A stretch of 64,000 nt of DNA, taken from positions 243,125 to 307,124 of IMG/VR virus record IMGVR_UViG_3300037110_000087; one strand, 5' to 3'. The position numbers were made by a program, and so were the translations under genes. This document shows, one piece after another, positions 1 to 64,000 of this stretch. Within the stretch, counting starts at the first letter, position 1. The number at the start of each line of letters is the position of its first letter. Below the pieces are notes generated by a model. It was not told the origin of the DNA. It saw only the letters and a program-made list of their open reading frames with translations, and did not search any database.

Positions 1-399
1 AGTCACGCCAAGGTCGCGCTGAAAGAGAGTCACATTCGCCGCATCACCAAATCCAGCCCAAGTAACTCTTGGATGGGGGTTTAAGGTCATGAGAGTTATG
101 ATTTGAGAGTTACGATGTTTGATCACATGAATATGATCACTGGTGAGTGGATAGATTACGCATTCCGCGTATTCTTTGACCCCATGATTTCCTTCCTTGA
201 TCTTGATGATCAGATCATTAGGTCTGTTCATGGCGTACATTACCAACATGGGAGCTTCCATGCGCTGATCGGCCTGATCCTTGATCAGACAAATCTCAGC
301 ATTCGAATGCTTTGCCCACTGGGCAATGAATTTATCGACGAACTGATCCGCGAAACTATTCTCGCGATCCGGACCTATGACTGCAATTAGTTTACCCAT
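1..399 (-). CDS. hypothetical protein, truncated by window edge
   Basis: Not in ORF track. ATG at 399 with GGAG RBS, open to position 1 (MGKLIAVIGPDRENSF...); co-directional with neighbours. Confidence 0.6.
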   Translation of the reverse strand, partial: MGKLIAVIGPDRENSFADQFVDKFIAQWAKHSNAEICLIKDQADQRMEAPMLVMYAMNRPNDLIIKIKEGNHGVKEYAECVIYPLTSDHIHVIKHRNSQIITLMTLNPHPRVTWAGFGDAANVTLFQRDLGVT

Positions 400-415
400 G
401 ATATCTCCCTCTTCC

Positions 416-967
416 CTAACCCTGTTCTACTTTAACCATGACTTTCGCTCTGGCTTTATCAATAATCTGTTGGAACTTATCATAGAGATGTGCCCTTGGA
501 CTCATTGGTAATCTGACCAATATCAATCCAGCTTCTTCCACTGTTTTGTTACCCTTCTTTTGATTGTGGATCCGGCAGCATGCCACCAGATTCTTCCAAG
601 TGGAGCTTCCTCCACGACTACTTGGGATCAGATGGTCCAGGGTATTCCCGGTTCGGGTACATTGTAATCCAGTGGTTTCATCAATATACTGACATTTATA
701 ATCATCTCTTCTCAAGATACTGCGTGATCCATCACCAAGAAGTTTAACTTCAGGGACCGCAGCGACCTGATGGTAGACAATAATCTCAAATGGTTTGAGA
801 ATGTCTTCTAGTTTGTTTGAGGTAGAAAAGTCATAGGGATTTAAGATAACCGCTCTACCATTGATTATTGCCTTAACACAATGATACCGGCCCAATTCAC
901 AGATAGGAAGGTAGTTTCGATCTAGAGCTATGATTGGGGATCGTTTATGAAATTTTCCCTTGTGCAT
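416..967 (-). CDS. HNH endonuclease
   Basis: CQY...TLDHLIPSSRGG.STWKNLVACCRIHNQKKG motif. Confidence 0.9.
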   Translation of the reverse strand: MHKGKFHKRSPIIALDRNYLPICELGRYHCVKAIINGRAVILNPYDFSTSNKLEDILKPFEIIVYHQVAAVPEVKLLGDGSRSILRRDDYKCQYIDETTGLQCTRTGNTLDHLIPSSRGGSSTWKNLVACCRIHNQKKGNKTVEEAGLILVRLPMSPRAHLYDKFQQIIDKARAKVMVKVEQG

Positions 968-1020
968 TTTAGCTTCTTAAAATATGCTACACTAGAATAA
1001 CCATTATTGATTGTATACGC

Positions 1021-1050
1021 AAAGGCCCCAGCAGGGAAGCCAGGGCCTTT
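1021..1050. terminator. intrinsic terminator-like hairpin
   Basis: AAAGGCCC-N14-GGGCCTTT just downstream of the 1068..1682 gene. Confidence 0.6.
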
Positions 1051-1067
1051 ACGATGGGCGAACCGGA

Positions 1068-1682
1068 CTAAAAGTCTGAACAGTTGGCCTGAACACCCTC
1101 ATAGAACTTCTGGAAGTCCTTGAAGGTCACTTCGATCGTACCAGACTCAATGCGACCATAACGACGATGGTCGATCCCCATGTAGGGGGCCACATCAGAG
1201 GCGCGAAGGCTTCTCTGAAGACGGATCACCGTCATCAGTTCATGGAGAGGACGATTGGCGTTTTCGAGGGCCTCCACCATCTTATTGGCACGTTCGGGGG
1301 TAGTGGAGGAGATCCCATTGACGACACGACTGATGACATCGCGCTTGTTGCCCAGGAGCAAACTGGCGACACGGACGTCAGCATTGGGATTCTGCTTGAC
1401 AGCAGTACGGACGAGATCGACTGGATTTCTGTTGGTTCTGGCCATTTCAGGCTCCTTAGATGCGGCTTCTTCAGCACATTGATTGTAAAGATGTTCGAGC
1501 ATCGTTTCGAATTCCTCTTCCTTATGCTCCATGATCGAAGCGTCAGCGGAATTTAGAAGATCGAGACATTCTTGTGTAGTCAGGCCAAAAACGGCAGTCT
1601 GACCAATATTGAGGGAACGAGCAATTCGTTCGGCTTCAGCCAGATCGACTGGAACCACGAGGCAAATAACACATGAATCCAT
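1068..1682 (-). CDS. XRE-family HTH protein
   Basis: C-terminal IRLQRSLRASDVAPYMGIDHRRYGRIESG HTH_3-like pattern. Confidence 0.7.
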   Translation of the reverse strand: MDSCVICLVVPVDLAEAERIARSLNIGQTAVFGLTTQECLDLLNSADASIMEHKEEEFETMLEHLYNQCAEEAASKEPEMARTNRNPVDLVRTAVKQNPNADVRVASLLLGNKRDVISRVVNGISSTTPERANKMVEALENANRPLHELMTVIRLQRSLRASDVAPYMGIDHRRYGRIESGTIEVTFKDFQKFYEGVQANCSDF

Positions 1683-1700
1683 ACAACCTCCTAGAAATTT

Positions 1701-2420
1701 CTAACCAGGGATAATTTCAAGGAACTTATCAAACAACATTGGGATCTTCGACTGGAGCTGTTTAAAGTATTCGTTACTAACGACTCTCATATCAGGATGA
1801 GCAGTCTTAGGTAATCTAAGTCCAAAGAAATTTCTCAGACTGCGAATATTCATCGTTACCACGAATTCCGTCTTCAGCCCATTGGGAAGAATATCTCTGG
1901 CTTCTTGAGGAGTAAGGCCGTATTCACCTTCTTTATCCACCCAATCGCAGTAGGTCTGTAGACAACCCCACTGCTGCATATACCATTCGCGCTTGAATTT
2001 GTCAGATTTATCATTGATCCAAGCCGGGTAAACAATGGACCCAGCCTTCTTCAGATAGTTCACATAACGAGTGCTTTCCTGAGTATAAGCTGCGATCCGA
2101 TGGCGAACCCATTCGTGACTGACCCCACGATTTGTGGTAACTAGTGCAGTAATACTGACATGTTCAAGAGTGGATTCATGTCCATTTGACAAGATAATAT
2201 TAAGGATCTTCTCATAAGAAGTATCATTAATATTATCTTCGCTCTTATAGGCAACCCGGATGATACGTTCCAGTTTCTTTAGGATTTTGATCCCGTCGAT
2301 TCGTTCACCCAAGAATTTGGTATCTACCTTGGGCAACACAATATCCGCATCACCATCAAAAACTCCGGAACGCTTGTCTCTCCGTAAACTTTCCTTCAAG
2401 TCATTCAAGTCAACTAGCAT
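1701..2420 (-). CDS. thyX: FAD-dependent thymidylate synthase
   Basis: GHESTLEH, RGVSHEWVRHR, QESTRYV, EARDILP, NIRSLRNF motifs. Confidence 0.95.
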   Translation of the reverse strand: MLVDLNDLKESLRRDKRSGVFDGDADIVLPKVDTKFLGERIDGIKILKKLERIIRVAYKSEDNINDTSYEKILNIILSNGHESTLEHVSITALVTTNRGVSHEWVRHRIAAYTQESTRYVNYLKKAGSIVYPAWINDKSDKFKREWYMQQWGCLQTYCDWVDKEGEYGLTPQEARDILPNGLKTEFVVTMNIRSLRNFFGLRLPKTAHPDMRVVSNEYFKQLQSKIPMLFDKFLEIIPG

Positions 2421-2438
2421 TTGTCTCCTAACTAGAAA

Positions 2439-2834
2439 TTAATAGAGTCCTTGAGTAATGGTATCGGGAGTCTTGGTGATTTGTGCCTTACCAGTGACAA
2501 TACCATCTGTGGTATCAGCCAGCGCATATACTTCAACAGGTGCTTCTTCAAAGAAAAGAATCATCCCCGCCTTAAACTGCCCATCGGAATTTTCATAGTT
2601 ACCAACTACCTTGAGGGTCCTGAGAGTAAGACCCTCCTTGTTCTTGATTGAGAAGGTCACATCATTAACTCGTTCTGGATAACAAGCTGTCTCGTCACCA
2701 TATTCAACCACCATGGAAAGATATCTATCAACCAACCTTGCAGAGCAACCAAGTTTAAGCATAATTACCTCTATTCTATTGTACCAGCTCCTATAAGACG
2801 AGGGACCACCCTGGACAGTGATCCCTCTTCCCAA
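2439..2834 (-). CDS. hypothetical protein
   Basis: ORF in operon-like minus-strand run. Confidence 0.65.
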   Translation of the reverse strand: MGRGITVQGGPSSYRSWYNRIEVIMLKLGCSARLVDRYLSMVVEYGDETACYPERVNDVTFSIKNKEGLTLRTLKVVGNYENSDGQFKAGMILFFEEAPVEVYALADTTDGIVTGKAQITKTPDTITQGLY

Positions 2835-2848
2835 TCAGTTCAAGTCAG

Positions 2849-4894
2849 TTATTCACTCTCGTTGATCGCGGCGAACAAGGCTCCCTTAGCGATGGTATTA
2901 AGGGGATCATCAGCCATGACAATCTTGTTGCCGGTCAAGAAGGAAATCTCCCTGGTAGCAGCGATCTTCTGAAATAGTTCCTTGAATCCCTTGGGAATCG
3001 CAGTACCACCAGCGATAGCGATCACAGGGGTATCAATCTCAGGCTTCTCTTCCATCCCATTCCAGGCAGCCGCGATCTGATCAAGCACGTAACCAATGAG
3101 ATGCGTGTAATAGTGGACAACCGCTTCCTGAACGTTGTCCTTGGGGTTCAGGAGATCCGTAGTTTCCTTAGCGCTCATAGCTTTGAGGACGCTCACATTT
3201 ACGGCTCTGGCAACATTTTCATCAATGTAGTCACCGGAGGCCGCGATACTGAAGGATAGCTTTGGCATTTCTTTGCCGAAGACCGCACCACTGACATTCA
3301 TCATACCCGCACCGCAGTTATGGACGCAGACACCAGGAAGAGAAAACGAAGGGTCATTCTCAACTGATAAATCATATACCCATCCGGTGTATTCTTCTTG
3401 CTTTACAGACTTGATCTTATTAAGTCTGTAACCACCAATTCTCTTATGTAGCTCTGAACCAATCGGACTGTCCAGAAGTGACTGAAGCATCCGTTTATTC
3501 GATCCGGTTACAACTACCTCATATACGGTCTTTTTTCCAGAGATCTGTCTTCCCCTGATTAATCCATCATTCCTCGGTTTTCTAGATTTAAATCTAGAAC
3601 TAATTCCCAGGATTCCCAAGGCTTGATGTAAGAAGACCGACAGATCAGAACTAGTGTTGGAAAACGAAATGGTTTCTTGCCCAAAACATCCATCGCTGTT
3701 CAACAGACCATTAACAATCCCAGTAAGAACAGGCAGACTGAGACTTTCGACCTTAAATGGAACCACTTTATTGCCACTATGATAGCAGTGGTTCAAAAGC
3801 CAGCGTGAAAGACCCGCGTAACCCATAGTCAGTCGGATATTATTCCTGTTTCCTCTACTGATCTGAGAAATTTCTCTATCGAAAACAGAACAAGACATCT
3901 TGTAATCTTCCACAAGATCTTGTTCATTTGGACCAAGATCAAGAATTACTGAAGTTTCCCTGGTATCGATATGCCCATCACCAAGGAAATATCCAAGAAA
4001 TTTGCCCAGATTGTAAGACATTTCGAATGTCTTATTGAACTGCTTCCCATTACCAATTCTATCTTTAAAACTGATGAAATTCCTTTTCTGATTGTGATTG
4101 ATTACTGGTTCGCCCACGACATCATCTTTTTTCAGGGAATCCACTCTTTTCCATTTCCAGGACCCACCTTCCAGGACATCTACAAGATGATCTCCAGTCA
4201 GACAAAGTTCTCTACCAGCAATCTTTAGTTTGTAGATTAACTCAGACCGTCCGGTTCTTGTGGTCTTATACACCTGATTCCAAGAACCATTTTTGCTAAG
4301 AACCAAGTCCCCTTCCTCAATGTCCTCAATGTCCTTAACGCCCCCATTGCAGAAGACTTCCTGACCAGGAAGAAGGCAGCTGATGCCAATGCCGGTTAGG
4401 TTCTCATCCAGTAGTTCACTATAGATGACGCAAAGACCCTCACGGAGCGCTACCGGTCTGTAACCAAGCTCAGTAAGCATTTTCTTGAAGACCGCTTCAT
4501 GATAGACCGCATTGAATTCCGCATCCACCGGGTTAGCAGGGACACTGAAATAAAGCAGTTCATTCGGTTCCGCAGGATCACCCAGGACCTGTTTGATGAT
4601 AGCTAGCATGATAGGGGTAGCATTCGGGTCATGAGGATTCAATACGCCCTTAGCCATGGGCCGCTTTGGAGACTGATTAAACGCCTTGGCCAACTGCATG
4701 GCCTCTTCACCCAGGGCGTAAATCTTTCCGTTCATCTGAACGTAAGGAACACCAGCCTTCTTGAGCATACTTAGCACGAGTGGATTTCTATCCAATTCCA
4801 CATACATATTACGAACACGGTTGAAGATGTATTCGTCGTCTTTCATGATTGCCCCGACGACACCGCCGGTACCAATGTCAAGACCCTTTGCCAT
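2849..4894 (-). CDS. actin-fold ATPase (MreB/FtsA/ParM-like) containing an intein
   Basis: N-terminal GLDIGTG (phosphate 1), FSVPA, GIGIS|CGAGMMNV after splicing (phosphate 2), IAGGTAIPKGF (adenosine), DPLNTIAKGAL; 327 aa after intein removal. Confidence 0.85.
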   Translation of the reverse strand: MAKGLDIGTGGVVGAIMKDDEYIFNRVRNMYVELDRNPLVLSMLKKAGVPYVQMNGKIYALGEEAMQLAKAFNQSPKRPMAKGVLNPHDPNATPIMLAIIKQVLGDPAEPNELLYFSVPANPVDAEFNAVYHEAVFKKMLTELGYRPVALREGLCVIYSELLDENLTGIGISCLLPGQEVFCNGGVKDIEDIEEGDLVLSKNGSWNQVYKTTRTGRSELIYKLKIAGRELCLTGDHLVDVLEGGSWKWKRVDSLKKDDVVGEPVINHNQKRNFISFKDRIGNGKQFNKTFEMSYNLGKFLGYFLGDGHIDTRETSVILDLGPNEQDLVEDYKMSCSVFDREISQISRGNRNNIRLTMGYAGLSRWLLNHCYHSGNKVVPFKVESLSLPVLTGIVNGLLNSDGCFGQETISFSNTSSDLSVFLHQALGILGISSRFKSRKPRNDGLIRGRQISGKKTVYEVVVTGSNKRMLQSLLDSPIGSELHKRIGGYRLNKIKSVKQEEYTGWVYDLSVENDPSFSLPGVCVHNCGAGMMNVSGAVFGKEMPKLSFSIAASGDYIDENVARAVNVSVLKAMSAKETTDLLNPKDNVQEAVVHYYTHLIGYVLDQIAAAWNGMEEKPEIDTPVIAIAGGTAIPKGFKELFQKIAATREISFLTGNKIVMADDPLNTIAKGALFAAINESE
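3317..4378 (-). mobile_element. intein (354 aa) with LAGLIDADG homing endonuclease
   Basis: Starts CLLPGQEV (Cys1); block B LTGDH; LGYFLGDG and GLLNSDG LAGLIDADG motifs; VYDLSVENDPSF...VHN end followed by Cys+1. Confidence 0.93.
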
Positions 4895-4913
4895 TTAATT
4901 CTCCTCGAAAAAA

Positions 4914-5222
4914 TTAGAACTCGATTTCATGTCCACCGCAAACGCCACAGATAGAATCATCCCGGCCCATTTCGAACCCATCTCCAGCGAAAGATCTCAG
5001 GGGAAGCCTGACCTCAAGGGTTCGCCCAGAAGTAATTTCGCCCAGCACTCCATCACCGAAGGTATCAGCGATTTCCTGGCATTTATCAGGATATTTCTTA
5101 AGCAAAGACATCCATGACAGCATGCTCATGGTTACAAATTCGACTCTGTAACCACCTCTATCGTAGGCATCCGCCTTAGCGATGATTTCATTGGGGCCAT
5201 ATTTTACTTCAAACTGATCCAT
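4914..5222 (-). CDS. hypothetical protein
   Basis: ORF directly upstream of actin-like gene. Confidence 0.65.
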   Translation of the reverse strand: MDQFEVKYGPNEIIAKADAYDRGGYRVEFVTMSMLSWMSLLKKYPDKCQEIADTFGDGVLGEITSGRTLEVRLPLRSFAGDGFEMGRDDSICGVCGGHEIEF

Positions 5223-5679
5223 TTGGTTCTCCTTTGGATTTTTTAAACTTAGCTTTGAGATCTGCTGCGGACATTCCCTTCTGTTTCGAACTGTCTACTT
5301 TAATATCACTCTCACTAACAGGTTCGAAACTCGGAACAAATACATCACCCGATGGTCCAGAAGGTTTAACCTCTGGTGTGGCTCCCACTACTACCACCTG
5401 CTGTGGCGGAGTGGCCTTAAGTGCACGAATCTCCTCCATCATTTTGGTCTGCATGATCAGCAGTTGTTCCATCATATTATTATCAGCTGGGATCTCAGGA
5501 GCATCTGGAATAAAATCAAACCTATAGATATTATTTAGTTCCTGCCAACCTTTGGGCAAAGAATTAACCGCAACGACAACAGAGTCACCAGGATTAAGAT
5601 AACTGCTAGCGAACCAGCAAGCTATCCCGCCTCCCTTTTGCACCTGATGGCTTATATTGGTTACTCTTACTTGTGTCAT
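5209..5679 (-). CDS. hypothetical protein with low-complexity C-terminus
   Basis: ORF in run; Pro/Val-rich linker and basic tail. Confidence 0.7.
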   Translation of the reverse strand: MTQVRVTNISHQVQKGGGIACWFASSYLNPGDSVVVAVNSLPKGWQELNNIYRFDFIPDAPEIPADNNMMEQLLIMQTKMMEEIRALKATPPQQVVVVGATPEVKPSGPSGDVFVPSFEPVSESDIKVDSSKQKGMSAADLKAKFKKSKGEPNGSV

Positions 5680-5686
5680 TAAACTC

Positions 5687-5956
5687 TCAAAGTTTCCAGT
5701 TATCCCACACCGGGATAACCTCTTCTGCGATAAACGCAGTTTTTATTTTAAACTGGTCTTCAAGAATTTTTTGAATCTGAGTAAAAACAAGGGTATCCTG
5801 GGCCTCTGATTTCGAGAAGTCAATTATTATCAGGTCTTCACAAATGACACAGAGGTCTTTTTTGAAATCAATTCGTATCGGCCATGTTGCTAGACCCAGA
5901 TTCAAGATCTCGTCCCGGTTGGAGTTCCTCTTGATTTTCTTGAACGCATTGATCAT
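5687..5956 (-). CDS. hypothetical protein
   Basis: ORF in run. Confidence 0.55.
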   Translation of the reverse strand: MINAFKKIKRNSNRDEILNLGLATWPIRIDFKKDLCVICEDLIIIDFSKSEAQDTLVFTQIQKILEDQFKIKTAFIAEEVIPVWDNWKL

Positions 5957-6161
5957 CGGGGGTCTCCAATGTAACTACTACCTGAGTTAATTCATTAATT
6001 ATTGATGAAATTGCTTGAACCTGTTCTTGATCAGTTCTTGAATCTCGCTCAATCCAAATTTTAGAAAATTGTCTAAAGTTTTCAACCCCTCGTTCATCCA
6101 GTAGACAGGAGGCTCTAGCTGATTTTAATTCATTTTGAAAGGTAAAAACCAAACAATTCAT
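5868..6161 (-). CDS. hypothetical protein
   Basis: ORF in run; 89-nt overlap with the next gene lowers confidence. Confidence 0.45.
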   Translation of the reverse strand: MNCLVFTFQNELKSARASCLLDERGVENFRQFSKIWIERDSRTDQEQVQAISSIINELTQVVVTLETPDDQCVQENQEELQPGRDLESGSSNMADTN

Positions 6162-6176
6162 TAATCGAGTTCCCTA

Positions 6177-6428
6177 TTAATATTTATATGAGGCATAAGG
6201 GCCTGAAGTACAGAAATAGATACAAGTCTTCCCATCAGTCAGGAAGACCCGCGTCACATCCTCTTCTATCTCAATCTTAAAGACTTCCCAGGTCGAATCA
6301 TCAAGAGGGACCAAAGTAAACATTGAGCGTCTATCACGGACAAGCCAAGCATCACCCCTCTCAGTCCTGAGAGCGCTGCCACCCATGTGCCAGCCATTTA
6401 GTGTGATCTTGGTTCCAACTTGAATCAC
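6177..6428 (-). CDS. hypothetical protein
   Basis: ORF in run, coupled to neighbour. Confidence 0.6.
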   Translation of the reverse strand: MIQVGTKITLNGWHMGGSALRTERGDAWLVRDRRSMFTLVPLDDSTWEVFKIEIEEDVTRVFLTDGKTCIYFCTSGPYASYKY

Positions 6429-6637
6429 CCTCGCTCCAAGTAGAAATCCTCCTTGGTACGTGGGGTACCATCTGGATAGGTGTCACCCAGGCTCTTACAT
6501 CCAGCCGTTTCATTGGTAACCCAGTAACCACCAGAAGGGCGCTTCACCGCCAAAAATTCCTGAATGGTGTGTGCCGAGTTGAGTGTAAGCCCTGGGCAAA
6601 GCACCTGGAATAATATGGCTTTCGGGGTTTCCATCAT
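6425..6637 (-). CDS. hypothetical protein
   Basis: 4-nt overlap coupling, GGAG RBS. Confidence 0.55.
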   Translation of the reverse strand: MMETPKAILFQVLCPGLTLNSAHTIQEFLAVKRPSGGYWVTNETAGCKSLGDTYPDGTPRTKEDFYLERG

Positions 6638-6651
6638 ATCTCCTTGCCAGA

Positions 6652-6906
6652 TTAGCTTACCATCCGAAGATTCTGGTTGTCAATTACCCAGTCAGTCCAG
6701 GCTTTATCCCAACCCTTGGAATCCATCCTTAGACGGTATTCTTTCAATTCAGCCACTTGATTGATGTGGATCTGGACATTTTCTTTGTGCAGCTTCCATA
6801 ATTCGAACTTCAGCCGCTCTCTCTGCGTGTCTTCACTTACTTTTCTGGAATCTATTTCGAGCCGTTCGAGGACTGCATGAAATAGATTGACGAAACAGGT
6901 GCCCAT
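6652..6906 (-). CDS. hypothetical protein
   Basis: ORF in run. Confidence 0.6.
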   Translation of the reverse strand: MGTCFVNLFHAVLERLEIDSRKVSEDTQRERLKFELWKLHKENVQIHINQVAELKEYRLRMDSKGWDKAWTDWVIDNQNLRMVS

Positions 6907-6915
6907 GATTCGCTC

Positions 6916-8421
6916 CTATCGTGTGATATACCTTGGCAAAAAGCTGACTAAATTAGTGAAGAAATTGTCCGGAATTCTTGGATTAGTTACTTCTGGCCGA
7001 ACACCATATTCCTCGATATTATGTCCGGTAAAAATCCTCGCCTTGGACGTAGGGAGTACGCTTCGTAGAGCATGCAGAAGGTCATCCCCTGTTACCCCAA
7101 AGAATTTTTGTGCAGCCAAACTCCGATCCTTCCAGGTCTTGGCAAATTCTTCAAACTCAGGGTTGTCCACTCGATACATGACCGTGTTCACCAGTTCCAT
7201 TTCGAGCGGAGATAGGACCGCTTCCAGGCTGACAAACAAGGCGGATTCCTGAAGTCGTTCATCGTTCACTTCCAGATTCATCGATTTGGAAGGATCAATA
7301 TCCGGGTTGTCCAGCATGGGCAGTTCAGTGACTTCATGGGAAGTGACTTCCCCCTTACCTCTGCTCTTTCCATTGCCGCAATTCATGCAGAAGACGACAC
7401 CTTCATCATCTTCGCGAGAAATTTCCTGACCTGCCTCATTATACCTGATAGTGACGGTCGGTCTGCGCCTTCCAAAACCAGTTCCGTCACAGGCAGGACA
7501 GATGACCGACCTCGATTCCTGCCGCTTGTGACCATTTTCATATTCAACAGCCACGTGATGCATCTGGCTTTTCATGTTGTTCTGCGCCAGCTTCATAGAT
7601 TCGATAGGATCTTCACGATGACTGGTCTTGAGGATGGCTACCCAGGCTTTCTCAGACAGGACATGGGTCAGGACTTCAGTATCCTCGTAGACGTCCCTCA
7701 GACATTTGAAGATCGGTTTCATCACGATCCGCTTGGCGTATTTGAAAATCATGGGATATAATTCCCTGTACCGCTCCATTTCGTCAATCACGATACCGTC
7801 GCGCCAGCTTTCTTCGCATTCAGCTGGGCCAAACTGAGGGACCACCCGCTGCAAATACCACTCGTGCAGCTGTTTCAATTCAGCCCGGTCCACTTCAAAT
7901 TTCTGCGCTGCGAAGGTATAGGAGTTCTCCCACTCTTTGGGAGTGAGGGTCTTTTCTCTCCATACTTCCGACAAGACACGATTGGTGGAGTCATCCTCTT
8001 CATCAGGGATGATATCCACGGTAGTATCCACGGTGACTCGATTAACGATCCGATTCTGATAAATCACATTGAAGAGAGCGCGACTCATCCGAGTCCAGGA
8101 TACATCGAATTTGCAAGCATCCTTAAAAAGTCGATATTCGTCATACCACACATCTGCAGCGATCTTACCAGATTCCAAGATATTCTGGTTATCTCCTTTG
8201 ACCTTCTCGCAGTCCTGGTGCGTGACCTTCCCACTGCCATGCCGCAGGAGGCTATGGGAGATGGCCCGATCAAGGAGAACGACGAAAATGCGGTTGTTCT
8301 TCAACAGCACTTCTGATTCATTCATGAATTTCTTGATGCCGCTCAGAATGGTGTAGCCTCTTCCAGGCTTCGAAGGAACAAAGCGCTGAGGAACGTCAAG
8401 GTTGAAGAGTTGATTTCTCAT
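6916..8421 (-). CDS. large hypothetical protein with DnaJ-type zinc finger
   Basis: CPACDGTG and CMNCGNG CxxCxGxG-like pair. Confidence 0.75.
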   Translation of the reverse strand: MRNQLFNLDVPQRFVPSKPGRGYTILSGIKKFMNESEVLLKNNRIFVVLLDRAISHSLLRHGSGKVTHQDCEKVKGDNQNILESGKIAADVWYDEYRLFKDACKFDVSWTRMSRALFNVIYQNRIVNRVTVDTTVDIIPDEEDDSTNRVLSEVWREKTLTPKEWENSYTFAAQKFEVDRAELKQLHEWYLQRVVPQFGPAECEESWRDGIVIDEMERYRELYPMIFKYAKRIVMKPIFKCLRDVYEDTEVLTHVLSEKAWVAILKTSHREDPIESMKLAQNNMKSQMHHVAVEYENGHKRQESRSVICPACDGTGFGRRRPTVTIRYNEAGQEISREDDEGVVFCMNCGNGKSRGKGEVTSHEVTELPMLDNPDIDPSKSMNLEVNDERLQESALFVSLEAVLSPLEMELVNTVMYRVDNPEFEEFAKTWKDRSLAAQKFFGVTGDDLLHALRSVLPTSKARIFTGHNIEEYGVRPEVTNPRIPDNFFTNLVSFLPRYITR

Positions 8422-8430
8422 GATCCCTCG

Positions 8431-9036
8431 TTAAGTTTTGGATTGTGGTCCAAATAGTTCGTACAGGCTTTTCTTGATCTGCTTGTCGACAATCCTCAAA
8501 CCCTCCAATTTGACTCGCCAAGCTGTCAAAATCTCGTGGCAGTAATCTTCGGTATCAGAACCTTGAGTCTTGGCAATCGTTCGCCAGTCAATATCCTCGC
8601 GTAACTCTACCTCAACGAACCGTCCCAATGTATTTCCAAACTTGTCTAACACAGTGTACCATGCAAGAACCACAGACGCAAGATAGTAGATGTGACTGAT
8701 CTTACTGATATTCATCACTTCTACGAAATTAAGCATCTCAAACATTTCTTTGACTTCTGTCGGAGAGGGATTTTTCAGTCTGATATTTATTTCTTTGCGG
8801 ACCTCATTACCATGAATCTTCTTCTTAGTAGTCAATTCACCAAAATGACTACTAAATCGATGACGGATGGTATCTCCATCAGCATTACGGTAATAAATAT
8901 CTACACCAGATCCCATCTGGTAAGATCCCTTACCAGAAGCGCCTAATTCATCAAAACGACGCAGTGACATTTCAATGTCAGAGCTAACAGTGAATTTAAC
9001 CTCCCTCTCCCGAAGCTCCACGCTGTTTAGATCCAT
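8431..9036 (-). CDS. CYTH (triphosphate tunnel) domain protein
   Basis: EREVKF, DIYY, IRHR, ELTTK, RKEINI, KISHIY, FVEVE motif series. Confidence 0.8.
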   Translation of the reverse strand: MDLNSVELREREVKFTVSSDIEMSLRRFDELGASGKGSYQMGSGVDIYYRNADGDTIRHRFSSHFGELTTKKKIHGNEVRKEINIRLKNPSPTEVKEMFEMLNFVEVMNISKISHIYYLASVVLAWYTVLDKFGNTLGRFVEVELREDIDWRTIAKTQGSDTEDYCHEILTAWRVKLEGLRIVDKQIKKSLYELFGPQSKT

Positions 9037-10013
9037 TTCTGCTCCAATGCTCTCATAGCCTTCATCTTCTTCCTTTCCAGAAAAACTTCAGAGGGCAGAT
9101 AAACCCATCTTAAGATTGAATCAACTCTCTGAGTTGCGATGTAGTAGAAATCTTTGTCCTTCTTCTTATGAATTATTGGATGAAGGGGCAGCAGTTCAAC
9201 AATTTGTTCAATAAATCCAAGAGATGCTGATCCGAAACTAAACGTCCATCTGCCTTTACTCTCCGAGATACACCCATCCCCCTCAATGCAACCCCGGATG
9301 AAATCTCTCTGATATTGTTCTGGTATTTTATCCAGAACTATTTTCAAGCCAGAGGTCTTCCGGGGTACAATCCCATAAGATCGCAGGCTATCATTTAGAT
9401 GATCGGAATAGACGCACCAGCTAGTGGTTTTGAGACGCTCGTTTGATCTACAGGTCCCACCAATGAAGCTATGAAACGATTCAGTGATCTCTTTGTCCTT
9501 AATATTCAGGGAAAGCGTAACCCCACGTTGACCCCTTCGAGTTCCTTTGTCTCTGACACATCCGTCTGTGGCCATCCATCCCAAGGCCCATGCTTTTTCA
9601 GCGCAGTCGATTATATCAAACCAATACTCGTTAACTGGATTTTTCTCTTTTGCCAACTCACTTATAGATTTAATAGGCATCTTTAGTTCATTCAGCCTGT
9701 TTGTGATTGCAATCTGGCTGATACCAATGGTATTGGATATACCCTTTATGCTCTGACCTTTACTATAGAGATCAGAGATCAGATTACTTTGACGACTAAT
9801 TTCCTCAATTCTTTGCTCTGACCTTGACTGGACACCCGCCTTCTTTACGTGGCCCGCTACTGTCTGGCTAGACACACCAAATTCCCGTCCCAGGATGCTC
9901 GGTGATTCCCCATTCACATATCTTTCGACGATTTGGTTAATCTGATCTTTTGATAGCACAATCACACTCCCTGAATTCAGTTTATCACCGAGTCCAAGGA
10001 GTGTGTTTTGCAT
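9027..10013 (-). mobile_element. free-standing LAGLIDADG homing endonuclease with N-terminal HTH repeats
   Basis: AWALGWMATDGC and FIRGCIEGDGCI motifs; IDCAEKA lead-in. Confidence 0.88.
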
Positions 10014-10049
10014 CGTTTAATGCCTCGAATATACAATAACCATCAATGA

Positions 10050-10442
10050 TTAGACACAGCTTTTGGTGTTACCTATGGTCATATGGAAACACTTTTCAAA
10101 CCCGACAGGGGGAAGGGTATAAGGGCTACTCACCGGTAACCCAAGTTCTCTCCTTATTTCTTCCAGTCGTACGCAAAAGATATTCAGCCACCAATATCGG
10201 GAGTCATTCTGAACATCGATGTCGTAAAAGAACCTAATCCGTTCGCCTTCATATTTCCCCCACAATTCCATTCTCGGGGAAGTCTCTTTTCGGACGACTG
10301 AGATATGAGGAGGATATCGTTGCAAATTAATTCTATGCCACTTGGGAATCAGCGACCGGTAGAATAGAGAGATCCCAGGATCTACCTGCACGACCAATTT
10401 GTTATCTCCATAATGGAGAGTCCCAATGGATTCGAAGAGCAT
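10050..10442 (-). CDS. 2H phosphoesterase (T4 57B/Acb1-like fold candidate)
   Basis: Two HxS/T motifs: PHISVV and FHMTIG. Confidence 0.7.
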   Translation of the reverse strand: MLFESIGTLHYGDNKLVVQVDPGISLFYRSLIPKWHRINLQRYPPHISVVRKETSPRMELWGKYEGERIRFFYDIDVQNDSRYWWLNIFCVRLEEIRRELGLPVSSPYTLPPVGFEKCFHMTIGNTKSCV

Positions 10443-10452
10443 TTCTCTCTTT

Positions 10453-10788
10453 CTAAGATTGATAAGCTACGGTTGTATCACCACAAGGAGGTAAAAGGGC
10501 ATATCTGTTATTCTCCAGTAGGAGAAACTGATACCCTTCCTCAGCATCACCATACTGAGCATCGACTGCAGGAACACTGGTTTCAAGAGCTTCAGCCAGC
10601 TGTTCTGCAACCATGGAAGGGACATCATCGATATCCACCCAAACAGCATTATGGAATGGGTGACTCTCGGGGAAGGTGTTGTCTAAAGAGATTTCGTCTA
10701 GGATAGAGTCGCTGAGTTTGATAGCCATGTCCTCTCCTAAGTTCAAAATTATAACAACAGATGACTTTATACAATTGGAGGGCAGCAA
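10453..10788 (-). CDS. hypothetical acidic protein (true start likely MAIKLS)
   Basis: ORF with GGAG RBS before the internal Met. Confidence 0.6.
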   Translation of the reverse strand: MLPSNCIKSSVVIILNLGEDMAIKLSDSILDEISLDNTFPESHPFHNAVWVDIDDVPSMVAEQLAEALETSVPAVDAQYGDAEEGYQFLLLENNRYALLPPCGDTTVAYQS

Positions 10789-10815
10789 TGCCCTCCAATT
10801 CCCTGATCTATCCTT

Positions 10816-11250
10816 TTAGTGCAGGTTCAGGAAAGTACCAATGCAGAGCCAAGCAAGACCATTCCACTTGAACTTAATAACATCCATGGCATTCGCGGTT
10901 GCGGTGAGAGTAGGAGCGGTTCCACCAGTGAACTTCGCACCAACCCAGGTAACGAGTCTTGAACCAACGACATCCTGAGTGAGTTCAAAGGCCAGATCAT
11001 CTTCAGAAATGGAATCAGTGGGAAGAGTAATCTGGATGTTGGCATCCAGAGTCATCTTGACATAATGACCCAGGCTAAGCGCAGGGAGCTGAGCAACATT
11101 GACACCACCTAGAGCATCAATGGTACCAGTGGTAGCAATTGCAGTGAAAACTACTTCATTCTGCTGGGTAGCAGCGTTGAAGATTGTGGTGCTGGTGTAA
11201 CCCTCAGGATTAATGGGCTGCTGGGTTACCTGTGTCTGTAAATCGGACAT
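10816..11250 (-). CDS. putative virion/tail-associated protein, paralog of 11315..12019
   Basis: LGHYVKMTL...FELTQD..GS...W...KF.GG.AP.LT..ANA.D.I.FKWNG shared with neighbour. Confidence 0.65.
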   Translation of the reverse strand: MSDLQTQVTQQPINPEGYTSTTIFNAATQQNEVVFTAIATTGTIDALGGVNVAQLPALSLGHYVKMTLDANIQITLPTDSISEDDLAFELTQDVVGSRLVTWVGAKFTGGTAPTLTATANAMDVIKFKWNGLAWLCIGTFLNLH

Positions 11251-11314
11251 ATTTGATCTCCTTAGGGATAATTTAGTTTATCATGTCTTTTGGAGGAATT
11301 TCAAAAGACGTCGG

Positions 11315-12019
11315 TTAGGTCACGGTTAAGATAGCTGCAGAACTAACAAGGGAACCCATGTAGTTAGTAACTGTCACGGTGTAGGACGATCCTGACATCA
11401 GCACAGTAGTAGCTGGGGTGGTATAGGTAGCAGCAGTCGCACCAGGAATAGCGACTCCAGCCAAATTCCACTGGTAAGCAGGCGCGGGATATCCAGCAGC
11501 AGTAACGCTAAAGGTGTGAGTCGCGGGATGAACAACTGCTGCGGAAGCAGGCTGTACGGAAATTGTAGGAACCATATCAACCAGGATCAGGTTCTTCATC
11601 ACTTCTAGGCACAACCAACTGGTGCCATTCCACTTGAATCTAATCAAGTCCACTGCATTCGCTGCCACGGTGAGAACTGGAGCGGCTCCACCAGGGAATT
11701 TGACAGTGCCAGCCCAAGTAATAACATGAGAACCAGTACCATCCTGCGTCAGTTCGAAGGTCAAATCATCAGAATTAGTGGAACCAGCTGGGAGAGTAAC
11801 AGTCACACTCGCTGTCAGAGTCATCTTGACATAATGACCCAGGGCCAATGAGGGATGCTGAGCAACACTAACACCACCCAGAGGATCAATAGTGCCAGTC
11901 ATAGACTGCTGGGTAAAAATCACTTTATTGGTCTGAGTAGATGGATCAAATATAGTGGTCTGAACGTAACCCTGTGGGTTAATGGGATCCTGAGTGACTA
12001 CTTCTTTAAGATCTGACAT
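11315..12019 (-). CDS. putative virion protein with C-terminal Ig-like domain
   Basis: PTISVQP...TFSVTAAG.PAPAYQW...IPGAT..TYT...YTVTVTN Ig pattern. Confidence 0.75.
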   Translation of the reverse strand: MSDLKEVVTQDPINPQGYVQTTIFDPSTQTNKVIFTQQSMTGTIDPLGGVSVAQHPSLALGHYVKMTLTASVTVTLPAGSTNSDDLTFELTQDGTGSHVITWAGTVKFPGGAAPVLTVAANAVDLIRFKWNGTSWLCLEVMKNLILVDMVPTISVQPASAAVVHPATHTFSVTAAGYPAPAYQWNLAGVAIPGATAATYTTPATTVLMSGSSYTVTVTNYMGSLVSSAAILTVT

Positions 12020-12070
12020 GAGTTCTCCTGGGGAACACTTTTAGTGTAGCATATCCCCAGGAGAGATTTT

Positions 12071-12820
12071 CTAGTTTGTTTTTCTGAGTTCTTTCAGGGA
12101 AGTCTCAAAACGGTCAGCGAAGACCTTGGCCCTATTCAGAACATCGATGGCATAAGCACTACTACCGATGGTATTTCCCCAGTTGTAGTGACCCAGTGCG
12201 TCTTTGATTGCCGCGAGATCATCTAAACCCAGTTCCTTCGCTGCATCCCTAAGATCAGCGAATTCATTCAGGCCGACGATGGCATTTGTGACTGGCTCCC
12301 GCAGATGCTCCCTTGAATATCCACCGAAGAAGAAATTCATATAAGAACGGGCATAGGCTGGCATCGTTTGAAACCAGCCTACCGCTCCTGTTGGGCTATC
12401 CTTGATAGCTGGGTTGAACCTGCTCTCTACCTCTGCGATGGCACAGGCCAAGGGGAGAGGAATATTTCTGGCTTCACAGGTTCGGAAGATGGCATCAGTG
12501 GCCCTGCACTGAGTTTCTGCTGGAAGGGTTGGGGCCTTCTCACGAATAATCTTGAGCAGGACCGCAGGTTCATTCATGACCTGGATGTTTTTCATCAATA
12601 GTTCAATATTTGATCCCTGCTTGTTCATCACCCCTGAGTAATCATGGAGTGTATGAATGACCTTGGTTGCGAACCACACTCCCACACCAATTGTACAAAC
12701 CAAAAAGAATGTCTGTGCCAAGGACATACGCTTAAAGAAGACTGATGCGGTTTTGATTTCATTTCCAATTTCTTTTCGGACATCCTGCTGGAAGGTATCC
12801 AATACTTCCTTGATTCCCAT
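12071..12820 (-). CDS. membrane-anchored lytic transglycosylase (SLT)
   Basis: AIAEVESRFNP (catalytic Glu), GAVGWFQTMP, ALGHYNWG; N-terminal TM helix. Confidence 0.88.
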   Translation of the reverse strand: MGIKEVLDTFQQDVRKEIGNEIKTASVFFKRMSLAQTFFLVCTIGVGVWFATKVIHTLHDYSGVMNKQGSNIELLMKNIQVMNEPAVLLKIIREKAPTLPAETQCRATDAIFRTCEARNIPLPLACAIAEVESRFNPAIKDSPTGAVGWFQTMPAYARSYMNFFFGGYSREHLREPVTNAIVGLNEFADLRDAAKELGLDDLAAIKDALGHYNWGNTIGSSAYAIDVLNRAKVFADRFETSLKELRKTN

Positions 12821-12829
12821 TTGTATCTC

Positions 12830-12955
12830 CTAGTTGAGGATCTTCTGCACAAGCTGGGAAACTTGATGTTTCGCTTGTTTGACCTGGGTGGGATAGTGAT
12901 CCGCAACCCAAATACCACCGCAGAAAATCAGGGCGAGGAAAAGCAGACTTCTCAT
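12830..12955 (-). CDS. small membrane peptide (41 aa)
   Basis: Not in track; MRSLLFLALIFCGGIWVADHY...; immediately upstream of SLT gene. Confidence 0.5.
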   Translation of the reverse strand: MRSLLFLALIFCGGIWVADHYPTQVKQAKHQVSQLVQKILN

Positions 12956-13006
12956 GACTTGCCTCACACGCAAAACCTATGATAACATAGGTCGGGTTGG
13001 ATTAAA

Positions 13007-13216
13007 TTACAAGGATCCCCACAAACAATTAAGACGTTCGATTTCGGCATTAATGCGCTGTCGGGCTTCCAAAATCTCAATCACCAGAATGTCGAAGTCC
13101 CACGCGAAGAATCGATAGCCTTCCTTCCGGTGACTCTCAGGTAGGGATGCCCTGAACTCTTCCAGAGTCTTCCCTCCGATCTTGATTTCAGGTTTGACTG
13201 AGATTGCGGTGGTCAC
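13007..13216 (-). CDS. hypothetical protein
   Basis: GTG start overlapping the upstream TGA. Confidence 0.5.
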   Translation of the reverse strand: MTTAISVKPEIKIGGKTLEEFRASLPESHRKEGYRFFAWDFDILVIEILEARQRINAEIERLNCLWGSL

Positions 13217-13422
13217 TGGATCTCCCTGGCTTCGGCAAGAGCAGACGCACCAACGGCACCCAGCCAATTGAAACGAATGCTGCGATTTTCTTCGTGGATC
13301 TTGGCCAATTCTTCCTGATCAGCAGCAATCCGGCGTTTCAGTATTTTGGCTCTCTTCTCGATCTTCAAACATCGATCGATCCATTTATCCCGGTTGCTAC
13401 CATCAGCACATTTGTATTTCAT
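13213..13422 (-). CDS. hypothetical coiled-coil protein
   Basis: ORF coupled to neighbours. Confidence 0.55.
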   Translation of the reverse strand: MKYKCADGSNRDKWIDRCLKIEKRAKILKRRIAADQEELAKIHEENRSIRFNWLGAVGASALAEAREIQ

Positions 13423-13745
13423 TAGATCTCTCCCATGAACAGGCTTGGACCAAGCATGGTGAAGGGTAGGGGATCATATTCATAAGGATCGTAATCTTCA
13501 TACCACTCCCTCTCCTCCCGTTCCCAGTCTCTCTCCTCCCGTTCCCAGTCTTCGGCCCTGTCACATTCCCAATCTCTCTCCTCCCGTTCCTCAAGACTGG
13601 GCCAGAGATCCGGAGCAACAAAATCACGGAACCAGCCTTCCCGTTCCTCCTGTTCTAGCCGCTGTTCCTCTTCGGCTTCGGCCACCAGATCGCGCACTTC
13701 GAATTTACGCGTCTTCCGATTATCGATGACAGCCAACTTGCCCAT
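13422..13745 (-). CDS. acidic Trp-repeat protein
   Basis: Start MGKLAV with GGAG RBS; EREERDW repeats. Confidence 0.6.
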   Translation of the reverse strand: MGKLAVIDNRKTRKFEVRDLVAEAEEEQRLEQEEREGWFRDFVAPDLWPSLEEREERDWECDRAEDWEREERDWEREEREWYEDYDPYEYDPLPFTMLGPSLFMGEI

Positions 13746-13755
13746 GTTGTTGCTC

Positions 13756-14256
13756 CTACAGGACCAGATTGACGATGGTTTCCATGTCGGCCTGAGCGAT
13801 GTCGAGCGCCTCAAGACCGTTCATGATATCGATGGCCTTCTGGAGATAGGGTTTCCGGATGGGAGAGGCCCAGTTGCTGTTCTTCCAGCCGCAGCAGGTG
13901 AGTATGCAATGGCAGGTCCGCAAGTGGATCACTTCCGCAAGTCTGCAGGTGAACAGGTCAGGAACCACCGGCACCGGCATCTGCCGTTGGGCCTTTCGCT
14001 GATTCCACTCCGTGAGGGTGATCATTTCCGTGTCGATCTGAGGGACCCAGCGAGGAAGGCAATCCTCATGGGTGGGCCAGAATCTCTTGGAAGGGTAGTG
14101 GATGCAGGAGATCTCCCCCATGTTATAAGGGAGGAACTTCCAGCCCTTATTCATAGTGTGGACACAGGAGCCAAGTAGGGAATTGTTGGACCTTTTCAGC
14201 ACGATCCTGGTTTCCATTTCGGGAAGCCAACCAGTAACTATCAGATTAGGCATCAT
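13756..14256 (-). CDS. hypothetical protein
   Basis: ORF in run. Confidence 0.55.
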   Translation of the reverse strand: MMPNLIVTGWLPEMETRIVLKRSNNSLLGSCVHTMNKGWKFLPYNMGEISCIHYPSKRFWPTHEDCLPRWVPQIDTEMITLTEWNQRKAQRQMPVPVVPDLFTCRLAEVIHLRTCHCILTCCGWKNSNWASPIRKPYLQKAIDIMNGLEALDIAQADMETIVNLVL

Positions 14257-14386
14257 GGAATCCTCCTACTTGGGTGAGAAAGTCCAACTGGATTTGACAA
14301 CCACACCATGCTTCTTGATCTCGACAGCATACCATAGGTAGGCCAAAACGACAAGGGCAATCAGAAGCTTGATCATGGAAATCCTC

Positions 14387-14893
14387 CTAGGATTCTGGGT
14401 TGCAGGGATCGTTCGGGATGGACTGACCTTCCACGCTGGCGTCCATCTGTTCCATCAACGTGGGTTTGTGGATCGCAGTCACTTCGCGGAATCCACTGAC
14501 GACGATAGTATATTTCATGGTCGCCCGATTGTAGAGGACATCACCAACACTCATGCTGGTGTGCTTGAGTCCCAGACCAGCGATCAGAGTTCGGGCCTCA
14601 CCCTGCGGACTCCAGACTTCGCCTTGCATCAGGTAGTAGGCGTCATCCTCATCGTCGGCGGTGATCGTGCCGACTTCGGCGTAGTCGCTGTCCAGGTCCA
14701 CAGTATTTTGCTCGTCAGGCACTATGAAGTTCATGAAAGGCGGCTTCTTCTTCGCGTAGAAGATATCGTAGAGGAACCTACCAGTGTGGGGCAGACCAGG
14801 GTATTTGGTGAAGATGATGGCCATGATAGACCTCCTACACGCAGATTCGAAGGTTGTGCTGCTTGGCCAGGGCCAGGGCCATATCCCTGGCAT
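14387..14893 (-). CDS. YodL-like domain protein (true start likely MAIIFTK)
   Basis: KHTSMSVGDVL resembles the YodL [GH]SLSV[SG]DV motif. Confidence 0.55.
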   Translation of the reverse strand: MPGIWPWPWPSSTTFESACRRSIMAIIFTKYPGLPHTGRFLYDIFYAKKKPPFMNFIVPDEQNTVDLDSDYAEVGTITADDEDDAYYLMQGEVWSPQGEARTLIAGLGLKHTSMSVGDVLYNRATMKYTIVVSGFREVTAIHKPTLMEQMDASVEGQSIPNDPCNPES

Positions 14894-15437
14894 TTGCGGC
14901 CTCTGCCGGGAGAGCGGCCTTATCCTTCGCCAGGGTCAACATCTTGTGGACCTTGAGGAGAAGGGCATCCCTCTTCTTGTCCTGGGTGGGGGCCAGTGGG
15001 GGCCAGAGTTGGGTGGAAGGACTGGGTTTCTCTGTGGCATGAGCCACGAACACTCGACTGATTCCAGGACCACGGAAATGGCCGATCACATGGGTCTTGT
15101 CGAAGAGCCAGTCCAGGAAGGATGAGGGGAATCCCTGGTCGTAATAGCGCAGAGCCGCGCCATCGAGATTCAGACGAGCGGATTTGATCTGCTGATGCTG
15201 CTCTTCGCTGATGCTGACCACATATTTGGGCCGATCGTAGCCGCGCCACAGCTTTTCGAGCGATGCGAGAGCGGCTTCCTTAGAGCATTCCCAGGAGGGC
15301 TTCTTGGCCCCGAAGAAGTTGCCGTTGGTCGGCTTGTAGGCGAAGACGCAGCAGTGGGCGGTGACGATCTCGCCGGTCGTCAGACGAACCTGGAGAGTGA
15401 CCTTGGGGCCGAGCAGCCGGTAGACGTAAGCGCCCAT
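14835..15437 (-). CDS. protein with C-terminal DUF2786-like helical hairpin
   Basis: LLKVHKMLTLAKD..A..AEAANA...ALALAKQHNL. Confidence 0.6.
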   Translation of the reverse strand: MGAYVYRLLGPKVTLQVRLTTGEIVTAHCCVFAYKPTNGNFFGAKKPSWECSKEAALASLEKLWRGYDRPKYVVSISEEQHQQIKSARLNLDGAALRYYDQGFPSSFLDWLFDKTHVIGHFRGPGISRVFVAHATEKPSPSTQLWPPLAPTQDKKRDALLLKVHKMLTLAKDKAALPAEAANARDMALALAKQHNLRICV

Positions 15438-15439
15438 GT

Positions 15440-15862
15440 TTATTTCTCCTCAGGTTTGGGTTCGCCCTCGACCTTGTGCATATAGGACTTGTAGTCGGCC
15501 AGATCGGAATCGGTCATGTCGGGATAGGGGGCCAGCTTATGACCATCGAGGGTGTAATGAACACCCTCCTGATCGCACTCACAATGCTGATAGCCACAAC
15601 CGGGGCATTCGTCGGTCATGCCATTGGAGCAGATGACCCGCGCATCGAACCGAACCTGCTGGCAACCACATTCGCAGCAGGAATCGCCGTCCGGTTCCGG
15701 CCACTTGAGGAAGATGCCATAGGCGTAGTGTCCCAAGACGAAGCCCAGTCCACCCAGGTATTTGTAGCTCAGGGAATCCCTGATTCCGGTCCCCGGTTCC
15801 ACCGGAACCCGCTTGATCTTCCCATCCTTGAGCAGAGTCTTGAGGTTCGTGAGGGTTCCCAT
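15440..15862 (-). CDS. Cys-rich hypothetical protein
   Basis: CCECGC, CPGCGYQHCEC; AGGAG RBS. Confidence 0.7.
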   Translation of the reverse strand: MGTLTNLKTLLKDGKIKRVPVEPGTGIRDSLSYKYLGGLGFVLGHYAYGIFLKWPEPDGDSCCECGCQQVRFDARVICSNGMTDECPGCGYQHCECDQEGVHYTLDGHKLAPYPDMTDSDLADYKSYMHKVEGEPKPEEK

Positions 15863-15886
15863 CGGATTTCTCCTTGATGTGTAACT

Positions 15887-15915
15887 ATTTTAACACGACG
15901 AGACTACTGTGTCAA
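15887..15915 (-). promoter_or_regulatory. sigma70-type promoter
   Basis: TTGACA-17-TAAAAT with TG extended -10. Confidence 0.8.
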
Positions 15916-16229
15916 TTACTCAGATGCTCTTCCAGGTAGACTTTGATGCTGGTCTGCATCAAGGCTTTCAAACCGGCCTTTTCGCGCCGGAAGTCAACCA
16001 TTTCCTGCAGATGAGTAGCCTGTGTCCATTGACTCTTCAGGGATTCCATGAGCCAGATTGACCGATAGACGGTCGTGGGCAAGGTGGTCAAAACACCCAG
16101 GGAGTCCATAATGGCGAAGCCACTCACATCCTCCAGGAGGAACACCCGCCAGCGACCACACCTTTTTGTCAGGGCCTGTCTGACCTGTTCTAGCTGTTCC
16201 TGATTGAGGTTTACCAGTGGGAGGTCCAT
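15912..16229 (-). CDS. hypothetical protein (probably leaderless mRNA)
   Basis: ATG (MDLPLV) 6 nt after a TATAAT box. Confidence 0.6.
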   Translation of the reverse strand: MDLPLVNLNQEQLEQVRQALTKRCGRWRVFLLEDVSGFAIMDSLGVLTTLPTTVYRSIWLMESLKSQWTQATHLQEMVDFRREKAGLKALMQTSIKVYLEEHLSN

Positions 16230-16235
16230 ATAACA

Positions 16236-16264
16236 ATTATAACACAATCCTGGTGTGAAATCAA
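16236..16264 (-). promoter_or_regulatory. sigma70-type promoter
   Basis: TTGATT-17-TATAAT with TG extended -10. Confidence 0.75.
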
Positions 16265-16325
16265 TTACGCAAGAATCATGCCAAATCAAATATGGATGAT
16301 CCCATGAAAGATTCATGGGATCCGC

Positions 16326-16682
16326 CTACTCCTCTTGTCCTTGCGCCTTCTCGATCAGAGCTTCGTTCTTACTGGCCAGGGCCTCAAGTTCATCATGCCA
16401 AAAGCCAAGGATACGCAGCATGGTGAGTGTTTCTTGAGCGAGTTTTATCCATTCATTCTTCAGAACGATCAATCGCGAATTCCCCACTACCATTTGGTTC
16501 AAATTAGACCGCAGATTATCCTGAAGCTCATGGAGAACGGAAATTTGTTTATCTCGATTTTCGATGGTCACCTGCTGGATCTTGTGCAGTTTCTCTAGTA
16601 TCTTGTTCTTCCGCTCCGCTGCTCTCCATTCTACTAGGAAGAGCAAACAGAGCGTGAACAGAATAGCAACGAGAAAAAACAT
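16326..16682 (-). CDS. membrane-anchored coiled-coil protein
   Basis: N-terminal hydrophobic helix followed by heptads. Confidence 0.7.
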   Translation of the reverse strand: MFFLVAILFTLCLLFLVEWRAAERKNKILEKLHKIQQVTIENRDKQISVLHELQDNLRSNLNQMVVGNSRLIVLKNEWIKLAQETLTMLRILGFWHDELEALASKNEALIEKAQGQEE

Positions 16683-17953
16683 TATTCAACTACGACAGCT
16701 TCGGTCTTGAGGGTACCTTTCTTGTTAAGGCCCCGGAGCCGATTGCCAATGTTCATCCGAACCATGCCGGGGTTCATCCCAGCATACTTGATCTTGAGTT
16801 CGTCGACAGGCAAGTTGTCTTTGACGATCGGCAGATCCCAGATAGTATCAGGGTCAGCGTTCTTGAGTATCTCCGCGATGGAGTCTCCGCAGTTCTTCTT
16901 GCTCTCGTGCATGGGTCTCTCCTTGGAGGACGTAGCCTTGATTGGCTCGTGCACAAGGGTTAACAGTCCCTTCTTGACCAAAGTTCTGAGCTTGTTGCCG
17001 ATGTTCATTCTGATCATGCCCTGATTCATGCCCACACCAGTTGCATTACACTGTGGGCATGACTTGGCTGGGTGCTTGGGATCAATCTTGATACCCTTGC
17101 ACTTGGTACAGGTCTGTTCCGTATACTGGACCTTCAATTGAATCACAGGGAGATTGGCCTTAACGATTGGATAATCCCAGATGCTCTGGAAATATTTAGC
17201 CTGATCTTTCAGATAGATAGCGATCTCGTCATCGCAATCATCCTTCTTCTCGATGCGACGGAGGCAGTCTTCTACTCTCATCTCAGGAATTACTTCTTCA
17301 GAATCGAGAGAAGGAATACGAGCCATTGCCATCAGCACAGTACGGATGTTGTTGGAATAGCTGTTCATGGCCTTGCGCCAGTTGAGGTCTTCCTTACTCT
17401 TGGGCTTGAGATCATCAGGCTTAACCGGCACCCGGATCTCAAGGGATCTCAGCAACCCATGCAACTGAGAGCGTGAAAGTCCCTCAGTCACGACGACACT
17501 GGTGGGCTTGGCCGAAACTTCCGACTTCTGATACACAGTCCACTTGGCATATCCCTGGGATTTCCACCATTTACCCGTGGGGTCCATGTATAGACAGCGC
17601 TTGGAAGTCGAATCATACAACATCCTTGACTGGTCTTCCATGACCAGTTCAGTGAACCCTTCGGATTCCCCATCAAGGATTCGGAGGGCCTCCAGCTGAT
17701 TTGTTTCAGGATGGAAGACGATATTGGCATTCGGATGAATATCAATATCAAAATCGACCTTGGTAATATCAGCAGCGAAGTATTTCACAAAGGCGATATG
17801 GTGGTCAGAGGCCATGCTCAATTCCGAAGAGTCCAACATGGGACGAGCCTTCTCCAAGATGGCCTGTCGCCTTTTGTCCTGATTCACCGTCTTGATGATT
17901 CCGCGCAGTTCGTCAAGGGGGAAGCAGACGACAGATGCTTGTAGAATATCCAT
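16682..17953 (-). CDS. hypothetical protein with duplicated C-terminal domain and zinc finger
   Basis: IWD.PIVK.NLPV...GMN.GM.RMNIGN.LR twice; CTKC/CPQC insert in the first copy. Confidence 0.75.
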   Translation of the reverse strand: MDILQASVVCFPLDELRGIIKTVNQDKRRQAILEKARPMLDSSELSMASDHHIAFVKYFAADITKVDFDIDIHPNANIVFHPETNQLEALRILDGESEGFTELVMEDQSRMLYDSTSKRCLYMDPTGKWWKSQGYAKWTVYQKSEVSAKPTSVVVTEGLSRSQLHGLLRSLEIRVPVKPDDLKPKSKEDLNWRKAMNSYSNNIRTVLMAMARIPSLDSEEVIPEMRVEDCLRRIEKKDDCDDEIAIYLKDQAKYFQSIWDYPIVKANLPVIQLKVQYTEQTCTKCKGIKIDPKHPAKSCPQCNATGVGMNQGMIRMNIGNKLRTLVKKGLLTLVHEPIKATSSKERPMHESKKNCGDSIAEILKNADPDTIWDLPIVKDNLPVDELKIKYAGMNPGMVRMNIGNRLRGLNKKGTLKTEAVVVE

Positions 17954-17988
17954 TGAATCTCTCCTGGGAAGGTACTAACAATGATCTA

Positions 17989-18723
17989 TTAGAGCAAACT
18001 TGTGTGGGCGTTCGTATCCCCCTTACATTCGGTATCTTCGACATGTTTGATGGCCCAGGATCGGAATTGATCTTTTGAGAGATTGCGCATCTGCTCTTTG
18101 TCCTGGATTCCAATTTCGAGTTTTTCTTCCATAATCTTGATCACGTGCATAAGAAGATTGTACATCACCGGATCGTCCCAGTCAAACTGTACCTCTCCAA
18201 ATGAATTGCGGACACATTCCACTTTCATACTGTAACTCTCGAAATAACGTCCGTGGTATGATCTTACAGAGATCACTAAACCACACAGGGTAATCTTATT
18301 ATCTTCAAATAGACGAACTTCATGCTTCGCAGATTCCAATCTCAGGAGATCTATCTTCTCTTTGATATTTTCCTTCTCCCATTGTGTGGTAAAGGACCGC
18401 TCCTCCTCGATTAATTCAAGTCCGAGGTCGTATCGTGTCTCCTTGATATGGCATTTGAGATAAGGATTCCTAGTAGGGAGAGTGTCCGGATAGGAGAGTC
18501 CTCGTTCAGCCATAAGCGCTCCTTGAGCCTTCCGGGCCACTCTCTCCGACTTGACTTCGGCTTGGGAAATCTTCTCTGCCTTCTTCCCCTTGAGCCAGGG
18601 AATCAGGCCCCCTTGATGAAGAATAGCCAAATAATATATGGCCCCCTTGATGAAGAATAGCCAAATAATATATCCAATAATACCCACGCCCAACAATATC
18701 ACAAACAGCTGAATGGCTGACAT
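17989..18723 (-). CDS. membrane-anchored hypothetical protein whose frame depends on a 34-bp duplication
   Basis: Start MSAIQLF with AGGAG RBS; see repeat feature. Confidence 0.65.
   Translation of the reverse strand: MSAIQLFVILLGVGIIGYIIWLFFIKGAIYYLAILHQGGLIPWLKGKKAEKISQAEVKSERVARKAQGALMAERGLSYPDTLPTRNPYLKCHIKETRYDLGLELIEEERSFTTQWEKENIKEKIDLLRLESAKHEVRLFEDNKITLCGLVISVRSYHGRYFESYSMKVECVRNSFGEVQFDWDDPVMYNLLMHVIKIMEEKLEIGIQDKEQMRNLSKDQFRSWAIKHVEDTECKGDTNAHTSLL
18606..18673. repeat. perfect 34-bp tandem duplication
   Basis: GGCCCCCTTGATGAAGAATAGCCAAATAATATAT at 18606-18639 and 18640-18673. Confidence 0.95.
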
Positions 18724-18742
18724 TGGATTTCTCCTTTTTCGG

Positions 18743-19096
18743 TTAGAGTTTCTCAATAGGTATAGTGAGGGGATCTTTGATTTTCCGGACACCAATGAAG
18801 GTTGAGCCTTTTACTTCCTTAGCGACTTTTGGCAGTTCGTTTAGCATGATATTAGTGAAGTCCCAGATCAGATGGTAATACTGATCGACGGTTGCCTTGA
18901 GATCTTTCCCTTCTGGGACTCTGATGTACCAGAGAGAAAAATCCTGATCCGGTTGGGCCTCCCGATGTGGACGCACCTTGTTACTACAAGAAACGAGGTA
19001 CTTGGTGAGGGTCTTTTCAAAGGCCGGGTACTTCTTTGATACTTTTAGATTAATTGAGCGGGATTCCGCATCTGGTTCCAATTCCACGATTCTCAT
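18743..19096 (-). CDS. hypothetical protein
   Basis: ORF in run. Confidence 0.6.
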   Translation of the reverse strand: MRIVELEPDAESRSINLKVSKKYPAFEKTLTKYLVSCSNKVRPHREAQPDQDFSLWYIRVPEGKDLKATVDQYYHLIWDFTNIMLNELPKVAKEVKGSTFIGVRKIKDPLTIPIEKL

Positions 19097-19273
19097 TAGT
19101 TGCTCTCTTCAAGGTGATCTTCTCATTTATTAGAAGCCCACTGCAGAGATGCTGAACCACTTCAATTTCCGTCATGACAGCCTTGGTGCCGTTAGCGAGG
19201 GAGATTTCAACTTTCTGGTTCATGGCATCCTCAGCAGGCTGGTTGATGTGTACTCCTAGTTTTTATCTAAGGG

Positions 19274-19302
19274 AGTATAACATAGGCCAAACTCTGCCAC
19301 AA
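19274..19302 (-). promoter_or_regulatory. sigma70-type promoter
   Basis: TTGTGG-17-TATACT with TG extended -10. Confidence 0.5.
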
Positions 19303-19304
19303 TC

Positions 19305-20213
19305 CTACTTGCCAAGTTCTCTGACAGTCCAGTGGATCGCATGCAAAATATCAATTCTCCAGAGCAGAGCCTCGTATTCATTCTCCACATCCTCAGCCTT
19401 GCCGATGCTTACAGCCAGCTGTTCCATATTCGGCTTGAGGTTGACCTTGTAGTTACGTTCATCCACGGATAAAAGGATGGACAGCTTCTTGATCCTTGCT
19501 CCCGCCTTCAAGAACTCATTACACTCGTTGTTCAATTCCGTTGCGATCTTACGTGCGGCCATCTTCTGTGTTCCCAGTGCCATATCCAGGGCATCCTGTA
19601 CAGAATAGGTAAGTTCATCAGCGACGAATTCAGGCTTGTCCATGGCGGAGAAATCCATGATGATTCCTTCCTTGACGAGATTGAGGACATTATCCTTGGT
19701 CATCAATTCCATGTCCTCGAATTCCATGCCCAGTCGGCCTAGAATCTGTTCCACCCAGGTGAGGACCTTGCCCTCACAGAAAATAATCTGCTTGCGTAGA
19801 TTCAACGCGACCAGGAATAAAGAGGGGACAGGAGTAGTTTTGGGCATGAGAGTTTCTTTCGCCATCTCTTTCCCAATCTTGAAGTTGAATTTTTTCTCGG
19901 AATGAGCAGCCTTGTGAGCTTCAAAATCGCTCTTGACCTGCATCTCGATCAGGGCCTTTAGAATTCGCTTGAGATCCTGACGGACACCAAATACCACCCA
20001 TCCATCAGCTAGAAAGACATCTCCCATCTGGGGAGCACTGGTGACATCCTTCCAATTGACAATGCCGATAGAGGAATCGGTAGTTGAATCTGCCGGAATG
20101 GGAACGAACTGAGACTGCAAAAGGACACCAAAGATCTGATCCTCCGTGATCCCACTGATCTCTCCAAAGATATTAGCACTCTGAACCTTGACTGAACCTC
20201 GTGCCAGTGACAT
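19305..20213 (-). CDS. RdgC-like recombination-associated protein
   Basis: MSLARGSV start, F.PI...SIG.V, FGVRQD.KRI, L..KTTPVPSLF.V pattern. Confidence 0.55.
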   Translation of the reverse strand: MSLARGSVKVQSANIFGEISGITEDQIFGVLLQSQFVPIPADSTTDSSIGIVNWKDVTSAPQMGDVFLADGWVVFGVRQDLKRILKALIEMQVKSDFEAHKAAHSEKKFNFKIGKEMAKETLMPKTTPVPSLFLVALNLRKQIIFCEGKVLTWVEQILGRLGMEFEDMELMTKDNVLNLVKEGIIMDFSAMDKPEFVADELTYSVQDALDMALGTQKMAARKIATELNNECNEFLKAGARIKKLSILLSVDERNYKVNLKPNMEQLAVSIGKAEDVENEYEALLWRIDILHAIHWTVRELGK

Positions 20214-20387
20214 GAATTTCTCCTATAAGAAAGCATTCTTGATGATGCTACCTACATAACTCCTGCCCATTCTCCCCAGTGCCCCTATCCAATGACGGTT
20301 TGTTGGGACAAAACCTTCTGCTCCATACATTGCCCTCCAGGAAGGTCCTGTTAATCCAAGTGGATCATCCTGGGTGAAGGGAACTAT

Positions 20388-21236
20388 ATGAAAGTTTATT
20401 GGCACTTGAGTGACAAAATTGGTAGCATGACTCCAAAATGGTTGAATACTTTCCGTGAGGAGCTTGATGTCACTGGAGAGCAGCAGGGATTCATTGGTGA
20501 TCACTCTCTCCTGCCTTTGGATTTTGAACCTGAGGTGGTGATTTCATTAGGTGGTGATGGGACCATGCTTAGTGCCATGCGTAGGACCTATCATATGCAC
20601 ATTCCCTATTTTGGAATCAACTTTGGTGGGATGGGATTTCTTAGCCCTCATGATCCTAATCAGCATGCAATGTATGCAAGTGGTCTTAAAGAATATATCG
20701 CTTCACCTAAAGTAATTGGGCAAATGGACCATACAAAGATGATCAAGGAGGTCTTCCAGGGGTCTTACTGTCGTCTTGATACCAAGGATACTTTCCCCCC
20801 TTTCTTCAATGACTGCGTGATTACTAATGAAAATCGTGGTCAGGCTTGCCGTTTCGGATTGAAGATTGATGGGTCTGATTTTGGGACCATCACCGGGGAT
20901 GGCTTGATTATTTCGACTCCAATGGGGTCCACTGCTTATTCATTGAGCGCTGGAGCTTCAATCTGTGATCCTTCACTATCGGCAATTATTATAACCCCTA
21001 TCTGTCCTCATTCCCTTAGTTTCCGTCCTTTATTCGTGAGTAATGATCGAGGAGTGGAGATTTTAATTAAGAGTGATGGATTTATGTATCTTGATGGTCG
21101 GAAGGAAACTCCCGTGTATTCTGGACAGATTCTTAAAATAGGATCCGCCACTATCCCAGTGAGAATTCTTAAGTTTGGTGAACCCCATCTCTATTTCAAT
21201 ACTCTCCATTCCAAACTTGGCTGGGTTGTTGGATAA
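20388..21236 (+). CDS. nadK: NAD kinase
   Basis: SLGGDGTML, GINFGGMGFL, ND, GDGLIISTPMGSTAYSLSAG, TPICPHSL. Confidence 0.93.
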   Translation: MKVYWHLSDKIGSMTPKWLNTFREELDVTGEQQGFIGDHSLLPLDFEPEVVISLGGDGTMLSAMRRTYHMHIPYFGINFGGMGFLSPHDPNQHAMYASGLKEYIASPKVIGQMDHTKMIKEVFQGSYCRLDTKDTFPPFFNDCVITNENRGQACRFGLKIDGSDFGTITGDGLIISTPMGSTAYSLSAGASICDPSLSAIIITPICPHSLSFRPLFVSNDRGVEILIKSDGFMYLDGRKETPVYSGQILKIGSATIPVRILKFGEPHLYFNTLHSKLGWVVG

Positions 21237-21421
21237 TGCCTTTATTTGATTATGAATGTGGATGCGGTCACCGGACAGAAGTGTTGGTTCCTTCTCCGGA
21301 TGTTAAAGAGATTGAGTGTCCTCTATGTCAATGTATCGCACGACAGAAGTTTCCAATAAGTACACCGATTTTTGTCGGTGATGGTTGGTTTAAAGATGGA
21401 TATGCCAAGAAGGGGAAGTAA
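21236..21421 (+). CDS. FmdB-family zinc-ribbon protein
   Basis: MPLFDYECGCGH...CPLC...F.GDGWFK.GY. Confidence 0.8.
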   Translation: MPLFDYECGCGHRTEVLVPSPDVKEIECPLCQCIARQKFPISTPIFVGDGWFKDGYAKKGK

Positions 21422-22599
21422 TGTTGGGAGTACAGAAATACCTGCGTTGTGGAAAGACCATCGAGAACCTCTGTGCTGAATTCAGTATCAAGGCTAGAGT
21501 TGATCCAGCACTTGGTGTAGTCAGCCTAAATTATGACCAAATCAATTCTGTGATGAGCCTTCAGATTGTCCAGGAATGTCGCGCTCTGATTCTTGAGCTT
21601 GATACCTGGGAAGTTCTATCCTGGCCTTTCAAGAAGTTCTTTAACTATGGTGAGGGTCATATTCCAGAGGATTTCGATTGGGGCAGCTTCTCTACTCTGG
21701 AAAAGCTCGATGGCTCCCTAATTTCTCTGTGGTTCAAGAAAGTGAGTGATACACCTGGACCTCTTTATCAGGCTTATTTTTCTACCAGAAGCGTTCCAGA
21801 TGCAAACTGCGGTTACGATGAAAGTGGTGATACCTTTTTGAGTTTGATCAAGAAGACCATCGTCGAAATGGAAGCCAAGTATGGAAATTATAAGGGAGAG
21901 TTCCTCAATCATTTCATGACAGGTTATTCCTATGCATTTGAATTGACTACTCCAGAAAATCAGATCGTCGTTCAGCACAATGAACGCTGCTTGACCCTCA
22001 TTGGAGTGAGGGATCTTGAAACTCTAGAAGAAGTAGACATCTATGAATGGGCTAGGGATACCTACCCATATCCAGTCGTAAAGGGTGTCATGGGACTTAA
22101 TTTAGAGGCAGTGAAGCAAAAGGTGAGTGAAATCAATCCTCTTGATGAAGAAGGATATGTGCTCATCGACGAGAATTTCAATCGAATCAAGATCAAGAGC
22201 GATGCTTATCTCCTGCTGTCTCGTTCACGTGACAACCTGGGTAAATCCGCTCGTGCCCGGTTGGAAATTATCTTAATAGATAAAATGGATGATGTCTGGC
22301 CGATCCAGCCCAAATGGATTCAAGAAAAATTAACCAGCATGAAAGAGGCTATCCGAACTCTAGCTCTTTATATCGATCTTCAGTATGTGCAGGTTTGTGA
22401 TATTGAAGGCCAGAAAGATTTTGCTCTGGAGATCAAGGGTTTACCCTACAAGGATGCTTTGTTCCAGCTGAGGAGCAAGAAGGTGGAATCCGCGATAGAC
22501 TGGGTGAGAAACTATGGACTCAAGAATTCCCGTAAACTTCTTGATTTGTTGAAAATTGTAGTGGAGGATCTTGATGACCAAGAGTCTGAAGAGAGTTAG
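21421..22599 (+). CDS. T4 Rnl1-like RNA ligase
   Basis: CRALIL, WPFKKFFN, EKLDGS (motif I), FEL..PEN.IV, EGYV, RIKIK. Confidence 0.9.
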   Translation: MLGVQKYLRCGKTIENLCAEFSIKARVDPALGVVSLNYDQINSVMSLQIVQECRALILELDTWEVLSWPFKKFFNYGEGHIPEDFDWGSFSTLEKLDGSLISLWFKKVSDTPGPLYQAYFSTRSVPDANCGYDESGDTFLSLIKKTIVEMEAKYGNYKGEFLNHFMTGYSYAFELTTPENQIVVQHNERCLTLIGVRDLETLEEVDIYEWARDTYPYPVVKGVMGLNLEAVKQKVSEINPLDEEGYVLIDENFNRIKIKSDAYLLLSRSRDNLGKSARARLEIILIDKMDDVWPIQPKWIQEKLTSMKEAIRTLALYIDLQYVQVCDIEGQKDFALEIKGLPYKDALFQLRSKKVESAIDWVRNYGLKNSRKLLDLLKIVVEDLDDQESEES

Positions 22600-22677
22600 C
22601 GCACCCGTACCCGTAGAAATGGAAACTGACCGGGTGATCACAGAGATTATTTGCAGGATGGTAATTAAGGGAAAGAA

Positions 22678-23193
22678 ATGAGGACTAGCGATAGTCATCC
22701 TATTGAGGTTAGTTGGCTCCCCTACCTTAATATAGGTTTGACTTTTTGTCCGGGTAAGAAACAAACAAATTCTATGACCGGTGGTTGGGATCGTGATATT
22801 GATAAGGACCTTGACCGATTGAAGGGTTATTATGGAGTAGACCGTATCATTTGTCTGATGGAATCTGAGGAGTTGGAAGAATATGGGATCCCAAACTATT
22901 TTGCAAAAATTGAAGAACACGGTATGCATTGGATTCACCTCCCTTTTCCTAATGACACCTGCCCTCCAGATGCAAGTGCGTTTGTTAGTATTGGCAGGTA
23001 TTTAAATCTTGAAAAGATAACGACTGTCATTCATTGTAAAGGTGGTATTGGTCGGACAGCAATGTTAGCGGCAGTCTGTTTATCGTTCAATAAACACATC
23101 TGTATTGAAAAAGCTCTAGAGGAAATTTCTGAAATAAGACAGGTCATTCTAACGCCAGAACAGCGTAAATGGATGTTGAATAATTTTATGTAA
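22678..23193 (+). CDS. Cys-based (CDKN3/dual-specificity-like) phosphatase
   Basis: IHCKGGIGRT CX5R motif. Confidence 0.88.
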   Translation: MRTSDSHPIEVSWLPYLNIGLTFCPGKKQTNSMTGGWDRDIDKDLDRLKGYYGVDRIICLMESEELEEYGIPNYFAKIEEHGMHWIHLPFPNDTCPPDASAFVSIGRYLNLEKITTVIHCKGGIGRTAMLAAVCLSFNKHICIEKALEEISEIRQVILTPEQRKWMLNNFM

Positions 23194-23239
23194 ACAGGGA
23201 TCCAGGGAGGATCTTTGCGGAATCGACCATGGAGGTCAA

Positions 23240-24343
23240 ATGTACAAAGCTATCGTTTATATTGGAAGATTTCAACCACTCCACAATGAACATTTGCAAA
23301 CTATGAAAGAAGGTCTGCAACTGGCGGAGAATCTGGTAATTGTGTTAGGTTCTTCCTATTGTCCCAGGAACGATTATAATCCATGGAACGAAGATGAACG
23401 TGAAACAATGATCATGGGCAGTCTCTCAAAGGAAGATCGATCAAGAATCTTTTTCATTAAGGCCAGGGATACCAAATACAATGACTCTCTGTGGGTTAAC
23501 ACAATTCACAGTGAATTGACTAAGATCCTGGCCGAACAAGAAATAAAAGATTCGAAATTCCCAACTATTCGATATCCAGCCTATGAGGGCCTTCCCGCTC
23601 AAGGAGTTGCTATCATTGGTTACGCGAAAGATAGCAGTTCTTATTATCTCCATATGTTCCCACAGTGGGACTTCATTGAACGTGTTGATCAAAAAACCAA
23701 ATGCTTCAGCGCTTCGGAGTGTCGGAAGAAATATTTTGTGGACTTAAGGGATAAAGAAGTCGCTGGGTCTGCGATCTCGGAGTTGCTGAATGTTCCCCAA
23801 CATGTAGGAGACTTCCTGGGATTTTGGAAGAACACAGACGCGTATAATTACGTGGTCAAGGAGCTTGAATTCCAGCAGAAATATACGGAACAATGGGAGA
23901 AGGCACCTTATAAGCCGATTTTCGTCACCACGGATGCGGTTGTGATTAAGAGCTTTCATGTCTTGATGGTAAGGCGCAAGAACAACCCAGGGAAGGGACT
24001 CTTAGCTCTTCCCGGTGGATTCCTTGATGCCACTGAAACCATTGTTGATTCAACCATCAGAGAAGTCAGGGAAGAGACCACTATTCAAATCAGTGCGGAG
24101 CAACTGAAAACCTACGTGAAGCAAACTAAGGAATTTGCTCATCCCTTCCGATCTAGACGGGGAAGGACCATCACGTTTGCTTCTTTGATTGCATTAGGCA
24201 ATGGTGTGTTACCCAGTGTGAGGGGTCGTGATGATGCAGCTGAGGCTCTGTGGATTCCTCTGAGTGAGATCCATGATCTCCGTTCTCAGATGTTTGAAGA
24301 TCATTATGACATCATCTGTAATCTTGTAGGAATCATGGAGTAA
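23240..24343 (+). CDS. bifunctional NMN adenylyltransferase / ADP-ribose pyrophosphatase (NadM-Nudix)
   Basis: YIGRFQPLHNEH; Nudix box PGGFLD..E......REVREET; GRDDA. Confidence 0.93.
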   Translation: MYKAIVYIGRFQPLHNEHLQTMKEGLQLAENLVIVLGSSYCPRNDYNPWNEDERETMIMGSLSKEDRSRIFFIKARDTKYNDSLWVNTIHSELTKILAEQEIKDSKFPTIRYPAYEGLPAQGVAIIGYAKDSSSYYLHMFPQWDFIERVDQKTKCFSASECRKKYFVDLRDKEVAGSAISELLNVPQHVGDFLGFWKNTDAYNYVVKELEFQQKYTEQWEKAPYKPIFVTTDAVVIKSFHVLMVRRKNNPGKGLLALPGGFLDATETIVDSTIREVREETTIQISAEQLKTYVKQTKEFAHPFRSRRGRTITFASLIALGNGVLPSVRGRDDAAEALWIPLSEIHDLRSQMFEDHYDIICNLVGIME

Positions 24344-24486
24344 CTATGGACAACAAACTGAGCTTTGAGGAATGGTGGGAACAGCTTCAGAAAGAGGTCT
24401 ATGCCGACATAGACCCAAAAGAATTGGCTCGTGACGCCTTTGAAGCTGGCTCAAGTTATTGTTACTACAATATCAACAGGTGAAAT

Positions 24487-24885
24487 ATGAAAGAAATTTC
24501 AAGATCTGCAACAGGTCGTTTTCCCTCTGATATTCCTAATCAGAGCAATGTACCCAAGACAGACGAAGGACAGACCTTTCTCAGTTCGTTCAAAGCTGGC
24601 TATCCAGAGGTAAGACTTTCTTTCGAAAACTTGGAAGAGCGTGTCATCCGGACCCTTAGTATTCCTGTCGAGCAGATTGATCGTAATAACAATTGGTTCT
24701 CTCAGGAAGCCTTTGAGAAGGCTATGATCCCACTTGAGGACAGTAATTATATCTTCCCAGTTACTGACAAAGACGGAGTTGTTACATTTCATGAATTCCA
24801 GGGTGTAACATTCACCCATTGCCGTACCACTTTTACTGACTCTCATAGAGTCTCGCCAGAAACCATTCAAGAGGAGAAATCTTGA
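24487..24885 (+). CDS. hypothetical protein
   Basis: ORF in plus run. Confidence 0.55.
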   Translation: MKEISRSATGRFPSDIPNQSNVPKTDEGQTFLSSFKAGYPEVRLSFENLEERVIRTLSIPVEQIDRNNNWFSQEAFEKAMIPLEDSNYIFPVTDKDGVVTFHEFQGVTFTHCRTTFTDSHRVSPETIQEEKS

Positions 24886-25199
24886 AACCAACTACTAAGG
24901 CCACCAACCCAGCCACCACATCCGTTAAGGAGAAAGCGGCTACTGCTACTCTGCTCGATGTAGCTCCGTTCAAGGGGGTTATTGACACTTTTGCGAAAGC
25001 CGGGAATTCCTCCTTCGCGATCCTGATCCCCGCCACGTGGTTCATGGAATTGGATGGGGTCAAGGGGGTGAAACTCAATCGCGAAGCTGCCTACCTGGGC
25101 ACCTTGTTTAACAAGGATGTCTATGACACCGATCTGAATCAGATCGAGATCCGGTATACTCGTCCGGATGGCACCAGAGGCATCGAGGTCTATAAGTGA
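24882..25199 (+). CDS. hypothetical protein
   Basis: AGGAG RBS, TTG start overlapping upstream stop. Confidence 0.65.
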   Translation: MKPTTKATNPATTSVKEKAATATLLDVAPFKGVIDTFAKAGNSSFAILIPATWFMELDGVKGVKLNREAAYLGTLFNKDVYDTDLNQIEIRYTRPDGTRGIEVYK

Positions 25200-25419
25200 C
25201 ATGGGCTTCCTTATTGGCTTCTTCGTCTATGTGATCATGATGAGTGCGGTTATGTTCCCGATTAGAGACATGATTACGGACCCTGTTTCCAAAGACATGG
25301 GTCCGATCAGGTTCCGAATGTATCCACTTTGGGTCTATGTCATCTTCGCACCTGTAGTGCTATTAGCCATAATTTTTAATCTTTTGTGGATGTTGCTCGT
25401 TGTGGAGTTGTGGAAGTGA
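25168..25419 (+). CDS. small membrane protein (true start likely MGFLIG)
   Basis: Two hydrophobic segments. Confidence 0.55.
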   Translation: MAPEASRSISDMGFLIGFFVYVIMMSAVMFPIRDMITDPVSKDMGPIRFRMYPLWVYVIFAPVVLLAIIFNLLWMLLVVELWK

Positions 25420-25685
25420 TTGAAGGTTGGATTTCCCTAGTACTCGCAACAATTTTCATGTTGCGAGTACTAGTTATGTTCCTATTCTACCGCAGATTTA
25501 CAATCCACCTTGCAAGCGGAGAATCAATTAAGATTGTTTGTACTTACTTTGCCCTTTCTTATAATGAGAGCGGGACAGTAACCGGTTGGCAGATGTCAAG
25601 AAAAGATAATGGGAAGACGTTGATTTATGCAAATCCTGCTCTCATTATCGCTGTCACTGACGAACTTCCTTATATTTGGGACTAA
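25386..25685 (+). CDS. membrane-anchored hypothetical protein
   Basis: One TM segment then a beta-rich domain. Confidence 0.55.
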   Translation: MDVARCGVVEVIEGWISLVLATIFMLRVLVMFLFYRRFTIHLASGESIKIVCTYFALSYNESGTVTGWQMSRKDNGKTLIYANPALIIAVTDELPYIWD

Positions 25686-25750
25686 GAGGGTTATAATAAA
25701 AGTAGACTCAGGGAGAGTCTACAACTAAATCGATCCAGGGAGGATCACAA

Positions 25751-27127
25751 ATGTCAAATCTTTCTAATTCAATTATCGATGTCGACTCATACAAGTTAAG
25801 CCATTTCAACATGTATCCGGATGAGACTCAAAAGGTCTACAGCTATTTCGAATGTAGAAATGGTGCGACCTATTCGAACCAGAAATTCTTCGGCCTTCAG
25901 TATCTCCTCAGGACCCAGTTGGTGAACCCGGTTACTCAGGAAGATCTAGAGGAAGCCTACGAGATCAGCAAGGAGCAGGGTTTGCCTCTCAACTATGCTG
26001 GTTGGCAGTACATCCTTGATGTCCATGATGGGATGTTGCCTCTTCATATCAAGGCTATCCCCGAGGGAATGGTCCTGCCAGTGTCCAATGCATTAATTAC
26101 CATCGAGAACACGGATACTAACCTACCCTGGCTCACCAATTATGTGGAGACTATGTTGTCCCGTATTTGGTACCCTATCACTATCGCGACCATGAGTCAT
26201 GAGGCGAAGAAGGTTATCAGTTACTTCAACGAGCAGACTGCTGACAATCCCGGTCTGGTCCCATTCCAACTGCATGACTTCGGTTCTCGTGGAGTAACCT
26301 GCCCTGAACAGGCTGCAATTGGAGGAATGGCTCACCTCACAAACTTTTATGGCACTGACACAGTTATTGCTCACCTGATGGTTAAAAAGATATATGGGTC
26401 TAAAAACCCTATTAGTTTTTCCGTGAACGCGACTGAACATAGTATCCAGACTTCCAAGGGCCGAGGAGGTGAGAAACAAATATTTGTGGATCTCCTTCAT
26501 AAATATCCAACAGGAATCCTCAGCGTGGTCATTGATTCTTATGACTATCAGAATTTTATTTCCGGTTATGGACTCGAATTTAAGGAAGAAATCCTTGCCC
26601 GAAATGGCAAGCTGGTCTTCCGCCCCGATTCTGGTGACCCAGTTGCCGTGAGTCTCGATGTGATCTCTCGTCTGGATCGGGTCTTCGGCTCTACCATCAA
26701 CACCAAGGGCTACAAAGTTCTTCATCCCCAGGTTGGAATGCTTTGGGGTGATGGCATCGACATCGAGGACATGGAAGTCATTCTGCAGAATCTCAAGAAT
26801 AATGGTTGGTCTTCGGACAATATTGTCTTCGGGATGGGTGGTGGACTGCTTCAGAAGGTCAACCGTGATACCATGCGGTGTGCTTTCAAGTGCAGTGCAC
26901 AGTTGCAGAACGGTAAATGGGTCGATATTTCCAAGGACCCGCTTGACTCGACCAAGAAGTCAAAGAAGGGTCGGCTCAAGGTAATCGAGACTCCCGATGG
27001 GATCATCACTGTCAATCAGAATGACGAGCGATACACCGACAGTGAAGATCTGTTGCAGACGGTGTTCCTCAATGGCGAGATCACGAAGACCTACACTCTG
27101 GATGATATTAGGGAAAGGAACTGGTGA
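25751..27127 (+). CDS. nadV: nicotinamide phosphoribosyltransferase (NAMPT)
   Basis: DVDSYKLSH, LHDFGSRG, ATEHS, SVVIDSYD, VFRPDSGDP, WGDGI, FGMGGGLLQKVNRDT, KKSKKGRL. Confidence 0.95.
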   Translation: MSNLSNSIIDVDSYKLSHFNMYPDETQKVYSYFECRNGATYSNQKFFGLQYLLRTQLVNPVTQEDLEEAYEISKEQGLPLNYAGWQYILDVHDGMLPLHIKAIPEGMVLPVSNALITIENTDTNLPWLTNYVETMLSRIWYPITIATMSHEAKKVISYFNEQTADNPGLVPFQLHDFGSRGVTCPEQAAIGGMAHLTNFYGTDTVIAHLMVKKIYGSKNPISFSVNATEHSIQTSKGRGGEKQIFVDLLHKYPTGILSVVIDSYDYQNFISGYGLEFKEEILARNGKLVFRPDSGDPVAVSLDVISRLDRVFGSTINTKGYKVLHPQVGMLWGDGIDIEDMEVILQNLKNNGWSSDNIVFGMGGGLLQKVNRDTMRCAFKCSAQLQNGKWVDISKDPLDSTKKSKKGRLKVIETPDGIITVNQNDERYTDSEDLLQTVFLNGEITKTYTLDDIRERNW

Positions 27128-27327
27128 ATATGACATTTAAGAACAGGTTGATATGGATTAGTGTCTCGATTGTGTCTTTCATTCTGCACATGATAGACAA
27201 CTTTATTTACATCCTTTCTTTTACTTCGATCTCTACTGATTTCTCTTATGACTGGCTGGTGTATATATTGGGCGTACGTGTGTCAATTCTTCTAAAAGAT
27301 AAAGAGAAAAGAGCTGATGGATGTTAA
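27124..27327 (+). CDS. small membrane protein
   Basis: Hydrophobic ORF coupled to nadV stop. Confidence 0.45.
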   Translation: MNMTFKNRLIWISVSIVSFILHMIDNFIYILSFTSISTDFSYDWLVYILGVRVSILLKDKEKRADGC

Positions 27328-27417
27328 AGAACACAGCGCCCAAACGGTTCAAAGAACAGAAAGCATCCCTCTCGATTATCAAACGCATGAATGCAATTCT
27401 TAAGCAGAAGAGATATA

Positions 27418-27945
27418 ATGGACGCTGACAAGAAAGCTAAGTTGGAAGCAGCAGGTTGGACTGTCGGTAGCGCCCAGTCATTCCTTGGTCTATCTGACGA
27501 GGAAGCTGACAAGATCAACAAAGAGGTCACTGAGTTGATCAAAAAGAAAAGAAAAGAGACAGTTGTGGTGGTCGGCAAAATGGTCATCCACGACTGTCGG
27601 GATTGTCCCGCTTATTCTGACATAGATGAGTCAGGATATCGGATGCCCTTTTATGATCTCTGCAAATTCAATAATACTCAGATCTTGCATGTGAACGAGG
27701 GAATTCCCAGTGAATGCCCATTCGTGCAAATTCGGCAAACGATGCATGAGGCTTTCCTTTTTACGAGAGAACATGATCCCAAGCGAAAGGCTGATTGGTC
27801 GATTGTTGATAATACAGCCTGTGCCCATCATGTCTTGGCTGAATTCCTCAATGATCAAGATTACACACAGAAACAATGGGAGGATGTCCAGTTTAAGGCA
27901 ATTGCTGCTAATGTTATACTTGATGGACAGACCAAGGAGAAATGA
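27418..27945 (+). CDS. hypothetical protein with XRE-antitoxin-like N-terminus and Cys motif
   Basis: MDADKKAKLEAAGWTVGSAQSFLGLSDEE; DCRDCP. Confidence 0.6.
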   Translation: MDADKKAKLEAAGWTVGSAQSFLGLSDEEADKINKEVTELIKKKRKETVVVVGKMVIHDCRDCPAYSDIDESGYRMPFYDLCKFNNTQILHVNEGIPSECPFVQIRQTMHEAFLFTREHDPKRKADWSIVDNTACAHHVLAEFLNDQDYTQKQWEDVQFKAIAANVILDGQTKEK

Positions 27946-28190
27946 ACGTGGACATCATTGAGTACCTGCATCAGGTTCTCGGTAAGATCGAAGAGGAAGA
28001 TTTCACAGTCTCCCTCAACAACGGAAAAACGACAATCAAGAACCTCAGGGTTTACCGAGGTGACTTGGAAGACACGTTCAGTGAACTAGGTACTGGTTGG
28101 GATTACACAATCAAGCATGTGATTGATGATTTGGAAGGGGAAGACCAGATGGACATCCTCCAGATTGAGATTTTCCAAAAGCCATCCTAA
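27942..28190 (+). CDS. hypothetical acidic protein
   Basis: AAGGAG RBS, coupled. Confidence 0.6.
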   Translation: MNVDIIEYLHQVLGKIEEEDFTVSLNNGKTTIKNLRVYRGDLEDTFSELGTGWDYTIKHVIDDLEGEDQMDILQIEIFQKPS

Positions 28191-28218
28191 CCGGTCTTCT
28201 GAACCTACGGACAGTGTA

Positions 28219-28240
28219 ATCGGCCCCTTCCGGGGCCGAT
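28219..28240. terminator. GC-rich hairpin
   Basis: ATCGGCCCC-TTCC-GGGGCCGAT. Confidence 0.55.
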
Positions 28241-28248
28241 CTGTATAA

Positions 28249-28277
28249 TTGACAGAGATTTCCCCTTGTATTATACT
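28249..28277 (+). promoter_or_regulatory. sigma70-type promoter
   Basis: TTGACA-17-TATACT. Confidence 0.8.
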
Positions 28278-28292
28278 TTATAGTGGGCAATC

Positions 28293-29096
28293 ATGGGAGA
28301 ATTTCCAATGTCTAGAGGCATCCAAGTAATAAAAAATCTGATTAACATCGTTACCCAACAAAGGGAAATAATTAGGAAGGAAGAAAAATTTAAGACCCAA
28401 GAACTAACTGAGCTTCGGAATGAGTTACTCCAGGCTCATAGAATGGAAGTGATAGAACAGAGAAGGTTGCAGAAATCTATCCCCCCTATGGAACGGAGAT
28501 ACTGTATTCTCTCCGCGATGAGAGAAGGCCGTTCAGCTAAGGAGATAATAACTGAATTAGGATTGGGAATCAAATATCAGGATATTCTTTTAGCAGTAGA
28601 CACGGTTTTTACTTATATCTACTGCCCAGGTCCGAAATCAGGAGAAAAGTATTCAAGATTTCTGGAATTTGCACCATTCTATGAGGCACATCCAGAGTTA
28701 AAAATTGATGAAACCCTAAACTGGGAAGAAAGACATTATCGAAGGGAACTCATTAGGACTTGGGGAATGAAGAAACTCCCTGATCGGGCTTACTTTGTTG
28801 TCTCCGCGATGAGAGAAGGTCGTTCAACCAAGGAAATAATGTCTCAATTGAAAATTAATTCAGGGACACTGATTGACTCGGTAGAGAGGGTTTTTTCTCT
28901 TTGTAAACAAGAATTATATTCAGAATTTGTTCCTTTTTTTGACGCGAACCCTGAATTGAAAATACCCGAACATCCTCGTCGCGATTGGGAAAAAGGGTGC
29001 AGTGATCGTTTCGCGGCAGCTTCAATAGCCTATAATGAAGCTGTGATGAAGCGCACTAGAATTATTATGACCTGGGGTGAGAAATGTTCAAGCTGA
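28293..29096 (+). CDS. protein with two tandem HTH-like repeats
   Basis: SAMREGRS.KEI...L twice, also conserved at DNA level. Confidence 0.7.
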   Translation: MGEFPMSRGIQVIKNLINIVTQQREIIRKEEKFKTQELTELRNELLQAHRMEVIEQRRLQKSIPPMERRYCILSAMREGRSAKEIITELGLGIKYQDILLAVDTVFTYIYCPGPKSGEKYSRFLEFAPFYEAHPELKIDETLNWEERHYRRELIRTWGMKKLPDRAYFVVSAMREGRSTKEIMSQLKINSGTLIDSVERVFSLCKQELYSEFVPFFDANPELKIPEHPRRDWEKGCSDRFAAASIAYNEAVMKRTRIIMTWGEKCSS

Positions 29097-29737
29097 TCTT
29101 GGCTCTTGTCTTTTCAGTCACTCTGACCGCGCAGGATAAAGTTGCGGTTTATGCGATGACAGAAGCCACTGGCTATGATGATCAATTGGTGAATCTTTAT
29201 AGAGGCGATAAGCTTCTGGATCGGGATTCGAAGATTCCCGGAATCATGAACGATCGACTCGATGGCAACGAGAACATTACCTGTATATTAGCTCATGAGA
29301 AAGGCTATCGTTATCTGATCTATCTAGAACAGAGCCAGATTCAAAAGACTAACTACGATGTTCCGATTTATACCTACACAATAAATGTCATCGACCTGAA
29401 GGAAATGATCAAACTCAGTCAGACCTACCCAACAATCAAAGAATGTTTTGATCCGCGAATGGTTGACCAAATCCAACGGATAATCGGGATCAAGGATTTT
29501 GGTCACGTAACAGAAGTAATAGGTGACACAATCAGAATCAATAATCCTATATTCCGTGGTGAACACTATCAACATTATCAAATAATCCGTAATTTTTTCA
29601 CTGTCGATCTCAATACCGGTGTGAAGATAACCAAACTAACCATCATTGGGTATGGTGTAGGCACTGACTCCGGTGATATACATTTGATCACTGGGGCCAA
29701 CCTCGTCACTCCTGGCTGCATCGTGAGGGTGAAATGA
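29084..29737 (+). CDS. exported protein (CsgG/FlgT-like candidate)
   Basis: Signal peptide MFKLILALVFSVTLTAQ; family assignment weak. Confidence 0.55.
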   Translation: MFKLILALVFSVTLTAQDKVAVYAMTEATGYDDQLVNLYRGDKLLDRDSKIPGIMNDRLDGNENITCILAHEKGYRYLIYLEQSQIQKTNYDVPIYTYTINVIDLKEMIKLSQTYPTIKECFDPRMVDQIQRIIGIKDFGHVTEVIGDTIRINNPIFRGEHYQHYQIIRNFFTVDLNTGVKITKLTIIGYGVGTDSGDIHLITGANLVTPGCIVRVK

Positions 29738-30603
29738 GATTCCTGCTGAGTCTCCTGTTCTGCCTGGGCCTCTTTGCTCAAAATCCAACCGCGATTGGTG
29801 TGGCCCAGGGCACCACCCCGGAAGCTGCAAATCTGGCTCAAATTGATGCAGTCAAGATGATCCTTATTCAATACCGGGCTTCGGTGTCATCATTCTCCAG
29901 GGATGTGGTCAAGACCGGCTCCGCTGATCAATTCTCTGCCGGTTCTGTGGTTTATGTGGCCTTCTCTGATATCGCTGGCCTTCGAATCAATAAGACCTGG
30001 GTCCAATCCGGGCATTCCTACTGTGAAGCTTCCCTGGATATTCCTACTCTCTACCGAACCACTGAGCAACAGGAAGCGTTACAACGGCATATTATTGACG
30101 GTCTATTAGCCAGCCCATTGGATTCGGACAAGATTGTCTACTTGAAGACCGCTTGGTCCAACTATCTGGACATGAAGCATCAGTCGGAAGTGTTTGGGTT
30201 TAATATCCCATTCAGGGATTACAACCTCTATCCCAGGCTCGAGGATTTCCGGCTCACTTACAAATTTTCAAAAGATTGTGCGAACATAGCACCTAAAAAT
30301 CCACAATGGTGGGCTGGTTCTGCGGTCATTGATCCTCAGACAATCATCCGGATTATTGCCGCGACAGATAATTCCCGATCCACAAGGGTCATGGAACTGG
30401 AGATTATGGGTATGCATGTTGCGAAATCTATGATGCTGTCGCCCTATGTCAACGCTGATGAGATAGCCCTTGATGTATTACTCAATGGAAAGCCACATAC
30501 AATCCGGGAGCGGTTCCTGGCAGGTGATGGATTTCCTTCTGAATCTGACATGATAAGTGTCATGTCCAGGGCGTTAAGGGAGGAACTTGACAAATTGAAA
30601 TGA
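29734..30603 (+). CDS. exported protein, LPP20-like N-terminus
   Basis: Signal peptide; AIGVAQG...A..AQIDA.K. Confidence 0.55.
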   Translation: MRFLLSLLFCLGLFAQNPTAIGVAQGTTPEAANLAQIDAVKMILIQYRASVSSFSRDVVKTGSADQFSAGSVVYVAFSDIAGLRINKTWVQSGHSYCEASLDIPTLYRTTEQQEALQRHIIDGLLASPLDSDKIVYLKTAWSNYLDMKHQSEVFGFNIPFRDYNLYPRLEDFRLTYKFSKDCANIAPKNPQWWAGSAVIDPQTIIRIIAATDNSRSTRVMELEIMGMHVAKSMMLSPYVNADEIALDVLLNGKPHTIRERFLAGDGFPSESDMISVMSRALREELDKLK

Positions 30604-30615
30604 TTGTATTATAAT
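30587..30615 (+). promoter_or_regulatory. consensus sigma70 promoter
   Basis: TTGACA-17-TATAAT. Confidence 0.88.
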
Positions 30616-30654
30616 TTAGTGTGTAGTAAAACCTCATTTCCCAGGAGAAATCCA

Positions 30655-31236
30655 ATGAAAAGGCACCTGCTCACCCTCCTCTCTCTCGTCCTCTTCTTCT
30701 GCGCCGTGATCGTCGGCTGCTCCAAGCCAGCACCAGCACCTGCTCTGACTCCCCAGGCTGCAGTGGTCCAGGAGCAACTCTCGGATGGTCCTCTCCTTCC
30801 GGTGACCACCACCAAGACCAGGAATGCTCCCTACTGGATCGACAATGCCGACAGGGATGGACACCTGAACGCAGTCGGCATCGCGAAGCCCAATTCCAAC
30901 AATGATAAATACATCCAGCGGTCCCAGGCGGTAAACCGGGCCTACGCAGCCCTGGCACAGAAGCTGCAGCAGCAAGTGGACAGCCTCTACCAGGAACTGA
31001 ACACCACGGTCGATACCGGCAAGGTGATGGCGACCACCGACACCAAACTGACGATCCAGACCTTCGTGTCCCAACAGATGAAAGGGGCTACGGTTTCCTA
31101 CTTCTGGACTGACACCGATGGAACCCTCTACGTTCTGGCCAAGCTGAGCGACCACGCCAGCTACGACGTCCTGAACTCGGCACGGCCCGACCTCGCTCAG
31201 GCCATCAAAGAACTCGAAGCCAAGAAGGCCCAGTAA
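30655..31236 (+). CDS. LPP20-like lipoprotein
   Basis: Lipobox IVGC; APYWI, AVGIA, A.NRA.A.LA, YFWTDTDGTLYVL. Confidence 0.75.
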   Translation: MKRHLLTLLSLVLFFCAVIVGCSKPAPAPALTPQAAVVQEQLSDGPLLPVTTTKTRNAPYWIDNADRDGHLNAVGIAKPNSNNDKYIQRSQAVNRAYAALAQKLQQQVDSLYQELNTTVDTGKVMATTDTKLTIQTFVSQQMKGATVSYFWTDTDGTLYVLAKLSDHASYDVLNSARPDLAQAIKELEAKKAQ

Positions 31237-31586
31237 TGGCCACTCCGGAACTCAAAGATATGACCTTCGACCAGCTTGTTGCAGAACAAGCTGGTCGTTC
31301 TCTCATGATGCTGGGTGAAGGGACGAGGATGAAGTCAATCATCTTCTCGGCCATGGATATCGCCCTTCAATGGAGGGCAGAGCGGGATAAGATCACTCCC
31401 TTCCCTGAACTACTCAACTTCATAAAGGCGCGGGATGCAAGGGATGAGGGGACCTCAGGAGGCTTCTGCGCTGACAGATTAGTAGACGCTGAAGCTGACG
31501 CCTATAGCTTCCTCAAAGCCAGGGTCACAGACCCAGCCGAAAACCAAATAGATTTGATGGTAGTATCGCGCAAATTCCAAAGTTGA
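31236..31586 (+). CDS. hypothetical protein
   Basis: TAATG coupling. Confidence 0.6.
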   Translation: MATPELKDMTFDQLVAEQAGRSLMMLGEGTRMKSIIFSAMDIALQWRAERDKITPFPELLNFIKARDARDEGTSGGFCADRLVDAEADAYSFLKARVTDPAENQIDLMVVSRKFQS

Positions 31587-31613
31587 TCCCCAGATTACTG
31601 TCAGCCCCAATTC

Positions 31614-31656
31614 CTCCCCTATTGCTACCAGTCAGTTTTGGTTAGCAATAGGGGAG
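31614..31656. terminator. 14-bp inverted repeat
   Basis: CTCCCCTATTGCTA ... TAGCAATAGGGGAG, intergenic. Confidence 0.6.
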
Positions 31657-31662
31657 AAAAGT

Positions 31663-32037
31663 ATGGAAGATTGGATTGAAGGGTTTAGAGAAGCTCATTC
31701 ACAACTTTTTGAAGGTATTCATCCCTGTAACTACGGCTGTGGAGAGGGATGGAGGCCCATCCTTGAAGAATTGTGTGCCAAAATTGAAGTGCTGGATCCA
31801 ACTGTTAGAATCGCTCAGATCAAAGAGAAGTTCGGAGATCTAAGATTATATATTGATGGTGGAAGCGAAGAGGTCTATGATCTTATTCGTGAAGCCGAAG
31901 AGAGGTCCAGTGTCACCTGTGAATATTGTGGTGCACCTGGAATTAAGGATTATACGCGGTGGATCAAAACTCTTTGTCCTGCATGCATGGCAAAAAGACA
32001 TTTAGAATACAAGGCGGATGGACTCGATGAGCAGTGA
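31663..32037 (+). CDS. conserved phage protein with zinc-ribbon tail
   Basis: GEGW..IL..LC, QIKEKFG.LR.Y, CEYCG, CPAC. Confidence 0.8.
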   Translation: MEDWIEGFREAHSQLFEGIHPCNYGCGEGWRPILEELCAKIEVLDPTVRIAQIKEKFGDLRLYIDGGSEEVYDLIREAEERSSVTCEYCGAPGIKDYTRWIKTLCPACMAKRHLEYKADGLDEQ

Positions 32038-32275
32038 TATCATTCATAACGCAATTAGGGTGGCGTTTGATCGTAAGTTCTTCATTGGGAAACATGTTGA
32101 TCCCAATCCTGGTGATGCGATCAAGCGTATGCAACGTGAGGGAGTAGACTTTTCGGAAGTGACTGCGAAAGACTGTGATGCTCGTGATGAAGACATTAGA
32201 GAGCTAGTCCCTAGCAATGATCTCGATAAAGCGGCAAAATTGGGACGATATTTAAGAAGACAGGATAAGAAATGA
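32018..32275 (+). CDS. hypothetical protein
   Basis: ORF in run. Confidence 0.5.
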   Translation: MDSMSSDIIHNAIRVAFDRKFFIGKHVDPNPGDAIKRMQREGVDFSEVTAKDCDARDEDIRELVPSNDLDKAAKLGRYLRRQDKK

Positions 32276-32304
32276 ACGACTTGATACGAATTGAAAGGTG
32301 ACCC

Positions 32305-32514
32305 ATGGACCGTTATTTCCTATCCATCACCCTGGCAGGTGAGAAGATTGAACGTGAAGTCTCTGTTGAAGAGTTCTGTAAGGCTGAACGCCAAGCTGGG
32401 TTCCGTCCGAAAATGGCAAGTGATAATCCACGCTATATGACCACCCCTGCGATGGGTGGATTTGGTTCTACGATGTCTGGTGTTTCTGGGCGCACGGAAT
32501 ATTCTCCTGATTAA
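32305..32514 (+). CDS. hypothetical protein
   Basis: ORF with AAAGGTG RBS. Confidence 0.6.
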   Translation: MDRYFLSITLAGEKIEREVSVEEFCKAERQAGFRPKMASDNPRYMTTPAMGGFGSTMSGVSGRTEYSPD

Positions 32515-33493
32515 AGAGGTTGTAGTGCATAAACTATTGAAGAAGATTACTACCGTTTATTATCACGCTGGTTGTCCTGATGGGATCGCCAGTCGTGAGA
32601 TTCATAGGAAGTTTGCTTATTTAATGGATTTTGGTCCCATTGAATATCTTCCCTTCGTCTATCCTGGACCTCTGCCCAAGGACATGAAGCCAAATACCCT
32701 GTATGTTGATTGTTGTCCTCGTGATGCGGAAGGAATTAGCGTTACTTTGGACCTTGGTGGTATTATTCTAGACCATCATGATTCTCGTAAGGAACTGCTG
32801 CTGTCCATGAAGGAGAAATACCCCGATCAGGTTGTCTATGGTGAGAACAGTAAATGCGAGTCTGGAGCTACGCTCACCTTTAAGGCTATGCTAAGTCTGT
32901 TCCAAGAGTACTGCCAGGAGAAGGGCTTATCCCTCTTTTTCTCTACGGAGAAATTAATATTCTCGATGGAACGGTATGCGACATTGACAGCAATCAGCGA
33001 CACGTGGCATACTGAATCACCTGAGTTTTCTCGATCCAGAGCATTGGCTCATTACATCTTCCTACAGGGAGATGACTGGGATGGTATTCCTTCAGAATTA
33101 GATATTAACATGTCAGTGTCTATTTATGGTTCCTATTTGAAGAAGCTTGAGCGAGAGGCTGATCGTATTTACACGATTGATCTGTCCTGGATGCCTTGGG
33201 CTTCCGATGGTGGCGGAGCCTTCAAAATAGGGTTCATGTGCGGAGACAACACCAGCGATATTGCAGAGATCCTTCGTAACAGAGGTTATGATCTTGTAGT
33301 TGGATTTGCGATCACTATGGCAGGTGATAAGCCTGTCCTCAGGTATTCATTGCGAAGTAGTAATAAATTGGATGTCAGCAAATTCTGCGTTAAATATGGT
33401 GGAGGGGGTCATAAGGCAGCTGCTGGAATGACTCTTGACTACATTGGTCAGCACCCGATTTATTATTTTGTTGAGTTACTACAGGAGAACTAA
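32456..33493 (+). CDS. DHH/DHHA1 phosphoesterase (true start likely GTG near 32525)
   Basis: YYHAGCPDG, ILDHHDS, ESGATL, YSLRS, YGGGGHKAAAG. Confidence 0.85.
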   Translation: MDLVLRCLVFLGARNILLIKEVVVHKLLKKITTVYYHAGCPDGIASREIHRKFAYLMDFGPIEYLPFVYPGPLPKDMKPNTLYVDCCPRDAEGISVTLDLGGIILDHHDSRKELLLSMKEKYPDQVVYGENSKCESGATLTFKAMLSLFQEYCQEKGLSLFFSTEKLIFSMERYATLTAISDTWHTESPEFSRSRALAHYIFLQGDDWDGIPSELDINMSVSIYGSYLKKLEREADRIYTIDLSWMPWASDGGGAFKIGFMCGDNTSDIAEILRNRGYDLVVGFAITMAGDKPVLRYSLRSSNKLDVSKFCVKYGGGGHKAAAGMTLDYIGQHPIYYFVELLQEN

Positions 33494-33814
33494 ATGCAAA
33501 CAAATACCGAAATTAATACATTGGCTGAGGCACTCGCCACCCCGGAAGCTCAGGCGCAGCAGACCCTTGTCCTTCATACTGATCCTATCCCAGAAACCTC
33601 CGGGATTGGTAATTCAATTCAGATCCTACGTGCACAGGATAGAATGTTCTATCATATGAACAATTGTCCTGGTGATCGCAGGGATGTTGCTGGCACCACT
33701 TATATCATAGGTAAAACTGGTTCCTGGCAGCGAGTGATTCCCAAGGTTCACCGCAAGAAGGGTAAGAAACCCTTCAATTCTGTGCGTAATTCCCGTAAAC
33801 TTATGAAAAAGTAA
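33494..33814 (+). CDS. hypothetical basic protein
   Basis: AGGAG RBS. Confidence 0.6.
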   Translation: MQTNTEINTLAEALATPEAQAQQTLVLHTDPIPETSGIGNSIQILRAQDRMFYHMNNCPGDRRDVAGTTYIIGKTGSWQRVIPKVHRKKGKKPFNSVRNSRKLMKK

Positions 33815-33912
33815 CCACTGGCTAAAATTGAATTGACCCCTGACCGGGGTCAATTCATATAGGTTAATATAATACAAACCAGGGACAAAATCAAGTTCAT
33901 TAGGGAGGGATA

Positions 33913-34248
33913 ATGGGTTCCGAGTGGAACAAATTATTACGGGGTGATCTTGGTGACTTTTTCAAGCCAAGAGCAGAAAAGGAATTGGATTTGATCAAAG
34001 CTGCAAGGGAAGAGGGTAAAAAGCAGAGAGAAGCCGCTGTGGATATCAAGATCCATGTTTATTATATTTTGATTGGCGTACCCTGTGTGGTGCTAGTCCC
34101 AAGCACCAGTGATCATTTTGAGGAAATTCTCAGATATGCCAATATTACCAGTCTTAAATATCCCTTCGTCATCATCCCTAGGGGCCGGTCTAATAAAATT
34201 ACTTCTGCGTTGCAAATACTCAAAATTCTGGAGGATTCATGCAGTTAA
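33913..34248 (+). CDS. hypothetical protein
   Basis: GGGAGG RBS. Confidence 0.6.
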   Translation: MGSEWNKLLRGDLGDFFKPRAEKELDLIKAAREEGKKQREAAVDIKIHVYYILIGVPCVVLVPSTSDHFEEILRYANITSLKYPFVIIPRGRSNKITSALQILKILEDSCS

Positions 34249-34553
34249 CCTATGGCAATGTCGTTGTTTATACTTCAGAGACAGATCCTGAGTATCAGGA
34301 ATTATATCTGGTAGTGGATGAGGAAAAACAGTTAGGTATGAATAGCCTGGGGGAGATTTCCCCAATTACCTTCATTAATCATAGTTCCCATGCTGGGGCT
34401 TCCGTTTATGGAAAGACGGACTCTGAATGGAGAGGGTTCTATCAGCAATTTGTTGACGAATTGACTGAATGGGAAGAATCTGTAAGGCAGGATACGATGA
34501 AAGCCAAATATCATCTGTCCAAAATTGATCCAATTATTCCGAGATGCTTTTAA
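34239..34553 (+). CDS. hypothetical protein
   Basis: GGAGG RBS. Confidence 0.6.
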   Translation: MQLTYGNVVVYTSETDPEYQELYLVVDEEKQLGMNSLGEISPITFINHSSHAGASVYGKTDSEWRGFYQQFVDELTEWEESVRQDTMKAKYHLSKIDPIIPRCF

Positions 34554-34595
34554 CGGGAGTCTCGCCGTAGACTGGGACGCTAAACAAGGAGAACT

Positions 34596-36824
34596 ATGAA
34601 TCCAGTAAGTCGTTATATCAAGTTTGGGCCAAAAGATCTGGTGTTTGTGGAACAGAACGTAACCCATTTCACCACGAAGACTACAAAACCAACCATCTTC
34701 AGCATGAACAACTATTTATTGTTCGATGAGAGCGGATCCATGTATGGGGTGATCCAGACTCTCTGTGATCATATGAAGAAACGCGTCAATACTCTGCCTA
34801 TCGGTGATACAGTCACTCTTGGTTGGTTCAGTGGGCAGGGTAGTTATCGCTTCATTGTGAAGGGTTTCCGCATCAGCACTCCAGCGGACTATGCAACCAT
34901 TTGCAAGATTATTGATCAGAACTGCACGACTCGTGGGACCACTTGTTTCTCCGAGATCTTGTTCGACCTGAATGAAGTGATCGATGAGGTCACCGCTCTC
35001 AACAATCTGCCAAATTCTCTGACCTTCTTCACTGATGGCTATCCGGTCGTCTCCAGCTACAACAAAGAGATCGCGGATATCACCAGTGCGATCAGTCGGG
35101 TTGCATCGAAGATCACTTCTACTCTTCTGATCGGATATGGAAGCTACTACAACAAGCAGCTAATGACCTCAATGGCCGAACTATTTGGTGGCTCATTGAT
35201 TCACAGTGAGAGGATTGGTGAAGAATTCTCCAACCGAATGCACAATTTCACCAGGGACGCACGTGAGAACAGCGGTCGTATCACTCTGGTCGTGACTGGT
35301 ATGAATCCAGAATCTATTGCCTTCAGCATCAATGGTGATCAGATTGTCTACTACAACACCAGCCGGAACGATATTCTCTACACTCCTTGTCAGGGTGAGA
35401 ACTTCATCTACTTCCTAACCACCCACGTGCCTGAAGGAGCAGTAGAATACAAGGGATTCTCAGGTAAGACAGCTGAAGGATTGACGTCTGATTCTTTCGT
35501 GAAGGGAGCGTACGCTCTCGCTTATGCTCTGACTCAGGCGACCAAAACCGATCTGGCTCTGGATCTACTGGTTAAGATTGGAGACATCGCGGTAATCGAT
35601 CGAGTAGTCAATAGTTTCACCAACACAGAATACGGAGTAGCTGAAGCCAACATTTTGGATTGTGTGACCACTCCATCCAAACGCTTCATTGCCGGTCGTC
35701 ACACCAACTACCTTCCCCCTGCGGATGCGTTCTGTCTCAAAGATGCTATTGATTTGCTGGTGAGAGATGACAACGCATTCTTCTATCCCTGCGATGAGTC
35801 GTTCGAATATCAGAGGATCGGAAGAAAGGCAAAAACCAAAGAAGGATACCCGGAGTTCAAGAAAAATATCTCTTCAAAATGTCCTTTGAGTGATCTGGTC
35901 TACCACGAATCTCGGCTTAACCTGAGCATCCGGACCCGAATCGAAGGAACAGTAACATTGGATGAAAAGGCCGAAGAGCAGAATTTCTGCAAGAACTATC
36001 GGACTTTTATCTGGAGAAACTACACGATCGTTAAGGATGGTATTCTCAATCTGACCACCCTGCCTCTGTCAATGAGCAAGGCGACCTTCGACGTACTCCG
36101 GTCTAACGGTATGATTATGGCCGACAAGTGCTCAACACTTACTCCTCCCCCTCCCCAGTGGCAGGAAGGGGAAATTTATTCCGTCAAGCTGGATACCGTG
36201 CCGGTCATGAATCGCAAGATTGCGGAAGGTAACACTTCAGCCAAGTCCCTGGCCCAAGCAGCAGTGAAGGAACTGAAGCTTGAGGCCCAGCAGAAGGTGG
36301 TCCGCAACTTCCTTGGCAAGTACAAGCAGCTTGACAAGACCGCCGTAGGACCCTTCACTGCCGGTCAGAAGACCTATCTGGAAGGCTTCGGAATCACTTC
36401 CAACGGGTTCAACCCGCCTACTGAGACTCTGCCAGCCGAGGACTTCTACGAGGCCCTGGAATTCGAGATCAAAATCAAAGGATTCTCGAGTCTGCCCAAG
36501 GTTCCTGACGTCATCGCGAAAGTGGCAGCCAAGAAGATTCATACTGGTCCAGAACAGCTGATGCTGGCGATGATCAAGGAATGCGAAGATGTTGAAGCCC
36601 TTCATGGTGATAACGCGGCTGTAGCGGTAGCAATCTTCGAGGGAATACTGGCGAAGATCAAACAGGAGCTTGTTGAAGTTCGTGAAAAGATTCAATCGAC
36701 CAAATTTGCGCTGCTTTTAGGCAAGAAGTGGTTTGATGAGTTCAGTTCACGTGATGACTCCAGTTTGACCGTAGATGGCAAAGAAGTAACTTTCTCTCTG
36801 CGTACTAAGCGGGTGGAATTTTAA
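34596..36824 (+). CDS. vWA-domain protein
   Basis: LLFDESGSM (MIDAS), GTT.F, FFTDGYP. Confidence 0.85.
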   Translation: MNPVSRYIKFGPKDLVFVEQNVTHFTTKTTKPTIFSMNNYLLFDESGSMYGVIQTLCDHMKKRVNTLPIGDTVTLGWFSGQGSYRFIVKGFRISTPADYATICKIIDQNCTTRGTTCFSEILFDLNEVIDEVTALNNLPNSLTFFTDGYPVVSSYNKEIADITSAISRVASKITSTLLIGYGSYYNKQLMTSMAELFGGSLIHSERIGEEFSNRMHNFTRDARENSGRITLVVTGMNPESIAFSINGDQIVYYNTSRNDILYTPCQGENFIYFLTTHVPEGAVEYKGFSGKTAEGLTSDSFVKGAYALAYALTQATKTDLALDLLVKIGDIAVIDRVVNSFTNTEYGVAEANILDCVTTPSKRFIAGRHTNYLPPADAFCLKDAIDLLVRDDNAFFYPCDESFEYQRIGRKAKTKEGYPEFKKNISSKCPLSDLVYHESRLNLSIRTRIEGTVTLDEKAEEQNFCKNYRTFIWRNYTIVKDGILNLTTLPLSMSKATFDVLRSNGMIMADKCSTLTPPPPQWQEGEIYSVKLDTVPVMNRKIAEGNTSAKSLAQAAVKELKLEAQQKVVRNFLGKYKQLDKTAVGPFTAGQKTYLEGFGITSNGFNPPTETLPAEDFYEALEFEIKIKGFSSLPKVPDVIAKVAAKKIHTGPEQLMLAMIKECEDVEALHGDNAAVAVAIFEGILAKIKQELVEVREKIQSTKFALLLGKKWFDEFSSRDDSSLTVDGKEVTFSLRTKRVEF

Positions 36825-37003
36825 TGTCAGCGCTCCATGAGACTCAAGAATACCAAGAGGCTTTACACTTCTGTACTAACAATGGAATGGAAATAATTGT
36901 CAGACAGATGGCTAGTGATATGATCAGAATTAAGGAACTTCAGGAACAATTGAAGTACCCGGTTCCAGATCCTGATTCAATCTAATCGAAGATGCCCTCG
37001 TAA

Positions 37004-37348
37004 TTGGGGGCATCTTCATGTCTGTTAAAAAATAGAGGGCTAATTATGGACAAGTTTGTTGGTTATTTGTATGAAAATGGGGACAGAAGATTTTGGGGTA
37101 AAGATCCTTTCAGCTGGACTAAATGTTCTGATGAGCTTCCCCCCAAAGATGAGACCGTGGTCCTCCTGTGGTTTGATAAACTATCCGAAACGGGTGGTTA
37201 TGAATATTGTCACGGTTTTGGCACTCCAGATGAATATGACAATACTCTGGATGCGATTACTGATGGCTGTGTGGTTGGTTGGATGCGGTTACCTGCAAAA
37301 CCCGACTGGTATCCGATGAAGGAAGAGGAATCTAATGATCAGGTTTGA
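37004..37348 (+). CDS. DUF551-like protein (true start likely MDKFVG)
   Basis: WTKCSDELP...V.GWMRLP.KP. Confidence 0.6.
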   Translation: MGASSCLLKNRGLIMDKFVGYLYENGDRRFWGKDPFSWTKCSDELPPKDETVVLLWFDKLSETGGYEYCHGFGTPDEYDNTLDAITDGCVVGWMRLPAKPDWYPMKEEESNDQV

Positions 37349-39716
37349 AAATCTACACATAGAAGGTGGACTTAGTTTTCGTGATTCCGTCGACTTTCCA
37401 CTAGCTGGTCAGGGTTTGACTAAGCTGATTGGTAAGAATCTAGATGATATAGGTAGTAACGGATCTGGTAAGTCCAGCATTGGTGATCTGATGTCTCATA
37501 TCATCTTCGGCACTACAGCCAAGGGAATCAAGAAAAATCAAATTATCTGTAATTATACCGATACTGGTTATCTTGGAATCCTTACTGCTGATATTGATGG
37601 GAAGAAGATTAAAGCTCTGCAGTCCCGGCAGCACAAAAAGGAAGGGACCAAGGTCCAGTTATTTGCGGATACCCTCCCGATGCATGTGAAGGGTCTTGAA
37701 GAGTCTCAGGCCCTGGTCGAGAAGATGTTCAGATTGACTTTGGATGAATGGCATGCTACTACCCATTTCTCAAGAAATGAACCCCATCTGTTCATCAAGA
37801 GTACCGGCAATGACAACAAGAAAGCCATGCTGGCCCGAATCTTCAGCCTAAACTACCAGCAGTATCGGGAGGAGGCCGAGGAAAAACTGAAACTGACCAG
37901 GGAAGAGCTACTCAAGCTCAAGAACAACCTGAGTGCTTCTAAACAACAGTTAGAGACTACCTTGATGGAGATGGGTAATCCTGATCCAACCGTTAAATTA
38001 ACTGAAATTAAGGGTTGGGAAACTGTCATCGCTGATACTAAGAAGATTGTTTTGGATTTACAGAAGGCTATCGACGACTTCGATAAGGCACGGAACACCC
38101 AGATTAAATACAATAGTCTCAAAGAAATGATCGAAAAGAGCCTTTCAAATTTGGGAGAGTGGATTGGCCAGATCCCTACCTATGCTGAGGTTGAAGCAAA
38201 GATCACTACTCTTGCGGACACGATTAAGCAATACAACGAGACTATCGTCCAATATGAGACTTTTATCACTTGCTTAAAGGATCGAGATTTTCTGATCACG
38301 GAGCTTAAGAAATTTGATGTTCCCGGCTTCAATCCTGTCAGTGTCGCAGATCAAATCACAGGGTTGCAGAATTATCTAACCGATCTCAACAAATTTGATA
38401 TCAGTCTGCTGCGGAAGTATAACAACTTGAGGGCTACGCTTGTTCCAACCTCAGATCCAGTTGCTCTAGAAAACAAATGGCGAGAATTAGAGACAGAATT
38501 TGGGAAGGTTCAATATGAGTCTCTCGATCTAAGTAAACAATTTGAGGGGGTTAAATCAGGAATTTGTATCACTTGTGGGCACGAGATCGCGGTTAAAGAC
38601 CTTGGAGAATTGGAAAGTAAACTTGGTAATATCAGACAGAAATTGTCTGAAATAGCAGTGGAGAGTACCAAGACAAGAGAGGCATGGGATAAGGCTAGGA
38701 ATGAATGGTCCTATTACAATCAAGCTAAAGCCCAACTTGATATGTTGGCTCCTACTTATGAGAAGGTGAATGAGGAAGACCTTAATCAATACAAGACCAA
38801 CACTCAGGAGCAAATTAACGCTCTCACTCTCCAGGAGCAGCAGTTCCAATACTGGAAGAGTCTGACTGAACGGTCTGCCCAGTATGTGAGTCTTAAGGAA
38901 TACACGGTCGAGCAATACGAGATTGCTCTATCCGGTGCCAAATCAGCCCTGGATAAAATCAAGAACACCCATCTTGGATATTCTCAGTTGAGACTAACTG
39001 TTAATCAATATGAGATGTTGGATCCAATTGCCATTGATCCAAATTTTGATCCTTTAGTGGTCAGAGCCAAGATCAACGGTCATCAAGAAAGTCTGGAATC
39101 AGGGTTCAACGTCCTAGGAAGACTCAAGAAGGAATATGAACTGCTGATGGACACCCTCAGTAAGCTCAACTCAATCAAAGGGCGAGAGGGCGAGATTACT
39201 GCCCTGGAGAACATGGAGCAGGTCTATAGTGGTCTGACCTACGCCTTTGGTCCAAAGGGTTTGATTGTGGAGCGGTTGGGCGTAATTTGCGAATTCTTGA
39301 CCGAACGGGTCAACTTCTATCTGCACCAGATCATGAAGGATCAGGTAGTGATGAAGTTTTATATGGATGGTGATAGCATCGACTTGGATATCTTCTTTAA
39401 GGGAGAGACTAGGGGATCCGGAAACCTGAGTGATGGAGAACGGGCTAAGGTTGGTTTGGCTTGCATGTTCGGGATGCGTAGTCTGCTTCCTTCATCTCAT
39501 CAGAATAATATCATGATCTTGGATGAGGCAGATGCTAACTTTGATGACTCAATTCGGATAGAATTGCTCGAGATTTTACAGAGTATCATTGATAATTCGA
39601 ATATTGATAGCATTTTTGTTGTCTCTCATGCTGATGTCGTAAAAGATAGCATGTTATTTAAAACAACCTTCGATATCACCAAGAAGGATGGTTGTAGTAC
39701 CCTCAGCGTCTACTAA
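37335..39716 (+). CDS. SbcC/Rad50 (gp46-like) ATPase
   Basis: Walker A GSNGSGKSS, coiled coils, CITCG zinc hook, LSDGE signature, ILDEAD Walker B, VSH. Confidence 0.9.
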   Translation: MIRFENLHIEGGLSFRDSVDFPLAGQGLTKLIGKNLDDIGSNGSGKSSIGDLMSHIIFGTTAKGIKKNQIICNYTDTGYLGILTADIDGKKIKALQSRQHKKEGTKVQLFADTLPMHVKGLEESQALVEKMFRLTLDEWHATTHFSRNEPHLFIKSTGNDNKKAMLARIFSLNYQQYREEAEEKLKLTREELLKLKNNLSASKQQLETTLMEMGNPDPTVKLTEIKGWETVIADTKKIVLDLQKAIDDFDKARNTQIKYNSLKEMIEKSLSNLGEWIGQIPTYAEVEAKITTLADTIKQYNETIVQYETFITCLKDRDFLITELKKFDVPGFNPVSVADQITGLQNYLTDLNKFDISLLRKYNNLRATLVPTSDPVALENKWRELETEFGKVQYESLDLSKQFEGVKSGICITCGHEIAVKDLGELESKLGNIRQKLSEIAVESTKTREAWDKARNEWSYYNQAKAQLDMLAPTYEKVNEEDLNQYKTNTQEQINALTLQEQQFQYWKSLTERSAQYVSLKEYTVEQYEIALSGAKSALDKIKNTHLGYSQLRLTVNQYEMLDPIAIDPNFDPLVVRAKINGHQESLESGFNVLGRLKKEYELLMDTLSKLNSIKGREGEITALENMEQVYSGLTYAFGPKGLIVERLGVICEFLTERVNFYLHQIMKDQVVMKFYMDGDSIDLDIFFKGETRGSGNLSDGERAKVGLACMFGMRSLLPSSHQNNIMILDEADANFDDSIRIELLEILQSIIDNSNIDSIFVVSHADVVKDSMLFKTTFDITKKDGCSTLSVY

Positions 39717-39725
39717 GGAGAATAG

Positions 39726-40130
39726 ATGAAAATCAGACAGGGATTTGTTTCTAACAGTAGTTCCAGTAGTTTTTTGATTTATGGAATAGCTCTAGAGCGC
39801 AATGAAATCATGGACAAACTGAGTAGAGAACTGCTTAAGTCGATGTTCATTGAGAGTCGAAAAGGGACTTATGAGGAAGAATTTGAAATTATTGATGAAG
39901 ATCTCGATAATTTTGATCCCCCTATCTATGATGTTGTCGAACATCTTGGCGTAGATTACCATCATCCCTACGATGGGAGTACCTATTACTTTGGTTTATC
40001 CTGGGATGAGGTGGGCGACAATGAGACTGGTGCCCAATTCAAGAAACGAGTCGAAGATTCCATCAAAGGGGTTTTCATTCTTGACTCTGGTGAGACATTT
40101 GGTACCCATGAAGAGGCGTGGCATGACTAA
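39726..40130 (+). CDS. FVSNSSSSSF-leader protein 1
   Basis: Begins MKIRQGFVSNSSSSSF. Confidence 0.85.
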   Translation: MKIRQGFVSNSSSSSFLIYGIALERNEIMDKLSRELLKSMFIESRKGTYEEEFEIIDEDLDNFDPPIYDVVEHLGVDYHHPYDGSTYYFGLSWDEVGDNETGAQFKKRVEDSIKGVFILDSGETFGTHEEAWHD

Positions 40131-40482
40131 TTATCCCGATGGTGACGTAGAATTCAACCGCATTCACAATGACCCCAAATACAACTCCAGTATTCATTTT
40201 CAGGCTGGGGGTGCTGATGATGTCCTGGTGATTGATAGAGATGGAATGCTCTACAAGGGCAAACGGATCGAGGATGCTGGTGAAGCATATGCAGCATTTA
40301 TGCAGATGATGGGACAGATGAATAATCAGCCGAAGATTCGCGAAGCCGCAAAGAAGCTCTATTATGCTGCCCATTGGTCTGCGGATCGTGATGTGGAAGA
40401 GAACAAACTATGGGAGAACCTACGCGATGCCCTGGGACTGGAGCCTGGGAATTCTCCAGAGGAGATCAAGAATGAAAATTAG
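40123..40482 (+). CDS. hypothetical protein
   Basis: Start MTNYPDG overlaps upstream gene end. Confidence 0.6.
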   Translation: MTNYPDGDVEFNRIHNDPKYNSSIHFQAGGADDVLVIDRDGMLYKGKRIEDAGEAYAAFMQMMGQMNNQPKIREAAKKLYYAAHWSADRDVEENKLWENLRDALGLEPGNSPEEIKNEN

Positions 40483-40870
40483 AAATGGATTTGTCTCAAA
40501 CAGTAGTTCTAGCAGCTTCTGTATTTATGGGGTCTGTGTAGAGCGCGGTGATGAGAAACATGTGTTCAGCGACGAGATCATTAAATCTATTGTTGCAGAA
40601 CAATTAGATATGGTTCCTAGAGAAGTCTCTGACGAGACAATCCGTAATTTCGATCTCACCGAGGTTGACGATCTCGAATATATTCTAGCCAAGAGTATTG
40701 GTACTGATTGCTGGCGAGGTGAGGAAGCCTTTTATTTTGGCCGTAAATGGTGCAGAATTAAGGATGACGAGACAGGTGCACAATTCAAACAGTCCATCGA
40801 AGAAAAGCTCCGTGGAGCCTTTAAGAAAGAACCGAAATTCGAGACTCATGACGAGGTTGTTTACAGTTGA
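40472..40870 (+). CDS. FVSNSSSSSF-leader protein 2
   Basis: Begins MKIRNGFVSNSSSSSF; shares D.ETGAQFK with protein 1. Confidence 0.85.
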   Translation: MKIRNGFVSNSSSSSFCIYGVCVERGDEKHVFSDEIIKSIVAEQLDMVPREVSDETIRNFDLTEVDDLEYILAKSIGTDCWRGEEAFYFGRKWCRIKDDETGAQFKQSIEEKLRGAFKKEPKFETHDEVVYS

Positions 40871-40897
40871 AGGTTGTTAAACAAAGTGAGGTGAAAA

Positions 40898-41113
40898 ATG
40901 GCACAGATCGTTCCTGCCCAGAAGGGCTTTGAAATCGTTGGACTCCCAGATGAGGGGGTCCCCGATATCCGCCAGGGTGCTTGGCTTGATTCCACCCATC
41001 TGAGAGGGGTTAAACGTCGCCAGGGTCGCACCAAGTTCACTCCGCTCCGGTTCCCTGATCAGGCCAGCGCTCTCCGGTATTGTCAGCGTCGGAACATTGA
41101 AATCACCGAATAA
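40898..41113 (+). CDS. hypothetical protein
   Basis: GAGGTG RBS. Confidence 0.6.
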   Translation: MAQIVPAQKGFEIVGLPDEGVPDIRQGAWLDSTHLRGVKRRQGRTKFTPLRFPDQASALRYCQRRNIEITE

Positions 41114-41130
41114 TTTACCATGAGGCAGAA

Positions 41131-42231
41131 ATGCTCAGAATCAGGGAATCCTCTATCATCAAGTCCGTGAGGTCGAAGAACTATAACTTCGATTTCGACA
41201 AGAGGACTGGCTTTTTCGCCCGATGGGGAACGACAAAAGAGGATGATCCCTCCATGGCTCCTGCTCCGGAGATTCTCGATTTTGAGATTTCGTATGGTGG
41301 CGACTGTCTGGGGAATTGTCCAATGTGCTATAAGGACAATTCTGGCCCTCAGCCCACCGTTAATCTCTCATTTGAGGATTTTAAGACAATCCTTGATAAG
41401 ATGCCTCCGCTACTTACCCAGGTAGCGTTTGGCATCATGAATATCTCCACCAATCCAGATTTCTTCAAGATGATGGAGTATTGCAGAGAACGAGGTATTG
41501 TTCCTAATTACACCTGTCATGGTCTGGATGTTACTCCTGAGATCGCTGAGCGAACGGCTGCGCTATGTGGTGCGGTGGCTGTTTCTGTGTATGATAAGGA
41601 GAAATCATACAACGCTATCAAGATGTTTACTGATGCTGGCATGAAGCAGGTCAACATTCATTGCATGCTGTCGGAAGAGACATTCGGCTTTGCCAAGAAG
41701 ATTGTGTATGATATTCATACTGATATCCGGCTGGAGAAGCTTAACGCTATTGTGTTCCTGGCCTATAAGCCAAAGGGCCGGGAAGGTGGCAAGAAGTTCT
41801 TTCACACAATCAAAGATCCTGAGAAGTATAAGGAACTGATTCAGTATTGTACCGATCTGAAAGTGAATTGGGGTTGTGATAGCTGCTCTGCTCCGATCGT
41901 GCTCCAGGCATTCCAAGGAACTGGTCGCTATGGATCGGTGGCTCCCTTCATCGAGCCTTGTGAATCATCTTTATTCAGTTCATACATTAGCGCTGAAGGG
42001 ATGTTCTTCCCTTGCAGTTTCACGGAAGGTGAATCGGGGTGGGAACAGGGACTCGATGTTCTCCATTGTGATAATTTCGTCCAGGACATCTGGATGCATC
42101 CACGAACAATTGCTTTCCGCGAGAATCTGATTGGTAGCTGTGAGGGCTGCTCAGGATGTCATTCTCAAAAAATCTGCAGAAGCTGCCCTGTGTTCGATAT
42201 TACCGGCTGCGTCATTCCACGGGAGGATTAA
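41131..42231 (+). CDS. radical SAM enzyme with SPASM/twitch-like C-terminus
   Basis: CLGNCPMC (CxxxCxxC); GCDSC, PCE...ISAEG.FFPCSF, CEGCSGC...CRSCP. Confidence 0.92.
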   Translation: MLRIRESSIIKSVRSKNYNFDFDKRTGFFARWGTTKEDDPSMAPAPEILDFEISYGGDCLGNCPMCYKDNSGPQPTVNLSFEDFKTILDKMPPLLTQVAFGIMNISTNPDFFKMMEYCRERGIVPNYTCHGLDVTPEIAERTAALCGAVAVSVYDKEKSYNAIKMFTDAGMKQVNIHCMLSEETFGFAKKIVYDIHTDIRLEKLNAIVFLAYKPKGREGGKKFFHTIKDPEKYKELIQYCTDLKVNWGCDSCSAPIVLQAFQGTGRYGSVAPFIEPCESSLFSSYISAEGMFFPCSFTEGESGWEQGLDVLHCDNFVQDIWMHPRTIAFRENLIGSCEGCSGCHSQKICRSCPVFDITGCVIPRED

Positions 42232-42626
42232 TGAGAATCAGATCTGGCTTCGTCAGCAATAGTAGTTCCAGTAGCTTTATCATCATTGGTTTCAAGATGA
42301 ATCCCTACGCACCTGAGGCTGTGGAGTTCCTGAAATCCATGGGTGATACCAAGATTGGGACGTTCGAGGACGAAGATGATGAGATGGACTACATCTATGA
42401 TACCTATACGTCTAAACATTGTAAGAAAGGGACTGAGCAATCCCCTTATCGATTCGCTGATGATTACTTTGGGATCGTTCTATTCAATAAGAGCAACGAG
42501 GGTGACTATATACCCAATGGGGAAATAAGCGCAGAGGATCTCATGCGAAGGTCCATTGAAATTGCCATTAAGTTTGGGAAGGACCTTTCCGAGGTCAAGT
42601 TATACTATGGGACCTATTCCAGCTAG
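42231..42626 (+). CDS. FVSNSSSSSF-leader protein 3
   Basis: Begins MRIRSGFVSNSSSSSF; TAATG-coupled to the radical SAM stop. Confidence 0.85.
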   Translation: MRIRSGFVSNSSSSSFIIIGFKMNPYAPEAVEFLKSMGDTKIGTFEDEDDEMDYIYDTYTSKHCKKGTEQSPYRFADDYFGIVLFNKSNEGDYIPNGEISAEDLMRRSIEIAIKFGKDLSEVKLYYGTYSS

Positions 42627-42635
42627 GAGTTTAGA

Positions 42636-43202
42636 ATGAAGATCAGAACTGGTTTTGTCAGCAATAGTAGCTCTAGTAGCTTCGTGGTTGCATTTTCCTA
42701 CGAGAACCCCACCGTTGAGCAGATCCTTGAGGTTTTTAAGCCTAGGGCTTACATGTCGTATAGTTGTTTAATTACCGGCCAAGAGATCGGCAATGCCCTG
42801 GTGCGTGACACTCAGGAACAGAAAGGTATTTTGATCTGTGAAGACAACCTGGGTGAACTATCTGGTATGGTCAATGATGACTGGGAGTTCAATGAATGTT
42901 TACAGGACCCCTGGTATCAGAAGCTTGCGATTCTTATTAAAGAGAGATTCGCGGAACTGAAGAAAGAGGAACCGGAATCTAGCATTGAACAAGAGGGGTG
43001 GAAGATCAAGCAATTCGTTGATAATTTCACTGACAACCTTGGTAATAGTGACCTGCATAATTGGATCAAGAAGAATGAAAGTCAGTATGCATTTGCCTAT
43101 TCTTACTGTGACGAGGGTGGGGGCTGTGGGAGTGCATTGGAGCATGGTGATCACTGGAATAATGTTCCAAAGGAATCACTCTTATATGAAAGTCATCATT
43201 AA
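42636..43202 (+). CDS. FVSNSSSSSF-leader protein 4
   Basis: Begins MKIRTGFVSNSSSSSF. Confidence 0.85.
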   Translation: MKIRTGFVSNSSSSSFVVAFSYENPTVEQILEVFKPRAYMSYSCLITGQEIGNALVRDTQEQKGILICEDNLGELSGMVNDDWEFNECLQDPWYQKLAILIKERFAELKKEEPESSIEQEGWKIKQFVDNFTDNLGNSDLHNWIKKNESQYAFAYSYCDEGGGCGSALEHGDHWNNVPKESLLYESHH

Positions 43203-43480
43203 TGAAAACTTATGTTGTCATTATCAAAGACCTTGAAGGAGAGAAGATTCTCTTAGAATATGGTCGAGATCTTCTAATTAGCCGATCCATTTTAAATAAG
43301 ACTGAAGAAGAACAGAGTGAGTTACTTTGGTTTTGGGCTAATAAAATGTATTCTAATCTTGAATATCAAATGGGATGGAAGGGAGGTATAATTAATTTTA
43401 CTCCCCCTGATGGTGGACCAGATGATAGAATGACCATTCGTGGTGTATCTTATTTAAATCTTAAAGAGGAGAATAAATGA
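43202..43480 (+). CDS. hypothetical protein
   Basis: Coupled ORF. Confidence 0.6.
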   Translation: MKTYVVIIKDLEGEKILLEYGRDLLISRSILNKTEEEQSELLWFWANKMYSNLEYQMGWKGGIINFTPPDGGPDDRMTIRGVSYLNLKEENK

Positions 43481-43932
43481 AGATCAGACAGGGTTTCGTC
43501 AGCAATAGTAGTTCCAGTAGTTTCATCGTCATCGGCAATAGTGGCAGTTTCGAAGATCTTCCCGATTTTATTGGGCTAGATGACGTTCTTGAATGTGGTG
43601 ACGCAATTGGATCCACCGAATTTGGTTGGGGTCCTGATACTCTGTATGATATGGGTAGCCGGATTAATCTCTGCGCCATACAGGCTCTTAGGAGAGGATA
43701 TTGTGATGAGGGCGAAGGTGAAATAATCAACCAGGAACGGAAAGATAGTATCCTTCGTGTAATTAAAAAGCATAATCCAGAGATCTGTGATATCACATTC
43801 AAATCAGAATGGGCCTATATTGACCACCAGTCCGTCGATGAACTGGCTGAGATGTTCGAATCAGATGACACACTGGAACGGTTCATTTTCGATAGTGGTT
43901 CCTATATCAAACTGGACAACGATAACCATTGA
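43477..43932 (+). CDS. FVSNSSSSSF-leader protein 5
   Basis: Begins MKIRQGFVSNSSSSSF. Confidence 0.85.
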   Translation: MKIRQGFVSNSSSSSFIVIGNSGSFEDLPDFIGLDDVLECGDAIGSTEFGWGPDTLYDMGSRINLCAIQALRRGYCDEGEGEIINQERKDSILRVIKKHNPEICDITFKSEWAYIDHQSVDELAEMFESDDTLERFIFDSGSYIKLDNDNH

Positions 43933-43939
43933 GGGCAAT

Positions 43940-44095
43940 ATGTGGAGTGGTTGGGCTAACCCAAAGTATGATCGAATAATCACGGTGATCTTTGTGGCCA
44001 TTGCTGCAGCTTTTGGATTGGGGATCGTTGCAGCAATATATCTTCCTCAACTATGGCATTGGCTAATACCAATTATTCATCACTGGGCTTCCTAA
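43940..44095 (+). CDS. small membrane protein
   Basis: MWSGW... single TM segment. Confidence 0.5.
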   Translation: MWSGWANPKYDRIITVIFVAIAAAFGLGIVAAIYLPQLWHWLIPIIHHWAS

Positions 44096-44128
44096 AGGTT
44101 ATTTGGAATAGTCCTAGGAGTCAGTCCC

Positions 44129-44884
44129 GTGAATCTGAATGAGAAAGATTACGATATTAAAGGAATCAAGTTCTGGCAGTCTTTCCTTGATCGTCTTGGA
44201 AGTTACAGTGGTGTTACTCATACTGCCGTGGTCCATAAGATCAAATACTGCAGTAATCACATTGAGATTGAGTGCACGAGTCCACGCTCGATTATTACTC
44301 TGTTAAATTTGTTATTCCAGGCATATGAGAAGGATGGAAAGATTATCTTACCTGACGGTGGTTTAGCTGGCTATCGTCAGTTAAAATGTCTGTGGTTGTA
44401 TATGACTGTGCTATTTGAAGATCAAGAGAATAGCTTACTACTGCAAAGTTTCATCAACCACTACTATCCAGGCAGTCTCAGATTGTTCACTACCAGATTC
44501 CTAAAACATTTGAACAAGATTGTTGACCTGGAAGGGATTGTAAGAAGTAGTGGCGTCCAGGATGTAGATTTTACCGAGACTGGGATGCAGTTCACTTGGC
44601 CCATTATCTTCGGGAAGACCAAACAGGAGATTCTTGAGGGGAACATTTCCGGCTTAGTATTCCAGCGGGACGAGACAAGGGAATTAGAAATTCTAGATGT
44701 CAGCTTTGATTTCTGTTGGGCTGCACTATCTGGATCATCCTGGGCCGGGAATATTGATGCTTTATTTGAGGATGAGAGTCTCCCATTCAAGCATCTGAAA
44801 GAGCATGAATTTTCAAAATTGGATAAGGATGACTTTCTCTATTGTAGGGACAAGGTAGAAGATTTAATGAACAATATGATATAA
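44129..44884 (+). CDS. hypothetical protein
   Basis: AGGAG RBS, GTG start. Confidence 0.7.
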   Translation: MNLNEKDYDIKGIKFWQSFLDRLGSYSGVTHTAVVHKIKYCSNHIEIECTSPRSIITLLNLLFQAYEKDGKIILPDGGLAGYRQLKCLWLYMTVLFEDQENSLLLQSFINHYYPGSLRLFTTRFLKHLNKIVDLEGIVRSSGVQDVDFTETGMQFTWPIIFGKTKQEILEGNISGLVFQRDETRELEILDVSFDFCWAALSGSSWAGNIDALFEDESLPFKHLKEHEFSKLDKDDFLYCRDKVEDLMNNMI

Positions 44885-44904
44885 TAAAAGGAAAGGAGTC
44901 CCAG

Positions 44905-45372
44905 GTGGTTAGATTGCACTTTATTGCGACAGTTAAAGAAATCAGCAGAGAAGGTATTAAGAAGAACGCTAGTATTGCTGATGATAATACTTACCTTTAT
45001 TCACGTAAAGAAGGAATGACGGGAGAGCGTATTGTTCGTGATGCCTATATGCAGTGTCCTGAATCCATTTTCCAGAAGGTTGTTGCTTCCCATCTTGAAG
45101 GTCTTGCGGAATACACCGATACCCCTTTCCCGGATTATTTACCCAAAGTCCAAGCAGCTATCCTTACCAGTAATCGCAGAAAGATCTGGATTGCCTTCGA
45201 TTTTGCTGAATCCCTTGGTGAAATGTATACTCTTAAAGAAATGTTTGAGTATATTTTCAATGTAAATATGGGATTTGACATCGATCCAGAATTTCAATCC
45301 TGGATCGAATCTTATACTCCTGCCGAAAAAGATATTGCAATTCTTGAAAAGGCAAGACGCAAGAACCTATAG
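44905..45372 (+). CDS. hypothetical protein
   Basis: AAGGAG RBS. Confidence 0.65.
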   Translation: MVRLHFIATVKEISREGIKKNASIADDNTYLYSRKEGMTGERIVRDAYMQCPESIFQKVVASHLEGLAEYTDTPFPDYLPKVQAAILTSNRRKIWIAFDFAESLGEMYTLKEMFEYIFNVNMGFDIDPEFQSWIESYTPAEKDIAILEKARRKNL

Positions 45373-45402
45373 ACCCCGCCAATTGGCTTAGCAAAGGAAC
45401 AA

Positions 45403-46209
45403 ATGGTTGACTTTCATAACTATCAGTTGCCACCGGGATCTCGATGGCGACAAATGACTTTTTGGGATCCCCTACTTGGTTGTACTCCTGTATCTGAGGG
45501 CTGCAGATATTGTAGTTCTGCTCGTGCTGTTGACGAAGAACTAATCACCTGGAGAGATGGTCTGCCCCATTTCTGTGGCAAGGTCAAATGGGATGAATCA
45601 GCGTATGAAGACGCTGAGTTCTACCCCGAGAATTCCCAGGTTTTTGTCTGTGGCAGAAGCGATTTGTTTCATGAGGCTGTCTCTGATGAGATCATATTAA
45701 GGATCATAGAGGCCGGAAGATTGCGGCCTGACTGTTTATTCTTTGTTATCACTAAACGTCCGGAAAGACTACACGAGATTTGCTCTAGGATTGATGTTCC
45801 TGTGAACTTCTGGCTCGGTATCACTGTCGAGAATCAACGGGTAATTGACCGATTGAAATGCTTCGAAGGGGTGAGAGCCACTCGTGTTGTAAGTGCCAAA
45901 CCTCTGCTCAGCAATATTGATTTTTCTCCCTATATGAATCTGTTTGACATGATTATCGTAGGTGGAGAATACAACTACTTGGATCTCGATCGATCGCGTC
46001 CTATGAGTCTTAATTGGGCGAGATCAATTCGTGATACCTGCGTCAAACACAACAAACCTTTTAGCTTCCATAACTGGGGCAGCTGGATTCCTTGTTCGGA
46101 AAAAGAATCCACCAGGGTTGTTGATGGTCATTTCATGAAGCACCACGATAATTCTGAGGGTGCTTATCTCCTGGATGGTGTCAGTTGGGACCAATACCCA
46201 CAATCATAG
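45403..46209 (+). CDS. DUF5131 (phage Gp37Gp68, radical-SAM-like) protein
   Basis: GCTPVSEGCRYC, FVCGRSDLFH, TKRPER, WLGITVENQ, IVGGE, WARSIRD.C. Confidence 0.88.
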   Translation: MVDFHNYQLPPGSRWRQMTFWDPLLGCTPVSEGCRYCSSARAVDEELITWRDGLPHFCGKVKWDESAYEDAEFYPENSQVFVCGRSDLFHEAVSDEIILRIIEAGRLRPDCLFFVITKRPERLHEICSRIDVPVNFWLGITVENQRVIDRLKCFEGVRATRVVSAKPLLSNIDFSPYMNLFDMIIVGGEYNYLDLDRSRPMSLNWARSIRDTCVKHNKPFSFHNWGSWIPCSEKESTRVVDGHFMKHHDNSEGAYLLDGVSWDQYPQS

Positions 46210-46724
46210 GTTCTTGGGCTACTCACTATTGGTATCCTGAATTTAGAGACAACGGTGATATTGACTGTTATGTTGCACCACAATTTTGCAAATTTTTGCG
46301 GGAAAAGAAATTTGATCCCCAAGCTTACACACGGATCAATGGACTTCTGGATGTTTGCAATTTGGAAGGTCCACTAATAGAAATAGATGGAATCTGGTTT
46401 AAAATAGCCACACCAAAAATGTTGTTGGCTATCAAACGAGTCCATATTTCATTAACGCTCAAATGGTTGAAGAATATCTCAGACTTTGTGTGGCTGGCCC
46501 AGCAAGGCGTCAAGATAGACACTGAGACAGCCAATGCCTTCCACCAAAGAATGATCTACATGCATGAACAATTCTCTGATGAAAATGGAAATGAAGTTAT
46601 ACCCGAGGATATCTCACCCACTGAGTTAGCCACTCTCGTGGAGTGTCGTCGTGTCAGTCCAACTAAAGCTGCAGAAATTTTTATACAGAATTGTGGTCTG
46701 GACTTAAAAGATTACTTAATATAG
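46185..46724 (+). CDS. putative nucleotidyltransferase-fold phage protein
   Basis: IIGS.A, GDIDC (GS + DxD), ATP.ML..IK..H...KW.K...D. Confidence 0.55.
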   Translation: MGPIPTIIGSWATHYWYPEFRDNGDIDCYVAPQFCKFLREKKFDPQAYTRINGLLDVCNLEGPLIEIDGIWFKIATPKMLLAIKRVHISLTLKWLKNISDFVWLAQQGVKIDTETANAFHQRMIYMHEQFSDENGNEVIPEDISPTELATLVECRRVSPTKAAEIFIQNCGLDLKDYLI

Positions 46725-46732
46725 GAGGGTCT

Positions 46733-47020
46733 ATGAAGACTCGCAGCGGTTTCGTCAGCAATAGTAGCTCTAGTAGCTTCGTCATTCTGGGATTTGAGAT
46801 CCCGAATAGAATGGATCCACCAGAGGAGGGTGAATATAGCGTCGTCCAGACCGATTGTGACACGACTGTCTTCGGCTGGAAGATCAACGATGGGGGTGAA
46901 TTCCTGGATTACAATGAGGTTTCCTGGGAGGAATTAACTAAGGAAGCCAAGGCTATCTCCAGTAGGTACAAGATTCCGATGGAGAAGATTAAACTCTATA
47001 CCGGGACCAATAGCAATTAG
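46733..47020 (+). CDS. FVSNSSSSSF-leader protein 6
   Basis: Begins MKTRSGFVSNSSSSSF; ends KIKLYTGT, like protein 3 (EVKLYYGT). Confidence 0.85.
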   Translation: MKTRSGFVSNSSSSSFVILGFEIPNRMDPPEEGEYSVVQTDCDTTVFGWKINDGGEFLDYNEVSWEELTKEAKAISSRYKIPMEKIKLYTGTNSN

Positions 47021-47268
47021 GGTCTAAGCTTGACAAGCTCGTTAAGATTCTCTATCAGCACTCTTTGATGCTGAAGATTTGTAAAAATATCCTGCATAAT
47101 TGAATCTCTAAGAGTACCTGATGAGTATAGGCTAGGACTAGAAACAAACTCAGCCCCACAATTTGAACCTAGCATAGGCTCTAGATTCATAAATACCTCT
47201 TTACTGGGAAGAAATGGTGAGCCTGATTCCGTTTGTCTGGATTTTGCATTCCTGGACACTTTGAGCAT
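47017..47268 (-). CDS. hypothetical protein
   Basis: GGAGG RBS. Confidence 0.5.
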   Translation of the reverse strand: MLKVSRNAKSRQTESGSPFLPSKEVFMNLEPMLGSNCGAEFVSSPSLYSSGTLRDSIMQDIFTNLQHQRVLIENLNELVKLRP

Positions 47269-47335
47269 TGGGACCTCCAGGAAAAGTTTACATCTGGGAA
47301 GCTACGAGGTCAAGTGTTTCTTATTGTGAAATACG

Positions 47336-47357
47336 AAAAGGCCCCTCTGCAGGGGCC
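47336..47357 (-). terminator. intrinsic terminator
   Basis: GGCCCCT-GCAG-AGGGGCC-TTTT on minus strand after the DUF932-like gene. Confidence 0.75.
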
Positions 47358-47386
47358 GGGTTATTAGACTGGCAGCGTAGGTCGGA

Positions 47387-48610
47387 CTAGACCAGCGCGA
47401 GGTTGTCCAGCAGTTCCTGGTCCACCGCACTGTCTTCCAGGAAGAACGGCTTGTTCTTGATCTTGGTCATGCTCAGGTTGGGCTTCTCGTCGCCTTCCAG
47501 GAGCGTGTTCTCCAGGTCGTATTCACTGGAGAGCAGCTGGCCCAGCCACGCCATGAGCCGCTGGGTCTTCCTGGCGTCATCATTGTGATGGCTGGTGAGT
47601 TCGGTGCAGAAGTTGATCAGGTCATAGACCGTGCAGTCAACGTCGATCACCCTGGCCTTCCGGGCGCTGATGGATTCGAAGTTGACCAGCCCATACCGAC
47701 GCAGGGGATTCCCGCCCAGCTTGTAGAGGGCCTTGACGATCTTGAAGTCGCTGGTCTTGCCGCTGGACTCTTCCAGGTCGATGAATTCCGTGAAGCTGGT
47801 GATCTTCTGGTAGAGGCTGTGCAGTTCGCCCAGGCTGGCAGGGGAAGCCATGGCGGTGAGCATCCGCTGATGGATGGCATCGTAGGCTTCCTCGTTGTTA
47901 AAGGTGCTGATGAAGCGGCTGAGCATGACCTGGGGATCTTCCTTGCCCAGATTGATCTCGCTCTTGAAGGCCGGTCCGTAGCCGATCGCACCGTTGGTGC
48001 AGATCTCACGCAGGAGACTGACGAAAGCGGAGGGACGGCCCCAGCCATCGATGGGAGAATCCACCACGAACATGTTGATGAAGCTCTCGCCACCCAGGTT
48101 GACGCTGGTGCCCCGGCTCACGGTGGGCTGATATTCGGAGCGGACCACACCATTGGAGTAGCCGATCTTGGCCACCTGATTGATCTGCGCGATGCGCCGG
48201 GAGTCCTCGACACGGACGATCGGTTTGAGCGGGTTCGACACGGCTAGCGCATGGGTCCGGCCATCGGATTCCTTGGCCAGCGCGAAGCGCCACAGCTTGT
48301 CATCGTGCTTCTCGACCGCCCTGGCGATCACTTCCTCAGGGCTGAACAGCGTGAAGATGTTCTGGCTGATGCCCAGGTTGCTGGTCAGGCTGGTCACGAA
48401 CCGGTCGGTCGGCACGACATCCTGGCCCTCGATCCGGAGCCGCCGGATGGTGCGCTTCTTGGTGGGATCGGTGGAGAGGTCGATCTGAATCGCGTTGAGC
48501 GAAGCGATCGGATATTCCACCTGGGTGGGCAGTTCGTCGCTGCTGCGATGCATCAGGTTGCGATCGGCGCGGGAAACCATGCTCTGGTGCTGATTGCGGT
48601 GGTCGGTCAT
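47387..48610 (-). CDS. DUF932-like protein
   Basis: Start MTDHRN with AGGAG RBS; LLREICTNGAI motif; visibly GC-rich. Confidence 0.65.
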   Translation of the reverse strand: MTDHRNQHQSMVSRADRNLMHRSSDELPTQVEYPIASLNAIQIDLSTDPTKKRTIRRLRIEGQDVVPTDRFVTSLTSNLGISQNIFTLFSPEEVIARAVEKHDDKLWRFALAKESDGRTHALAVSNPLKPIVRVEDSRRIAQINQVAKIGYSNGVVRSEYQPTVSRGTSVNLGGESFINMFVVDSPIDGWGRPSAFVSLLREICTNGAIGYGPAFKSEINLGKEDPQVMLSRFISTFNNEEAYDAIHQRMLTAMASPASLGELHSLYQKITSFTEFIDLEESSGKTSDFKIVKALYKLGGNPLRRYGLVNFESISARKARVIDVDCTVYDLINFCTELTSHHNDDARKTQRLMAWLGQLLSSEYDLENTLLEGDEKPNLSMTKIKNKPFFLEDSAVDQELLDNLALV

Positions 48611-48641
48611 TGGGATGCTCCTAGGCCGAAGGGCCAAAACT

Positions 48642-48670
48642 ATTATAACACCCTGGGGATTCCCTGTCAA
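48642..48670 (-). promoter_or_regulatory. consensus sigma70 promoter
   Basis: TTGACA-17-TATAAT with TG extension. Confidence 0.9.
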
Positions 48671-48705
48671 GTATCCCCAGGATACCCCCTGATAGGATGA
48701 GTGGT

Positions 48706-49071
48706 TCATGATTTCTCCGGTTCCAAGGTGAACAGTTCTTGCGCGGCCTGAATCACTTCAAACAAGGTGTCAGCCCTTTTCCTGGCCCCAGTCAGCAGGG
48801 AACGGATTTCCCAGCCCTGGCCTTCGGGGCTAGAGGTATCAATATCACCCCGGTTGTTGACGATGATGGTGTAGGTCGGATTTATGCTATCAGGCCAGCA
48901 TTCCTTGAATCCATTCTCTGTCAGGGCATCCAGGATTTCTTGGGCGGAGAGTGAAGGGGGATCAGGGGTGCAGCAGGGAAAACAGTGCATGACTGCCCCT
49001 TCCGGCTGGGTGTGACAGACGCAGTGGCATTGTGAGCGATACATAACTTCTCCTCCTAAAAGGTACATCAC
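48706..49071 (-). CDS. hypothetical protein, Cys/His-rich N-terminus
   Basis: CHCVCH...HCFPCC. Confidence 0.6.
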   Translation of the reverse strand: MMYLLGGEVMYRSQCHCVCHTQPEGAVMHCFPCCTPDPPSLSAQEILDALTENGFKECWPDSINPTYTIIVNNRGDIDTSSPEGQGWEIRSLLTGARKRADTLFEVIQAAQELFTLEPEKS

Positions 49072-49092
49072 ATTACCTTTGCTTGGTGAACA

Positions 49093-49350
49093 TCACATTA
49101 CCTTTGCTTTCCATGAGGGTCTGTCGCCATTCATCTTGGCCTGATCGACCACTTTCCTTGCTTCCCGCTTGTTCAGGCCCAGGCCCAGTAGCTTGTTGGT
49201 AGCCCTGTCGATGAGAGTGACTTTCTTCTCCAACGCAGTCAGGTAGCCAATATCCCGCCGACCATCCAACTCCCGGATCGCAAGAGTGAGGGAGTCCTGA
49301 ATCTTCTGCTGGATCTGAGCAGCGGTAAGAGCGATGACTTCATAAGCCAT
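49093..49350 (-). CDS. hypothetical protein
   Basis: Start MAYEVI. Confidence 0.6.
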   Translation of the reverse strand: MAYEVIALTAAQIQQKIQDSLTLAIRELDGRRDIGYLTALEKKVTLIDRATNKLLGLGLNKREARKVVDQAKMNGDRPSWKAKVM

Positions 49351-49747
49351 AATCACCACCTGCAGGTGTGTTGTGGAAGTGAATCGCATCATCAAGTTGT
49401 CTGGCGTCCCATCGGGCCATCCCACAGACCTGATCGACATAGCAGTTGATCCGGCACATGAGCGTTCCGCCTCTGGCATGACCCAGCACAAACCGCCAGT
49501 AGAAGAGCCAGGGCAGTTCATTCCCATCTTTATCCTTGGCTAGAGTGTGGATCTCAGGTCCGATGGCAGCAAGACCTGCCTTGGTTGGGACCACGGAAGG
49601 TGATCGGCCCTCCGCGATGCATTTGTCGATGAAGGCGTTGAGATCGTAGATCTTCTCTCCCTTCCCATTCGTTCTTGCTTGGACGACAGGATCACCACTC
49701 ATAGGACCTCCAATAACCCTTTGGCCCCTTCCGGGGCCTGGGGTCAC
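49340..49747 (-). CDS. hypothetical protein (true start likely MSGDP)
   Basis: ORF in run. Confidence 0.55.
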   Translation of the reverse strand: MTPGPGRGQRVIGGPMSGDPVVQARTNGKGEKIYDLNAFIDKCIAEGRSPSVVPTKAGLAAIGPEIHTLAKDKDGNELPWLFYWRFVLGHARGGTLMCRINCYVDQVCGMARWDARQLDDAIHFHNTPAGGDYGL

Positions 49748-50862
49748 TAGTCATCATTACGCATAAGCTGGGAACGCCTTTTCTTGCGCTTCTTGAAATA
49801 TTCGGGCATGGGAGCATCTGTTGCGCAGATCTTCTCCCTCATGATCACAGCACGTTCATTCACCGCCTTGTTGGACTTGAGGCTCATCCACTGTCCGTTC
49901 TCCACCACCCACTGTTCCCTGGGTGTGGCAGAGCGGACGAAAGGCCAGTGGGTATCCTTGGATTGGACGATCTGCGCGATCTTATCCCCGAACTTGCGGA
50001 ACACCCGGCCACACATCTGAATGGTGGGACCCTTCACTGAGGGACGACAGAACACCGTCTTGAGCGAGGGACAATTCAGTCCCTCAGTCAGCACGAACAC
50101 GTTGAACAGGATGTCTAGCTTCCCCTCTTCGAACGCCTCAAGCTGCGACTCTCGATCGGTCTGCCCGGTCACCACATCAGCCCTGAGGCCAGCCTGATTG
50201 ATGATCTCGCATGCCTGATAGCATTCCTCCATGGTGAGGAAATAGCAGATGCTCTTGCCCCATTTCTTGGGGTCTTCCAGGTAGCAGGTGGTGACGGACT
50301 CAGGGGTCCAGGAATCGAGCATATACTGGTCGAATGCAGCCAGATAGCCCTCTTCGATCAGTTGCCGGTGCCCCGCATCCGTAATCGACTTGTTGAAGCA
50401 GAGCTTCATGTTGTCAGTCCGGTAGGGGGTGGCGGACAGGCCCAGCAGCACCTTCGGATTGCACGAGGTATAGAGTGTGACAGCAGACTCCGCTGCGCTG
50501 TGATGGGACTCATCGAACACCAGGATATCCACCTTGGGCGGGGTCTTGTCGAACATCGACACGAAGTGGATGTTCTCCAGGCTGGTGAACTTGAGGTTCT
50601 CGTCTGCTGCCTGACTCAGGAGGGTTCTCCGCATGGCACACCAGCCAATCTGGATATCCTCCTTCTTCTTGCCGAATAGGGCAGCATGATTGTCGATCAG
50701 ATCCTTGCAGATCGTCAGGCCCATGAGCGTCTTGCCGGAACCCACAGGGGATTCAACATTGACCGCTGCGGTGTGATTCACCGATTTCTCACAGATGTCG
50801 TGGAATGCAGCCACCGACTTCGTGATGATCCGCTTCTGGTAGGGCCGTGATTCGGGTTTCAT
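49747..50862 (-). CDS. superfamily 2 helicase
   Basis: SPVGSGKT, DESHH, GLSATPYR, VLTEGLN.P, QMCGRVFR. Confidence 0.9.
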   Translation of the reverse strand: MKPESRPYQKRIITKSVAAFHDICEKSVNHTAAVNVESPVGSGKTLMGLTICKDLIDNHAALFGKKKEDIQIGWCAMRRTLLSQAADENLKFTSLENIHFVSMFDKTPPKVDILVFDESHHSAAESAVTLYTSCNPKVLLGLSATPYRTDNMKLCFNKSITDAGHRQLIEEGYLAAFDQYMLDSWTPESVTTCYLEDPKKWGKSICYFLTMEECYQACEIINQAGLRADVVTGQTDRESQLEAFEEGKLDILFNVFVLTEGLNCPSLKTVFCRPSVKGPTIQMCGRVFRKFGDKIAQIVQSKDTHWPFVRSATPREQWVVENGQWMSLKSNKAVNERAVIMREKICATDAPMPEYFKKRKKRRSQLMRNDD

Positions 50863-50898
50863 GGAGTTCTCCAGATGATTGAAGGGCCGGAACTATCT

Positions 50899-50928
50899 AT
50901 GATAACATGTGAAATGATTCACTGTCAA
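50899..50928 (-). promoter_or_regulatory. sigma70-type promoter with CRP/FNR-like palindrome in the spacer
   Basis: TTGACA-18-TATCAT; TGTGA-N6-TCACT at 50908-50923. Confidence 0.65.
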
Positions 50929-51077
50929 TAGGTCCAGTTATCCTAGGGGTGATTGCGAAATCTTCCATATAGTTATTTTACCACAGGTTCTGATTTCACA
51001 CAATAGGCAAATCTTACCCATTTAGCTCAGTATCTTCGGAGGGGAACAGGTATGATACACTAGGACCAGGACGATTT

Positions 51078-51530
51078 ATGCATTTGAGACTCACCGCACA
51101 TTTAAAAAGGACAGCCCTGCGATCCTGGCTAGGGATGCCCTGGGATGAATGGCACCGGGAAGGTCCTACTCACAGGGATATACCACCTGAGCGTACGAGT
51201 AACGGTGATTTCATCTTCTACCATGGAACTTCAAAGGATCATGCTAATGAAATTATTAGAGAGAAGAGGATCAGGCCCGATGACATGAATTGTGTTGGGC
51301 TTGGTACTACCCCTTCAGCGGTAAGCACCTACGCCCTAATGAAGAGTATGAAGAAGAAAATGAAGGGGGGTAGCGTCATATTACGCGTAATCGTAAAATC
51401 AGAAACATTAGCTAATCTGACTGTGGGTCATGAATGTGGTGGAAGTGGTTGTAATCAATTCTTATTCAGTACCCTTGATCGGAGTTGGATTGGTATTCCA
51501 GTCGACTCTGTGACCATGGTGATGGGCTAA
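51078..51530 (+). CDS. putative ADP-ribosyltransferase-fold protein
   Basis: FYHGTS....I, VGLGTTP..V..YA, VILRV pattern; catalytic acid not identified. Confidence 0.5.
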   Translation: MHLRLTAHLKRTALRSWLGMPWDEWHREGPTHRDIPPERTSNGDFIFYHGTSKDHANEIIREKRIRPDDMNCVGLGTTPSAVSTYALMKSMKKKMKGGSVILRVIVKSETLANLTVGHECGGSGCNQFLFSTLDRSWIGIPVDSVTMVMG

Positions 51531-51595
51531 TTGATCTAAAACGACAATTGGTTATTGAACTTCTGAAGGGCCTTTCCCCTTTTTAGGAGGTTAAC

Positions 51596-53194
51596 ATGTC
51601 CATCAATAACCGTAGAACTACTCCCCTAGTTCCCTCTGCCATCGCTGTGGCCCAGGCTACCGCCCACAAGAATCATATGGCTGGCAATAGCTGGGAAATT
51701 ACCCCTATCACCCGTCTGAAGTGCATGGCGAGTTCCTGCTTCTTCGGAGAGCCGACCTATTACAACCCCAAAGTGGCTAGCTATGGCCACTTCTACGAGG
51801 GCAGCTTTCTGGGCCAGACCATGTTTGGCAAGGAATGGCATGGTTTAAATCCTGCGCAGAAGTTGGAGAAGGCGATCGATGAGGCCCTCGATTATGATGC
51901 TGAGGCGACTCTCGATTACGCTTTCGAACTGCGTACTCAGTTGAACATCCGTGCCACCCCTCAGGTGATCGCGGTCCGTGCGGCTAATATGGTTTCCCTC
52001 AAGGGTCAGGGAATCCGCCAGTATGCACTGGCTACCATTCAGCGTCCAGATGATGCTGCCACTCAGTTCGCCTACCATGTCGCCAAGTATGGCAAGAACG
52101 CTCCCATTCCCAACGCTCTCAAGAAGGCGTGGCGTGAGTATCTGATCAAGTGCACCGAATATGACTTGGCCAAATACCAGCTGGCCAGCAAGGAAGTCAA
52201 GATGGTCGACCTAATCAATATGGTCCGGCCCAAGAGCGAAGCTATCGACAAGTTCATGAAGGGCACCCTGTCCAACACCGGCAAGACCTGGGAAGCCATC
52301 ATCAGTGGTGGTGGCAGGTGGGATGAAGCGGTTGAAGTGATGGGTCACATGGCTCTGCTGCGCAATTTGCGCAACTTCGTCGAGAAGAGTGATGAAACCA
52401 CTCAGCGTAAGGTTGCTGACAAGCTGGTTGCTACTGCAGCCAAGGGTCATCAGCTGCCTTTCCGCTACTGGTCTGCCTTTAACGCCCTAGTCGAAGGTGG
52501 ACGGAGAGCACCCGGTTTCATGCTGGATGCAGTCGAGAATGCCCTGCGTGTCTCTCTGGGCAATCTACCCCGATTGCAGGGTAACAGCCTAGTGCTGTCG
52601 GACAATTCCGGTAGCGCTCGTCATGCCTTCCAGAGCAAAATGGGTTCAGTCCAGATCTCCACCATCGGTAACCTGCTGGCTGCGATCGTCGGCAAGATCT
52701 CCGATAATGCCAGAATTGGGGTATTCGGTGACCGGCTGTCCTGTGTCGAATCCCGTAAGTCCAGTTCGGTGTTCGATGACCTGAAGACTCTGAATAACCT
52801 AGGCGAAGGAGTCGGCCAGGGAACTGAGAATGGCATCTGGCTGGCGCTCCATCAGGCTATCGCGGAACGCGAACATTGGGATAATATCTTCGTCTGCAGC
52901 GATATGCAAGCCGGTCATGGTGGGCTTTATGGTTGTGGCGTCATCCCCAGCGAATACCTGTGGCGTACCAACAACCAGGGCTATGGTGCGGCCAGCAGCC
53001 CGGTCACCATTGATGTTCCTTACATGCTGCACAAGTACCGGAAGATCAATCCCAATGTCAACGTGTTCCTGATCCAGACCGCTGGATACGAGGACACCAT
53101 CATCCCTGAATACTTCGATCGCACCTACGTGATCGGGGGATGGAGTGATGGGGTGATCCACTTCGCTGATCAGATGATCAAGCTGCGTCAATGA
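51596..53194 (+). CDS. Ro60/Rsr TROVE-vWA RNA-binding protein
   Basis: N.MAGNSW, FFGEPTYY, R..LNIR..P, IQRPDD, MALLRNLRN, QLPFRY..A, VLSDNSGS MIDAS, SDMQ. Confidence 0.9.
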   Translation: MSINNRRTTPLVPSAIAVAQATAHKNHMAGNSWEITPITRLKCMASSCFFGEPTYYNPKVASYGHFYEGSFLGQTMFGKEWHGLNPAQKLEKAIDEALDYDAEATLDYAFELRTQLNIRATPQVIAVRAANMVSLKGQGIRQYALATIQRPDDAATQFAYHVAKYGKNAPIPNALKKAWREYLIKCTEYDLAKYQLASKEVKMVDLINMVRPKSEAIDKFMKGTLSNTGKTWEAIISGGGRWDEAVEVMGHMALLRNLRNFVEKSDETTQRKVADKLVATAAKGHQLPFRYWSAFNALVEGGRRAPGFMLDAVENALRVSLGNLPRLQGNSLVLSDNSGSARHAFQSKMGSVQISTIGNLLAAIVGKISDNARIGVFGDRLSCVESRKSSSVFDDLKTLNNLGEGVGQGTENGIWLALHQAIAEREHWDNIFVCSDMQAGHGGLYGCGVIPSEYLWRTNNQGYGAASSPVTIDVPYMLHKYRKINPNVNVFLIQTAGYEDTIIPEYFDRTYVIGGWSDGVIHFADQMIKLRQ

Positions 53195-53472
53195 CCGAGA
53201 ACACCTGGGCATCCGTCAGGACTGTAGGGGAGATGATCGATTGGTTATCTACGCTTGATCGGTCAACTCCCTTCATTAGACAGACCCCTGGCCATTACTG
53301 TAACACTCGCAAGGCTGTTGCCCATGTTTACTTCAGCACTCAGGTCCAACTGACTGATGTTGGTAGGGTAGAGGGTGAACAATATGCTGGGGTCATCCCA
53401 AGTGGAGAACCAATCCCAGCAGTCCATATGTTCTTCGATACAGATTTCCGGGAGGAACATGTTAGACCTTGA
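53191..53472 (+). CDS. hypothetical protein
   Basis: ATGA overlap with the Ro60 stop. Confidence 0.6.
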   Translation: MTENTWASVRTVGEMIDWLSTLDRSTPFIRQTPGHYCNTRKAVAHVYFSTQVQLTDVGRVEGEQYAGVIPSGEPIPAVHMFFDTDFREEHVRP

Positions 53473-53623
53473 GGGGAATCCGATTAAACCTCCTCCTAAG
53501 TGCATTCACTGCAAGAAGACTGAAGGGGAGCACAACGCCAAGACTAGGGAATGCCCTGTCGGTCTAAAGACCCGGATTGGATATATCAGGTTCGGGCCAA
53601 CAGTTTTCGAAATTAAGAGTTAG
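53375..53623 (+). CDS. small zinc-binding protein (true start likely MLDLEG)
   Basis: CIHC...H...C. Confidence 0.5.
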   Translation: MNNMLGSSQVENQSQQSICSSIQISGRNMLDLEGNPIKPPPKCIHCKKTEGEHNAKTRECPVGLKTRIGYIRFGPTVFEIKS

Positions 53624-53653
53624 AAAAGAGGGGAGCTTCGGTTCCCCTCTTTT
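53624..53653. terminator. bidirectional intrinsic terminator
   Basis: AAAAGAGGGGAGC-TTCG-GTTCCCCTCTTTT. Confidence 0.88.
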
Positions 53654-53864
53654 CGTATAGTATAATAGAATTATCACTTGGGGATGTAATGAAGCTCAAG
53701 TTCAAAGCAGCGACAAAAATTAATATCACTAAGATCCCGACATTAAAGTTTTTAGACTTTTGGGCCGAAGGAGAGACTAAGGCCCTTGGTTACATCAATA
53801 TGCCAGTTGTAGAAAGGGATCTAGCCAGAACCATTCAGAGGGATAACTATCGTCTATTTCGAAG

Positions 53865-54209
53865 ATGACAATAGCTCTCTTGCGTGGACGGTTACGTGAG
53901 ATTGCTTCCTATTCCAAGGGTGTGTGGAAATGTCTGATCACTGAAACAACTGCTTTAGGTAATGGTATACCACCTAGAGGACAAATATTTTGTTTTAAAG
54001 AGGGAGATCACCATCCTGTCCCTGCAGGTTGGTGGATGGACTGGCCTGAGTCTCATTGGGAAATCTCTAAGGCTGAATACAATAGACTACCTGAGAAGGA
54101 ACGTGCTCTATTAGAGTGCAAGGAACAAATTCCGAAAGAGTATGATAGGCTCCGTGAGGAATTTTATCAACCTGAGGAACATGAACGGAAATGGTGGAGC
54201 AAGAAATGA
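53865..54209 (+). CDS. hypothetical protein
   Basis: ORF in run. Confidence 0.55.
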   Translation: MTIALLRGRLREIASYSKGVWKCLITETTALGNGIPPRGQIFCFKEGDHHPVPAGWWMDWPESHWEISKAEYNRLPEKERALLECKEQIPKEYDRLREEFYQPEEHERKWWSKK

Positions 54210-54589
54210 GTGCACTCTCTCCGATTCTCCGATTAGCCCAGGATAATACCCTGATATTCTGGTGTCCTGGCTGCAACAGATCCCATGGTATTAAATTTGG
54301 TAGTGGTCAATGGACCTGGAATGGTGATCCTATCAAACCAACTTTCTCCCCTAGCGTCCTGGTCACGAGTGGTCACTATTCAGATGGAAATAAAACAGAA
54401 TGCTGGTGCAATTTTGAAGCCAGATTTGGAGAGAAGTCTAGCTTTAAATGTTATAGATGTCATTCCTTTGTTGTGGATGGAATGATTCAGTTTCTGGGTG
54501 ATTGTACCCACGAACTAGTAGGTCAGACAGTACCTTTATTTCCTAAATGGTACAATGAAGAAGAGGGATATCACGACAACGTGCGTTAA
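54191..54589 (+). CDS. DUF6527-like protein
   Basis: FWCPGC..SH, W.WNGD...PTFSPSVL, CHSFV.DG.IQFLGDC.H. Confidence 0.75.
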   Translation: MVEQEMSALSPILRLAQDNTLIFWCPGCNRSHGIKFGSGQWTWNGDPIKPTFSPSVLVTSGHYSDGNKTECWCNFEARFGEKSSFKCYRCHSFVVDGMIQFLGDCTHELVGQTVPLFPKWYNEEEGYHDNVR

Positions 54590-54960
54590 CTGTTTCCCCA
54601 CACGCTGCAAGACAATCTGTAAAGGTTAATGGTAAAATAAAGATTCATTAAGGGCAAATTTTCATGATCAACTCTCTACCCAAACAATATTGCATGCCAA
54701 ATTCCATTGAATTTGGTCGTGGAATGCTTGTGTAAAGGGTCTTTCTGAATCTTTTTATGGAAAAGGCCCCTCGTCAAACAGGGGCCTCAACATTTCCGAC
54801 CCTGGTTCCTTAGATTAGTCCGCACAAATCGCAGAGCTACGAACTCTGAGAACGCCAGTTGAAATCTGGCAGGAACCACCACTGGAGCAAGTTGGATCAA
54901 ACAACTAGAAGTTAGAATAGATCCAAGGCAACAATCAAGGTTGAAGCCAAACAGAAGGGA

Positions 54961-54989
54961 TTGACAGAAACGAACAGTCAGGTTAAAAT
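54961..54989 (+). promoter_or_regulatory. sigma70-type promoter heading the ncRNA field
   Basis: TTGACA-17-TAAAAT. Confidence 0.8.
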
Positions 54990-55174
54990 AAAAGACAACC
55001 AACGTGATCATGGTCATATTGGGAATCCTTGGAAAATCAATAGCGTAATAAGTTTGTCGGGCGTTTTAGGACGCCTGAATGGTCCCACATCCTACGCGGA
55101 AGTGGGCAAGTCCATCGAGGCTGTATCCTCCTGTCGTGAGATAACGGGGCTAGTGGATTCAACAGCAAATATCA

Positions 55175-55279
55175 CCAACAGTAGTGATCGGAACGGTTAC
55201 TTCCCTACCAAACAAGAGAAAAACGGGTTCGCCCGTTGTCGTGGGTAAAACCACTCTCCGTTCCCCCTTTCTCTGTTGG
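55175..55279 (+). ncRNA. Y-RNA-like (Yrl-type) RNA, reduced core, copy 1
   Basis: CCAACAG/CTGTTGG outer stem, bulged nt, GGAACGG/CCGTTCC inner stem, GGTTACTTC motif, pyrimidine-rich 3' strand. Confidence 0.65.
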
Positions 55280-55291
55280 AAGCAATTCAGC

Positions 55292-55390
55292 GGCAGTAGT
55301 GATTGAAATGGTTACTTCGGATAAGCATCAGGTGTTGAGCCTGACTGGCGCGGTCGTCGAAGACCGCTACCCATTTCGCCTTTCTCTGTT
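55292..55390 (+). ncRNA. Y-RNA-like RNA, reduced core, copy 2
   Basis: GGCAG/CTGTT, GAAATGG/CCATTTC, GGTTACTTC. Confidence 0.65.
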
Positions 55391-55511
55391 AGCAACATCG
55401 AGGCTTGGCAATCGCTGAGCCTTAACTCCCTAGGGTAGTCAGGATTCAGTTCCTATCATCTTGTGTTGGAAGGGAGCTAGCAACGTAGAGTACACATAGC
55501 GTTGCAACAAT

Positions 55512-55589
55512 CGGCCTTTAGCGCAGTCTGGTTAGCGCGTCTCGTTTGGGACGAGAAGGTCCGGAGTTCGAATCTCCGAAGGCCGACCA
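55512..55589 (+). tRNA. tRNA-Pro(TGG)
   Basis: Full cloverleaf: CGGCCTT/AAGGCCG, TCTCG-TTTGGGA-CGAGA, GTTCGAATC, encoded CCA. Confidence 0.93.
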
Positions 55590-55639
55590 AGTTCGAATGG
55601 ATCTAGCTCCGACCATGTTATACTAAGGTAGGAGTTAGC

Positions 55640-56419
55640 ATGAAATATGAAGAATTGGGAAACAAAGACCAATACCTAGGGATGGTGACCCTAAGGTGTA
55701 CGACCTGCGAAAAGGAATTCGAACGTCAGGCAAAATACGTTCGATCTTCGATAAAGCTCCATCCGCAAGACAACATAGACTGTGGATGCAAGAATATCAG
55801 GAAGTGTTCCTTCTGTCAAAAATCATCACCTGAGGTAAGATTCACAAAGACTCACAGAGTCTGCGTTGATTGTAGGAAGACTTACAATCATGAATACTAT
55901 CAGGAGAACAAAGAAAAAGTGAATTCGGATAAAGTCTTGAGACAGACAAAGACTTACCGGGAGAACTTTGATCGGGTCAGCCAGTACAAAGAATCTCATT
56001 CCTGTGTTGACTGTGGTAGATTTTTCCCGGCTTGTGCGATGGATTGGGATCATCAAAGAGATAAACTACATAATATTTCTGAGATGGTCAAATTTGCGGC
56101 TTGGGATCTGATTGAAGCTGAGATTGCTAAGTGTGAGCTGATCTGTGCGGTTTGTCACAGGATCAGGACCGCGAAAGAAGGCTCTTACCATAGGGTTAGG
56201 GAGCAAAAACCGAAGGCGCGATCCACCAAGGGCTTCCGTCCTCCTAAAGACGAGTTGGTGAAGCTCGTGCAAACATTCTCAATTTCTGCGATCGGTCGCC
56301 AGTTTGGTGTGAGCGACACGATGGTTAGAAAGTGGTGCAAGATCTTTGACATCGACTACAAATTACTCAGCAAGTTCTCGTTGCAGAACATCTGCCCTGA
56401 GGTTTATGGTCCAGAATAA
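55640..56419 (+). mobile_element. HNH homing endonuclease in ncRNA field
   Basis: CVDCG...MDWDH...EIAKCELICAVCHRIRT. Confidence 0.85.
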
Positions 56420-56634
56420 GGACTCACTTTTACGCCCGGCAGTCGAACAAAGGTGAACAACCTCGACATGGGAAAAGCCGAATCTACGTAGCCCTTTGAG
56501 TCCTTCCAATGCGTTGATGGCCTAAATGCCATCGTTCAACGAAACGGTGCTGTGACACTAGCGCCTACATTCACCCTTCTTGAAGGGGGCAGCGGATAAT
56601 AGAATCCGAGTCGGATTGTGTAACCGACACCAAT

Positions 56635-56746
56635 GGGGGAGTAGCTCAGCATTGCATAGAGCGCTGCAGATCAGTCCAGATATCCATGGTTCCGTCTGGA
56701 GGAAATCCGCAGAGGGCGGCGGTATCAAATCCTCTCTCCCCTACCA
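56635..56746 (+). ncRNA. tRNA-like RNA with 41-nt expanded anticodon loop
   Basis: GGGGGAG/CTCCCCT-A-CCA, GCTC/GAGC D-arm, CTGC/GCAG stem, internal TCCAGA/TCTGGA hairpin, degenerate T-arm. Confidence 0.7.
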
Positions 56747-57358
56747 ATAGGTCCAAGTCGAACCTGATGATCGCACATCGAATCGTCTTCCCGTAGTCGG
56801 CACACCCAAGTAATGCGAGAAGTGGTGAAAAGTCGAAACAAAATTCCAGTGGGTCAAGTGGAACGAATTGGTGAAATGCCATAGTATAAATAGCGTGACG
56901 GTCGACCGTCACGCTCCTATCTTGGTTGTGCACAACAACCCATAGTTCTGAGTCCGATCTCGATCTAATGTGGATAAAGGATCTTGCTAGTCCTCCACCA
57001 TCGGGAGAATGCGAGGCCGCTGCAGCCGTTTTGCGCTCAGATAAACAACTTCCAGTGAGACAGGCCCAATGGGTTGAATAACTGGTTGCATAAATAACGG
57101 GACATGCCATTCCCTTTGTCTAAAATCGACCCTGGTTAAGGTAGGTGAGCCTTCCAGGTTCTTTGACATCGCAGATTCCATGAAGCCTATCAGCGAGGGC
57201 AGTCGACAGAGTAATGGAATCTATAGCATAGGTGACACCAATGCCCACTCCAATTTGTCGGTATCGGTTGGGTTAGTGGATTACGAATCCGGGCCTTCTA
57301 GTCGGGCTTAGTATACTGAGTCCTGGGTTAATGCTAGGTGAATCACCCAGGGCGCATA

Positions 57359-57435
57359 GCGGGGGTAGCTCAGAGAAAGAGCAGCAGGGACAATATCCTT
57401 GAAGGTCGGAGGTTCAAGTCCTTCCCCCCGCACCA
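57359..57435 (+). ncRNA. tRNA-like RNA with non-canonical anticodon loop (ACAATAT)
   Basis: GCGGGGG/CCCCCGC-A-CCA, normal D and T arms; no U33. Confidence 0.75.
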
Positions 57436-57492
57436 TTTAAATCAATACCCCCACAAGCGGAGAAGAAATTCTGTGATGCGAGTGGGACCCCT

Positions 57493-57571
57493 GGCGGGGT
57501 AGCTCAGATGCATTAAGAGTACCGGCTAATTAAGCTGGAAGTCAGGGTCTTGCAAACCCTCCCCGCCACCA
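57493..57571 (+). ncRNA. tRNA-like RNA (loop TAATTAA, T-loop CTTGCAA)
   Basis: GGCGGGG/CCCCGCC-A-CCA; CCGGC/GCTGG; altered T-loop. Confidence 0.7.
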
Positions 57572-57579
57572 GTACAAGT

Positions 57580-57662
57580 CTTTCAGCAGTGATTGGAACG
57601 GTTACTTCAAATGTGATTGAGCCGTGGGGCAACCCACTCTCCGTTTCGCTTTTCTCTGAAAG
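57580..57662 (+). ncRNA. Y-RNA-like RNA, minimal core, copy 3
   Basis: CTTTCAG/CTGAAAG, GGAACGG/CCGTTTC, GGTTACTTC. Confidence 0.65.
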
Positions 57663-57725
57663 GTTATTAGGTCCTTGCCATGGAGGCAAGAAGGAAACTT
57701 GGGCATGCACTCCCAACCTATCATA

Positions 57726-57796
57726 GGGCGGGTACCTCAGATGCGATAAGAGGTCCTCCAAGGAAGTCGGTGTGTTGCAAGCACTCCCGCCCACCA
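57726..57796 (+). ncRNA. tRNA-like RNA with vestigial anticodon arm
   Basis: GGGCGGG/CCCGCCC-A-CCA; CCTC/GAGG D-arm; CCT-CCA-AGG mini arm; T-loop GTTGCAA. Confidence 0.7.
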
Positions 57797-57839
57797 ATCT
57801 CAAAATCCTGACCCTGTAGTCTTGCTCCTATAACGAGCG

Positions 57840-58390
57840 CATAAGGCTGGACTGGGCATTGGCACCGGAAACCGCTATAGCAGCTAGGGCCGGAAACGCA
57901 AATGTCATAGCAGGGTCGCCCATCAAATCTCCATGGTGGTGGAGATCAACGTGGCGATTCACAAGAACGAGGGACGGTGAGGGAACGCAGAACGTAATCC
58001 TGTGCACAAGGGTTCTGACTAATCCCAAGAAACGGAGGCATTCTAGATATGCTTCATGGAATAGTTTCCTTCCAGCCACGTGTAATTCTTAGGATACAGA
58101 ACCCGGTAACGGGCTGAAACGAATCGAAGTGGCTTGTGCAAAGATCTCATCCGTAGGGGTGGGGGAGCCGGGAAAGGGTGAAGCGGAAGGTACAACCGCA
58201 GAAGCAACTCCCACGAGCAGAGAGGGCACTCTCACGGAGCCACTATCCTGAGAAGCAAATCCATCCCTGAGAACGGCAATTCAAGGGGAGAGAAACCCAA
58301 GTCCTGTCCTTGCCGGGATAAAACACACGCCACCCTGAGAAGGTGGAAATTCCTAAATAGGGCTGTAGGAGATGAGCGGTGTGAGGGTAT
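57840..58390 (+). ncRNA. candidate large structured RNA
   Basis: No credible ORF; many hairpins (CCCG-GTAA-CGGG, GAGAG-GGCA-CTCTC, CCACC-CTGAGAA-GGTGG); CTGAGAA three times. Confidence 0.45.
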
Positions 58391-58399
58391 ACAATCAAA

Positions 58400-58570
58400 C
58401 GGCGGATAGCTCAGTTGGAGTTATCAGAGCGCCACATCAAGGAAAAGTAGAAGAAAACTTGGGGCAAAAGCTGAGTGAATTCGCGACGATCTCACTGAGT
58501 AGCCTAGAGCAGAGTATTCTAACCAGTACTAGTGTGGAGGGCGGTGGTTCAAATCCATCTCCGTCGACCA
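58400..58570 (+). ncRNA. tRNA-like RNA with 96-nt anticodon-loop insert
   Basis: CGGCGGA/TCCGTCG-A-CCA; CCACA/TGTGG; GGTGG-TTCAAAT-CCATC. Confidence 0.75.
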
Positions 58571-58746
58571 TTTCGGTAGGTAGTTTAAACAGAACGCGGT
58601 GTGCAGGAAGACGAGGAACGAAGCACCAGTACAGCACGTGTAAACTGGCGAGTTGAACCGGGGGCCACTCAGTCTTTTTAGGACTGGTGACGCAAACAAA
58701 CACATTGAGATTGAGGGTTTGAGCCTCATCTACCGTCCAGTTCATT

Positions 58747-58827
58747 GGTGGAGTACCTCAGGGACAGGCAGAGGGACCTCGTAGCACGAGAGGAAAGTCG
58801 GTGGTTCAATCCCATCCTCCACCACCA
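58747..58827 (+). ncRNA. tRNA-like RNA with aberrant anticodon arm
   Basis: GGTGGAG/CTCCACC-A-CCA; CTCGT-AGC-ACGAG 3-nt loop; T-arm intact. Confidence 0.7.
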
Positions 58828-59006
58828 ATGTCAAGAACGGTAATCAATCCGTCGCCTTGTGATCCGGGTATGTTGGATCACCCCTCCACTCTGGGGAAAG
58901 AATCCGGGTAATGGTGGATCAACCGGAAGGCAAAGCAACAGATGCGGCAAAATTGAAAAGGCCCCGCGAGGAAGTCGACTCTAAATGTGCTGTTGCAAAG
59001 TTCAAG

Positions 59007-59145
59007 TTCGGCAGTGATTGTCACAGTTACTCCATGCTAAGGACGAGGATTTGGGATTCGAATTCCCATCGGGGCCTCCAATACAACCATTGGTCCCGTA
59101 GCTCAGGGGTAGAGCGCGTAAAACACTGTGTCGCCTTTCTCCGAA
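59007..59145 (+). ncRNA. YrlA-like Y RNA with circularly permuted tRNA domain
   Basis: TTCGG/CCGAA stem with bulged C, CACAG/CTGTG, GTTACTCC; then T-arm TGGGA-TTCGAAT-TCCCA, loop-closed acceptor CGGGGCC/GGTCCCG, D-arm GCTC-AGGGGTA-GAGC. Confidence 0.8.
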
Positions 59146-59150
59146 TCAAT

Positions 59151-59223
59151 TGGCCCCTCGTCTAATGGAGGACAAGTCCCACACCGGGAAGAAACGCGGG
59201 TTAGAATCCAGCGGGGCCAACCA
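59151..59223 (+). ncRNA. tRNA-like RNA with 5-nt anticodon loop
   Basis: TGGCCCC/GGGGCCA-A-CCA; TCCC-ACACC-GGGA; T-loop TTAGAAT. Confidence 0.65.
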
Positions 59224-59242
59224 AATCTCATAGGAGCGCATC

Positions 59243-59554
59243 GTGCAAATCGATAATCTACCAACCAAAGTTGATCTCAGGGACAGATTCTTGTTTCCTC
59301 CCATTTATGATCAAGGTGAACTCGGATGTAGTGTATGTTGTTCTTCTGCAGCGATCTTGGACATGACGAAAATTAATCAGATGATCGGCAAGAAAGTCCG
59401 AAAGGATAAGAAGCCATTCAAATCAACATTTAAGGTCAACACCGTCAAAGGTGTGGTGGACCATCCCATTCTGCATGTGCCCTGTTTCACCTTCGAAGAG
59501 GATGATTCCTACGTTGAGTGCAGACGGTGCATCGCAGTCGAAGATTCCCAGTAA
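59243..59554 (+). pseudogene. papain-like (C1) peptidase N-terminal fragment
   Basis: LPTKVDLR...PIYDQGELG; remainder of the domain absent. Confidence 0.5.
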
Positions 59555-60057
59555 AAGGTAGTATTGAGGAACGTACCAATAAGTGGCTATGAAGAGCTAC
59601 AGGTGTTCCAGGTGGGTGTACAGTCCTACCACCTTCTTACCTCTTCACAGGGCTGGGAATACGATCGGCTAAGTAGTACCCGAATGCGAACCTTAGCTGA
59701 AGGGGCTTATACTCCTAAAAATAGTTTTAAGATTTTCTAAAAGGAGAAAAAGAGATAATAAAAGATAAGAGATGTACTTGGTATGCAGCTTGGCATTATT
59801 GTATTTATCTTCCATTAGATGATGACAAACTTTATCAAATAGCAATTCCGTATCATGGATATTTTGAACACTTACAAAGACTTGAAATAACTAACGAACG
59901 TAATGCAGATGATAATGATTTGTCTTTCAATTATTAGAATATAGCTTGGATGACTCTACTCGTAAGAATGAGTCGAAAATGTTGGTAACAGCATATAAGT
60001 TCGTAGCTCCAAGCTATTAAAAAATTCAAATTAAGATTCCGATTAGTAAGAATATGA

Positions 60058-60597
60058 CTATTTACAGAGCTTGTTAGCACAAGCCTGGAATTTTCTTTGG
60101 TCATTGTTCTGAATTCCTTCCAGCTTACTCTCTCCATGAATGGGTTCATAATGGAAGATTCCATTTAATTCGAAGGCTAGCTTCAGTGATGGAATAAAAA
60201 TGTCTAGTTCGGAATTGATGGTATCTTTCCGGTTGAAATGAATCTTAAGATTTGGGTACAATAAAGTAATTTGCTCTTCAAGCCATTTCTCTAGTTTGGA
60301 TCGAGTGGTTCCATGAGTCTTATGAAGGTTATTATATCTAGTCCCGCAAGAAATTGAGCAGAACAATCTACCTGATTTCGATTTCTTGAGATCTTTGGGA
60401 TTTTTGGTGATCAGTTCATTACATTGTGAGCATCTAGTGGCAAATGTAGTTGAATAATGGATATAATAACAATCCACACAACAGAAGACCTTTGATTGAT
60501 TATATCCATGATCTCTCTCAAATGGTCTGTTACATTGACAACAAACTAAGTTTACCATTTTTGTCATTTCAGCTCCTATTACTATGGTATCATGCAA
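60058..60597 (-). mobile_element. PD-(D/E)xK-type homing endonuclease with zinc-finger repeats, C-terminally short
   Basis: CxxC...FCSxxC repeats; ELDIFIP..KLAFELNG.FHY. Confidence 0.7.
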
Positions 60598-60658
60598 TCC
60601 AGGGATTCGATTTTCGGTATTCGAGTCCCTCCATTCCTCGTTATTTTGGGTTCGTATT

Positions 60659-60734
60659 GGATCGGAAGCTATATTGGTTTAGCGCTGGCGTGAAGTCCCA
60701 GAGGATGCAGGTTCGAAGCCTGTCCGATCCACCA
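60659..60734 (+). tRNA. tRNA-Phe(GAA)
   Basis: GGATCGG/CCGATCC-A-CCA; loop GTGAAGT; C31-C39 mismatch. Confidence 0.75.
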
Positions 60735-60769
60735 GTTTTGTTCTCAAAACTATTTAACTTGGAGAGTAT

Positions 60770-61063
60770 ATGAAAGGTGCTATTGTTTCTAATGAACCTG
60801 AATGCACGACAAAGAAGCCATTAATTGCGGCCTTTGAGGATGTTGAATCAACAATTGGGGAAACTGAACGGCTCGTGAGTTTGGTTGAGAGGACCTTTAA
60901 TCTACTGCTTGAAATGGTTCCTGGTGGAGAGGAAGAGGAAGGTCTGGGAAAATCGATCGATCGAAATCCAATCCCAATTGTGCAACGTTTGAATATGCTT
61001 GATGGTCGGTTGAGAACAATCAATAAGGACCTATCAGATATCATCGACCGTAGCCACATCTAA
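60770..61063 (+). CDS. hypothetical coiled-coil protein
   Basis: GGAG RBS. Confidence 0.6.
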   Translation: MKGAIVSNEPECTTKKPLIAAFEDVESTIGETERLVSLVERTFNLLLEMVPGGEEEEGLGKSIDRNPIPIVQRLNMLDGRLRTINKDLSDIIDRSHI

Positions 61064-61150
61064 TCGTTGACCAGAAGGGTGACTGGTTAACCTGTAGGAA
61101 GGGCAGCAAGGCAGCGATCTTGTCCCCTGGTCCGGAGCAATCCGGAGTCG

Positions 61151-61188
61151 AGCCAACCTGGGCACTAGTGATAGCCAACCTGGGCACT
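61151..61188 (+). repeat. 16-bp direct repeat
   Basis: AGCCAACCTGGGCACT at 61151-61166 and 61173-61188. Confidence 0.9.
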
Positions 61189-61300
61189 CGTCATTGAACA
61201 CCAGCGCTAATGGGCAAATGGCCGAAGGACGTTCGCGTCCAACAGGTTGAATTAACAACGAATTGGCGCTCCATTAAAAATCTCATGGAGGGGTAACCCG

Positions 61301-61567
61301 ATGAAGTGTGTACAGAAGATCATCAACAAAGAACCCAAGGAAGTCATCATCAAGCGCGTGTCCAACGAACAGGCCGAAAAACTGGTCAGTGAAGGTTGGG
61401 CCTTCGCCTCCAAGAAGGATTGGAAGGCTGCACCCAATACAACCTGGGTCAAGTCCACTACCACTCCCAATGCCATCAAGGAAGCCAAGCAGCGTAGGAC
61501 GGAGAAGCGTAAAACTCCGACTCCGCCCAGGGAGACTGGTTCGCGCCGGTCCAAGGCAACGAAATAA
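61301..61567 (+). CDS. small basic protein
   Basis: GGAGGG RBS; Lys/Arg-rich tail. Confidence 0.7.
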   Translation: MKCVQKIINKEPKEVIIKRVSNEQAEKLVSEGWAFASKKDWKAAPNTTWVKSTTTPNAIKEAKQRRTEKRKTPTPPRETGSRRSKATK

Positions 61568-61686
61568 AGGTTAGAACAGTTTCAGAACTAGTGGTTGAGA
61601 AGTCACTAGATGTTGAGTCGGGGTAAGCCACAGACATGGCCCGGTAATCTAGCCGGAATACAGTTTCTGCGATCTTCGACAAGTTA

Positions 61687-61774
61687 GTAAGGGCTAATGA
61701 CCCATACAAAGGTAGAGCGGCCTCTATGTTAGGCTTGCCGGGGGTCATGATCCGGTGACTAAAACGACTCTACC
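61687..61774 (+). ncRNA. 88-nt structured repeat, copy A
   Basis: GTAAGGG..ATGACCCAT.CAAAGGTAGAGCGGCC...CGACTCTACC. Confidence 0.6.
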
Positions 61775-61984
61775 TCCAATCGACTCCCTGCGGCGGTTCA
61801 ATTTAACCCGCCCTACTGAGCGATGATATGCATACTCGGCGGCGACCGACTTCCGGATGGCCCAGTGAAGTTTCAGTCCGGAGATTTTGAGAAGTCCACC
61901 CACTTAAGACCGTATCCAAGTCTGTAATTGTTTCTCTTTGGGGATCCGACAGATAAGGCTAGTGGATGAAACGGTTTCCTTTTG

Positions 61985-62072
61985 GTAAGGGTCGATGACC
62001 CATGCAAAGGTAGAGCGGCCACCATGCTTGGCCCTCTGGAGGTTTGCTCCGGAGAAAAACAACGACTCTACC
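61985..62072 (+). ncRNA. 88-nt structured repeat, copy B
   Basis: Same motif with compensatory changes. Confidence 0.6.
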
Positions 62073-62479
62073 ATCCATTTCGTGCCTTTCTACCCCGACC
62101 AAGGATGATTGACACGACTCTATGGGGATGAACAGATTCGACAGGTTTATGCCCTGAGTGTAGCGCAGGTAGAGGAAACCGATGGCCTCTCAAAAATCGG
62201 TAAAAACACAACTGCCGAAGACTTTCTTCTCCAGGCTGCGTAAGCAGCATCCTCTAAGCGATCGTTTGGTAGCTTAGTTGTAAGGAATCTCAAGGATGGT
62301 TCGCCTACCGAGAGAGTTCACAAACTAGATTCCGATGAAATGTTCTAGTCGGAATGACACAAAGGACATAAGTCCTCGATTAGAGTTGTCCGGTTTACTC
62401 TACAGAGGTCACTAGAAACGGACTAAACCTGTGAATGAACTACCTTAGGAATTTTCTTGGACAGGACTAGCATAAGTCC

Positions 62480-63043
62480 TCATCTCCACCTTGTTTGGCT
62501 AGTGCGTCCGTCCCAATCACCAAACAGACCGAGCGCATTAGCCTTCCTCATGCCTTCACAGACCACGAGCCAAGCGTTATAAGGCATAATTCCCCTGGTC
62601 ACATTACATCGGTAACAAGCAGGGACCACGTTGCCCTTCGTGTGACCTTTAGAATTGTCAATTCTATCTAATGTCATATTGGTGATAAGGTTGTCACCAC
62701 AGTAAAAGCAAGGATTAGAAATTTGTGCCAAAATAAATTTGACATCCAGATCCGAGACCCTTTTCTTCTTCTTGTCCGCTGATTTACAATATTTGAGAAT
62801 TAAGGCAGCGCGGACTTCTAAATTGGTTGACCTAGTTTCAATCTTCCTCTGAATTGATCTTCTTTGCGCTGCTTCTGGTGTAGTTTTCATTTTCTTGTAG
62901 GATAATCTTCTCAGATTGTCGCAGGTCTTACAAAGAGAGCGAAAGTATCTGACTCCTTTGATGGTTTGGGCGTAAGGCTTAACTTCGGGATATTTCTTAT
63001 TGCAACCAGAACACTGCCAAGATTCTAAGGTGATTCTTTCCAT
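62480..63043 (-). mobile_element. HNH homing endonuclease
   Basis: CFYCGD...TLDRIDNSKGH...NVVPACYRCN. Confidence 0.85.
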
Positions 63044-63622
63044 TGGTGGACCTCTCCATTAAGTATAACATTTCACTAGTCCACCAACGGTTATAATATC
63101 TTTAGGAGTAGTGATGAACAAAATTAGAGTACAAAATCTTTTGACCAGAATTTCTAGGCTCGTTCAGCAGGAACGATTGGACAAACCATCCTTGAGGCAC
63201 CGTTCCATGCCTAACCCGCAGACCCCTCAAGAGTATGCAAGACGGGAGATTGGCTTAGAGGTAGCCATTCTTTAAAGAGTGACAAGGACGATCCATAAGG
63301 GGGTAATCGGTGCGGGGCGACACCCTTGATCCGTTAGCCGAACTCAGTATAAGTCCAGGGGAAGAATAGCGGACAGTCTTCAACAAGTAGTGGGTATTAC
63401 ACCGGTATCCAGTTAAGTCGAACGGGAAGTGTTCAGAACCAATCGGCAGTTGAAGGACCCTTAGAGTCTTTGGTGTAATAACACACCTTCTTGCAGACCG
63501 CTGGTATGGAGCGGAATAAAAGAGTCCATAACAAAGCAGATTCCGTAGTCGTCATCTGAAAAGACCCTCGACTGGAGCGATCAAAGTCTGCCATGTTGGT
63601 TGATCATCTAGACCAATTTCTT

Positions 63623-63735
63623 TGGCTCATACCTCAGCTGGTAGAGGGCTCGCCTGAATCGTTATCGTAGTTTCGGACTGCGAATAACCTGTAGTAAGCG
63701 AGATGTCGGTGGTTCGACTCCACCTGGGCCAACCA
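63623..63735 (+). tRNA. tRNA (Ile-like body) with 44-nt anticodon loop containing an intron-like hairpin
   Basis: TGGCTCA/TGGGCCA-A-CCA; CTCGC/GCGAG; GGTGG-TTCGACT-CCACC; insert GTTAT-CGTAG..CTGCG-A-ATAAC. Confidence 0.75.
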
Positions 63736-63857
63736 GACCCCGCTACGCCTCTGCTAAGAACCTGCATCCTTCACCGGACCAGACCCACTAGCATGCGCAC
63801 CAAGAGAAGCCGGTAACGGAGATCGCCAGGAAGCAAGGCCTGGAATGGGGGGAATCA

Positions 63858-64000
63858 ATCGCTAGTGACCGACTGGTAAGGTCGTCCCTGATGGGGACGT
63901 AAATGCGCGGGTTCGAGTCCCGCTCTTGAAGGTAACTTCGGGATAGCTCAGGTGGTAGAGCCGTCGTGGACGTTAAAATGTGGGTTCAAATCCTGCCTAG
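63858..64000 (+). ncRNA. double tRNA-like element, truncated by window end
   Basis: D1-AC1-T1, acceptor hairpin TCTTGAA-GGTAAC-TTCGGGA, then D2-AC2-T2. Confidence 0.6.

What the first reader, a model, noticed from the sequence alone, without database searches (positions are those of the whole stretch)
57359..59223. Array of CCA-ended tRNA mimics with destroyed anticodon arms
Seen: five elements (57359, 57493, 57726, 58747, 59151) keep well-paired acceptor stems, D-arms, T-arms and CCA, but have loops of 3, 3 and 5 nt or 7-nt loops lacking U33. 57493 and 57726 are paralogs sharing an AGATGC D-loop and TTGCAA T-loop. Paired stems with altered loops argue for selection rather than decay. Known: anticodon nucleases (PrrC, RloC and others) and tRNA-sensing enzymes recognise the tRNA body. 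Inference: decoys or sponges against tRNA-targeting defences, or ligands of Ro60 or aminoacyl-transfer enzymes.
Basis: partly seen in the sequence, partly recalled or inferred. Interest (0 to 1): 0.82.

Follow-up and report, generated by a model that had tools for sequence, protein, structure and literature searches.

The report
Non-decoding tRNA look-alikes beside phage Ro60
A giant phage from peat carries, just downstream of its Ro60 gene and mixed with four Y-RNA genes, about a dozen tRNA-shaped genes that keep the tRNA body and CCA tail but cannot read codons; they look maintained by selection rather than decayed, but their job is still untested.

Summary
The five elements are real and sit at the stated coordinates. 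Each has a 7-bp acceptor stem, a 4-bp D stem, a 5-bp T stem (one mismatch in el5) and an encoded A73-CCA. None has a normal anticodon loop. Frames this perfect occur 10 times on the + strand at 54.8-63.7 kb, against 0.5 per shuffled window.

The elements lie in an RNA island downstream of a Ro60 (TROVE) gene. The island also holds:
- four Y-RNA-like genes, one of them YrlA-type;
- three ordinary tRNAs and a tmRNA;
- about seven more aberrant tRNA-likes, with anticodon arms expanded by 60-120 nt, or without an acceptor stem.

The Y-RNA family is conserved beside Ro60 in every relative I fetched and in Bacillus phage G. No orthologue of the tRNA-like array exists in the collections; the nearest Ro60 is 52% identical. 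Covariation across genomes therefore could not be tested.

Internal evidence argues against plain decay: intact stems and tertiary core, well-formed replacement hairpins, and conserved loops over compensating stems in el2/el3.

Best reading: RNase P-type processing releases stable, non-decoding tRNA-body RNAs and also trims the neighbouring Y RNAs. A role in trans, as decoy or Ro60 partner, is possible but unproven. A decoy for anticodon nucleases is unlikely.

The parts
51596..53194 (+). Ro60 / TROVE-domain protein gene (532 aa)
   Evidence: Pfam TROVE at 34.8 bits. PDB hit to Thermus phage phiLo Ro60, 9KOP/9L5Y, E 9e-12. Best isolated-phage relative is Bacillus phage G gp540 at 35.6%.
54804..54881 (+). 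tRNA-Arg(ACG), canonical anticodon arm, encoded CCA; unusual D-loop/T-loop (CC / UUGAAAU)
   Evidence: ARAGORN; Rfam 55.6 bits; parse.
55176..55278 (+). Y-RNA-like gene 1 (small, YrlB-like)
   Evidence: Shared 5' and 3' motifs (families D2-D4); fold; anchored closing stem 6/6.
55291..55391 (+). Y-RNA-like gene 2
   Evidence: closing stem 5/6.
55512..55589 (+). tRNA-Pro(UGG), canonical
   Evidence: 66.6 bits.
56635..56747 (+). tRNA-like with expanded anticodon arm, enlarged 15-nt T-loop, G1.U72, ends ACCA
   Evidence: Sequence; fold. A metatranscriptome contig covers 56418-56710.
57269..57349 (+). Weak candidate tRNA-like (acceptor 6/7, T-loop GUUAAUG, CCCA end)
   Evidence: Descriptor scan. 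This quality is within chance level, so it is only a candidate.
57359..57435 (+). el1: tRNA-like, loop ACAAUAU (C33, A34), D-loop without GG
   Evidence: 46.9 bits; z -3.3.
57493..57571 (+). el2: tRNA-like of normal length, loop UAAUUAA (A33), D-loop AGAUGCAUUAA, T-loop CUUGCAA
   Evidence: (z -3.6). Not found by ARAGORN or Rfam.
57581..57661 (+). Y-RNA-like gene 3; starts 9 nt after the CCA of el2
   Evidence: 6/6.
57726..57796 (+). el3: paralogue of el2 with a 4-bp/3-nt hairpin at the anticodon position
   Evidence: Metatranscriptome contigs cover 57663-57808 and 57625-57771.
58400..58570 (+). tRNA-like whose anticodon stem CCACA/UGUGG encloses about 95 nt of extra hairpins
   Evidence: Zero-mismatch frame; fold z -2.3.
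58574..58739 (+). tRNA-like frame with a 116-nt middle; D-loop AAACA complementary to T-loop GUUUGAG; ends UCCA
   Evidence: Zero-mismatch frame. The MFE fold does not recover the cloverleaf, so this is less certain.
58747..58827 (+). el4: tRNA-like, canonical D and T loops, 5-bp/3-nt hairpin at the anticodon position
   Evidence: (34.4 bits).
59006..59146 (+). YrlA-type Y RNA: Y stem enclosing T-arm, closed acceptor stem (3' strand followed by UCCA) and D-arm
   Evidence: Fold; Rfam YrlA 21 bits over the tRNA-like module; closing stem 6/6. An RNA-library contig covers 59010-59155 at depth 26.8.
59151..59223 (+). el5: most degenerate of the five (T-stem G.A, T-loop UUAGAAU, U1-A72); starts 4 nt after the YrlA-type RNA
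   Evidence: A related DNA contig departs from the window upstream of 59190.
60659..60734 (+). tRNA-Phe(GAA), canonical
62124..62491 (+). tmRNA
   Evidence: Rfam 86.2 bits.
63623..63735 (+). tRNA-like with about 37-40 extra nt forming an extended anticodon arm (or a short intron in a Phe/Ile-like loop)
   Evidence: Rfam tRNA 50.8 bits with a 40-nt insert; ARAGORN intron mode; zero-mismatch frame.
63859..63930 (+). tRNA-like with good D, anticodon (CUGAUGG) and T arms, but acceptor only 4/7 paired and no CCA
   Evidence: ARAGORN; Rfam 19 bits, model positions 8-63; sequence.
63937..64000 (+). Start of a further tRNA-like with a 4-bp/3-nt hairpin at the anticodon position, cut by the contig end
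   Evidence: Sequence read directly. The Rfam 'YrlA' hit at 63906-63961 is the junction of two tandem tRNA-likes.

Best explanation
The five elements belong to a family of about a dozen phage genes for non-decoding, tRNA-body RNAs. These genes are interleaved with Ro60-associated Y-RNA genes, real tRNAs and a tmRNA.

Proposed working:
1. The island is transcribed on the + strand as one or a few long precursors. This is inferred. There are no terminators between the genes, and the one good sigma-70-like promoter is at 54961-54989.
2. Each element offers an intact 12-bp acceptor/T minihelix, an elbow and an encoded ACCA. The host tRNA-maturation enzymes would therefore cut and trim it like a tRNA: RNase P at the 5' side, and endo/exonucleases back to CCA at the 3' side. 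This is inferred from the known substrate rules of RNase P. M. smegmatis YrlA is cut by RNase P and carries a CCA tail (PMC4201824).
3. These cuts also define the ends of the neighbouring Y RNAs. el5 starts 4 nt after the YrlA-type RNA, and Y RNA 3 starts 9 nt after el2. The adjacency is shown; the cleavage is inferred.
4. The released RNAs are stable and CCA-ended but cannot decode. They have no U33, or only 3-5-nt loops, and none has the acceptor or variable-arm features that I recall allow charging without the anticodon. The sequence facts are shown; the consequence is inferred.
5. In free form they present only the upper half of a tRNA. They may occupy proteins that read that half. Which protein, if any, is unknown.
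For: The frames are far above chance and all lie on one strand.

Within the five elements:
- Body stems are intact in 79 of 80 pairs.
- U8, A14, R15/C48, A21 and A73-CCA are kept.
- The hairpins at the anticodon position are better than shuffles (fractions as stable 0.002-0.16).
- el2 versus el3: 4 two-sided and 2 one-sided pair-keeping changes, none broken, and 17 of 20 loop positions identical.

The Ro60 and Y-RNA context is solid. TROVE is confirmed. I counted 19 Y-RNA copies in the window and 7 relatives, 15 with 6/6 and 4 with 5/6 anchored closing pairs and 17 different stem sequences, against 1.8% of control positions. More copies turned up later in L099 and in phage G.

A tRNA or tRNA-like directly after a Y RNA recurs in other lineages. 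In L099 an aberrant tRNA-like (loop CCUUUAA, C33) follows a Y RNA by 5 nt. In L087 tRNA-Pro follows a Y RNA by 8 nt.

All 11 contigs from three metatranscriptome runs fall on non-coding parts of the 6-kb stretch and none on its ORFs, while a DNA run does cover the ORFs.

The overlapping ORFs have no protein family, and no long ORF appears under stop reassignment.
Against: - No read ends were mapped. The runs are kept as short contigs, so processing sites and even transcription of el1, el2 and el4 are not shown.
- Elements standing 3-7 nt apart (58400 / 58574 / 58747) have nothing between them to release, so punctuation cannot be their only role.
- In relatives L088 and L002 each Y RNA has its own promoter and terminator, so Y RNAs do not need tRNA-like neighbours.
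- el5, 56635 and 63859 show real degeneration.
- A related strain lacks the 5' two-thirds of el5 at this place.
- No orthologous array exists in the collections, so there is no covariation across genomes.
Confidence: 0.4

Rival explanations
1. Decoys or sponges acting in trans. The released tRNA-body RNAs soak up host factors that recognise the acceptor end or the elbow rather than the anticodon. From my own knowledge such factors include the CCA-modifying toxins CapRel and MenT/AbiE-type nucleotidyltransferases, and enzymes I recall cutting the acceptor or variable region (PtuAB of retron Ec78, bacterial Schlafen). This would protect real tRNAs.
For: Many copies with different acceptor stems but the same body. 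The body and CCA are conserved while the anticodon arm is free to vary. The phage carries other RNA-repair or counter-defence genes, an Rnl1-type ligase and an NAD salvage cluster. Relatives place RNA ligases and a Thg1-like gene beside Ro60. The literature supports tRNA-centred phage-host conflict (PMC10264068; PMC7824862).
Against: No target is identified and no defence system is known for the unknown host. Abundance is unknown, and RNA-library contigs do not cover el1, el2 or el4.
Confidence: 0.25
2. tRNA pseudogenes. A decaying tRNA array in a large genome, perhaps scrambled by the three homing-endonuclease genes in the island, with no function of its own.
For: There is a visible gradient from canonical to degenerate: el5 with a T-stem mismatch and an altered T-loop, 56635 with a 15-nt T-loop, 63859 without an acceptor stem. 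Three HNH/EndoVII-like ORFs sit in the island. A related strain differs inside el5. Relatives and phage G carry ordinary tRNA arrays at the same place.
Against: Only 1 mismatch in 176 body pairs across 11 frames, while 8 of those 11 have abnormal anticodon regions. The abnormal regions are tidy hairpins, not debris. The tertiary core is kept. el2 and el3 diverged by compensating stem changes while their odd loops stayed the same. Aberrant tRNA-likes recur beside Y RNAs in distant relatives.
Confidence: 0.15
3. Direct partners of the phage Ro60 particle. The single-stranded ACCA tail threads into the Ro60 cavity as misfolded-RNA substrates do, or the tRNA-like bodies act like the tRNA-like module of YrlA but as separate molecules, to gate Ro60 or tether it to host enzymes such as PNPase.
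For: They share strand and island with Ro60 and four Y RNAs. Known Y RNAs carry tRNA-like modules of unknown role (PMC4201824). Phage phiLo Ro60 binds phage Y-like RNAs and host PNPase (PMC12135203). This locus shows every topology, from free tRNA-like to permuted tRNA-like inside a Y stem.
Against: The five elements lack the conserved Y motifs (AGUGA...GGUUACUUC...UUCU) and the long closing stem that mark the Ro60-linked family. They lie 4.2-6 kb from Ro60, beyond the 4-kb rule used for YrlA. No binding data exist.
Confidence: 0.12
4. Unconventional but working tRNAs. For example nuclease-resistant decoders with altered loops (el1, el2), or precursors whose odd or expanded anticodon regions are spliced or repaired into normal loops by phage enzymes.
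For: el2 has normal tRNA dimensions and a 7-nt loop. el1 and el4 pass the Rfam tRNA threshold. 63623-63735 could give the loop CUGAAAA after removal of 37 nt. The phage encodes an Rnl1-type RNA ligase. Phage tRNAs are known to carry anticodon-loop changes.
Against: No element has U33. el1 and el2 would have A34 anticodons (AAU, AUU), which I recall are not used by bacteria outside tRNA-Arg(ACG) (own knowledge). Loops of 3-5 nt cannot present an anticodon. No bacterial machinery is known for short non-group-I tRNA introns (own knowledge). The window uses the standard code (long ORFs).
Confidence: 0.05

Closest known systems
YrlA-type bacterial and phage Y RNAs (Rfam RF02553; Chen et al. 2014, PMC4201824)
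   Same: Encoded near Ro60 on the same strand. They contain acceptor, D and T arms that mimic tRNA and lack a decoding anticodon loop. M. smegmatis YrlA is cut by RNase P and carries CCA. One true member of this kind is in the array, at 59006-59146.
   Different: In YrlA the tRNA-like module is permuted: the acceptor is closed by a loop, and the RNA ends form the Ro60-binding stem in place of the anticodon stem. The five elements have normal tRNA topology, free acceptor ends with encoded CCA, a short hairpin at the anticodon position, and none of the Y motifs.
mascRNA / MALAT1-type tRNA-like processing signals (own knowledge)
   Same: A cloverleaf with a reduced anticodon arm sits directly 3' of a non-coding RNA. 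RNase P cleavage makes the upstream RNA's 3' end, and the small tRNA-like RNA gets CCA. el5 lies 4 nt after the YrlA-type RNA, and L099 has the same layout.
   Different: That system is eukaryotic and a single copy per locus. Here there are many tandem copies, most of them not adjacent to a cargo RNA. Cleavage is not shown.
T4 RNAC and RNAD, stable small RNAs of the phage tRNA gene cluster (PMC3014915)
   Same: Non-tRNA stable RNAs encoded inside a phage tRNA cluster, with function still unknown.
   Different: No sequence relation was tested. T4 has two such RNAs among eight tRNAs and no Ro60. Here the aberrant forms outnumber the real tRNAs.
Phage tRNAs with anticodon-loop changes that evade host anticodon nucleases (van den Berg et al. 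2023, PMC10264068)
   Same: Phage tRNA-array genes whose anticodon loops depart from the host pattern, interpreted as counter-defence.
   Different: Those remain 7-nt-loop decoders that replace cleaved host tRNAs. The present elements cannot decode at all.
tmRNA tRNA-like domain and 'mini' TLD RNAs
   Same: tRNA-shaped, CCA-ended, with no anticodon arm. Such mini-TLDs occur beside Ro60 in relatives L003 (8088-8170) and L090 (2749-2816).
   Different: The TLDs have G3.U70 (alanine identity) and a tmRNA-type D region. None of the five elements has G3.U70.
Engineered 'tRNA scaffold' for expressing RNAs in bacteria (own knowledge)
   Same: A cargo RNA replaces the anticodon loop, and the tRNA body ensures processing and stability. 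The elements at 58400, 58574, 56635 and 63623 have this layout.
   Different: That is a laboratory device. A natural counterpart is only suggested here. The five reported elements carry no cargo.

Membership tests
Decoding tRNA | Cloverleaf with 7-bp acceptor, D arm, 5-bp T stem with 7-nt loop, discriminator plus CCA | tested here: met
   There is one T-stem mismatch in el5.
Decoding tRNA | 5-bp anticodon stem with a 7-nt loop carrying U33 and a purine at 37 | tested here: not met
   el1 has C33, el2 A33, and el4 A33/C37 in ARAGORN's reading. el3, el4 and el5 fold with 3-5-nt loops.
Decoding tRNA | Recognised by tRNA finders above threshold | tested here: inconclusive
   el1 (46.9 bits) and el4 (34.4 bits) pass Rfam's 29 bits and ARAGORN's default. 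el2, el3 and el5 are not found at E<=10. el5 is found only at a relaxed ARAGORN threshold.
Decoding tRNA | Elbow nucleotides G18 G19 / U54 U55 C56 A58 | tested here: inconclusive
   Present in el4. el5 has GG but A56. el1 has a canonical T-loop but no GG. el2 and el3 have neither, but carry mutually complementary D and T loops.
Y RNA / YrlA (RF02553) | Encoded close to a Ro60 gene on the same strand (4-kb rule of Chen et al.) | tested here: inconclusive
   Same strand. The five lie 4.2-6.0 kb from the end of the Ro60 gene, just outside 4 kb. The four Y-RNA-like genes lie at 2.0-6.0 kb.
Y RNA / YrlA (RF02553) | 5' and 3' ends pair in a long bulged stem carrying the Ro60-binding motif | tested here: not met
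   The ends form a plain 7-bp acceptor stem. The family motifs AGUGA..GGUUACUUC..UUCU are absent from the five.
Y RNA / YrlA (RF02553) | tRNA-like D, T and acceptor module | tested here: met
   but in unpermuted order.
Y RNA / YrlA (RF02553) | Binding to Ro60 | not testable with these tools
   Needs pull-down or EMSA.
tRNA pseudogene | Random loss of pairing and of conserved nucleotides throughout the molecule | tested here: not met
   79 of 80 body pairs are intact and the tertiary core is kept. The changes are concentrated in one arm, which still forms a hairpin. el5 alone shows some general decay.
tRNA pseudogene | No conservation or compensation in relatives | not tested
   No orthologous array is available. 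The only hint is the X2 contig, which breaks inside el5.
tmRNA tRNA-like domain | G3.U70 alanine identity pair | tested here: not met
   The 3-70 pairs are G-C, C-G, G-C, U-A and G-C.
tRNA-like processing signal (mascRNA type) | Lies directly 3' of a non-coding RNA whose 3' end it defines | tested here: inconclusive
   True by position for el5 (4 nt after the YrlA-type RNA) and partly for el3 (64 nt after Y RNA 3). Not true for el1 or el4. Cleavage is not testable here.

The most novel reading that the evidence does not exclude
The phage has turned most of its tRNA array into a toolkit of anticodon-less tRNA-body RNAs. These work together with its Ro60/Y-RNA particle as a counter-defence or host-takeover device. 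They might act as decoys for enzymes that attack or sense the acceptor end or the elbow of tRNA, or as detachable tRNA-like modules that bring tRNA enzymes or PNPase to Ro60. On this reading the locus also catches the path by which Y RNAs acquire tRNA-like modules from phage tRNA genes. Free, expanded, acceptor-less and permuted forms all stand side by side.
Probability: 0.2. Interest if true: 0.85.

Novelty: new variant of a known kind. Interest (0 to 1): 0.6.

Why it matters
The purpose of the tRNA-like module of bacterial Y RNAs has been open since 2014. This locus offers many natural variants of that module in one operon-like island, as separate genes and with the anticodon arm shortened, lengthened or swapped for a Y stem. 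That makes three questions directly testable with cloned DNA: what reads the tRNA body, whether RNase P shapes Y RNAs, and whether such RNAs blunt tRNA-directed immunity.

It also shows that standard tRNA finders miss a class of phage RNA genes; three of the five are invisible to them. In addition, a distinct and widely spread Y-RNA family, with the motifs AGUGA-N7-9-GGUUACUUC and UUCU, accompanies a large clade of phage Ro60 genes. Bacillus phage G carries it with AGCGG in place of AGUGA, and its copies are not annotated.

If the elements turn out to be inert remnants, the finding reduces to an unusually degenerate tRNA array.

Tried and rejected
- Orthologues of the array. There is no DNA match in the phage collection. 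Pattern scans of IMG/VR with the Y motif and with the el2/el3 D-loop plus T-loop signature hit only the window's own contig, apart from chance hits.
- Ro60-anchored searches. These covered IMG/VR and JGI metagenomes and 5.8 billion proteins. The closest relatives are 50-53% identical, too far for alignment of the tRNA-likes.
- Downstream small ORF. The real gene is 63 aa. Its homologues lie next to ordinary tRNA arrays or in unrelated contexts (L093, L094).
- Terminal repeat. The contig has none, so the array could not be followed past the window end.
- MAFFT alignment of the elements misaligned the 5' halves. I replaced it with a structural parse.
- Pairwise 'compensatory changes' between most elements are no more than any two tRNAs show. 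I use only the el2/el3 pair, whose loops prove common descent.
- D-loop/T-loop complementarity in el2, el3 and 58574 is not clearly above chance. It is kept as a lead only.
- The first, unanchored test of Y closing stems did not discriminate from random positions. I replaced it with the anchored test.
- The Rfam 'YrlA' hit at 63906-63961 is the junction of two tandem tRNA-likes, a false-positive type that Chen et al. also describe and filter out.
- Promoter-like and terminator-like sites are not enriched.
- The spacers 56748-57358, 57797-58399 and 58828-59005 match no RNA family and are only weakly structured.
- Coding was rejected. The overlapping ORFs have no family, and no long frame opens under stop reassignment.
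- Read laying gave contigs only: no molecule ends and no variants in the five elements.
Full report
WHAT THE WINDOW IS. The window is the last 64 kb of a 307-kb IMG/VR contig from a peat metagenome. Its gene content is that of a jumbo phage:
- an Rnl1-type RNA ligase;
- an NAD salvage set;
- an SMC-like ATPase;
- an actin-like gene carrying an intein.

It has no DNA match among deposited phages, and the contig has no terminal repeat. Long standard-code ORFs are present throughout.

THE OBSERVATION. RNAfold returns a cloverleaf for each. A structural parse shows:
- a 7-bp acceptor stem, a 4-bp D stem and a 5-bp T stem with a 7-nt loop, with the single exception of a G.A mismatch in the T stem of el5;
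- U8, A14, a purine at 15 facing C48, and A21;
- A73 followed by an encoded CCA.

What stands at the anticodon position is abnormal in every case.
- el1: loop ACAAUAU, with C33.
- el2: loop UAAUUAA, with A33.
- el3: 4 bp closed by 3 nt.
- el4: 5 bp closed by 3 nt.
- el5: 4 bp closed by 5 nt.

ARAGORN calls only el1 and el4. Rfam's tRNA model passes only those two, at 46.9 and 34.4 bits. It sees nothing for el2, el3 and el5 even at E<=10.

I scanned the window with a descriptor requiring 16 of 16 body pairs plus NCCA. It finds 10 frames, all on the + strand between 54.8 and 63.7 kb, and one AT-rich frame on the other strand. One hundred shuffles of the window give a mean of 0.5 and a maximum of 3. 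The shared D-loop and T-loop of el2 and el3 are confirmed as well.

The five elements are part of a 9-kb RNA island that begins downstream of a Ro60 gene at 51596-53194. That gene hits Pfam TROVE. It also matches the solved Ro60 of Thermus phage phiLo.

The island contains four copies of a Y-RNA-like gene, at 55176-55278, 55291-55391, 57581-57661 and 59006-59146. Each has:
- a closing stem;
- the 5' motif (Y)AGUGA-N7-9-GGUUACUUC;
- an inner helix formed by the variable N7-9 with a distal strand;
- the 3' motif UUCU next to the closing stem.

The fourth copy encloses a T-arm, a 7-bp acceptor stem closed by a loop, and a D-arm. That is the permuted tRNA-like module that defines YrlA (Rfam YrlA, 21 bits over that module). 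Its acceptor 3' strand is followed by UCCA. This recalls M. smegmatis YrlA, which is cut by RNase P and carries CCA (PMC4201824).

The same Y family stands beside Ro60, on the same strand, in every relative I fetched: L002, L003, L085, L087, L088, L089, L090 and L099. It also fills the unannotated gap upstream of gp540 in Bacillus phage G, where the 5' motif reads AGCGG rather than AGUGA. An anchored test covered 19 copies (the window plus L002, L003, L085 and L087-L090; L099 and phage G were fetched later). It gives 15 with 6/6 and 4 with 5/6 closing pairs, built from 17 different sequences. Only 1.8% of random positions do as well. YrlA-type members in L089 and in phage G reach 33 and 36 bits. 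Phage Ro60 with Y-like RNAs is a known pairing (PMC4201824; PMC12135203).

MORE ABERRANT tRNA-LIKES. Besides three canonical tRNAs (Arg, Pro, Phe) and a tmRNA, the island holds further tRNA-shaped genes.
- 58400-58570 has a normal body, and its anticodon stem encloses about 95 extra nt.
- 58574-58739 is a perfect frame with a 116-nt middle, although the MFE fold does not recover the cloverleaf.
- 63623-63735 has a 37-40-nt extension of the anticodon arm.
- 56635-56747 has an expanded anticodon arm and a 15-nt T-loop.
- 63859-63930 has good D, anticodon and T arms but no acceptor stem.
- A further short-hairpin form is cut by the contig end at 63937.

Non-decoding forms therefore outnumber real tRNAs. 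Three HNH/EndoVII-type homing-endonuclease-like ORFs sit among them.

SELECTION OR DECAY. Orthologues would settle this, and none exists in the collections. The nearest Ro60 among 5.8 billion proteins is 52% identical. Signature scans find only the window's own contig. The argument therefore rests on internal evidence.
1. Across the 11 frames there is one mismatch in 176 body pairs, whereas 8 of the 11 have an abnormal anticodon region.
2. The abnormal regions are tidy hairpins. Their folding energy is reached by only 0.2-16% of shuffles.
3. The nucleotides that build the tRNA core are kept.
4. el2 and el3 share an odd D-loop and T-loop, so they descend from one ancestor. They differ at 6 of 16 stem pairs, four by changes on both sides and two by one-sided wobble changes, with none broken. 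They differ at only 3 of 20 loop positions. That is the pattern of a structured RNA with important loops.
5. Distant relatives also have aberrant tRNA-likes beside Y RNAs. In L099 a tRNA-like with loop CCUUUAA (C33) and odd D and T loops follows a Y RNA by 5 nt. In L003 a Y stem encloses D, anticodon (UUU) and T arms. L003 and L090 carry mini tmRNA-like domains.

Against selection, el5, 56635 and 63859 are visibly degraded. A DNA contig of run X2, at 90-99% likeness downstream, departs from the window upstream of 59190, inside el5.

EXPRESSION. Parts of the region occur in peat and permafrost metatranscriptomes. When three such runs were laid on 54750-60745, all 11 contigs fell on non-coding parts: 54750-54887, 56418-56710, 57063-57292, 57625-57808, 57837-58093 and 58857-59155. 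None fell on the ORFs, which a DNA run does cover. My own rough estimate of the chance of that pattern under DNA carry-over is about 0.02, and the contigs are not independent. One contig matches the YrlA-type RNA almost end to end. el3 is covered; el1, el2 and el4 are not. The runs are kept as contigs, so no molecule ends can be read.

HOW IT MOST LIKELY WORKS. The elements present exactly what I recall RNase P and the 3'-trimming enzymes needing: a 12-bp acceptor/T helix, an elbow and ACCA (own knowledge). There are no terminators between the genes, and sigma-70-like sites are not enriched. The best promoter-like site lies at 54961-54989, upstream of Y RNA 1.

I therefore think the island is transcribed in long precursors and cut up by the host tRNA-maturation enzymes. 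This releases the tRNA-likes as stable CCA-ended RNAs. It also sets the ends of the Y RNAs that abut them.
- el5 starts 4 nt after the YrlA-type RNA.
- Y RNA 3 starts 9 nt after el2.
- In L099 and L087 a tRNA-like or tRNA follows a Y RNA by 5 and 8 nt.

The released RNAs cannot decode. They also lack what I recall as the anticodon-independent identity marks, G3.U70 and a long variable arm, so they are probably uncharged (own knowledge).

Punctuation alone does not explain the elements that stand 3-7 nt apart. Nor does it explain the conserved loops of el2 and el3. A further role in trans is therefore likely: occupying a protein that reads the upper half of tRNA, or cooperating with Ro60. That role is unidentified. 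The forms with large insertions look like natural 'tRNA scaffolds' carrying a cargo.

In relatives L088 and L002 each Y RNA has its own promoter and terminator. The coupling to tRNA-likes is thus one solution among several.

A decoy against anticodon nucleases is the least likely version, because those enzymes read the loop that is missing. Decoys for factors that target the acceptor end or the elbow remain possible. Ligands of Ro60 are possible by context, but the elements lack the Y motifs. Use by aminoacyl-transfer enzymes is unlikely without charging.

COMPARISON WITH KNOWN SYSTEMS. The closest are:
- YrlA-type Y RNAs, which have the same module in a different topology, with a true member in the array;
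- mascRNA-type processing signals, which have the same layout for el5;
- T4 RNAC and RNAD, unexplained stable RNAs in a phage tRNA cluster;
- nuclease-evading phage tRNAs, which differ in still decoding;
- tmRNA tRNA-like domains, which differ in having G3.U70.

I found no description of an array of free, anticodon-less, CCA-ended tRNA-like genes in a Ro60 locus. That library is incomplete.

VERDICT. This is a real and non-random feature. It is a new variant of tRNA mimicry in a known phage Ro60/Y-RNA setting. The function is unproven, and cross-genome comparison is not possible at present.

Noticed in passing
L003 8088-8170; L090 2749-2816: Mini 'tmRNA' genes that consist of the tRNA-like domain only. 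The L003 copy is 83 nt and scores 52 bits, above Rfam's threshold; the L090 copy is 68 nt. Both have G3.U70. They lie in the tRNA/Y-RNA region beside Ro60 in two relatives.
   Followed up: partly
L096 (Bacillus phage G) 6881-7941 and about 5727-5846: At least five tandem, unannotated Y-RNA-like genes (GAWGCGG-N6-ACAGYUACUUC ... AUCUCA) lie upstream of the Ro60 gene gp540. A YrlA-type copy scores 36 bits with Rfam YrlA. The tRNA array and tmRNA follow downstream, the same architecture as the window.
   Followed up: partly
L003 9016-9143: A Y RNA whose closing stem replaces the acceptor stem of a tRNA-Lys(UUU)-like body. The D, anticodon (loop CUUUUAA) and T arms are in normal order, and Rfam tRNA gives 56 bits over model positions 6-65. 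tRNA-Lys(UUU) is the classic PrrC target, so a decoy role would make more sense here than for the five elements.
   Followed up: partly
L099 2601-2761: A Y RNA is followed 5 nt later by an aberrant 'tRNA-Lys(UUU)' with C33, D-loop AACAA and T-loop UUUGACG.
   Followed up: partly
window 54804-54881: The otherwise canonical tRNA-Arg(ACG) has D-loop AGUCCGCACA and T-loop UUGAAAU. CC and G56 stand where G18 G19 and C56 normally are, possibly a swapped elbow pair.
   Followed up: no
window 61600-62123: Two roughly 300-nt paralogous units (61684-61745 and 61982-62043, 77% alike) each have a GGUAGAG ... CUCUACC long-range pairing. The 9-mer ACGACTCTA occurs exactly three times in the window, at 61764, 62062 and 62114. 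The last copy ends 1 nt before the tmRNA 5' end. Unexplained.
   Followed up: partly
window 55640-56419 (+), 60058-60597 (-), 62480-63043 (-): Three HNH / endonuclease VII-type homing-endonuclease-like ORFs are inserted in the RNA island. They could drive rearrangement of the tRNA-like genes.
   Followed up: partly
window 56748-57358, 57797-58399, 58828-59005: Long non-coding spacers between the tRNA-likes match no RNA family and are weakly structured at most (z -2.3, -1.6, -0.06). Metatranscriptome contigs nevertheless lie on all three.
   Followed up: partly
window 59190-59381 versus run X2: A related strain in another peat sample has unlike sequence upstream of 59190, inside el5. It also lacks 126 nt at 59255-59380.
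   Followed up: no
window 2849-4894 (-): A Volactin-family (actin-like) ORF is interrupted by an intein with a LAGLIDADG domain.
   Followed up: no
window 20388-27127 (+): An NAD-related cluster of NAD kinase, NMNAT-NUDIX fusion and NAMPT surrounds an Rnl1-type RNA ligase. In relatives, RNA ligase or Thg1-like genes lie next to Ro60 (L099 and the P0131 contig).
   Followed up: no
L003 3963-4038; L092 4301-4397; L097 2334-2409: tRNAs with a CUA anticodon (amber suppressor type) occur in three Ro60-encoding relatives. This hints at stop-codon reassignment in those phages. The window itself shows no sign of it.
   Followed up: no

What the first reader, a model, noticed from the sequence alone, without database searches (positions are those of the whole stretch)
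61687..62072. Two 88-nt copies of an unknown pseudoknotted RNA motif
Seen: both copies are 88 nt, 298 nt apart, with GGG/CCC, GGTAGAG/CTCTACC, GCC/GGC and CCGG-type helices. A putative pseudoknot covaries (CATA with TATG in copy A; CATG with CATG in copy B). A weaker relative may start near 62168. Inference: a conserved functional RNA, such as a self-cleaving ribozyme that processes the ncRNA polycistron, or a protein-binding element.
Basis: partly seen in the sequence, partly recalled or inferred. Interest (0 to 1): 0.62.

Follow-up and report, generated by a model that had tools for sequence, protein, structure and literature searches.

The report
Duplicated orphan structured RNA in phage tRNA array
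A 307-kb peat phage carries two diverged copies of a roughly 95-nt RNA fold (hairpin plus three-way junction) just upstream of its tmRNA gene; selection has kept the fold, but it belongs to no known RNA family and nothing here shows that it cuts itself.

Summary
Two units (61684-61780 and 61982-62078, + strand, 298 nt apart) share one fold: a 5' hairpin P1, an invariant 7-bp closing helix P2 (GGUAGAG/CUCUACC), a 5-bp/7-nt-loop hairpin P3, a variable hairpin P4, an A-rich junction and a UCCA tail. All seven substitutions in P3 and P4 keep pairing, two pairs changing on both sides. Random substitution keeps all 18 pairs of P2-P4 paired in 2e-4 of trials. G-U pairs point to the + strand, and copy A has stops in all six frames.

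The proposed pseudoknot rests on one covarying pair. Its 4-bp complementarity alone is what chance gives. The "weaker relative near 62168" is tmRNA pseudoknot 1 and is not above shuffles.

No homolog was found in Rfam 15, viral, metagenome or genome collections, or about 30 Ro60-encoding phage records. The unit fails tests for tRNA, YrlA, HDV-like and hammerhead. The nearest architecture is the RNase-P-processed C4 antisense RNA of phage P1 (17 bits, cut-off 45), so it is not a member.

Best guess: a phage-specific small RNA released from the tRNA/tmRNA precursor, with a conserved scaffold and variable pairing elements. Metatranscriptome contigs lie on the region but show no ends.

The parts
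61684..61780 (+). Copy A, whole conserved unit (5' hairpin, three-way junction, UCCA tail)
61691..61703 (+). A: P1 hairpin GGGCUAAUGACCC. It has 3 G-C pairs; the upper part is weak (a C.A mismatch and a U.G pair).
61697..61706 (+). A: leader segment AUGACCCAUA.
61711..61717 (+). A: P2 5' strand GGUAGAG. It is the closing helix of the junction and starts with GGU after an A-rich leader.
61719..61735 (+). A: P3, a 5-bp stem with the 7-nt loop CUAUGUU
61737..61756 (+). A: P4, a variable hairpin GCCGGG/UCCGGU with an 8-nt loop
61757..61767 (+). A: single-stranded junction J4/2 GACUAAAACGA. The 3' AACGA is invariant between copies.
61768..61778 (+). A: P2 3' strand CUCUACC followed by U-CCA
61982..62078 (+). 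Copy B, whole conserved unit
61989..62001 (+). B: P1 hairpin GGGUCGAUGACCC (5 bp, 3-nt loop)
62009..62015 (+). B: P2 5' strand GGUAGAG
62017..62033 (+). B: P3, a 5-bp stem with the 7-nt loop CCAUGCU. Pair 40-48 is A-U here and U-A in copy A; pair 36-52 is G-C here and G-U in copy A.
62035..62053 (+). B: P4, a 7-bp hairpin UCUGGAG/CUCCGGA with the loop GUUUG. The loop plus C66 is complementary to the leader GCAAA (5 bp, p 0.07).
62054..62065 (+). B: junction J4/2 GAAAAACAACGA
62066..62077 (+). B: P2 3' strand CUCUACC followed by A-UCCA
62106..62122 (+). Partial echo of J4/2 plus the P2 3' strand (TGATTGACACGACTCTA), one base before the tmRNA 5' end. ACGACTCTA occurs only at these three places in the genome.
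62124..62491 (+). tmRNA gene (context). Copy B ends about 50 nt upstream of it.

Best explanation
The two units are paralogous genes, or modules, for a small structured RNA specific to this phage lineage. They are transcribed on the + strand within the tRNA/tmRNA array.

Shown: the fold consists of P1, a three-way junction P2/P3/P4 and an A-rich junction, and selection keeps it. P2, P3, the leader linker and the 3' end of the junction (AACGA) are conserved in sequence. The P4 loop and the 5' part of J4/2 are free to differ.

Inferred: like its tRNA and tmRNA neighbours, the RNA is released from a long precursor. RNase P would cut 5' of the GG that opens the 7-bp closing helix, a helix followed by an NCCA-like tail. 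This would give an RNA of about 68 nt whose conserved helices are a scaffold. The variable single-stranded elements (P4 loop, J4/2, perhaps the P3 loop) would pair with short RNA targets, as in the C4 antisense RNA of phage P1. The only complementary sites seen so far are in the units' own leaders. The two copies would then have different specificities.

I hold the first layer (a functional structured RNA) at about 0.8. The confidence given for this explanation is for the whole chain.
For: Structure under selection:
- 0 of 18 pairs in P2-P4 are broken, although 32 of 99 columns differ.
- Pairs 40-48 (U-A to A-U) and 54-73/72 (G-U to U-A) changed on both sides. There are three further one-sided wobble changes.
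- A simulation of random substitution gives 2e-4.
- Five G-U pairs would be C.A mismatches on the other strand.
- Copy A has stops in all six frames, and the differences fall 10/12/10 over the three codon positions.

Boundaries and context:
- Similarity begins at the P1 hairpin and ends at UCCA, and the flanks are unrelated.
- The units lie in an array of tRNAs that all end in ACCA and mostly have a spacer hairpin upstream.
- The region has no sigma-70-like promoter or intrinsic terminator, so it needs processing.

Expression:
- Peat metatranscriptome contigs lie at 61617-61767 and 61760-61910 with 0 mismatches.
- In the same runs there are none on the coding flanks 60600-61500 and 62600-63200, which a DNA run does cover.

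C4-like architecture:
- The only Rfam match to either copy is C4, for copy A (17 bits).
- The alignment shows the same order of parts: an A-rich leader, a closing helix opening with GG, hairpin 1, hairpin 2 with identical stem letters GCCGG/CCGGU, a single-stranded junction, the 3' strand and a CC-rich tail.
- P1 c4 is cut by RNase P at GGW and uses its hairpin-2 loop and junction for pairing (PMC5320573; P1 record annotation and sequence).
- The P1 record also annotates putative C4 target sites (a1, b1) upstream of c4. This parallels the loop-to-leader complementarity here (A: 7 bp, p 0.008; B: 5 bp, p 0.07).
Against: - No homolog exists outside this genome, so everything rests on two paralogs.
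- The C4 match is statistically at noise level: E 0.34 over all families and 0.22 per genome. Scores of 13-18 bits occur in 3 of 29 other phage records.
- Copy B does not match C4 at all.
- The model built from the motif does not find P1 c4.
- The closing helix is 7 bp, against about 16-17 bp in C4.
- No trans target with long complementarity exists in the phage genome; counts are at chance.
- The loop-to-leader sites sit in different registers in A and B.
- The two RNA-library contigs bridge the proposed RNase P site and the proposed 3' end. They are single 151-nt contigs that could be precursor or contaminating DNA.
- Partial gene conversion could also explain the invariant tracts.
Confidence: 0.3

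Rival explanations
1. Protein-binding tRNA-shaped decoy or scaffold, possibly the Y-RNA-type partner of the phage's own Ro60 (TROVE) protein or a ligand of its CCA-adding-family enzyme. The invariant P2 and junction would be the protein-recognition surface, and P4 a spacer arm.
For: - The phage encodes Ro60 8.5 kb upstream on the same strand and a CCA-adding-family enzyme.
- No canonical YrlA lies near Ro60, in this phage or in 29 related Ro60 phages, so the partner RNA is unknown.
- Bacterial Y RNAs mimic tRNA and often come in pairs (PMC4201824).
- Junction geometry (7-bp helix, 1 nt, arm, 1 nt, arm, 12 nt, helix, N-CCA) resembles a T-armless tRNA.
- Sequence-specific conservation of a helix is typical of protein sites.
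- The P1 loops come within one mismatch of the GNCGAAN0-1G Ro-binding motif: GGCUAAUG in A and GUCGAUG in B.
Against: - The motif is absent from 10-kb flanks of 79 Ro60 loci and from about 28 whole Ro60-phage records.
- The Rfam YrlA model does not match it.
- It has no T-arm or D-arm and no terminal 5'/3' stem.
- A one-mismatch match to a six-position motif is expected by chance in 90 nt.
- ARAGORN does not call it, even in armless-tRNA mode or at 70% stringency.
- Copy B's CCA is out of register.
Confidence: 0.17
2. Cis-acting precursor element. The folds act only within the long primary transcript, as folding insulators or processing punctuation that separate the upstream mRNA from the tmRNA and guide its 5' maturation. 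They are then degraded.
For: - They sit between an ORF (61301-61567) and the tmRNA.
- A third, partial echo of the 3' part directly abuts the tmRNA 5' end.
- GGUAGAG of copy B can also pair with CUCUAU of that echo (6 bp, by inspection), giving an alternative structure.
- Spacer hairpins precede most tRNAs of the array.
- The contigs in RNA libraries are contiguous with the flanks.
Against: - Related phages with a tmRNA have a plain promoter and hairpin upstream, and no such element.
- Sequence-level invariance of 26- and 12-nt tracts is more than a mere insulator needs.
- Two full copies 300 nt apart are not needed to process one tmRNA.
Confidence: 0.15
3. Self-cleaving ribozyme of a new class that processes the ncRNA polycistron.
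For: - The fold is compact, with conserved junction nucleotides (CAAA, C35, AACGA) and a possible tertiary pairing.
- Phage tRNA arrays are known homes of small ribozymes, for example theta ribozymes (PMC10879173).
- The precursor needs cutting.
Against: - No match to any Rfam ribozyme family at E<=10.
- HDV-like or theta topology is impossible: there is no P1 3' strand between P3 and P4 (1 nt only), and the unit is not within 5 nt of a tRNA.
- Junction lengths of 1, 1 and 12 do not fit the hammerhead core.
- RNA-library contigs run uncut through 61617-61767 and 61760-61910.
- No homologs exist to show conserved catalytic nucleotides.
Confidence: 0.07
4. Functionless remnant: a local duplication in a recombination-prone array. 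The array holds three HNH endonuclease genes and several tRNA fragments. The duplicate is decaying, and gene conversion keeps some tracts identical.
For: - The array is full of partial tRNA copies and odd tRNA-like genes and homing endonucleases.
- No homolog occurs anywhere else.
- A third copy is already reduced to 17 nt.
Against: - Neutral decay would break stems. Here 7 stem substitutions all keep pairing, two pairs by double changes (2e-4).
- The flanks have diverged to randomness while the unit has not.
- The unit boundaries coincide with the fold.
Confidence: 0.1

Closest known systems
C4 antisense RNA of phages P1/P7 (Rfam RF01695)
   Same: - It is a phage-encoded RNA of about 70-80 nt, cut out of a longer transcript.
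- Both have a closing helix that opens with GGW after an A/U-rich leader and is followed by a CC-rich, CCA-like tail.
- Both have two internal hairpins forming a three-way junction, with a single-stranded junction before the 3' strand.
- The hairpin-2 stem letters GCCGG/CCGGU are identical in copy A.
- Variation is concentrated in the hairpin-2 loop and the junction, which are the specificity elements b' and a' of C4.
- Complementary sites lie upstream in the same transcript (a1/b1 in P1).
Sources; PMC5320573.
   Different: - Copy A scores 17 bits against a cut-off of 45, and copy B does not match.
- The closing helix is 7 bp rather than about 16-17 bp.
- The hairpin-1 loop is 7 nt rather than a tetraloop.
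- There is an extra conserved 5' hairpin.
- There is no downstream gene whose ribosome-binding site is complementary.
- The setting is a tRNA/tmRNA array of a 307-kb phage, not an immunity operon with icd/ant.
tRNA, in particular T-armless tRNAs, and RNase P substrates with an acceptor-like helix
   Same: - A 7-bp terminal helix followed by N-CCA (copy A).
- Junction spacing of 1 nt, an arm of 5 bp with a 7-nt loop, 1 nt, a second arm, then a 12-nt strand in place of a T-arm.
- It sits in a tRNA array whose members all end in ACCA and have spacer hairpins upstream.
   Different: - It has no T-arm, no D-loop and no anticodon-loop signature.
- The second arm's loop is 5 or 8 nt.
- It is not called by the Rfam tRNA model at E<=10 or by ARAGORN in any mode tried.
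- Copy B's CCA is shifted by one base.
Bacterial and phage Y RNAs (YrlA, RF02553) bound by Ro60
   Same: - They are small structured RNAs, often two per genome, encoded near a Ro60 gene and partly tRNA-like (PMC4201824).
- This phage has Ro60 and lacks a recognisable YrlA.
   Different: - It has no T-arm or D-arm modules, no terminal stem and no CM match.
- It lies 8.5 kb from Ro60.
- It is absent from all other Ro60 phages examined.
Theta / HDV-like and other small self-cleaving ribozymes of phage tRNA arrays
   Same: The genomic setting (phage tRNA cluster) and the size.
   Different: The topology and the conserved cores do not fit, and there is no CM match (PMC10879173 for theta: cleavage site within 5 nt of a tRNA, catalytic C at the start of J4/2 in a nested double pseudoknot).

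Membership tests
C4 antisense RNA (RF01695) | Covariance-model score at or above the gathering score (45 bits) | tested here: not met
   Copy A scores 17.0 bits (E 0.34 over all families, 0.22 per genome). Copy B has no match at E<=10. P1 c4 scores 68.8 bits as a positive control.
C4 antisense RNA (RF01695) | Architecture: closing helix opening with GGW, two internal hairpins, single-stranded junction, CC-rich 3' tail | tested here: met
   CM alignment, helices, and comparison with the P1 c4 sequence. The closing helix is only 7 bp, against about 16-17 bp.
C4 antisense RNA (RF01695) | Loop and junction complementary to two short sites over the ribosome-binding site of a downstream gene on the same transcript | tested here: not met
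   No ORF follows either copy. Genome-wide complements of the loops occur at chance level. The only complementary sites are in the units' own leaders.
C4 antisense RNA (RF01695) | 5' end made by RNase P | not testable with these tools
   Only assembled contigs were available, and they show no ends.
tRNA | Cloverleaf with D-, anticodon and T-arms that tRNA finders recognise | tested here: not met
   No hit from the Rfam tRNA model at E<=10. ARAGORN does not call it in default, -mt, -mtmam, ps80 or ps70 modes, although it makes 23 to 267 other calls in the window.
tRNA | 7-bp acceptor helix followed by a discriminator base and CCA | tested here: inconclusive
   A: CUCUACC-U-CCA. B: CUCUACC-A-UCCA, one base out of register. 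All eight true or tRNA-shaped genes of the array end in A-CCA.
YrlA / Y RNA (RF02553) | CM match, with T-arm and D-arm modules and a terminal stem | tested here: not met
   No match over the units. The only sub-threshold YrlA hits in the genome are at 63906-63961 and 59043-59121.
YrlA / Y RNA (RF02553) | GNCGAAN0-1G motif near the 5' end (PMC4201824) | tested here: inconclusive
   The P1 loops read GGCUAAUG (A) and GUCGAUG (B), each one mismatch away. That is about what chance gives in 90 nt.
YrlA / Y RNA (RF02553) | Bound by Ro60 | not testable with these tools
   Ro60 is present at 51596-53194. The motif does not co-occur with Ro60 in the other phages examined.
HDV-like / theta ribozymes | Nested double pseudoknot: the P1 3' strand lies between P3 and P4, the catalytic C opens J4/2, and the cleavage site is within 5 nt of a tRNA | tested here: not met
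   Only 1 nt separates P3 and P4. In copy B no complement to the would-be P1 exists (inspection). There is no Rfam hit. The nearest tRNA is about 950 nt away.
Hammerhead, twister, twister-sister, pistol, hatchet, hairpin ribozymes | CM match or conserved catalytic core | tested here: not met
   No Rfam 15 match at E<=10, even in 111-nt searches. Junction lengths of 1, 1 and 12 do not fit the hammerhead core.
Any self-cleaving ribozyme | Site-specific self-cleavage | not testable with these tools
   Contigs from RNA libraries span the unit edges uncut, but each is a single contig.

The most novel reading that the evidence does not exclude
The units found a new class of modular small RNAs in giant-phage tRNA arrays. 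They would have a tRNA-acceptor-like, RNase-P-released scaffold with exchangeable pairing loops, making a miniature, independently evolved or extremely diverged C4-type regulator. Alternatively, they are the missing Y-RNA partner of phage Ro60 proteins. Either reading would add a new regulatory layer to the translation-related RNA kit carried by this phage: tRNAs, tmRNA and a fragment resembling the 23S rRNA GTPase-associated centre.
Probability: 0.2. Interest if true: 0.65.

Novelty: new variant of a known kind. Interest (0 to 1): 0.42.

Why it matters
Giant phages carry tRNA arrays, tmRNAs and RNA-quality-control proteins such as Ro60, but the small non-tRNA RNAs embedded in these arrays are almost unexplored. 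This element is a clean case of an orphan RNA whose fold is demonstrably under selection, with a conserved scaffold and variable loops.

If it is released by RNase P and acts by base pairing like C4, or binds Ro60, tRNA arrays would also be nurseries for regulatory RNAs built on an acceptor-stem chassis.

Its present weakness is that it is known from one phage lineage only. General conclusions must therefore wait for relatives or an experiment.

Tried and rejected
Homolog searches that found nothing real:
- Exact or degenerate pattern scans. Viral contigs: four patterns. Metagenome contigs: one hit, which lacks the closing helix and scores 7.9 bits. Genome contigs: nine hits, all below 14 bits.
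- blastn against GenBank phages.
- The covariance model R1, built from the two copies. It was run with filters off on L003/L004, on 77 further Ro60 loci totalling 1.4 Mb (the hits are type-II tRNAs), and on 28 whole phage records. The single 22-bit hit lies inside a coding region.

Synteny route:
- The flanking 88-aa ORF has no relative at all.
- Ro60's best relative among 5.8 billion proteins is 52% identical. No close relative of this phage is public.

Ideas rejected:
- 'Third copy near 62168'.
- A third copy between A and B at 61858-61884: marginal, p 0.07.
- T7-like promoter reading of ACGACTCTAT|GGGG. The word occurs only at these three places. No T7-type RNA polymerase was found, although that search had no positive control.
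- Protein-coding repeat.
- DNA-level palindrome, because G-U pairs and the asymmetric structure argue against it.
- Derivation from tmRNA pseudoknot 1 or from a tRNA 5' half, which shares only GGUAGAG(C).
- A general tmRNA upstream element. Other phage tmRNAs have plain promoters.
- Trans targets in the phage genome.

Not obtainable:
- RtcB was not found in the genome.
- The original C4 papers (PMC41593, PMC312442) are not held.

Full report
**Setting**

The window is the last 64 kb of a 307-kb IMG/VR phage record that is about 98% complete. Public sequencing runs that hold this stretch are peat and permafrost metagenomes.

From about 54.8 kb to the contig end, the + strand carries an RNA gene array:
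- five tRNAs accepted by the Rfam model (four at the gathering threshold on the whole window, tRNA-Arg and tRNA-Cys in the closer scan, the tRNA at 63623-63732) and five default ARAGORN tRNAs, with overlap between the two sets;
- a tmRNA at 62124-62491 (Rfam 86 bits);
- several tRNA-shaped oddities.

The array is interspersed with small ORFs and three HNH homing-endonuclease genes. A Ro60/TROVE protein is encoded just upstream at 51596-53194. A CCA-adding-family nucleotidyltransferase is encoded elsewhere in the genome.

**The observation**

The two copies are real. The repeat finder, BLAST and a covariance model all recover exactly two units in the whole genome. They lie at 61684-61780 (A) and 61982-62078 (B), 298 nt apart on the + strand.

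67 of 99 ungapped columns are identical. Outside the units, the flanks are no more similar than dinucleotide shuffles.

Both copies fold alone into the same structure, with MFE z-scores of -2.6 and -5.2. They keep that fold when the entire 556-nt intergenic region is folded.

**Anatomy** (columns of alignment A2; coordinates)

- P1 is a 5' hairpin, GGGUC-GAU-GACCC in B. A has only three G-C pairs plus a weak top.
- A 7-nt linker, AUR-CAAA, follows.
- P2 is GGUAGAG/CUCUACC, 7 bp, invariant, and closes a three-way junction.
- One C separates P2 from P3.
- P3 has 5 bp and a 7-nt loop, CYAUGYU.
- One nucleotide separates P3 from P4.
- P4 is a hairpin of 6-7 bp, with a loop of 8 nt in A and 5 nt in B.
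- J4/2 is 11-12 nt, A-rich, and its last five letters AACGA are invariant.
- The P2 3' strand follows, then U-CCA in A and A-UCCA in B.

**Is the structure more than chance?**

Yes. The 32 differing columns are very unevenly spread. Columns 14-39 carry one change and columns 80-91 carry none. The P1 loop, the P3 loop, P4 and the 5' part of J4/2 differ freely.

- Within P3, pair 40-48 is U-A in A and A-U in B, and pair 36-52 is G-U versus G-C.
- Within P4, after allowing a one-base register shift, pair 54-73/72 is G-U versus U-A. Two further pairs differ by one-sided wobble changes.
- No pair of P2, P3 or P4 is broken in either copy.

In 200,000 simulations of 28 random substitutions, all 18 pairs stayed paired in 2.4e-4 of trials. 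That fell to about 1e-4 when at least seven substitutions hit stems, as observed.

Five G-U pairs would be C.A mismatches on the opposite strand, so the + strand is the functional one. That matches the orientation of the array.

The element is not coding. Copy A has stops in all six frames, the differences fall 10/12/10 over codon positions, and P4 carries an indel.

**The pseudoknot**

The pairing of columns 20-23 with 42-45 exists in both copies, and its last pair covaries (A-U in A, G-C in B). Three points weaken it:
- A 4-bp match between a 7-nt loop and the 27-nt leader is found in 40-53% of loop shuffles.
- The change at column 23 is also compatible with the nested extension of P1 (U5-A23 becomes U5.G23), which is part of the MFE fold.
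- It is a single event.

A stronger loop-to-leader complementarity was found. In A, the P4 loop GGGUCAU pairs with AUGACCC, the P1 3' strand (7 bp, p 0.008). In B, the P4 loop UUUGC pairs with GCAAA of the linker (5 bp, p 0.07), which is a different register.

So some interaction between the loops and the leader is plausible, either as a tertiary contact or as a pairing site. Its exact form is unresolved.

**The 'weaker relative near 62168'**

This lies inside the tmRNA, in pseudoknot 1, and shares only GGUAGAG and GGCCUCU with copy A. The local alignment score is at shuffle level (p 0.15 and 0.55).

There is, however, a short significant echo of the unit's 3' part. TGATTGACACGACTCTA at 62106-62122 ends one base before the tmRNA 5' end (p about 0.01). 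The 9-mer ACGACTCTA occurs only at these three sites in 307 kb.

I read this as the remnant of a third unit. Whether it also matters for tmRNA maturation is open.

**Expression**

All four runs laid were assembled contigs, so they show no ends or strands. In three peat metatranscriptomes, contigs identical to the phage lie on:
- 61617-61767, crossing the 5' edge of unit A;
- 61760-61910, crossing its 3' edge;
- the tmRNA (62140-62574, 62186-62431 and 62226-62388);
- 63368-63609.

None lie on the coding stretches 60600-61500 or 62600-63200, which a DNA run of the same habitat does cover.

This pattern favours transcription of the RNA array over DNA carry-over, but it is thin: the contigs on the motif are single 151-nt pieces. 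They run uncut through the proposed processing sites. That is mild evidence against efficient cleavage, or they simply represent precursor.

**Homology**

No homolog was found outside this genome.
- Rfam 15 gives no match over the units at E<=10 in a 3-kb search.
- In 111-nt searches with the laxest filters, copy B gives nothing. Copy A gives one sub-threshold match, to the C4 antisense RNA (17 bits, cut-off 45, E 0.34).
- Pattern scans of viral, metagenome and genome collections returned only chance hits that fail the covariance model.
- The model found nothing real in 79 Ro60-encoding viral loci or about 28 whole related phage records.
- The upstream ORF is an orphan.
- Even Ro60 has no relative above 52% identity among 5.8 billion proteins.

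This phage therefore has no sequenced close kin, and synteny cannot help.

**What it is not**

- tRNA: neither the Rfam model nor ARAGORN calls it, in default, metazoan-mitochondrial (armless) or 70%-stringency modes.
- YrlA: there is no match and no T-arm or D-arm.
- HDV-like or theta: that fold needs the P1 3' strand between P3 and P4, where there is only one nucleotide. Copy B has no complement for it. Theta ribozymes also sit within 5 nt of a tRNA (PMC10879173).
- Hammerhead: junction lengths of 1, 1 and 12 do not fit its core.

**What it resembles**

Its shape is that of a tRNA without a T-arm: a 7-bp terminal helix, two arms, a 12-nt replacement strand and N-CCA. It sits in an array whose genuine members all end in ACCA and are mostly preceded by a spacer hairpin.

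The best-matching described RNA is C4 of phages P1 and P7. C4 is a 77-nt antisense RNA cut from a longer transcript by RNase P at a GGW that opens a long closing helix. That helix encloses two hairpins, and C4 pairs with its targets through the hairpin-2 loop and the single-stranded junction (PMC5320573; the P1 record and sequence).

The cmscan alignment places copy A on that plan part for part, including identical GCCGG/CCGGU stem letters. The parts that differ between A and B (the P4 loop and the 5' part of J4/2) are the ones that set specificity in C4. P1 also carries annotated putative C4 sites upstream of c4 (a1/b1), much like the loop-to-leader complementarity here.

Against membership:
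- The score is at noise level; 13-18 bits turn up in 3 of 29 other phage records.
- Copy B does not match.
- The reciprocal search fails.
- The closing helix is 7 bp, not about 17.
- There is no downstream gene with complementary sites, and no trans target in the phage.

So it is not a C4 family member, but it may work like one.

**Verdict**

The finding is a genuine, selected, strand-specific RNA fold present twice, with a third remnant, upstream of a phage tmRNA. It is an orphan.

My best explanation (0.3 for the full chain) is a small RNA released from the array precursor by the tRNA-end machinery. It would have a conserved scaffold and variable pairing elements.

| Rival | Confidence |
|---|---|
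| Protein-binding tRNA mimic, including a Ro60 partner | 0.17 |
| Purely cis-acting processing element | 0.15 |
| Decaying duplication | 0.10 |
| New self-cleaving ribozyme | 0.07 |

End mapping plus RNase P and self-cleavage assays on two short transcripts would separate these.

Noticed in passing
window 63244-63324 (+): A stretch resembling the GTPase-associated centre (H43/H44 region) of bacterial 23S rRNA. It gives a weak match to LSU model positions 1095-1146 (12.9 bits, E 0.027 in a 141-nt search), with a 40-nt insert where the model has 11 nt. Very deep contigs from other organisms, in both RNA and DNA runs, share only 63245-63281. It may be an rRNA-domain mimic in the phage's RNA array.
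   Followed up: partly
window 57494-57572 and 57726-57797 (+); also 63937-64000: tRNA-shaped genes that Rfam and default ARAGORN miss. They have 7-bp acceptor stems ending in A-CCA, normal D-arms and unusual T-loops (CUUGCAA, GUUGCAA). TL2 and the element cut off by the contig end have only a 3-bp mini 'anticodon' arm.
   Followed up: partly
window 63623-63732 (+); echoes at 61088-61194: A tRNA (Rfam 50.8 bits) with an insertion of about 40 nt in the anticodon loop. The anticodon would read GAA (Phe). That is far too short for a group I intron. Partial copies of its 3' half, including a tandem 22-nt repeat AGCCAACCTGGGCAC..., lie at 61088-61194.
   Followed up: no
window 63906-63961 (+): T-arm, then a closed stem-loop, then a D-arm: the module order of YrlA Y RNAs. 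It scores 28 bits against a cut-off of 69. It overlaps a doubtful 'tRNA-Ile(gat)' with a poor acceptor stem. It could be a tRNA dimer or a divergent Y RNA for the phage Ro60. The contig ends 39 nt later.
   Followed up: partly
window 51596-53194 (+); loci L003-L084: A Ro60/TROVE protein is encoded next to the RNA array. 79 viral contigs encode relatives (30-50% identity). In the loci scanned with Rfam, Ro60 sits within tRNA arrays, some of which hold a tmRNA. None of the 30 records searched has a YrlA above the Rfam cut-off, so the RNA partner of these phage Ro60s is unknown.
   Followed up: partly
window 62124-62491 (+): A full-length one-piece tmRNA with G3.U70 and a 3' ACC that lacks the final A, unlike all tRNAs of the array. 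Rfam finds it but ARAGORN misses it. It is the best-covered part of the region in metatranscriptome contigs, one of which runs 83 nt past the predicted 3' end. A related, much deeper tmRNA in the same runs may be the host's.
   Followed up: partly
window 55640-56419 (+), 60058-60597 (-), 62480-63043 (-): Three HNH or homing-endonuclease genes lie inside the RNA array. They are a likely driver of the local duplications and tRNA fragments.
   Followed up: no
G000:C1:207122-208756 (-), outside the window: A 544-aa ORF (open frame 545 aa) with a CCA-adding-enzyme / poly(A)-polymerase family domain (PF01743, 58.5 bits). No RtcB was found in the genome.
   Followed up: no
window 2849-4894 (-): An actin-like 'Volactin' family protein interrupted by an intein with a LAGLIDADG endonuclease domain.
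   Followed up: no
L004 8088-8170 (+): A related Ro60 phage carries an 83-nt mini 'tmRNA' that consists of the tRNA-like domain only. It has its own sigma-70-like promoter and a CCA end.
   Followed up: no

What the first reader, a model, noticed from the sequence alone, without database searches (positions are those of the whole stretch)
63858..64000. Double-elbow tRNA: two D/T units joined by a loop-closed acceptor stem
Seen: D1 (GACC/GGTC), AC1 (GTCCC-TGATG-GGGAC), T1 (GCGGG-TTCGAGT-CCCGC), then TCTTGAA-GGTAAC-TTCGGGA (7-bp acceptor-like hairpin), D2, a 3-nt-loop AC2, T2, then CTAG. That CTAG could pair with the 5' ATCGCTAG. Inference: a fused or permuted tRNA dimer presenting two elbows, extending the YrlA principle. 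Prediction: bases after 64000 continue roughly CGAT and may end in NCCA.
Basis: partly seen in the sequence, partly recalled or inferred. Interest (0 to 1): 0.7.

Follow-up and report, generated by a model that had tools for sequence, protein, structure and literature searches.

The report
Nested double tRNA-like RNA in phage
The last 142 bases of this jumbo-phage contig encode most of an RNA built from two tRNA-shaped halves, one tucked inside the other's anticodon arm, an architecture that recurs with compensatory base changes in other phages and that I did not find described in the papers I could search.

Summary
It is neither chance nor a tandem tRNA pair, because neither unit can close its own acceptor stem. 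The window is the 3' end of a 307-kb peat virus contig, so the element is cut about 8-12 nt short.

- **Core (T1, 7-bp loop-closed hairpin, D2):** it matches Rfam YrlA below threshold and resembles the YrlA region of Mycobacterium phage Snenia.
- **Relatives:** complete elements with the same order of arms occur in two other ~323-kb phages (seven copies) and in one marine metagenome contig.
- **Fold in relatives:** only a nested fold pairs. An outer tRNA-like domain (acceptor, D1, T2, often encoded ACCA) has its 5-bp "anticodon" stem capped by a circularly permuted inner tRNA-like domain (T1, hairpin, D2). 98.6% of cells pair and 27 of 35 pairs change on both sides.
- **Fold in the window:** nested and local-hairpin pairings are both possible.
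- **3' end:** the last four bases, CTA+G, fit the relatives' outer stem, which has a bulged G.
- **Expression:** one metatranscriptome holds a discrete contig over the element.
- **Ro60 link:** two complete phages carrying such elements have no Ro60 gene, so this is probably not a classical Y RNA.

Function is unknown. My best guess is a non-decoding, bivalent tRNA mimic.

The parts
63859..63865 (+). Outer acceptor stem, 5' strand (TCGCTAG). The last three bases pair with CTA at 63997-63999. The partners of the first four lie beyond the contig end.
   Evidence: Sequence. ARAGORN starts its call here. Relatives have a covarying 7-bp outer stem.
63866..63882 (+). U8-like T, then the D1 arm (GACC/GGTC, or ACCG/AGGT in the tRNA register). 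The loop contains GG.
   Evidence: Sequence. The Rfam tRNA model aligns 63866-63923 to tRNA positions 8-63 (19.2 bits).
63883..63887 (+). Stem A, 5' strand (CGTCC). It pairs long-range with GGACG at 63968-63972 (nested model), or locally with GGACG at 63895-63899 (AC1 hairpin).
   Evidence: Relatives allow only the long-range pairing, with changes on both sides in all 5 pairs.
63888..63895 (+). 5' side of the internal loop between stems A and B (CTGATGGG). In the local fold it is a 7-nt anticodon-like loop, CUGAUGG, with U33 and anticodon GAU.
63896..63899 (+). Stem B, 3' strand (GACG). It pairs with CGTC at 63962-63965 and corresponds to the 4-bp closing stem of the YrlA consensus.
   Evidence: YrlA consensus structure. 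L127 elements 1 and 2 have TCGA/TCGA and GATTG/CAATC here.
63900..63906 (+). Variable-region analogue of the inner domain (TAAATGC).
   Evidence: Sequence, position relative to T1.
63907..63923 (+). T1 arm of the inner domain (GCGGG-TTCGAGT-CCCGC).
   Evidence: Rfam YrlA alignment. My own T-arm scan.
63924..63943 (+). Loop-closed inner acceptor stem: TCTTGAA / TTCGGGA, 7 bp, with loop GGTAAC.
   Evidence: Sequence and fold. The Rfam YrlA acceptor-like hairpin aligns here. Six of nine family members have exactly 7 bp.
63944..63961 (+). TA (U8/A9 analogue) and the D2 arm of the inner domain (GCTC-AGGTGGTA-GAGC).
   Evidence: Rfam YrlA alignment.
63962..63972 (+). Stem B 5' strand (CGTC), 2-nt loop (GT), stem A 3' strand (GGACG). 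Alternatively the local hairpin CGTC-GTG-GACG.
   Evidence: nested -33.0 against local -36.4 kcal/mol.
63973..63979 (+). Variable-region analogue of the outer domain (TTAAAAT).
   Evidence: Sequence.
63980..63996 (+). T2 arm of the outer domain (GTGGG-TTCAAAT-CCTGC, with two G-U pairs).
63997..64000 (+). Start of the outer acceptor 3' strand. CTA pairs with TAG at 63863-63865. G sits at the position of the bulge seen in relatives. The remainder (predicted about GCGA+ACCA) is cut off by the contig end.
   Evidence: Bulged 3' strands followed by ACCA in L127 and L131.

Best explanation
The element is the gene, lacking only its last ~8-12 nt, for a non-decoding composite RNA made of two tRNA-like domains nested tail to tail.

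**Architecture**
- The outer domain uses the RNA's own 5' and 3' ends as a 7-bp acceptor stem, probably with a bulged G, stacked on T2. D1 stacks on a short 'anticodon' stem (stem A).
- Stem A carries no anticodon loop. It leads, through a small internal loop and stem B, into an inner domain that is circularly permuted like the tRNA-like module of YrlA Y RNAs: variable region, T1, a 7-bp acceptor stem closed by a loop, U8/A9, then D2.
- Each domain keeps the D-loop GG and the T-loop TTCRA needed to form a tRNA elbow, so the RNA should display two elbows.

**Status of each step**
- Shown: the arms and their order; the impossibility of two ordinary tRNAs; the same architecture with compensatory changes in other phages; discrete presence in one RNA library.
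- Inferred from relatives: closure of the outer stem, an ACCA 3' end, and the nested rather than local pairing.
- Inferred from established tRNA biology and from M. smegmatis YrlA (PMC4201824): RNase P matures the 5' end at 63858/63859. It may also open the 7-bp inner hairpin, which would then receive CCA, giving a two-piece RNA with two acceptor ends.
- Speculative: the RNA acts as a stable bivalent tRNA mimic. It would be a decoy or adaptor for proteins that recognise tRNA shape, such as processing and modification enzymes, host tRNA-targeting defence nucleases, or in this phage its Ro60 homologue. It would not act as a decoder.
For: **Anatomy**
- The anatomy is verified.
- The core matches Rfam YrlA at 28.1 bits, E 5e-4.
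- It is 77% identical over 73 nt to the Snenia/Lumos element, which lies downstream of gene 54 (annotated 'RNA-binding protein') and scores 39.3 bits over the full YrlA model.
- Cis acceptor pairing fails: 2 of 7 for unit 1, and there is no complement for unit 2.

**Relatives with the same order of arms**
- L127: four copies in a complete 322,570-bp phage.
- L131: three copies in a 323,678-bp phage.
- L223: one copy in a marine metagenome contig. It scores 59.8 bits with model R2, which was not trained on it.

**Covariation in relatives**
- In these relatives local AC hairpins cannot form. The long-range stem A always can: CTGCC/GGCAG, CTGTC/GACAG, CCGTC/GACGG, CGATC/GATCG, CCCCG/CGGGG, CCCTC/GAGGG, CTCCC/GGGAG, CCGGT/GCCGG.
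- On alignment A5, 98.6% of cells pair and 27 of 35 pairs change on both sides. None of 500 shuffles reach this, and partners slid by one column pair at 48-50% (A4).
- The window has CGTCC/GGACG at the homologous place.

**3' end and hairpin length**
- The window's CTA+G matches the relatives' pattern of three pairs followed by a bulge. With Watson-Crick pairs only, the chance of this is about 1 in 256.
- The inner hairpin is exactly 7 bp in six of nine members.

**Expression**
- Metatranscriptome X20 holds a 155-nt contig covering 63836-63990 and one over the tmRNA. It holds nothing on three flanking stretches.
Against: - The 3' strand of the outer stem is missing, so closure rests on four bases plus analogy.
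- In the window the local hairpins (AC1 with a canonical 7-nt loop, U33 and purine 37; AC2 with a 3-nt loop) are 3.4 kcal/mol better than the nested stems. The unconstrained MFE (-50.5 kcal/mol) is a different fold again, and the region's z-score is only -0.94.
- Family model R2 aligns the truncated window element in a wrong register, so membership rests on my manual parse.
- The window's variable regions (7 nt, A/T-rich) and its D1 differ from those of relatives.
- The covariation alignments are fitted to the model, and they contain paralogues from only two genomes plus L223.
- The RNA evidence is one low-depth contig (3.8) from assembled contigs. It gives no end mapping.
- No function has been tested.
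Confidence: 0.55

Rival explanations
1. It is a YrlA-class Y RNA of the phage's own Ro60 (TROVE) protein. The tRNA-like part is the effector module, and a Ro60-binding helix is formed by flanks that are partly beyond the contig end.
For: - A TROVE-domain ORF lies at 51596-53194.
- The core matches Rfam YrlA and the Snenia element downstream of gene 54, which is annotated 'RNA-binding protein' and has a vWA domain.
- Chen et al. 2014 report YrlA RNAs in phages (PMC4201824).
Against: - The element is 10.7 kb from the TROVE gene. Chen et al. accepted only candidates within 4 kb.
- Three better Y-RNA-like repeats lie 2-4.4 kb downstream of the gene. They share a CAGTAGTGAT..GGTTACTTC 5' strand and a CTCCGTT..CTTTCTCTG 3' strand. 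That motif is absent from the element's 5' flank.
- The score of 28.1 is far below Rfam's gathering score of 69.
- Phages G001 and G006, both complete and both carrying such elements, have no TROVE match.
- Where YrlA has its Ro60-binding stem, this RNA has D1, T2 and an acceptor stem.
Confidence: 0.13
2. It is one stretch of an open chain of permuted T-hairpin-D modules (tandem YrlA-like units) that continues past the contig end. D1 and T2 belong to neighbouring units, and the CTAG match to the 5' strand is chance.
For: - Such chains exist in L013, L025, L126 and L224.
- Only 3-4 bases of the proposed closure are visible.
- The assembly graph forks exactly at 64000, as could happen at repeated modules.
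Against: - There is no T arm or hairpin partner upstream of TCGCTAG. The nearest upstream T arm is at 63708, inside the preceding tRNA. D1 would therefore be an orphan with an unpaired 5' strand.
- In the chains each unit is closed by its own short stem next to its own T and D arms. Here the strands next to D1 and T2 are complementary to each other, as in the closed relatives.
- No k-mer of 16 nt or more from the last 160 nt recurs in the genome.
Confidence: 0.12
3. It is a nested tRNA gene. The inner permuted unit is an intron-like insert in the anticodon region of the outer tRNA. Cutting and rejoining would release one or two decoding tRNAs, as with permuted or intron-bearing tRNA genes of archaea and algae.
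For: - L127 element 1 has a perfect anticodon loop (ATTCTAA, UCU) on the 5' side of its internal loop, and element 2 has CTGCTAG next to stem B.
- The window's local AC1 has a 7-nt loop with U33 and purine 37.
- The neighbouring tRNA at 63623-63735 carries a ~40-nt insert whose removal would give a CTGAAAA Phe loop.
- Several insert-bearing tRNA-likes occur in all three phages.
Against: - The simplest members (L127 el0, L131 a, c and d, L223) have no loop nucleotides at all between stem A and the inner unit, so no anticodon loop could be regenerated.
- No bulge-helix-bulge motif is evident.
- From general knowledge, no protein-dependent tRNA splicing endonuclease is known in bacteria or their phages.
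- Loop candidates are inconsistent between copies.
Confidence: 0.08
4. It is a decayed pair of tandem tRNA genes (pseudogenes), and the cross-complementarity is accidental.
For: - Each half has the ordinary gene order D-AC-variable-T.
- The halves resemble each other (GACG-T(T)AAA(A)T-G.GGGTTC), which suggests a tandem duplication.
- Chen et al. warn that tRNA dimers mimic YrlA in searches (PMC4201824).
Against: - The 3' strand of unit 1 and the 5' strand of unit 2 form a perfect 7-bp stem only 6 nt apart, while neither unit pairs in cis.
- The same swapped arrangement recurs in four lineages with compensatory changes.
- The sequence is identical across samples, and it is present in an RNA library.
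Confidence: 0.05

Closest known systems
YrlA Y RNAs (Rfam RF02553; Chen et al. 2014, PMC4201824; structure preprint 10.1101/312249)
   Same: The inner module has the same permuted order: short closing stem, variable region, T arm, loop-closed acceptor-like stem, UA, D arm. It also has near-consensus T and D sequences. The 7-bp acceptor stem is like that of M. smegmatis YrlA, which RNase P cuts and which receives CCA.
   Different: No Ro60-binding helix is seen. The closing stem leads into a second tRNA-like domain (D1, T2, free acceptor ends, ACCA in relatives). The score is below Rfam's threshold. The element is 10.7 kb from the Ro60 gene, and relatives occur in phages without Ro60.
D. radiodurans Yrn1-type Y RNAs and the L125 phage Y RNA (D arm, stem-loop, T arm inside the Y stem)
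   Same: The outer domain has this unpermuted orientation. The RNA's ends form the acceptor-like stem, with D on the 5' side and T on the 3' side.
   Different: The outer stem here is a 7-bp tRNA-type acceptor that ends in ACCA in relatives, not a long Ro60-binding helix. The central stem-loop is replaced by a whole permuted tRNA-like unit.
tmRNA
   Same: Both have a tRNA-like domain whose acceptor stem is made from the RNA's two ends, with a T arm and a large structured insert where the anticodon arm would be. Both have an encoded ACCA. Two relatives (L127 el1 and el2) even have G3:U70 with A73.
   Different: There is no reading frame, no pseudoknots and no Rfam or ARAGORN tmRNA call. The phage's real tmRNA is at 62124-62491. 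The D arm is canonical, and the insert is another tRNA-like unit.
Circularly permuted and intron-bearing tRNA genes (Cyanidioschyzon merolae type; archaeal bulge-helix-bulge introns)
   Same: In the inner unit the 3' half of a tRNA-like unit precedes its 5' half, and the two are joined through the acceptor stem. The unit is inserted in the anticodon region of the outer one.
   Different: No regenerable anticodon loop is seen in most members, and no bulge-helix-bulge motif. The host system is bacterial or phage, where such splicing is not known.
Tandem (dimeric) tRNA precursors
   Same: Two D-AC-variable-T units lie head to tail in a tRNA-rich region.
   Different: The acceptor strands are swapped between the units. 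Neither unit can fold as a tRNA on its own, and only 6 nt separate the two inner acceptor strands.

Membership tests
YrlA (Rfam RF02553) | Permuted tRNA-like module: T arm, loop-closed acceptor-like stem, UA, D arm, enclosed by a short stem | tested here: met
   cmscan aligns 63906-63961 to model positions 30-81. A GACG/CGTC closing stem is available.
YrlA (Rfam RF02553) | Score at or above Rfam's gathering threshold (69 bits) over the full model | tested here: not met
   28.1 bits, model positions 30-81 only. Even the Snenia element reaches only 39.3 bits.
YrlA (Rfam RF02553) | Terminal helix formed by the 5' and 3' ends that carries the Ro60-binding site | tested here: inconclusive
   The 3' flank is beyond the contig end. 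The 5' flank lacks the motif shared by the window's three Y-RNA-like repeats. Where YrlA's stem would begin, D1 and T2 are found instead.
YrlA (Rfam RF02553) | Encoded next to a Ro60/TROVE gene (within 4 kb in Chen et al. 2014) | tested here: not met
   The TROVE ORF ends at 53194 and the element starts at 63859, a distance of 10.7 kb. G001 and G006, which carry relatives, have no TROVE match.
YrlA (Rfam RF02553) | Bound by Ro60 in vivo | not testable with these tools
   This needs immunoprecipitation.
Canonical tRNA / tandem tRNA pair | Each unit's own 5' and 3' strands form a 7-bp acceptor stem | tested here: not met
   TCGCTAG against TCTTGAA gives 2 of 7 pairs. TTCGGGA has no complement in the CTAG after T2. 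Rfam tRNA matches only positions 8-63, at 19.2 bits against a threshold of 29.
Canonical tRNA / tandem tRNA pair | 7-nt anticodon loop on a 5-bp stem in each unit | tested here: not met
   Unit 1 can form one (CGTCC-CTGATGG-GGACG). Unit 2 has only a 4-bp stem with a 3-nt loop.
tmRNA | tRNA-like domain plus tag reading frame and pseudoknots, recognised by ARAGORN or Rfam | tested here: not met
   There is no tmRNA call at 63858-64000. The tmRNA is at 62124-62491.
Nested double tRNA-like elements of L127, L131 and L223 (undescribed group defined here) | Order: 5' acceptor strand, U8, D1, stem A, (stem B), variable, T1, loop-closed 7-12 bp stem, U8, D2, (stem B), stem A, variable, T2, 3' acceptor strand | tested here: met
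   Manual parse with all pairs checked, compared with relatives.
Nested double tRNA-like elements of L127, L131 and L223 (undescribed group defined here) | Strand after D1 complementary to strand before T2 (5-bp stem A) | tested here: met
   CGTCC at 63883-63887 with GGACG at 63968-63972. The same strand can also pair locally, so this is possible but not exclusive.
Nested double tRNA-like elements of L127, L131 and L223 (undescribed group defined here) | Outer 7-bp acceptor stem closed by the RNA's two ends, mostly with a 1-2 nt bulge after the third pair, then ACCA | tested here: inconclusive
   Only CTA+G is visible. It fits (three pairs, then G), but the rest is cut off.
Nested double tRNA-like elements of L127, L131 and L223 (undescribed group defined here) | Recognised in the correct register by the family covariance model (R2) | tested here: not met
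   R2 gives 21.9 bits, but with D2 forced onto the T2 columns because the 3' end is missing.

The most novel reading that the evidence does not exclude
Jumbo phages encode a previously unrecognised class of 'double-L' RNAs: an outer tRNA body whose anticodon arm is replaced by a circularly permuted second tRNA body. [quoted passage not shown] Some members may be chargeable, since two carry G3:U70 with A73. The phage uses them as bivalent tRNA mimics against host tRNA-directed defences, or to recruit tRNA-binding enzymes.
Probability: 0.2. Interest if true: 0.85.

Novelty: new variant of a known kind. Interest (0 to 1): 0.68.

Why it matters
Known tRNA mimics (tmRNA, YrlA/Yrn1 Y RNAs, viral tRNA-like structures, the recently described skipping-rope family) each present one tRNA-like body.

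An RNA that nests a permuted tRNA-like body inside the anticodon arm of another would be a new way of building with the tRNA fold. Here it has covariation support, recurs in unrelated phage contigs, and lies among phage tRNA, tmRNA and Y-RNA-like genes.

It would show that the YrlA module is a portable unit, used outside Ro60 systems. It would give structural biologists a natural two-elbow scaffold. It would also point to an untested layer of the phage-host conflict over tRNAs.

It is a practical warning for annotation as well. ARAGORN calls half of the element a tRNA-Ile, and YrlA searches discard such loci as tRNA dimers.

Tried and rejected
**Attempts to read the missing 3' end all failed.**
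- The contig start (GGCCGAGGTCGATG...) does not continue the element, and there is no terminal overlap.
- Exact-pattern scans for the junction and for the last 26-29 nt found nothing in viral or metagenome contigs.
- Look-ups of neighbouring proteins returned only the same JGI contig, or Logan contigs that stop at the same base or begin at contig position 359.
- Read laying shows two unitigs continuing past 64000 (233 nt at depth 15, 639 nt at depth 6) but does not print them.

**Alignment and model problems**
- MAFFT alignments of the elements were not structurally correct. I therefore seeded a covariance model from one sequence and iterated.
- Models R1 and R2 match every ordinary tRNA through local ends, so only matches longer than ~110 nt were informative.
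- R2 mis-registers the truncated window element. It also splits L127 elements 1 and 2, which have stem B.

**Searches that led nowhere**
- A scan for bulged-G 3' ends (AGGTC..TTCRANT..G....ACCA) returned mostly unrelated tRNAs with an extra base in the T stem. Only L127 and L131 (and the 79-nt L136) were relevant.
- L133 and L155 long matches proved to be ordinary tandem tRNAs.
- No promoter-like or terminator-like site was found in 63300-64000.
- Thermodynamic folding alone does not recover tRNA-like folds here, nor fully in relatives (20-37 of 34-46 model pairs).
- Literature searches for YrlA, permuted tRNA plus phage, tRNA-like plus jumbo phage, huge phages plus tRNA intron, and tRNA mimic plus elbow found no description of this architecture.

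**Not run:** Complex prediction, because no protein-RNA binding claim is made.

Full report
**Where the window lies.** The window is bases 243,125-307,124 of a 307,124-bp IMG/VR virus record. CheckV estimates it 98% complete, and it has no end repeats. It comes from a peat metagenome, JGI sample 3300037110. The finding therefore sits on the last 142 bases of the record, and the element is cut by the contig end. The contig start does not continue it. In an independent Logan assembly of the same sample, the unitig also stops at base 64000. Two different unitigs (233 nt at depth 15, 639 nt at depth 6) overlap its last 30 bases, so the assembly graph forks exactly there. I could not read those unitigs with the tools available.

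**The observation.**
- 5' strand TCGCTAG at 63859-63865, then a T at the U8 position.
- D1, with GG in its loop.
- A stem-loop that is either GTCCC-TGATG-GGGAC or, in the tRNA register, CGTCC-CTGATGG-GGACG.
- T1 (GCGGG-TTCGAGT-CCCGC).
- A 7-bp hairpin, TCTTGAA-GGTAAC-TTCGGGA.
- TA, then D2 (GCTC-AGGTGGTA-GAGC).
- CGTC-GTG-GACG.
- T2 (GTGGG-TTCAAAT-CCTGC), then CTAG.

ARAGORN calls 63859-63930 a tRNA-Ile(gat). Its 'acceptor stem' pairs at only 2 of 7 positions, and Rfam's tRNA model matches only positions 8-63, at 19.2 bits. The second unit's 5' strand, TTCGGGA, has no complement in the CTAG that follows T2.

**Identity of the core.** Rfam's YrlA model aligns to T1, the hairpin and D2 (63906-63961) at 28.1 bits, E 5e-4 for the stretch searched. 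The gathering score is 69. A distant blastn search of the phage collection finds the same junction in eight Mycobacterium phage records (Snenia, Lumos and others) at 77% over 73 nt. In Snenia the match lies in an unannotated gap just downstream of gene 54, annotated 'RNA-binding protein' and carrying DUF2828, DUF7788 and vWA domains. There YrlA scores 39.3 bits over the full model. Chen et al. 2014 (PMC4201824) describe YrlA's tRNA-like module in exactly this order: T arm, acceptor-like stem-loop, D arm. They show that the 7-bp version in M. smegmatis is cut by RNase P and receives CCA. They also warn that tRNA dimers mimic YrlA in searches.

**Relatives with the whole architecture.** A pattern for T1, a 14-30 nt gap, D2, a short gap and a second T loop finds only two viral contigs, two metagenome contigs and one bacterial contig.
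- L127 comes from a complete 322,570-bp phage with terminal repeats. It carries four consecutive elements (minus strand 2527-2398, 2378-2219, 2200-2029, 2007-1843) with the same order of arms as the window.
- A scan for their unusual 3' ends found L131, from a 323,678-bp phage, with three more.
- L223, a marine metagenome contig, holds another at 643-782.
- In these complete elements the 5' strand before D1 pairs with the strand after T2 to form a 7-bp acceptor stem. In L127 and L131 that stem has a 1-2 nt bulge (mostly G) after its third pair and is followed by an encoded ACCA. L223 has neither the bulge nor CCA.

**Nested, not local, pairing.** Instead the five bases after D1 pair with the five before the variable region of T2 (stem A). 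The observed pairs are CTGCC/GGCAG, CTGTC/GACAG, CCGTC/GACGG, CGATC/GATCG, CCCCG/CGGGG, CCCTC/GAGGG, CTCCC/GGGAG and CCGGT/GCCGG.

In L127 elements 1 and 2, a second stem (TCGA/TCGA, GATTG/CAATC) pairs the strand after D2 with the strand before the variable region of T1 (stem B). The two units are thus nested: an outer tRNA-like body whose anticodon stem is capped by a circularly permuted inner body. In the simplest members one 5-bp helix serves as the 'anticodon stem' of both bodies, read in opposite polarity.

I seeded a covariance model from one element and iterated it. The resulting model aligns these elements consistently, and it recognises L223, which it had never seen, at 59.8 bits.
- On the nine-row alignment A5, 98.6% of cells form standard pairs.
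- 27 of 35 pairs change on both sides. That includes all 7 pairs of the outer acceptor stem, all 5 of stem A and 6 of 7 in the inner hairpin.
- None of 500 shuffles reaches these values, and sliding the partners by one column drops pairing to about 48-50% (the seven-row version is).

There are three caveats. The alignment is fitted to the model. Most rows are paralogues from two genomes. Two rows (insert-type elements) were forced onto the inner columns.

**The window's element under this model.** CGTCC (63883-63887) can pair with GGACG (63968-63972) as stem A. GACG (63896-63899) can pair with CGTC (63962-63965) as stem B, leaving an 8/2-nt internal loop. Because CGTC and GACG each occur twice, the local hairpins are equally possible. 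They are 3.4 kcal/mol more stable by nearest-neighbour rules (-36.4 against -33.0). Neither fold is the unconstrained MFE, which is common for tRNA-like sequences. By homology of architecture I favour the nested fold, but the window alone cannot decide. The visible end, CTA followed by G, matches the relatives' pattern of three pairs then a bulge.

**Expression.** In the peat metatranscriptome run X20, assembled contigs cover the tmRNA (62140-62574, depth 30.6) and the stretch 63836-63990 (155 nt, no differences, depth 3.8). Nothing covers 61900-62112, 62610-63460 or 63620-63816. This discrete pattern argues for a stable RNA rather than carried-over DNA. It is, however, a single low-depth contig with no information on RNA ends.

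**Relation to Ro60.**
- The window encodes a TROVE-domain protein at 51596-53194.
- Three repeats with a shared Y-RNA-like stem (5' CAGTAGTGAT.GGAA.GGTTACTTC, 3' CTCCGTT..CTTTCTCTG) lie at 55179-55275, 55294-55388 and about 57577-57660.
- These repeats, not the element at 63859, look like this phage's Ro60 partners.
- The two complete phages with the clearest double elements have no TROVE match.

I therefore do not file the element as a Y RNA. It works like YrlA in its inner module, but several of YrlA's defining features were tested and not met.

**What it most likely does.** The region from 53 to 64 kb is a zoo of tRNA-shaped genes: ordinary tRNAs, a tmRNA, and at least three tRNA bodies with long inserts in the anticodon arm (56635-56746, 58403-58570, 63623-63735). 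The double element fits a theme in which a tRNA body serves as a processing and stability scaffold for something placed in its anticodon arm. Here that something is a second tRNA elbow. I commit to a non-decoding, bivalent tRNA mimic that is matured like a tRNA. Its 7-bp inner hairpin may be opened by RNase P. Its target is unknown. Candidates are tRNA-processing or modifying enzymes, host tRNA-directed nucleases, or Ro60. This last step is speculation.

**Novelty.** Full-text searches found YrlA, its structure, three new bacterial tRNA-mimic families and jumbo-phage surveys. None describes a tRNA-like RNA nested inside another. I rate it a new variant of a known kind (tRNA mimics of the YrlA/tmRNA type). 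Confidence in the architecture is moderate, and confidence in function is low.

Noticed in passing
window 62124-62491: Phage-encoded tmRNA (Rfam 86.2 bits). RNA-library contigs cover it in four metatranscriptomes.
   Followed up: partly
window 63623-63735: tRNA (Rfam 50.8 bits, normal 7-bp acceptor, encoded ACCA) with a ~40-nt insert in the anticodon loop. Removing the insert would leave CTGAAAA, a Phe-GAA loop, although a normal tRNA-Phe is at 60659-60734.
   Followed up: partly
window 56635-56746 and 58403-58570: Two more tRNA bodies with long inserts (about 45 and 105 nt) in place of the anticodon loop. The second has acceptor CGGCGGA/TCCGTCG with G3:U70, A73 and CCA, the alanine and tmRNA-like identity set.
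   Followed up: partly
window 55179-55275, 55294-55388, ~57577-57660: Three repeats with a shared Y-RNA-like terminal stem (5' CAGTAGTGAT.GGAA.GGTTACTTC, 3' CTCCGTT..CTTTCTCTG) lie 2-4.4 kb downstream of the TROVE (Ro60-like) gene at 51596-53194. They are likely the phage's Y RNAs. Rfam did not call them.
   Followed up: partly
window ~63340-63613: An RNA of about 240-270 nt is present as contigs in five peat or permafrost metatranscriptomes and ends just before the insert-bearing tRNA. It has no Rfam match at E up to 1.
   Followed up: partly
window 63245-63281: A 37-nt segment matches (2 differences) very abundant RNA contigs of other organisms (depth up to 1409), whose flanks differ from the window. 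It is a conserved piece of an unidentified RNA.
   Followed up: no
window 64000 (contig end): The Logan unitig graph forks exactly at the last base. Two alternative continuations (233 nt at depth 15, 639 nt at depth 6) exist, so the contig end is an assembly break at a variant site, not a genome end.
   Followed up: partly
window 57359-57435, 57493-57571, 57728-57797: A tRNA with the rare anticodon AAT (Ile), and two short tRNA-like genes with unusual TTGCAA-type T loops that end in ACCA.
   Followed up: no
L127 2527-1843 and 1098-961 (minus); L131 6571-5532 (minus): In these two ~323-kb phages, every tRNA body that carries an insert or an inner tRNA-like unit has a 1-2 nt bulge (mostly G) in the 3' strand of its acceptor stem. 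The neighbouring ordinary tRNAs that I read (one in each phage) have none. L127 elements 1 and 2 have G3:U70 with A73.
   Followed up: partly
L013 ~5130-5300; L025 ~2740-2950 (minus); L126 ~480-640 (minus); L224 ~1000-1200 (minus): Open chains of two or more permuted T arm, hairpin, D arm modules (tandem YrlA-like units). This is a different way of putting several tRNA elbows on one RNA.
   Followed up: partly
L125 9020-9130 and ~9140-9210: A relative of the window's Ro60 gene (44% identity, 175-kb phage) has, about 0.9 kb upstream of it, a Y RNA with an unpermuted D-anticodon-T body inside the Y stem (Yrn1-like), and a second Y-like stem-loop.
   Followed up: no
L225 ~2550-2630 (minus), Taibaiella koreensis: A bacterial YrlA-like module is followed directly by a second T arm and hairpin.
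   Followed up: no
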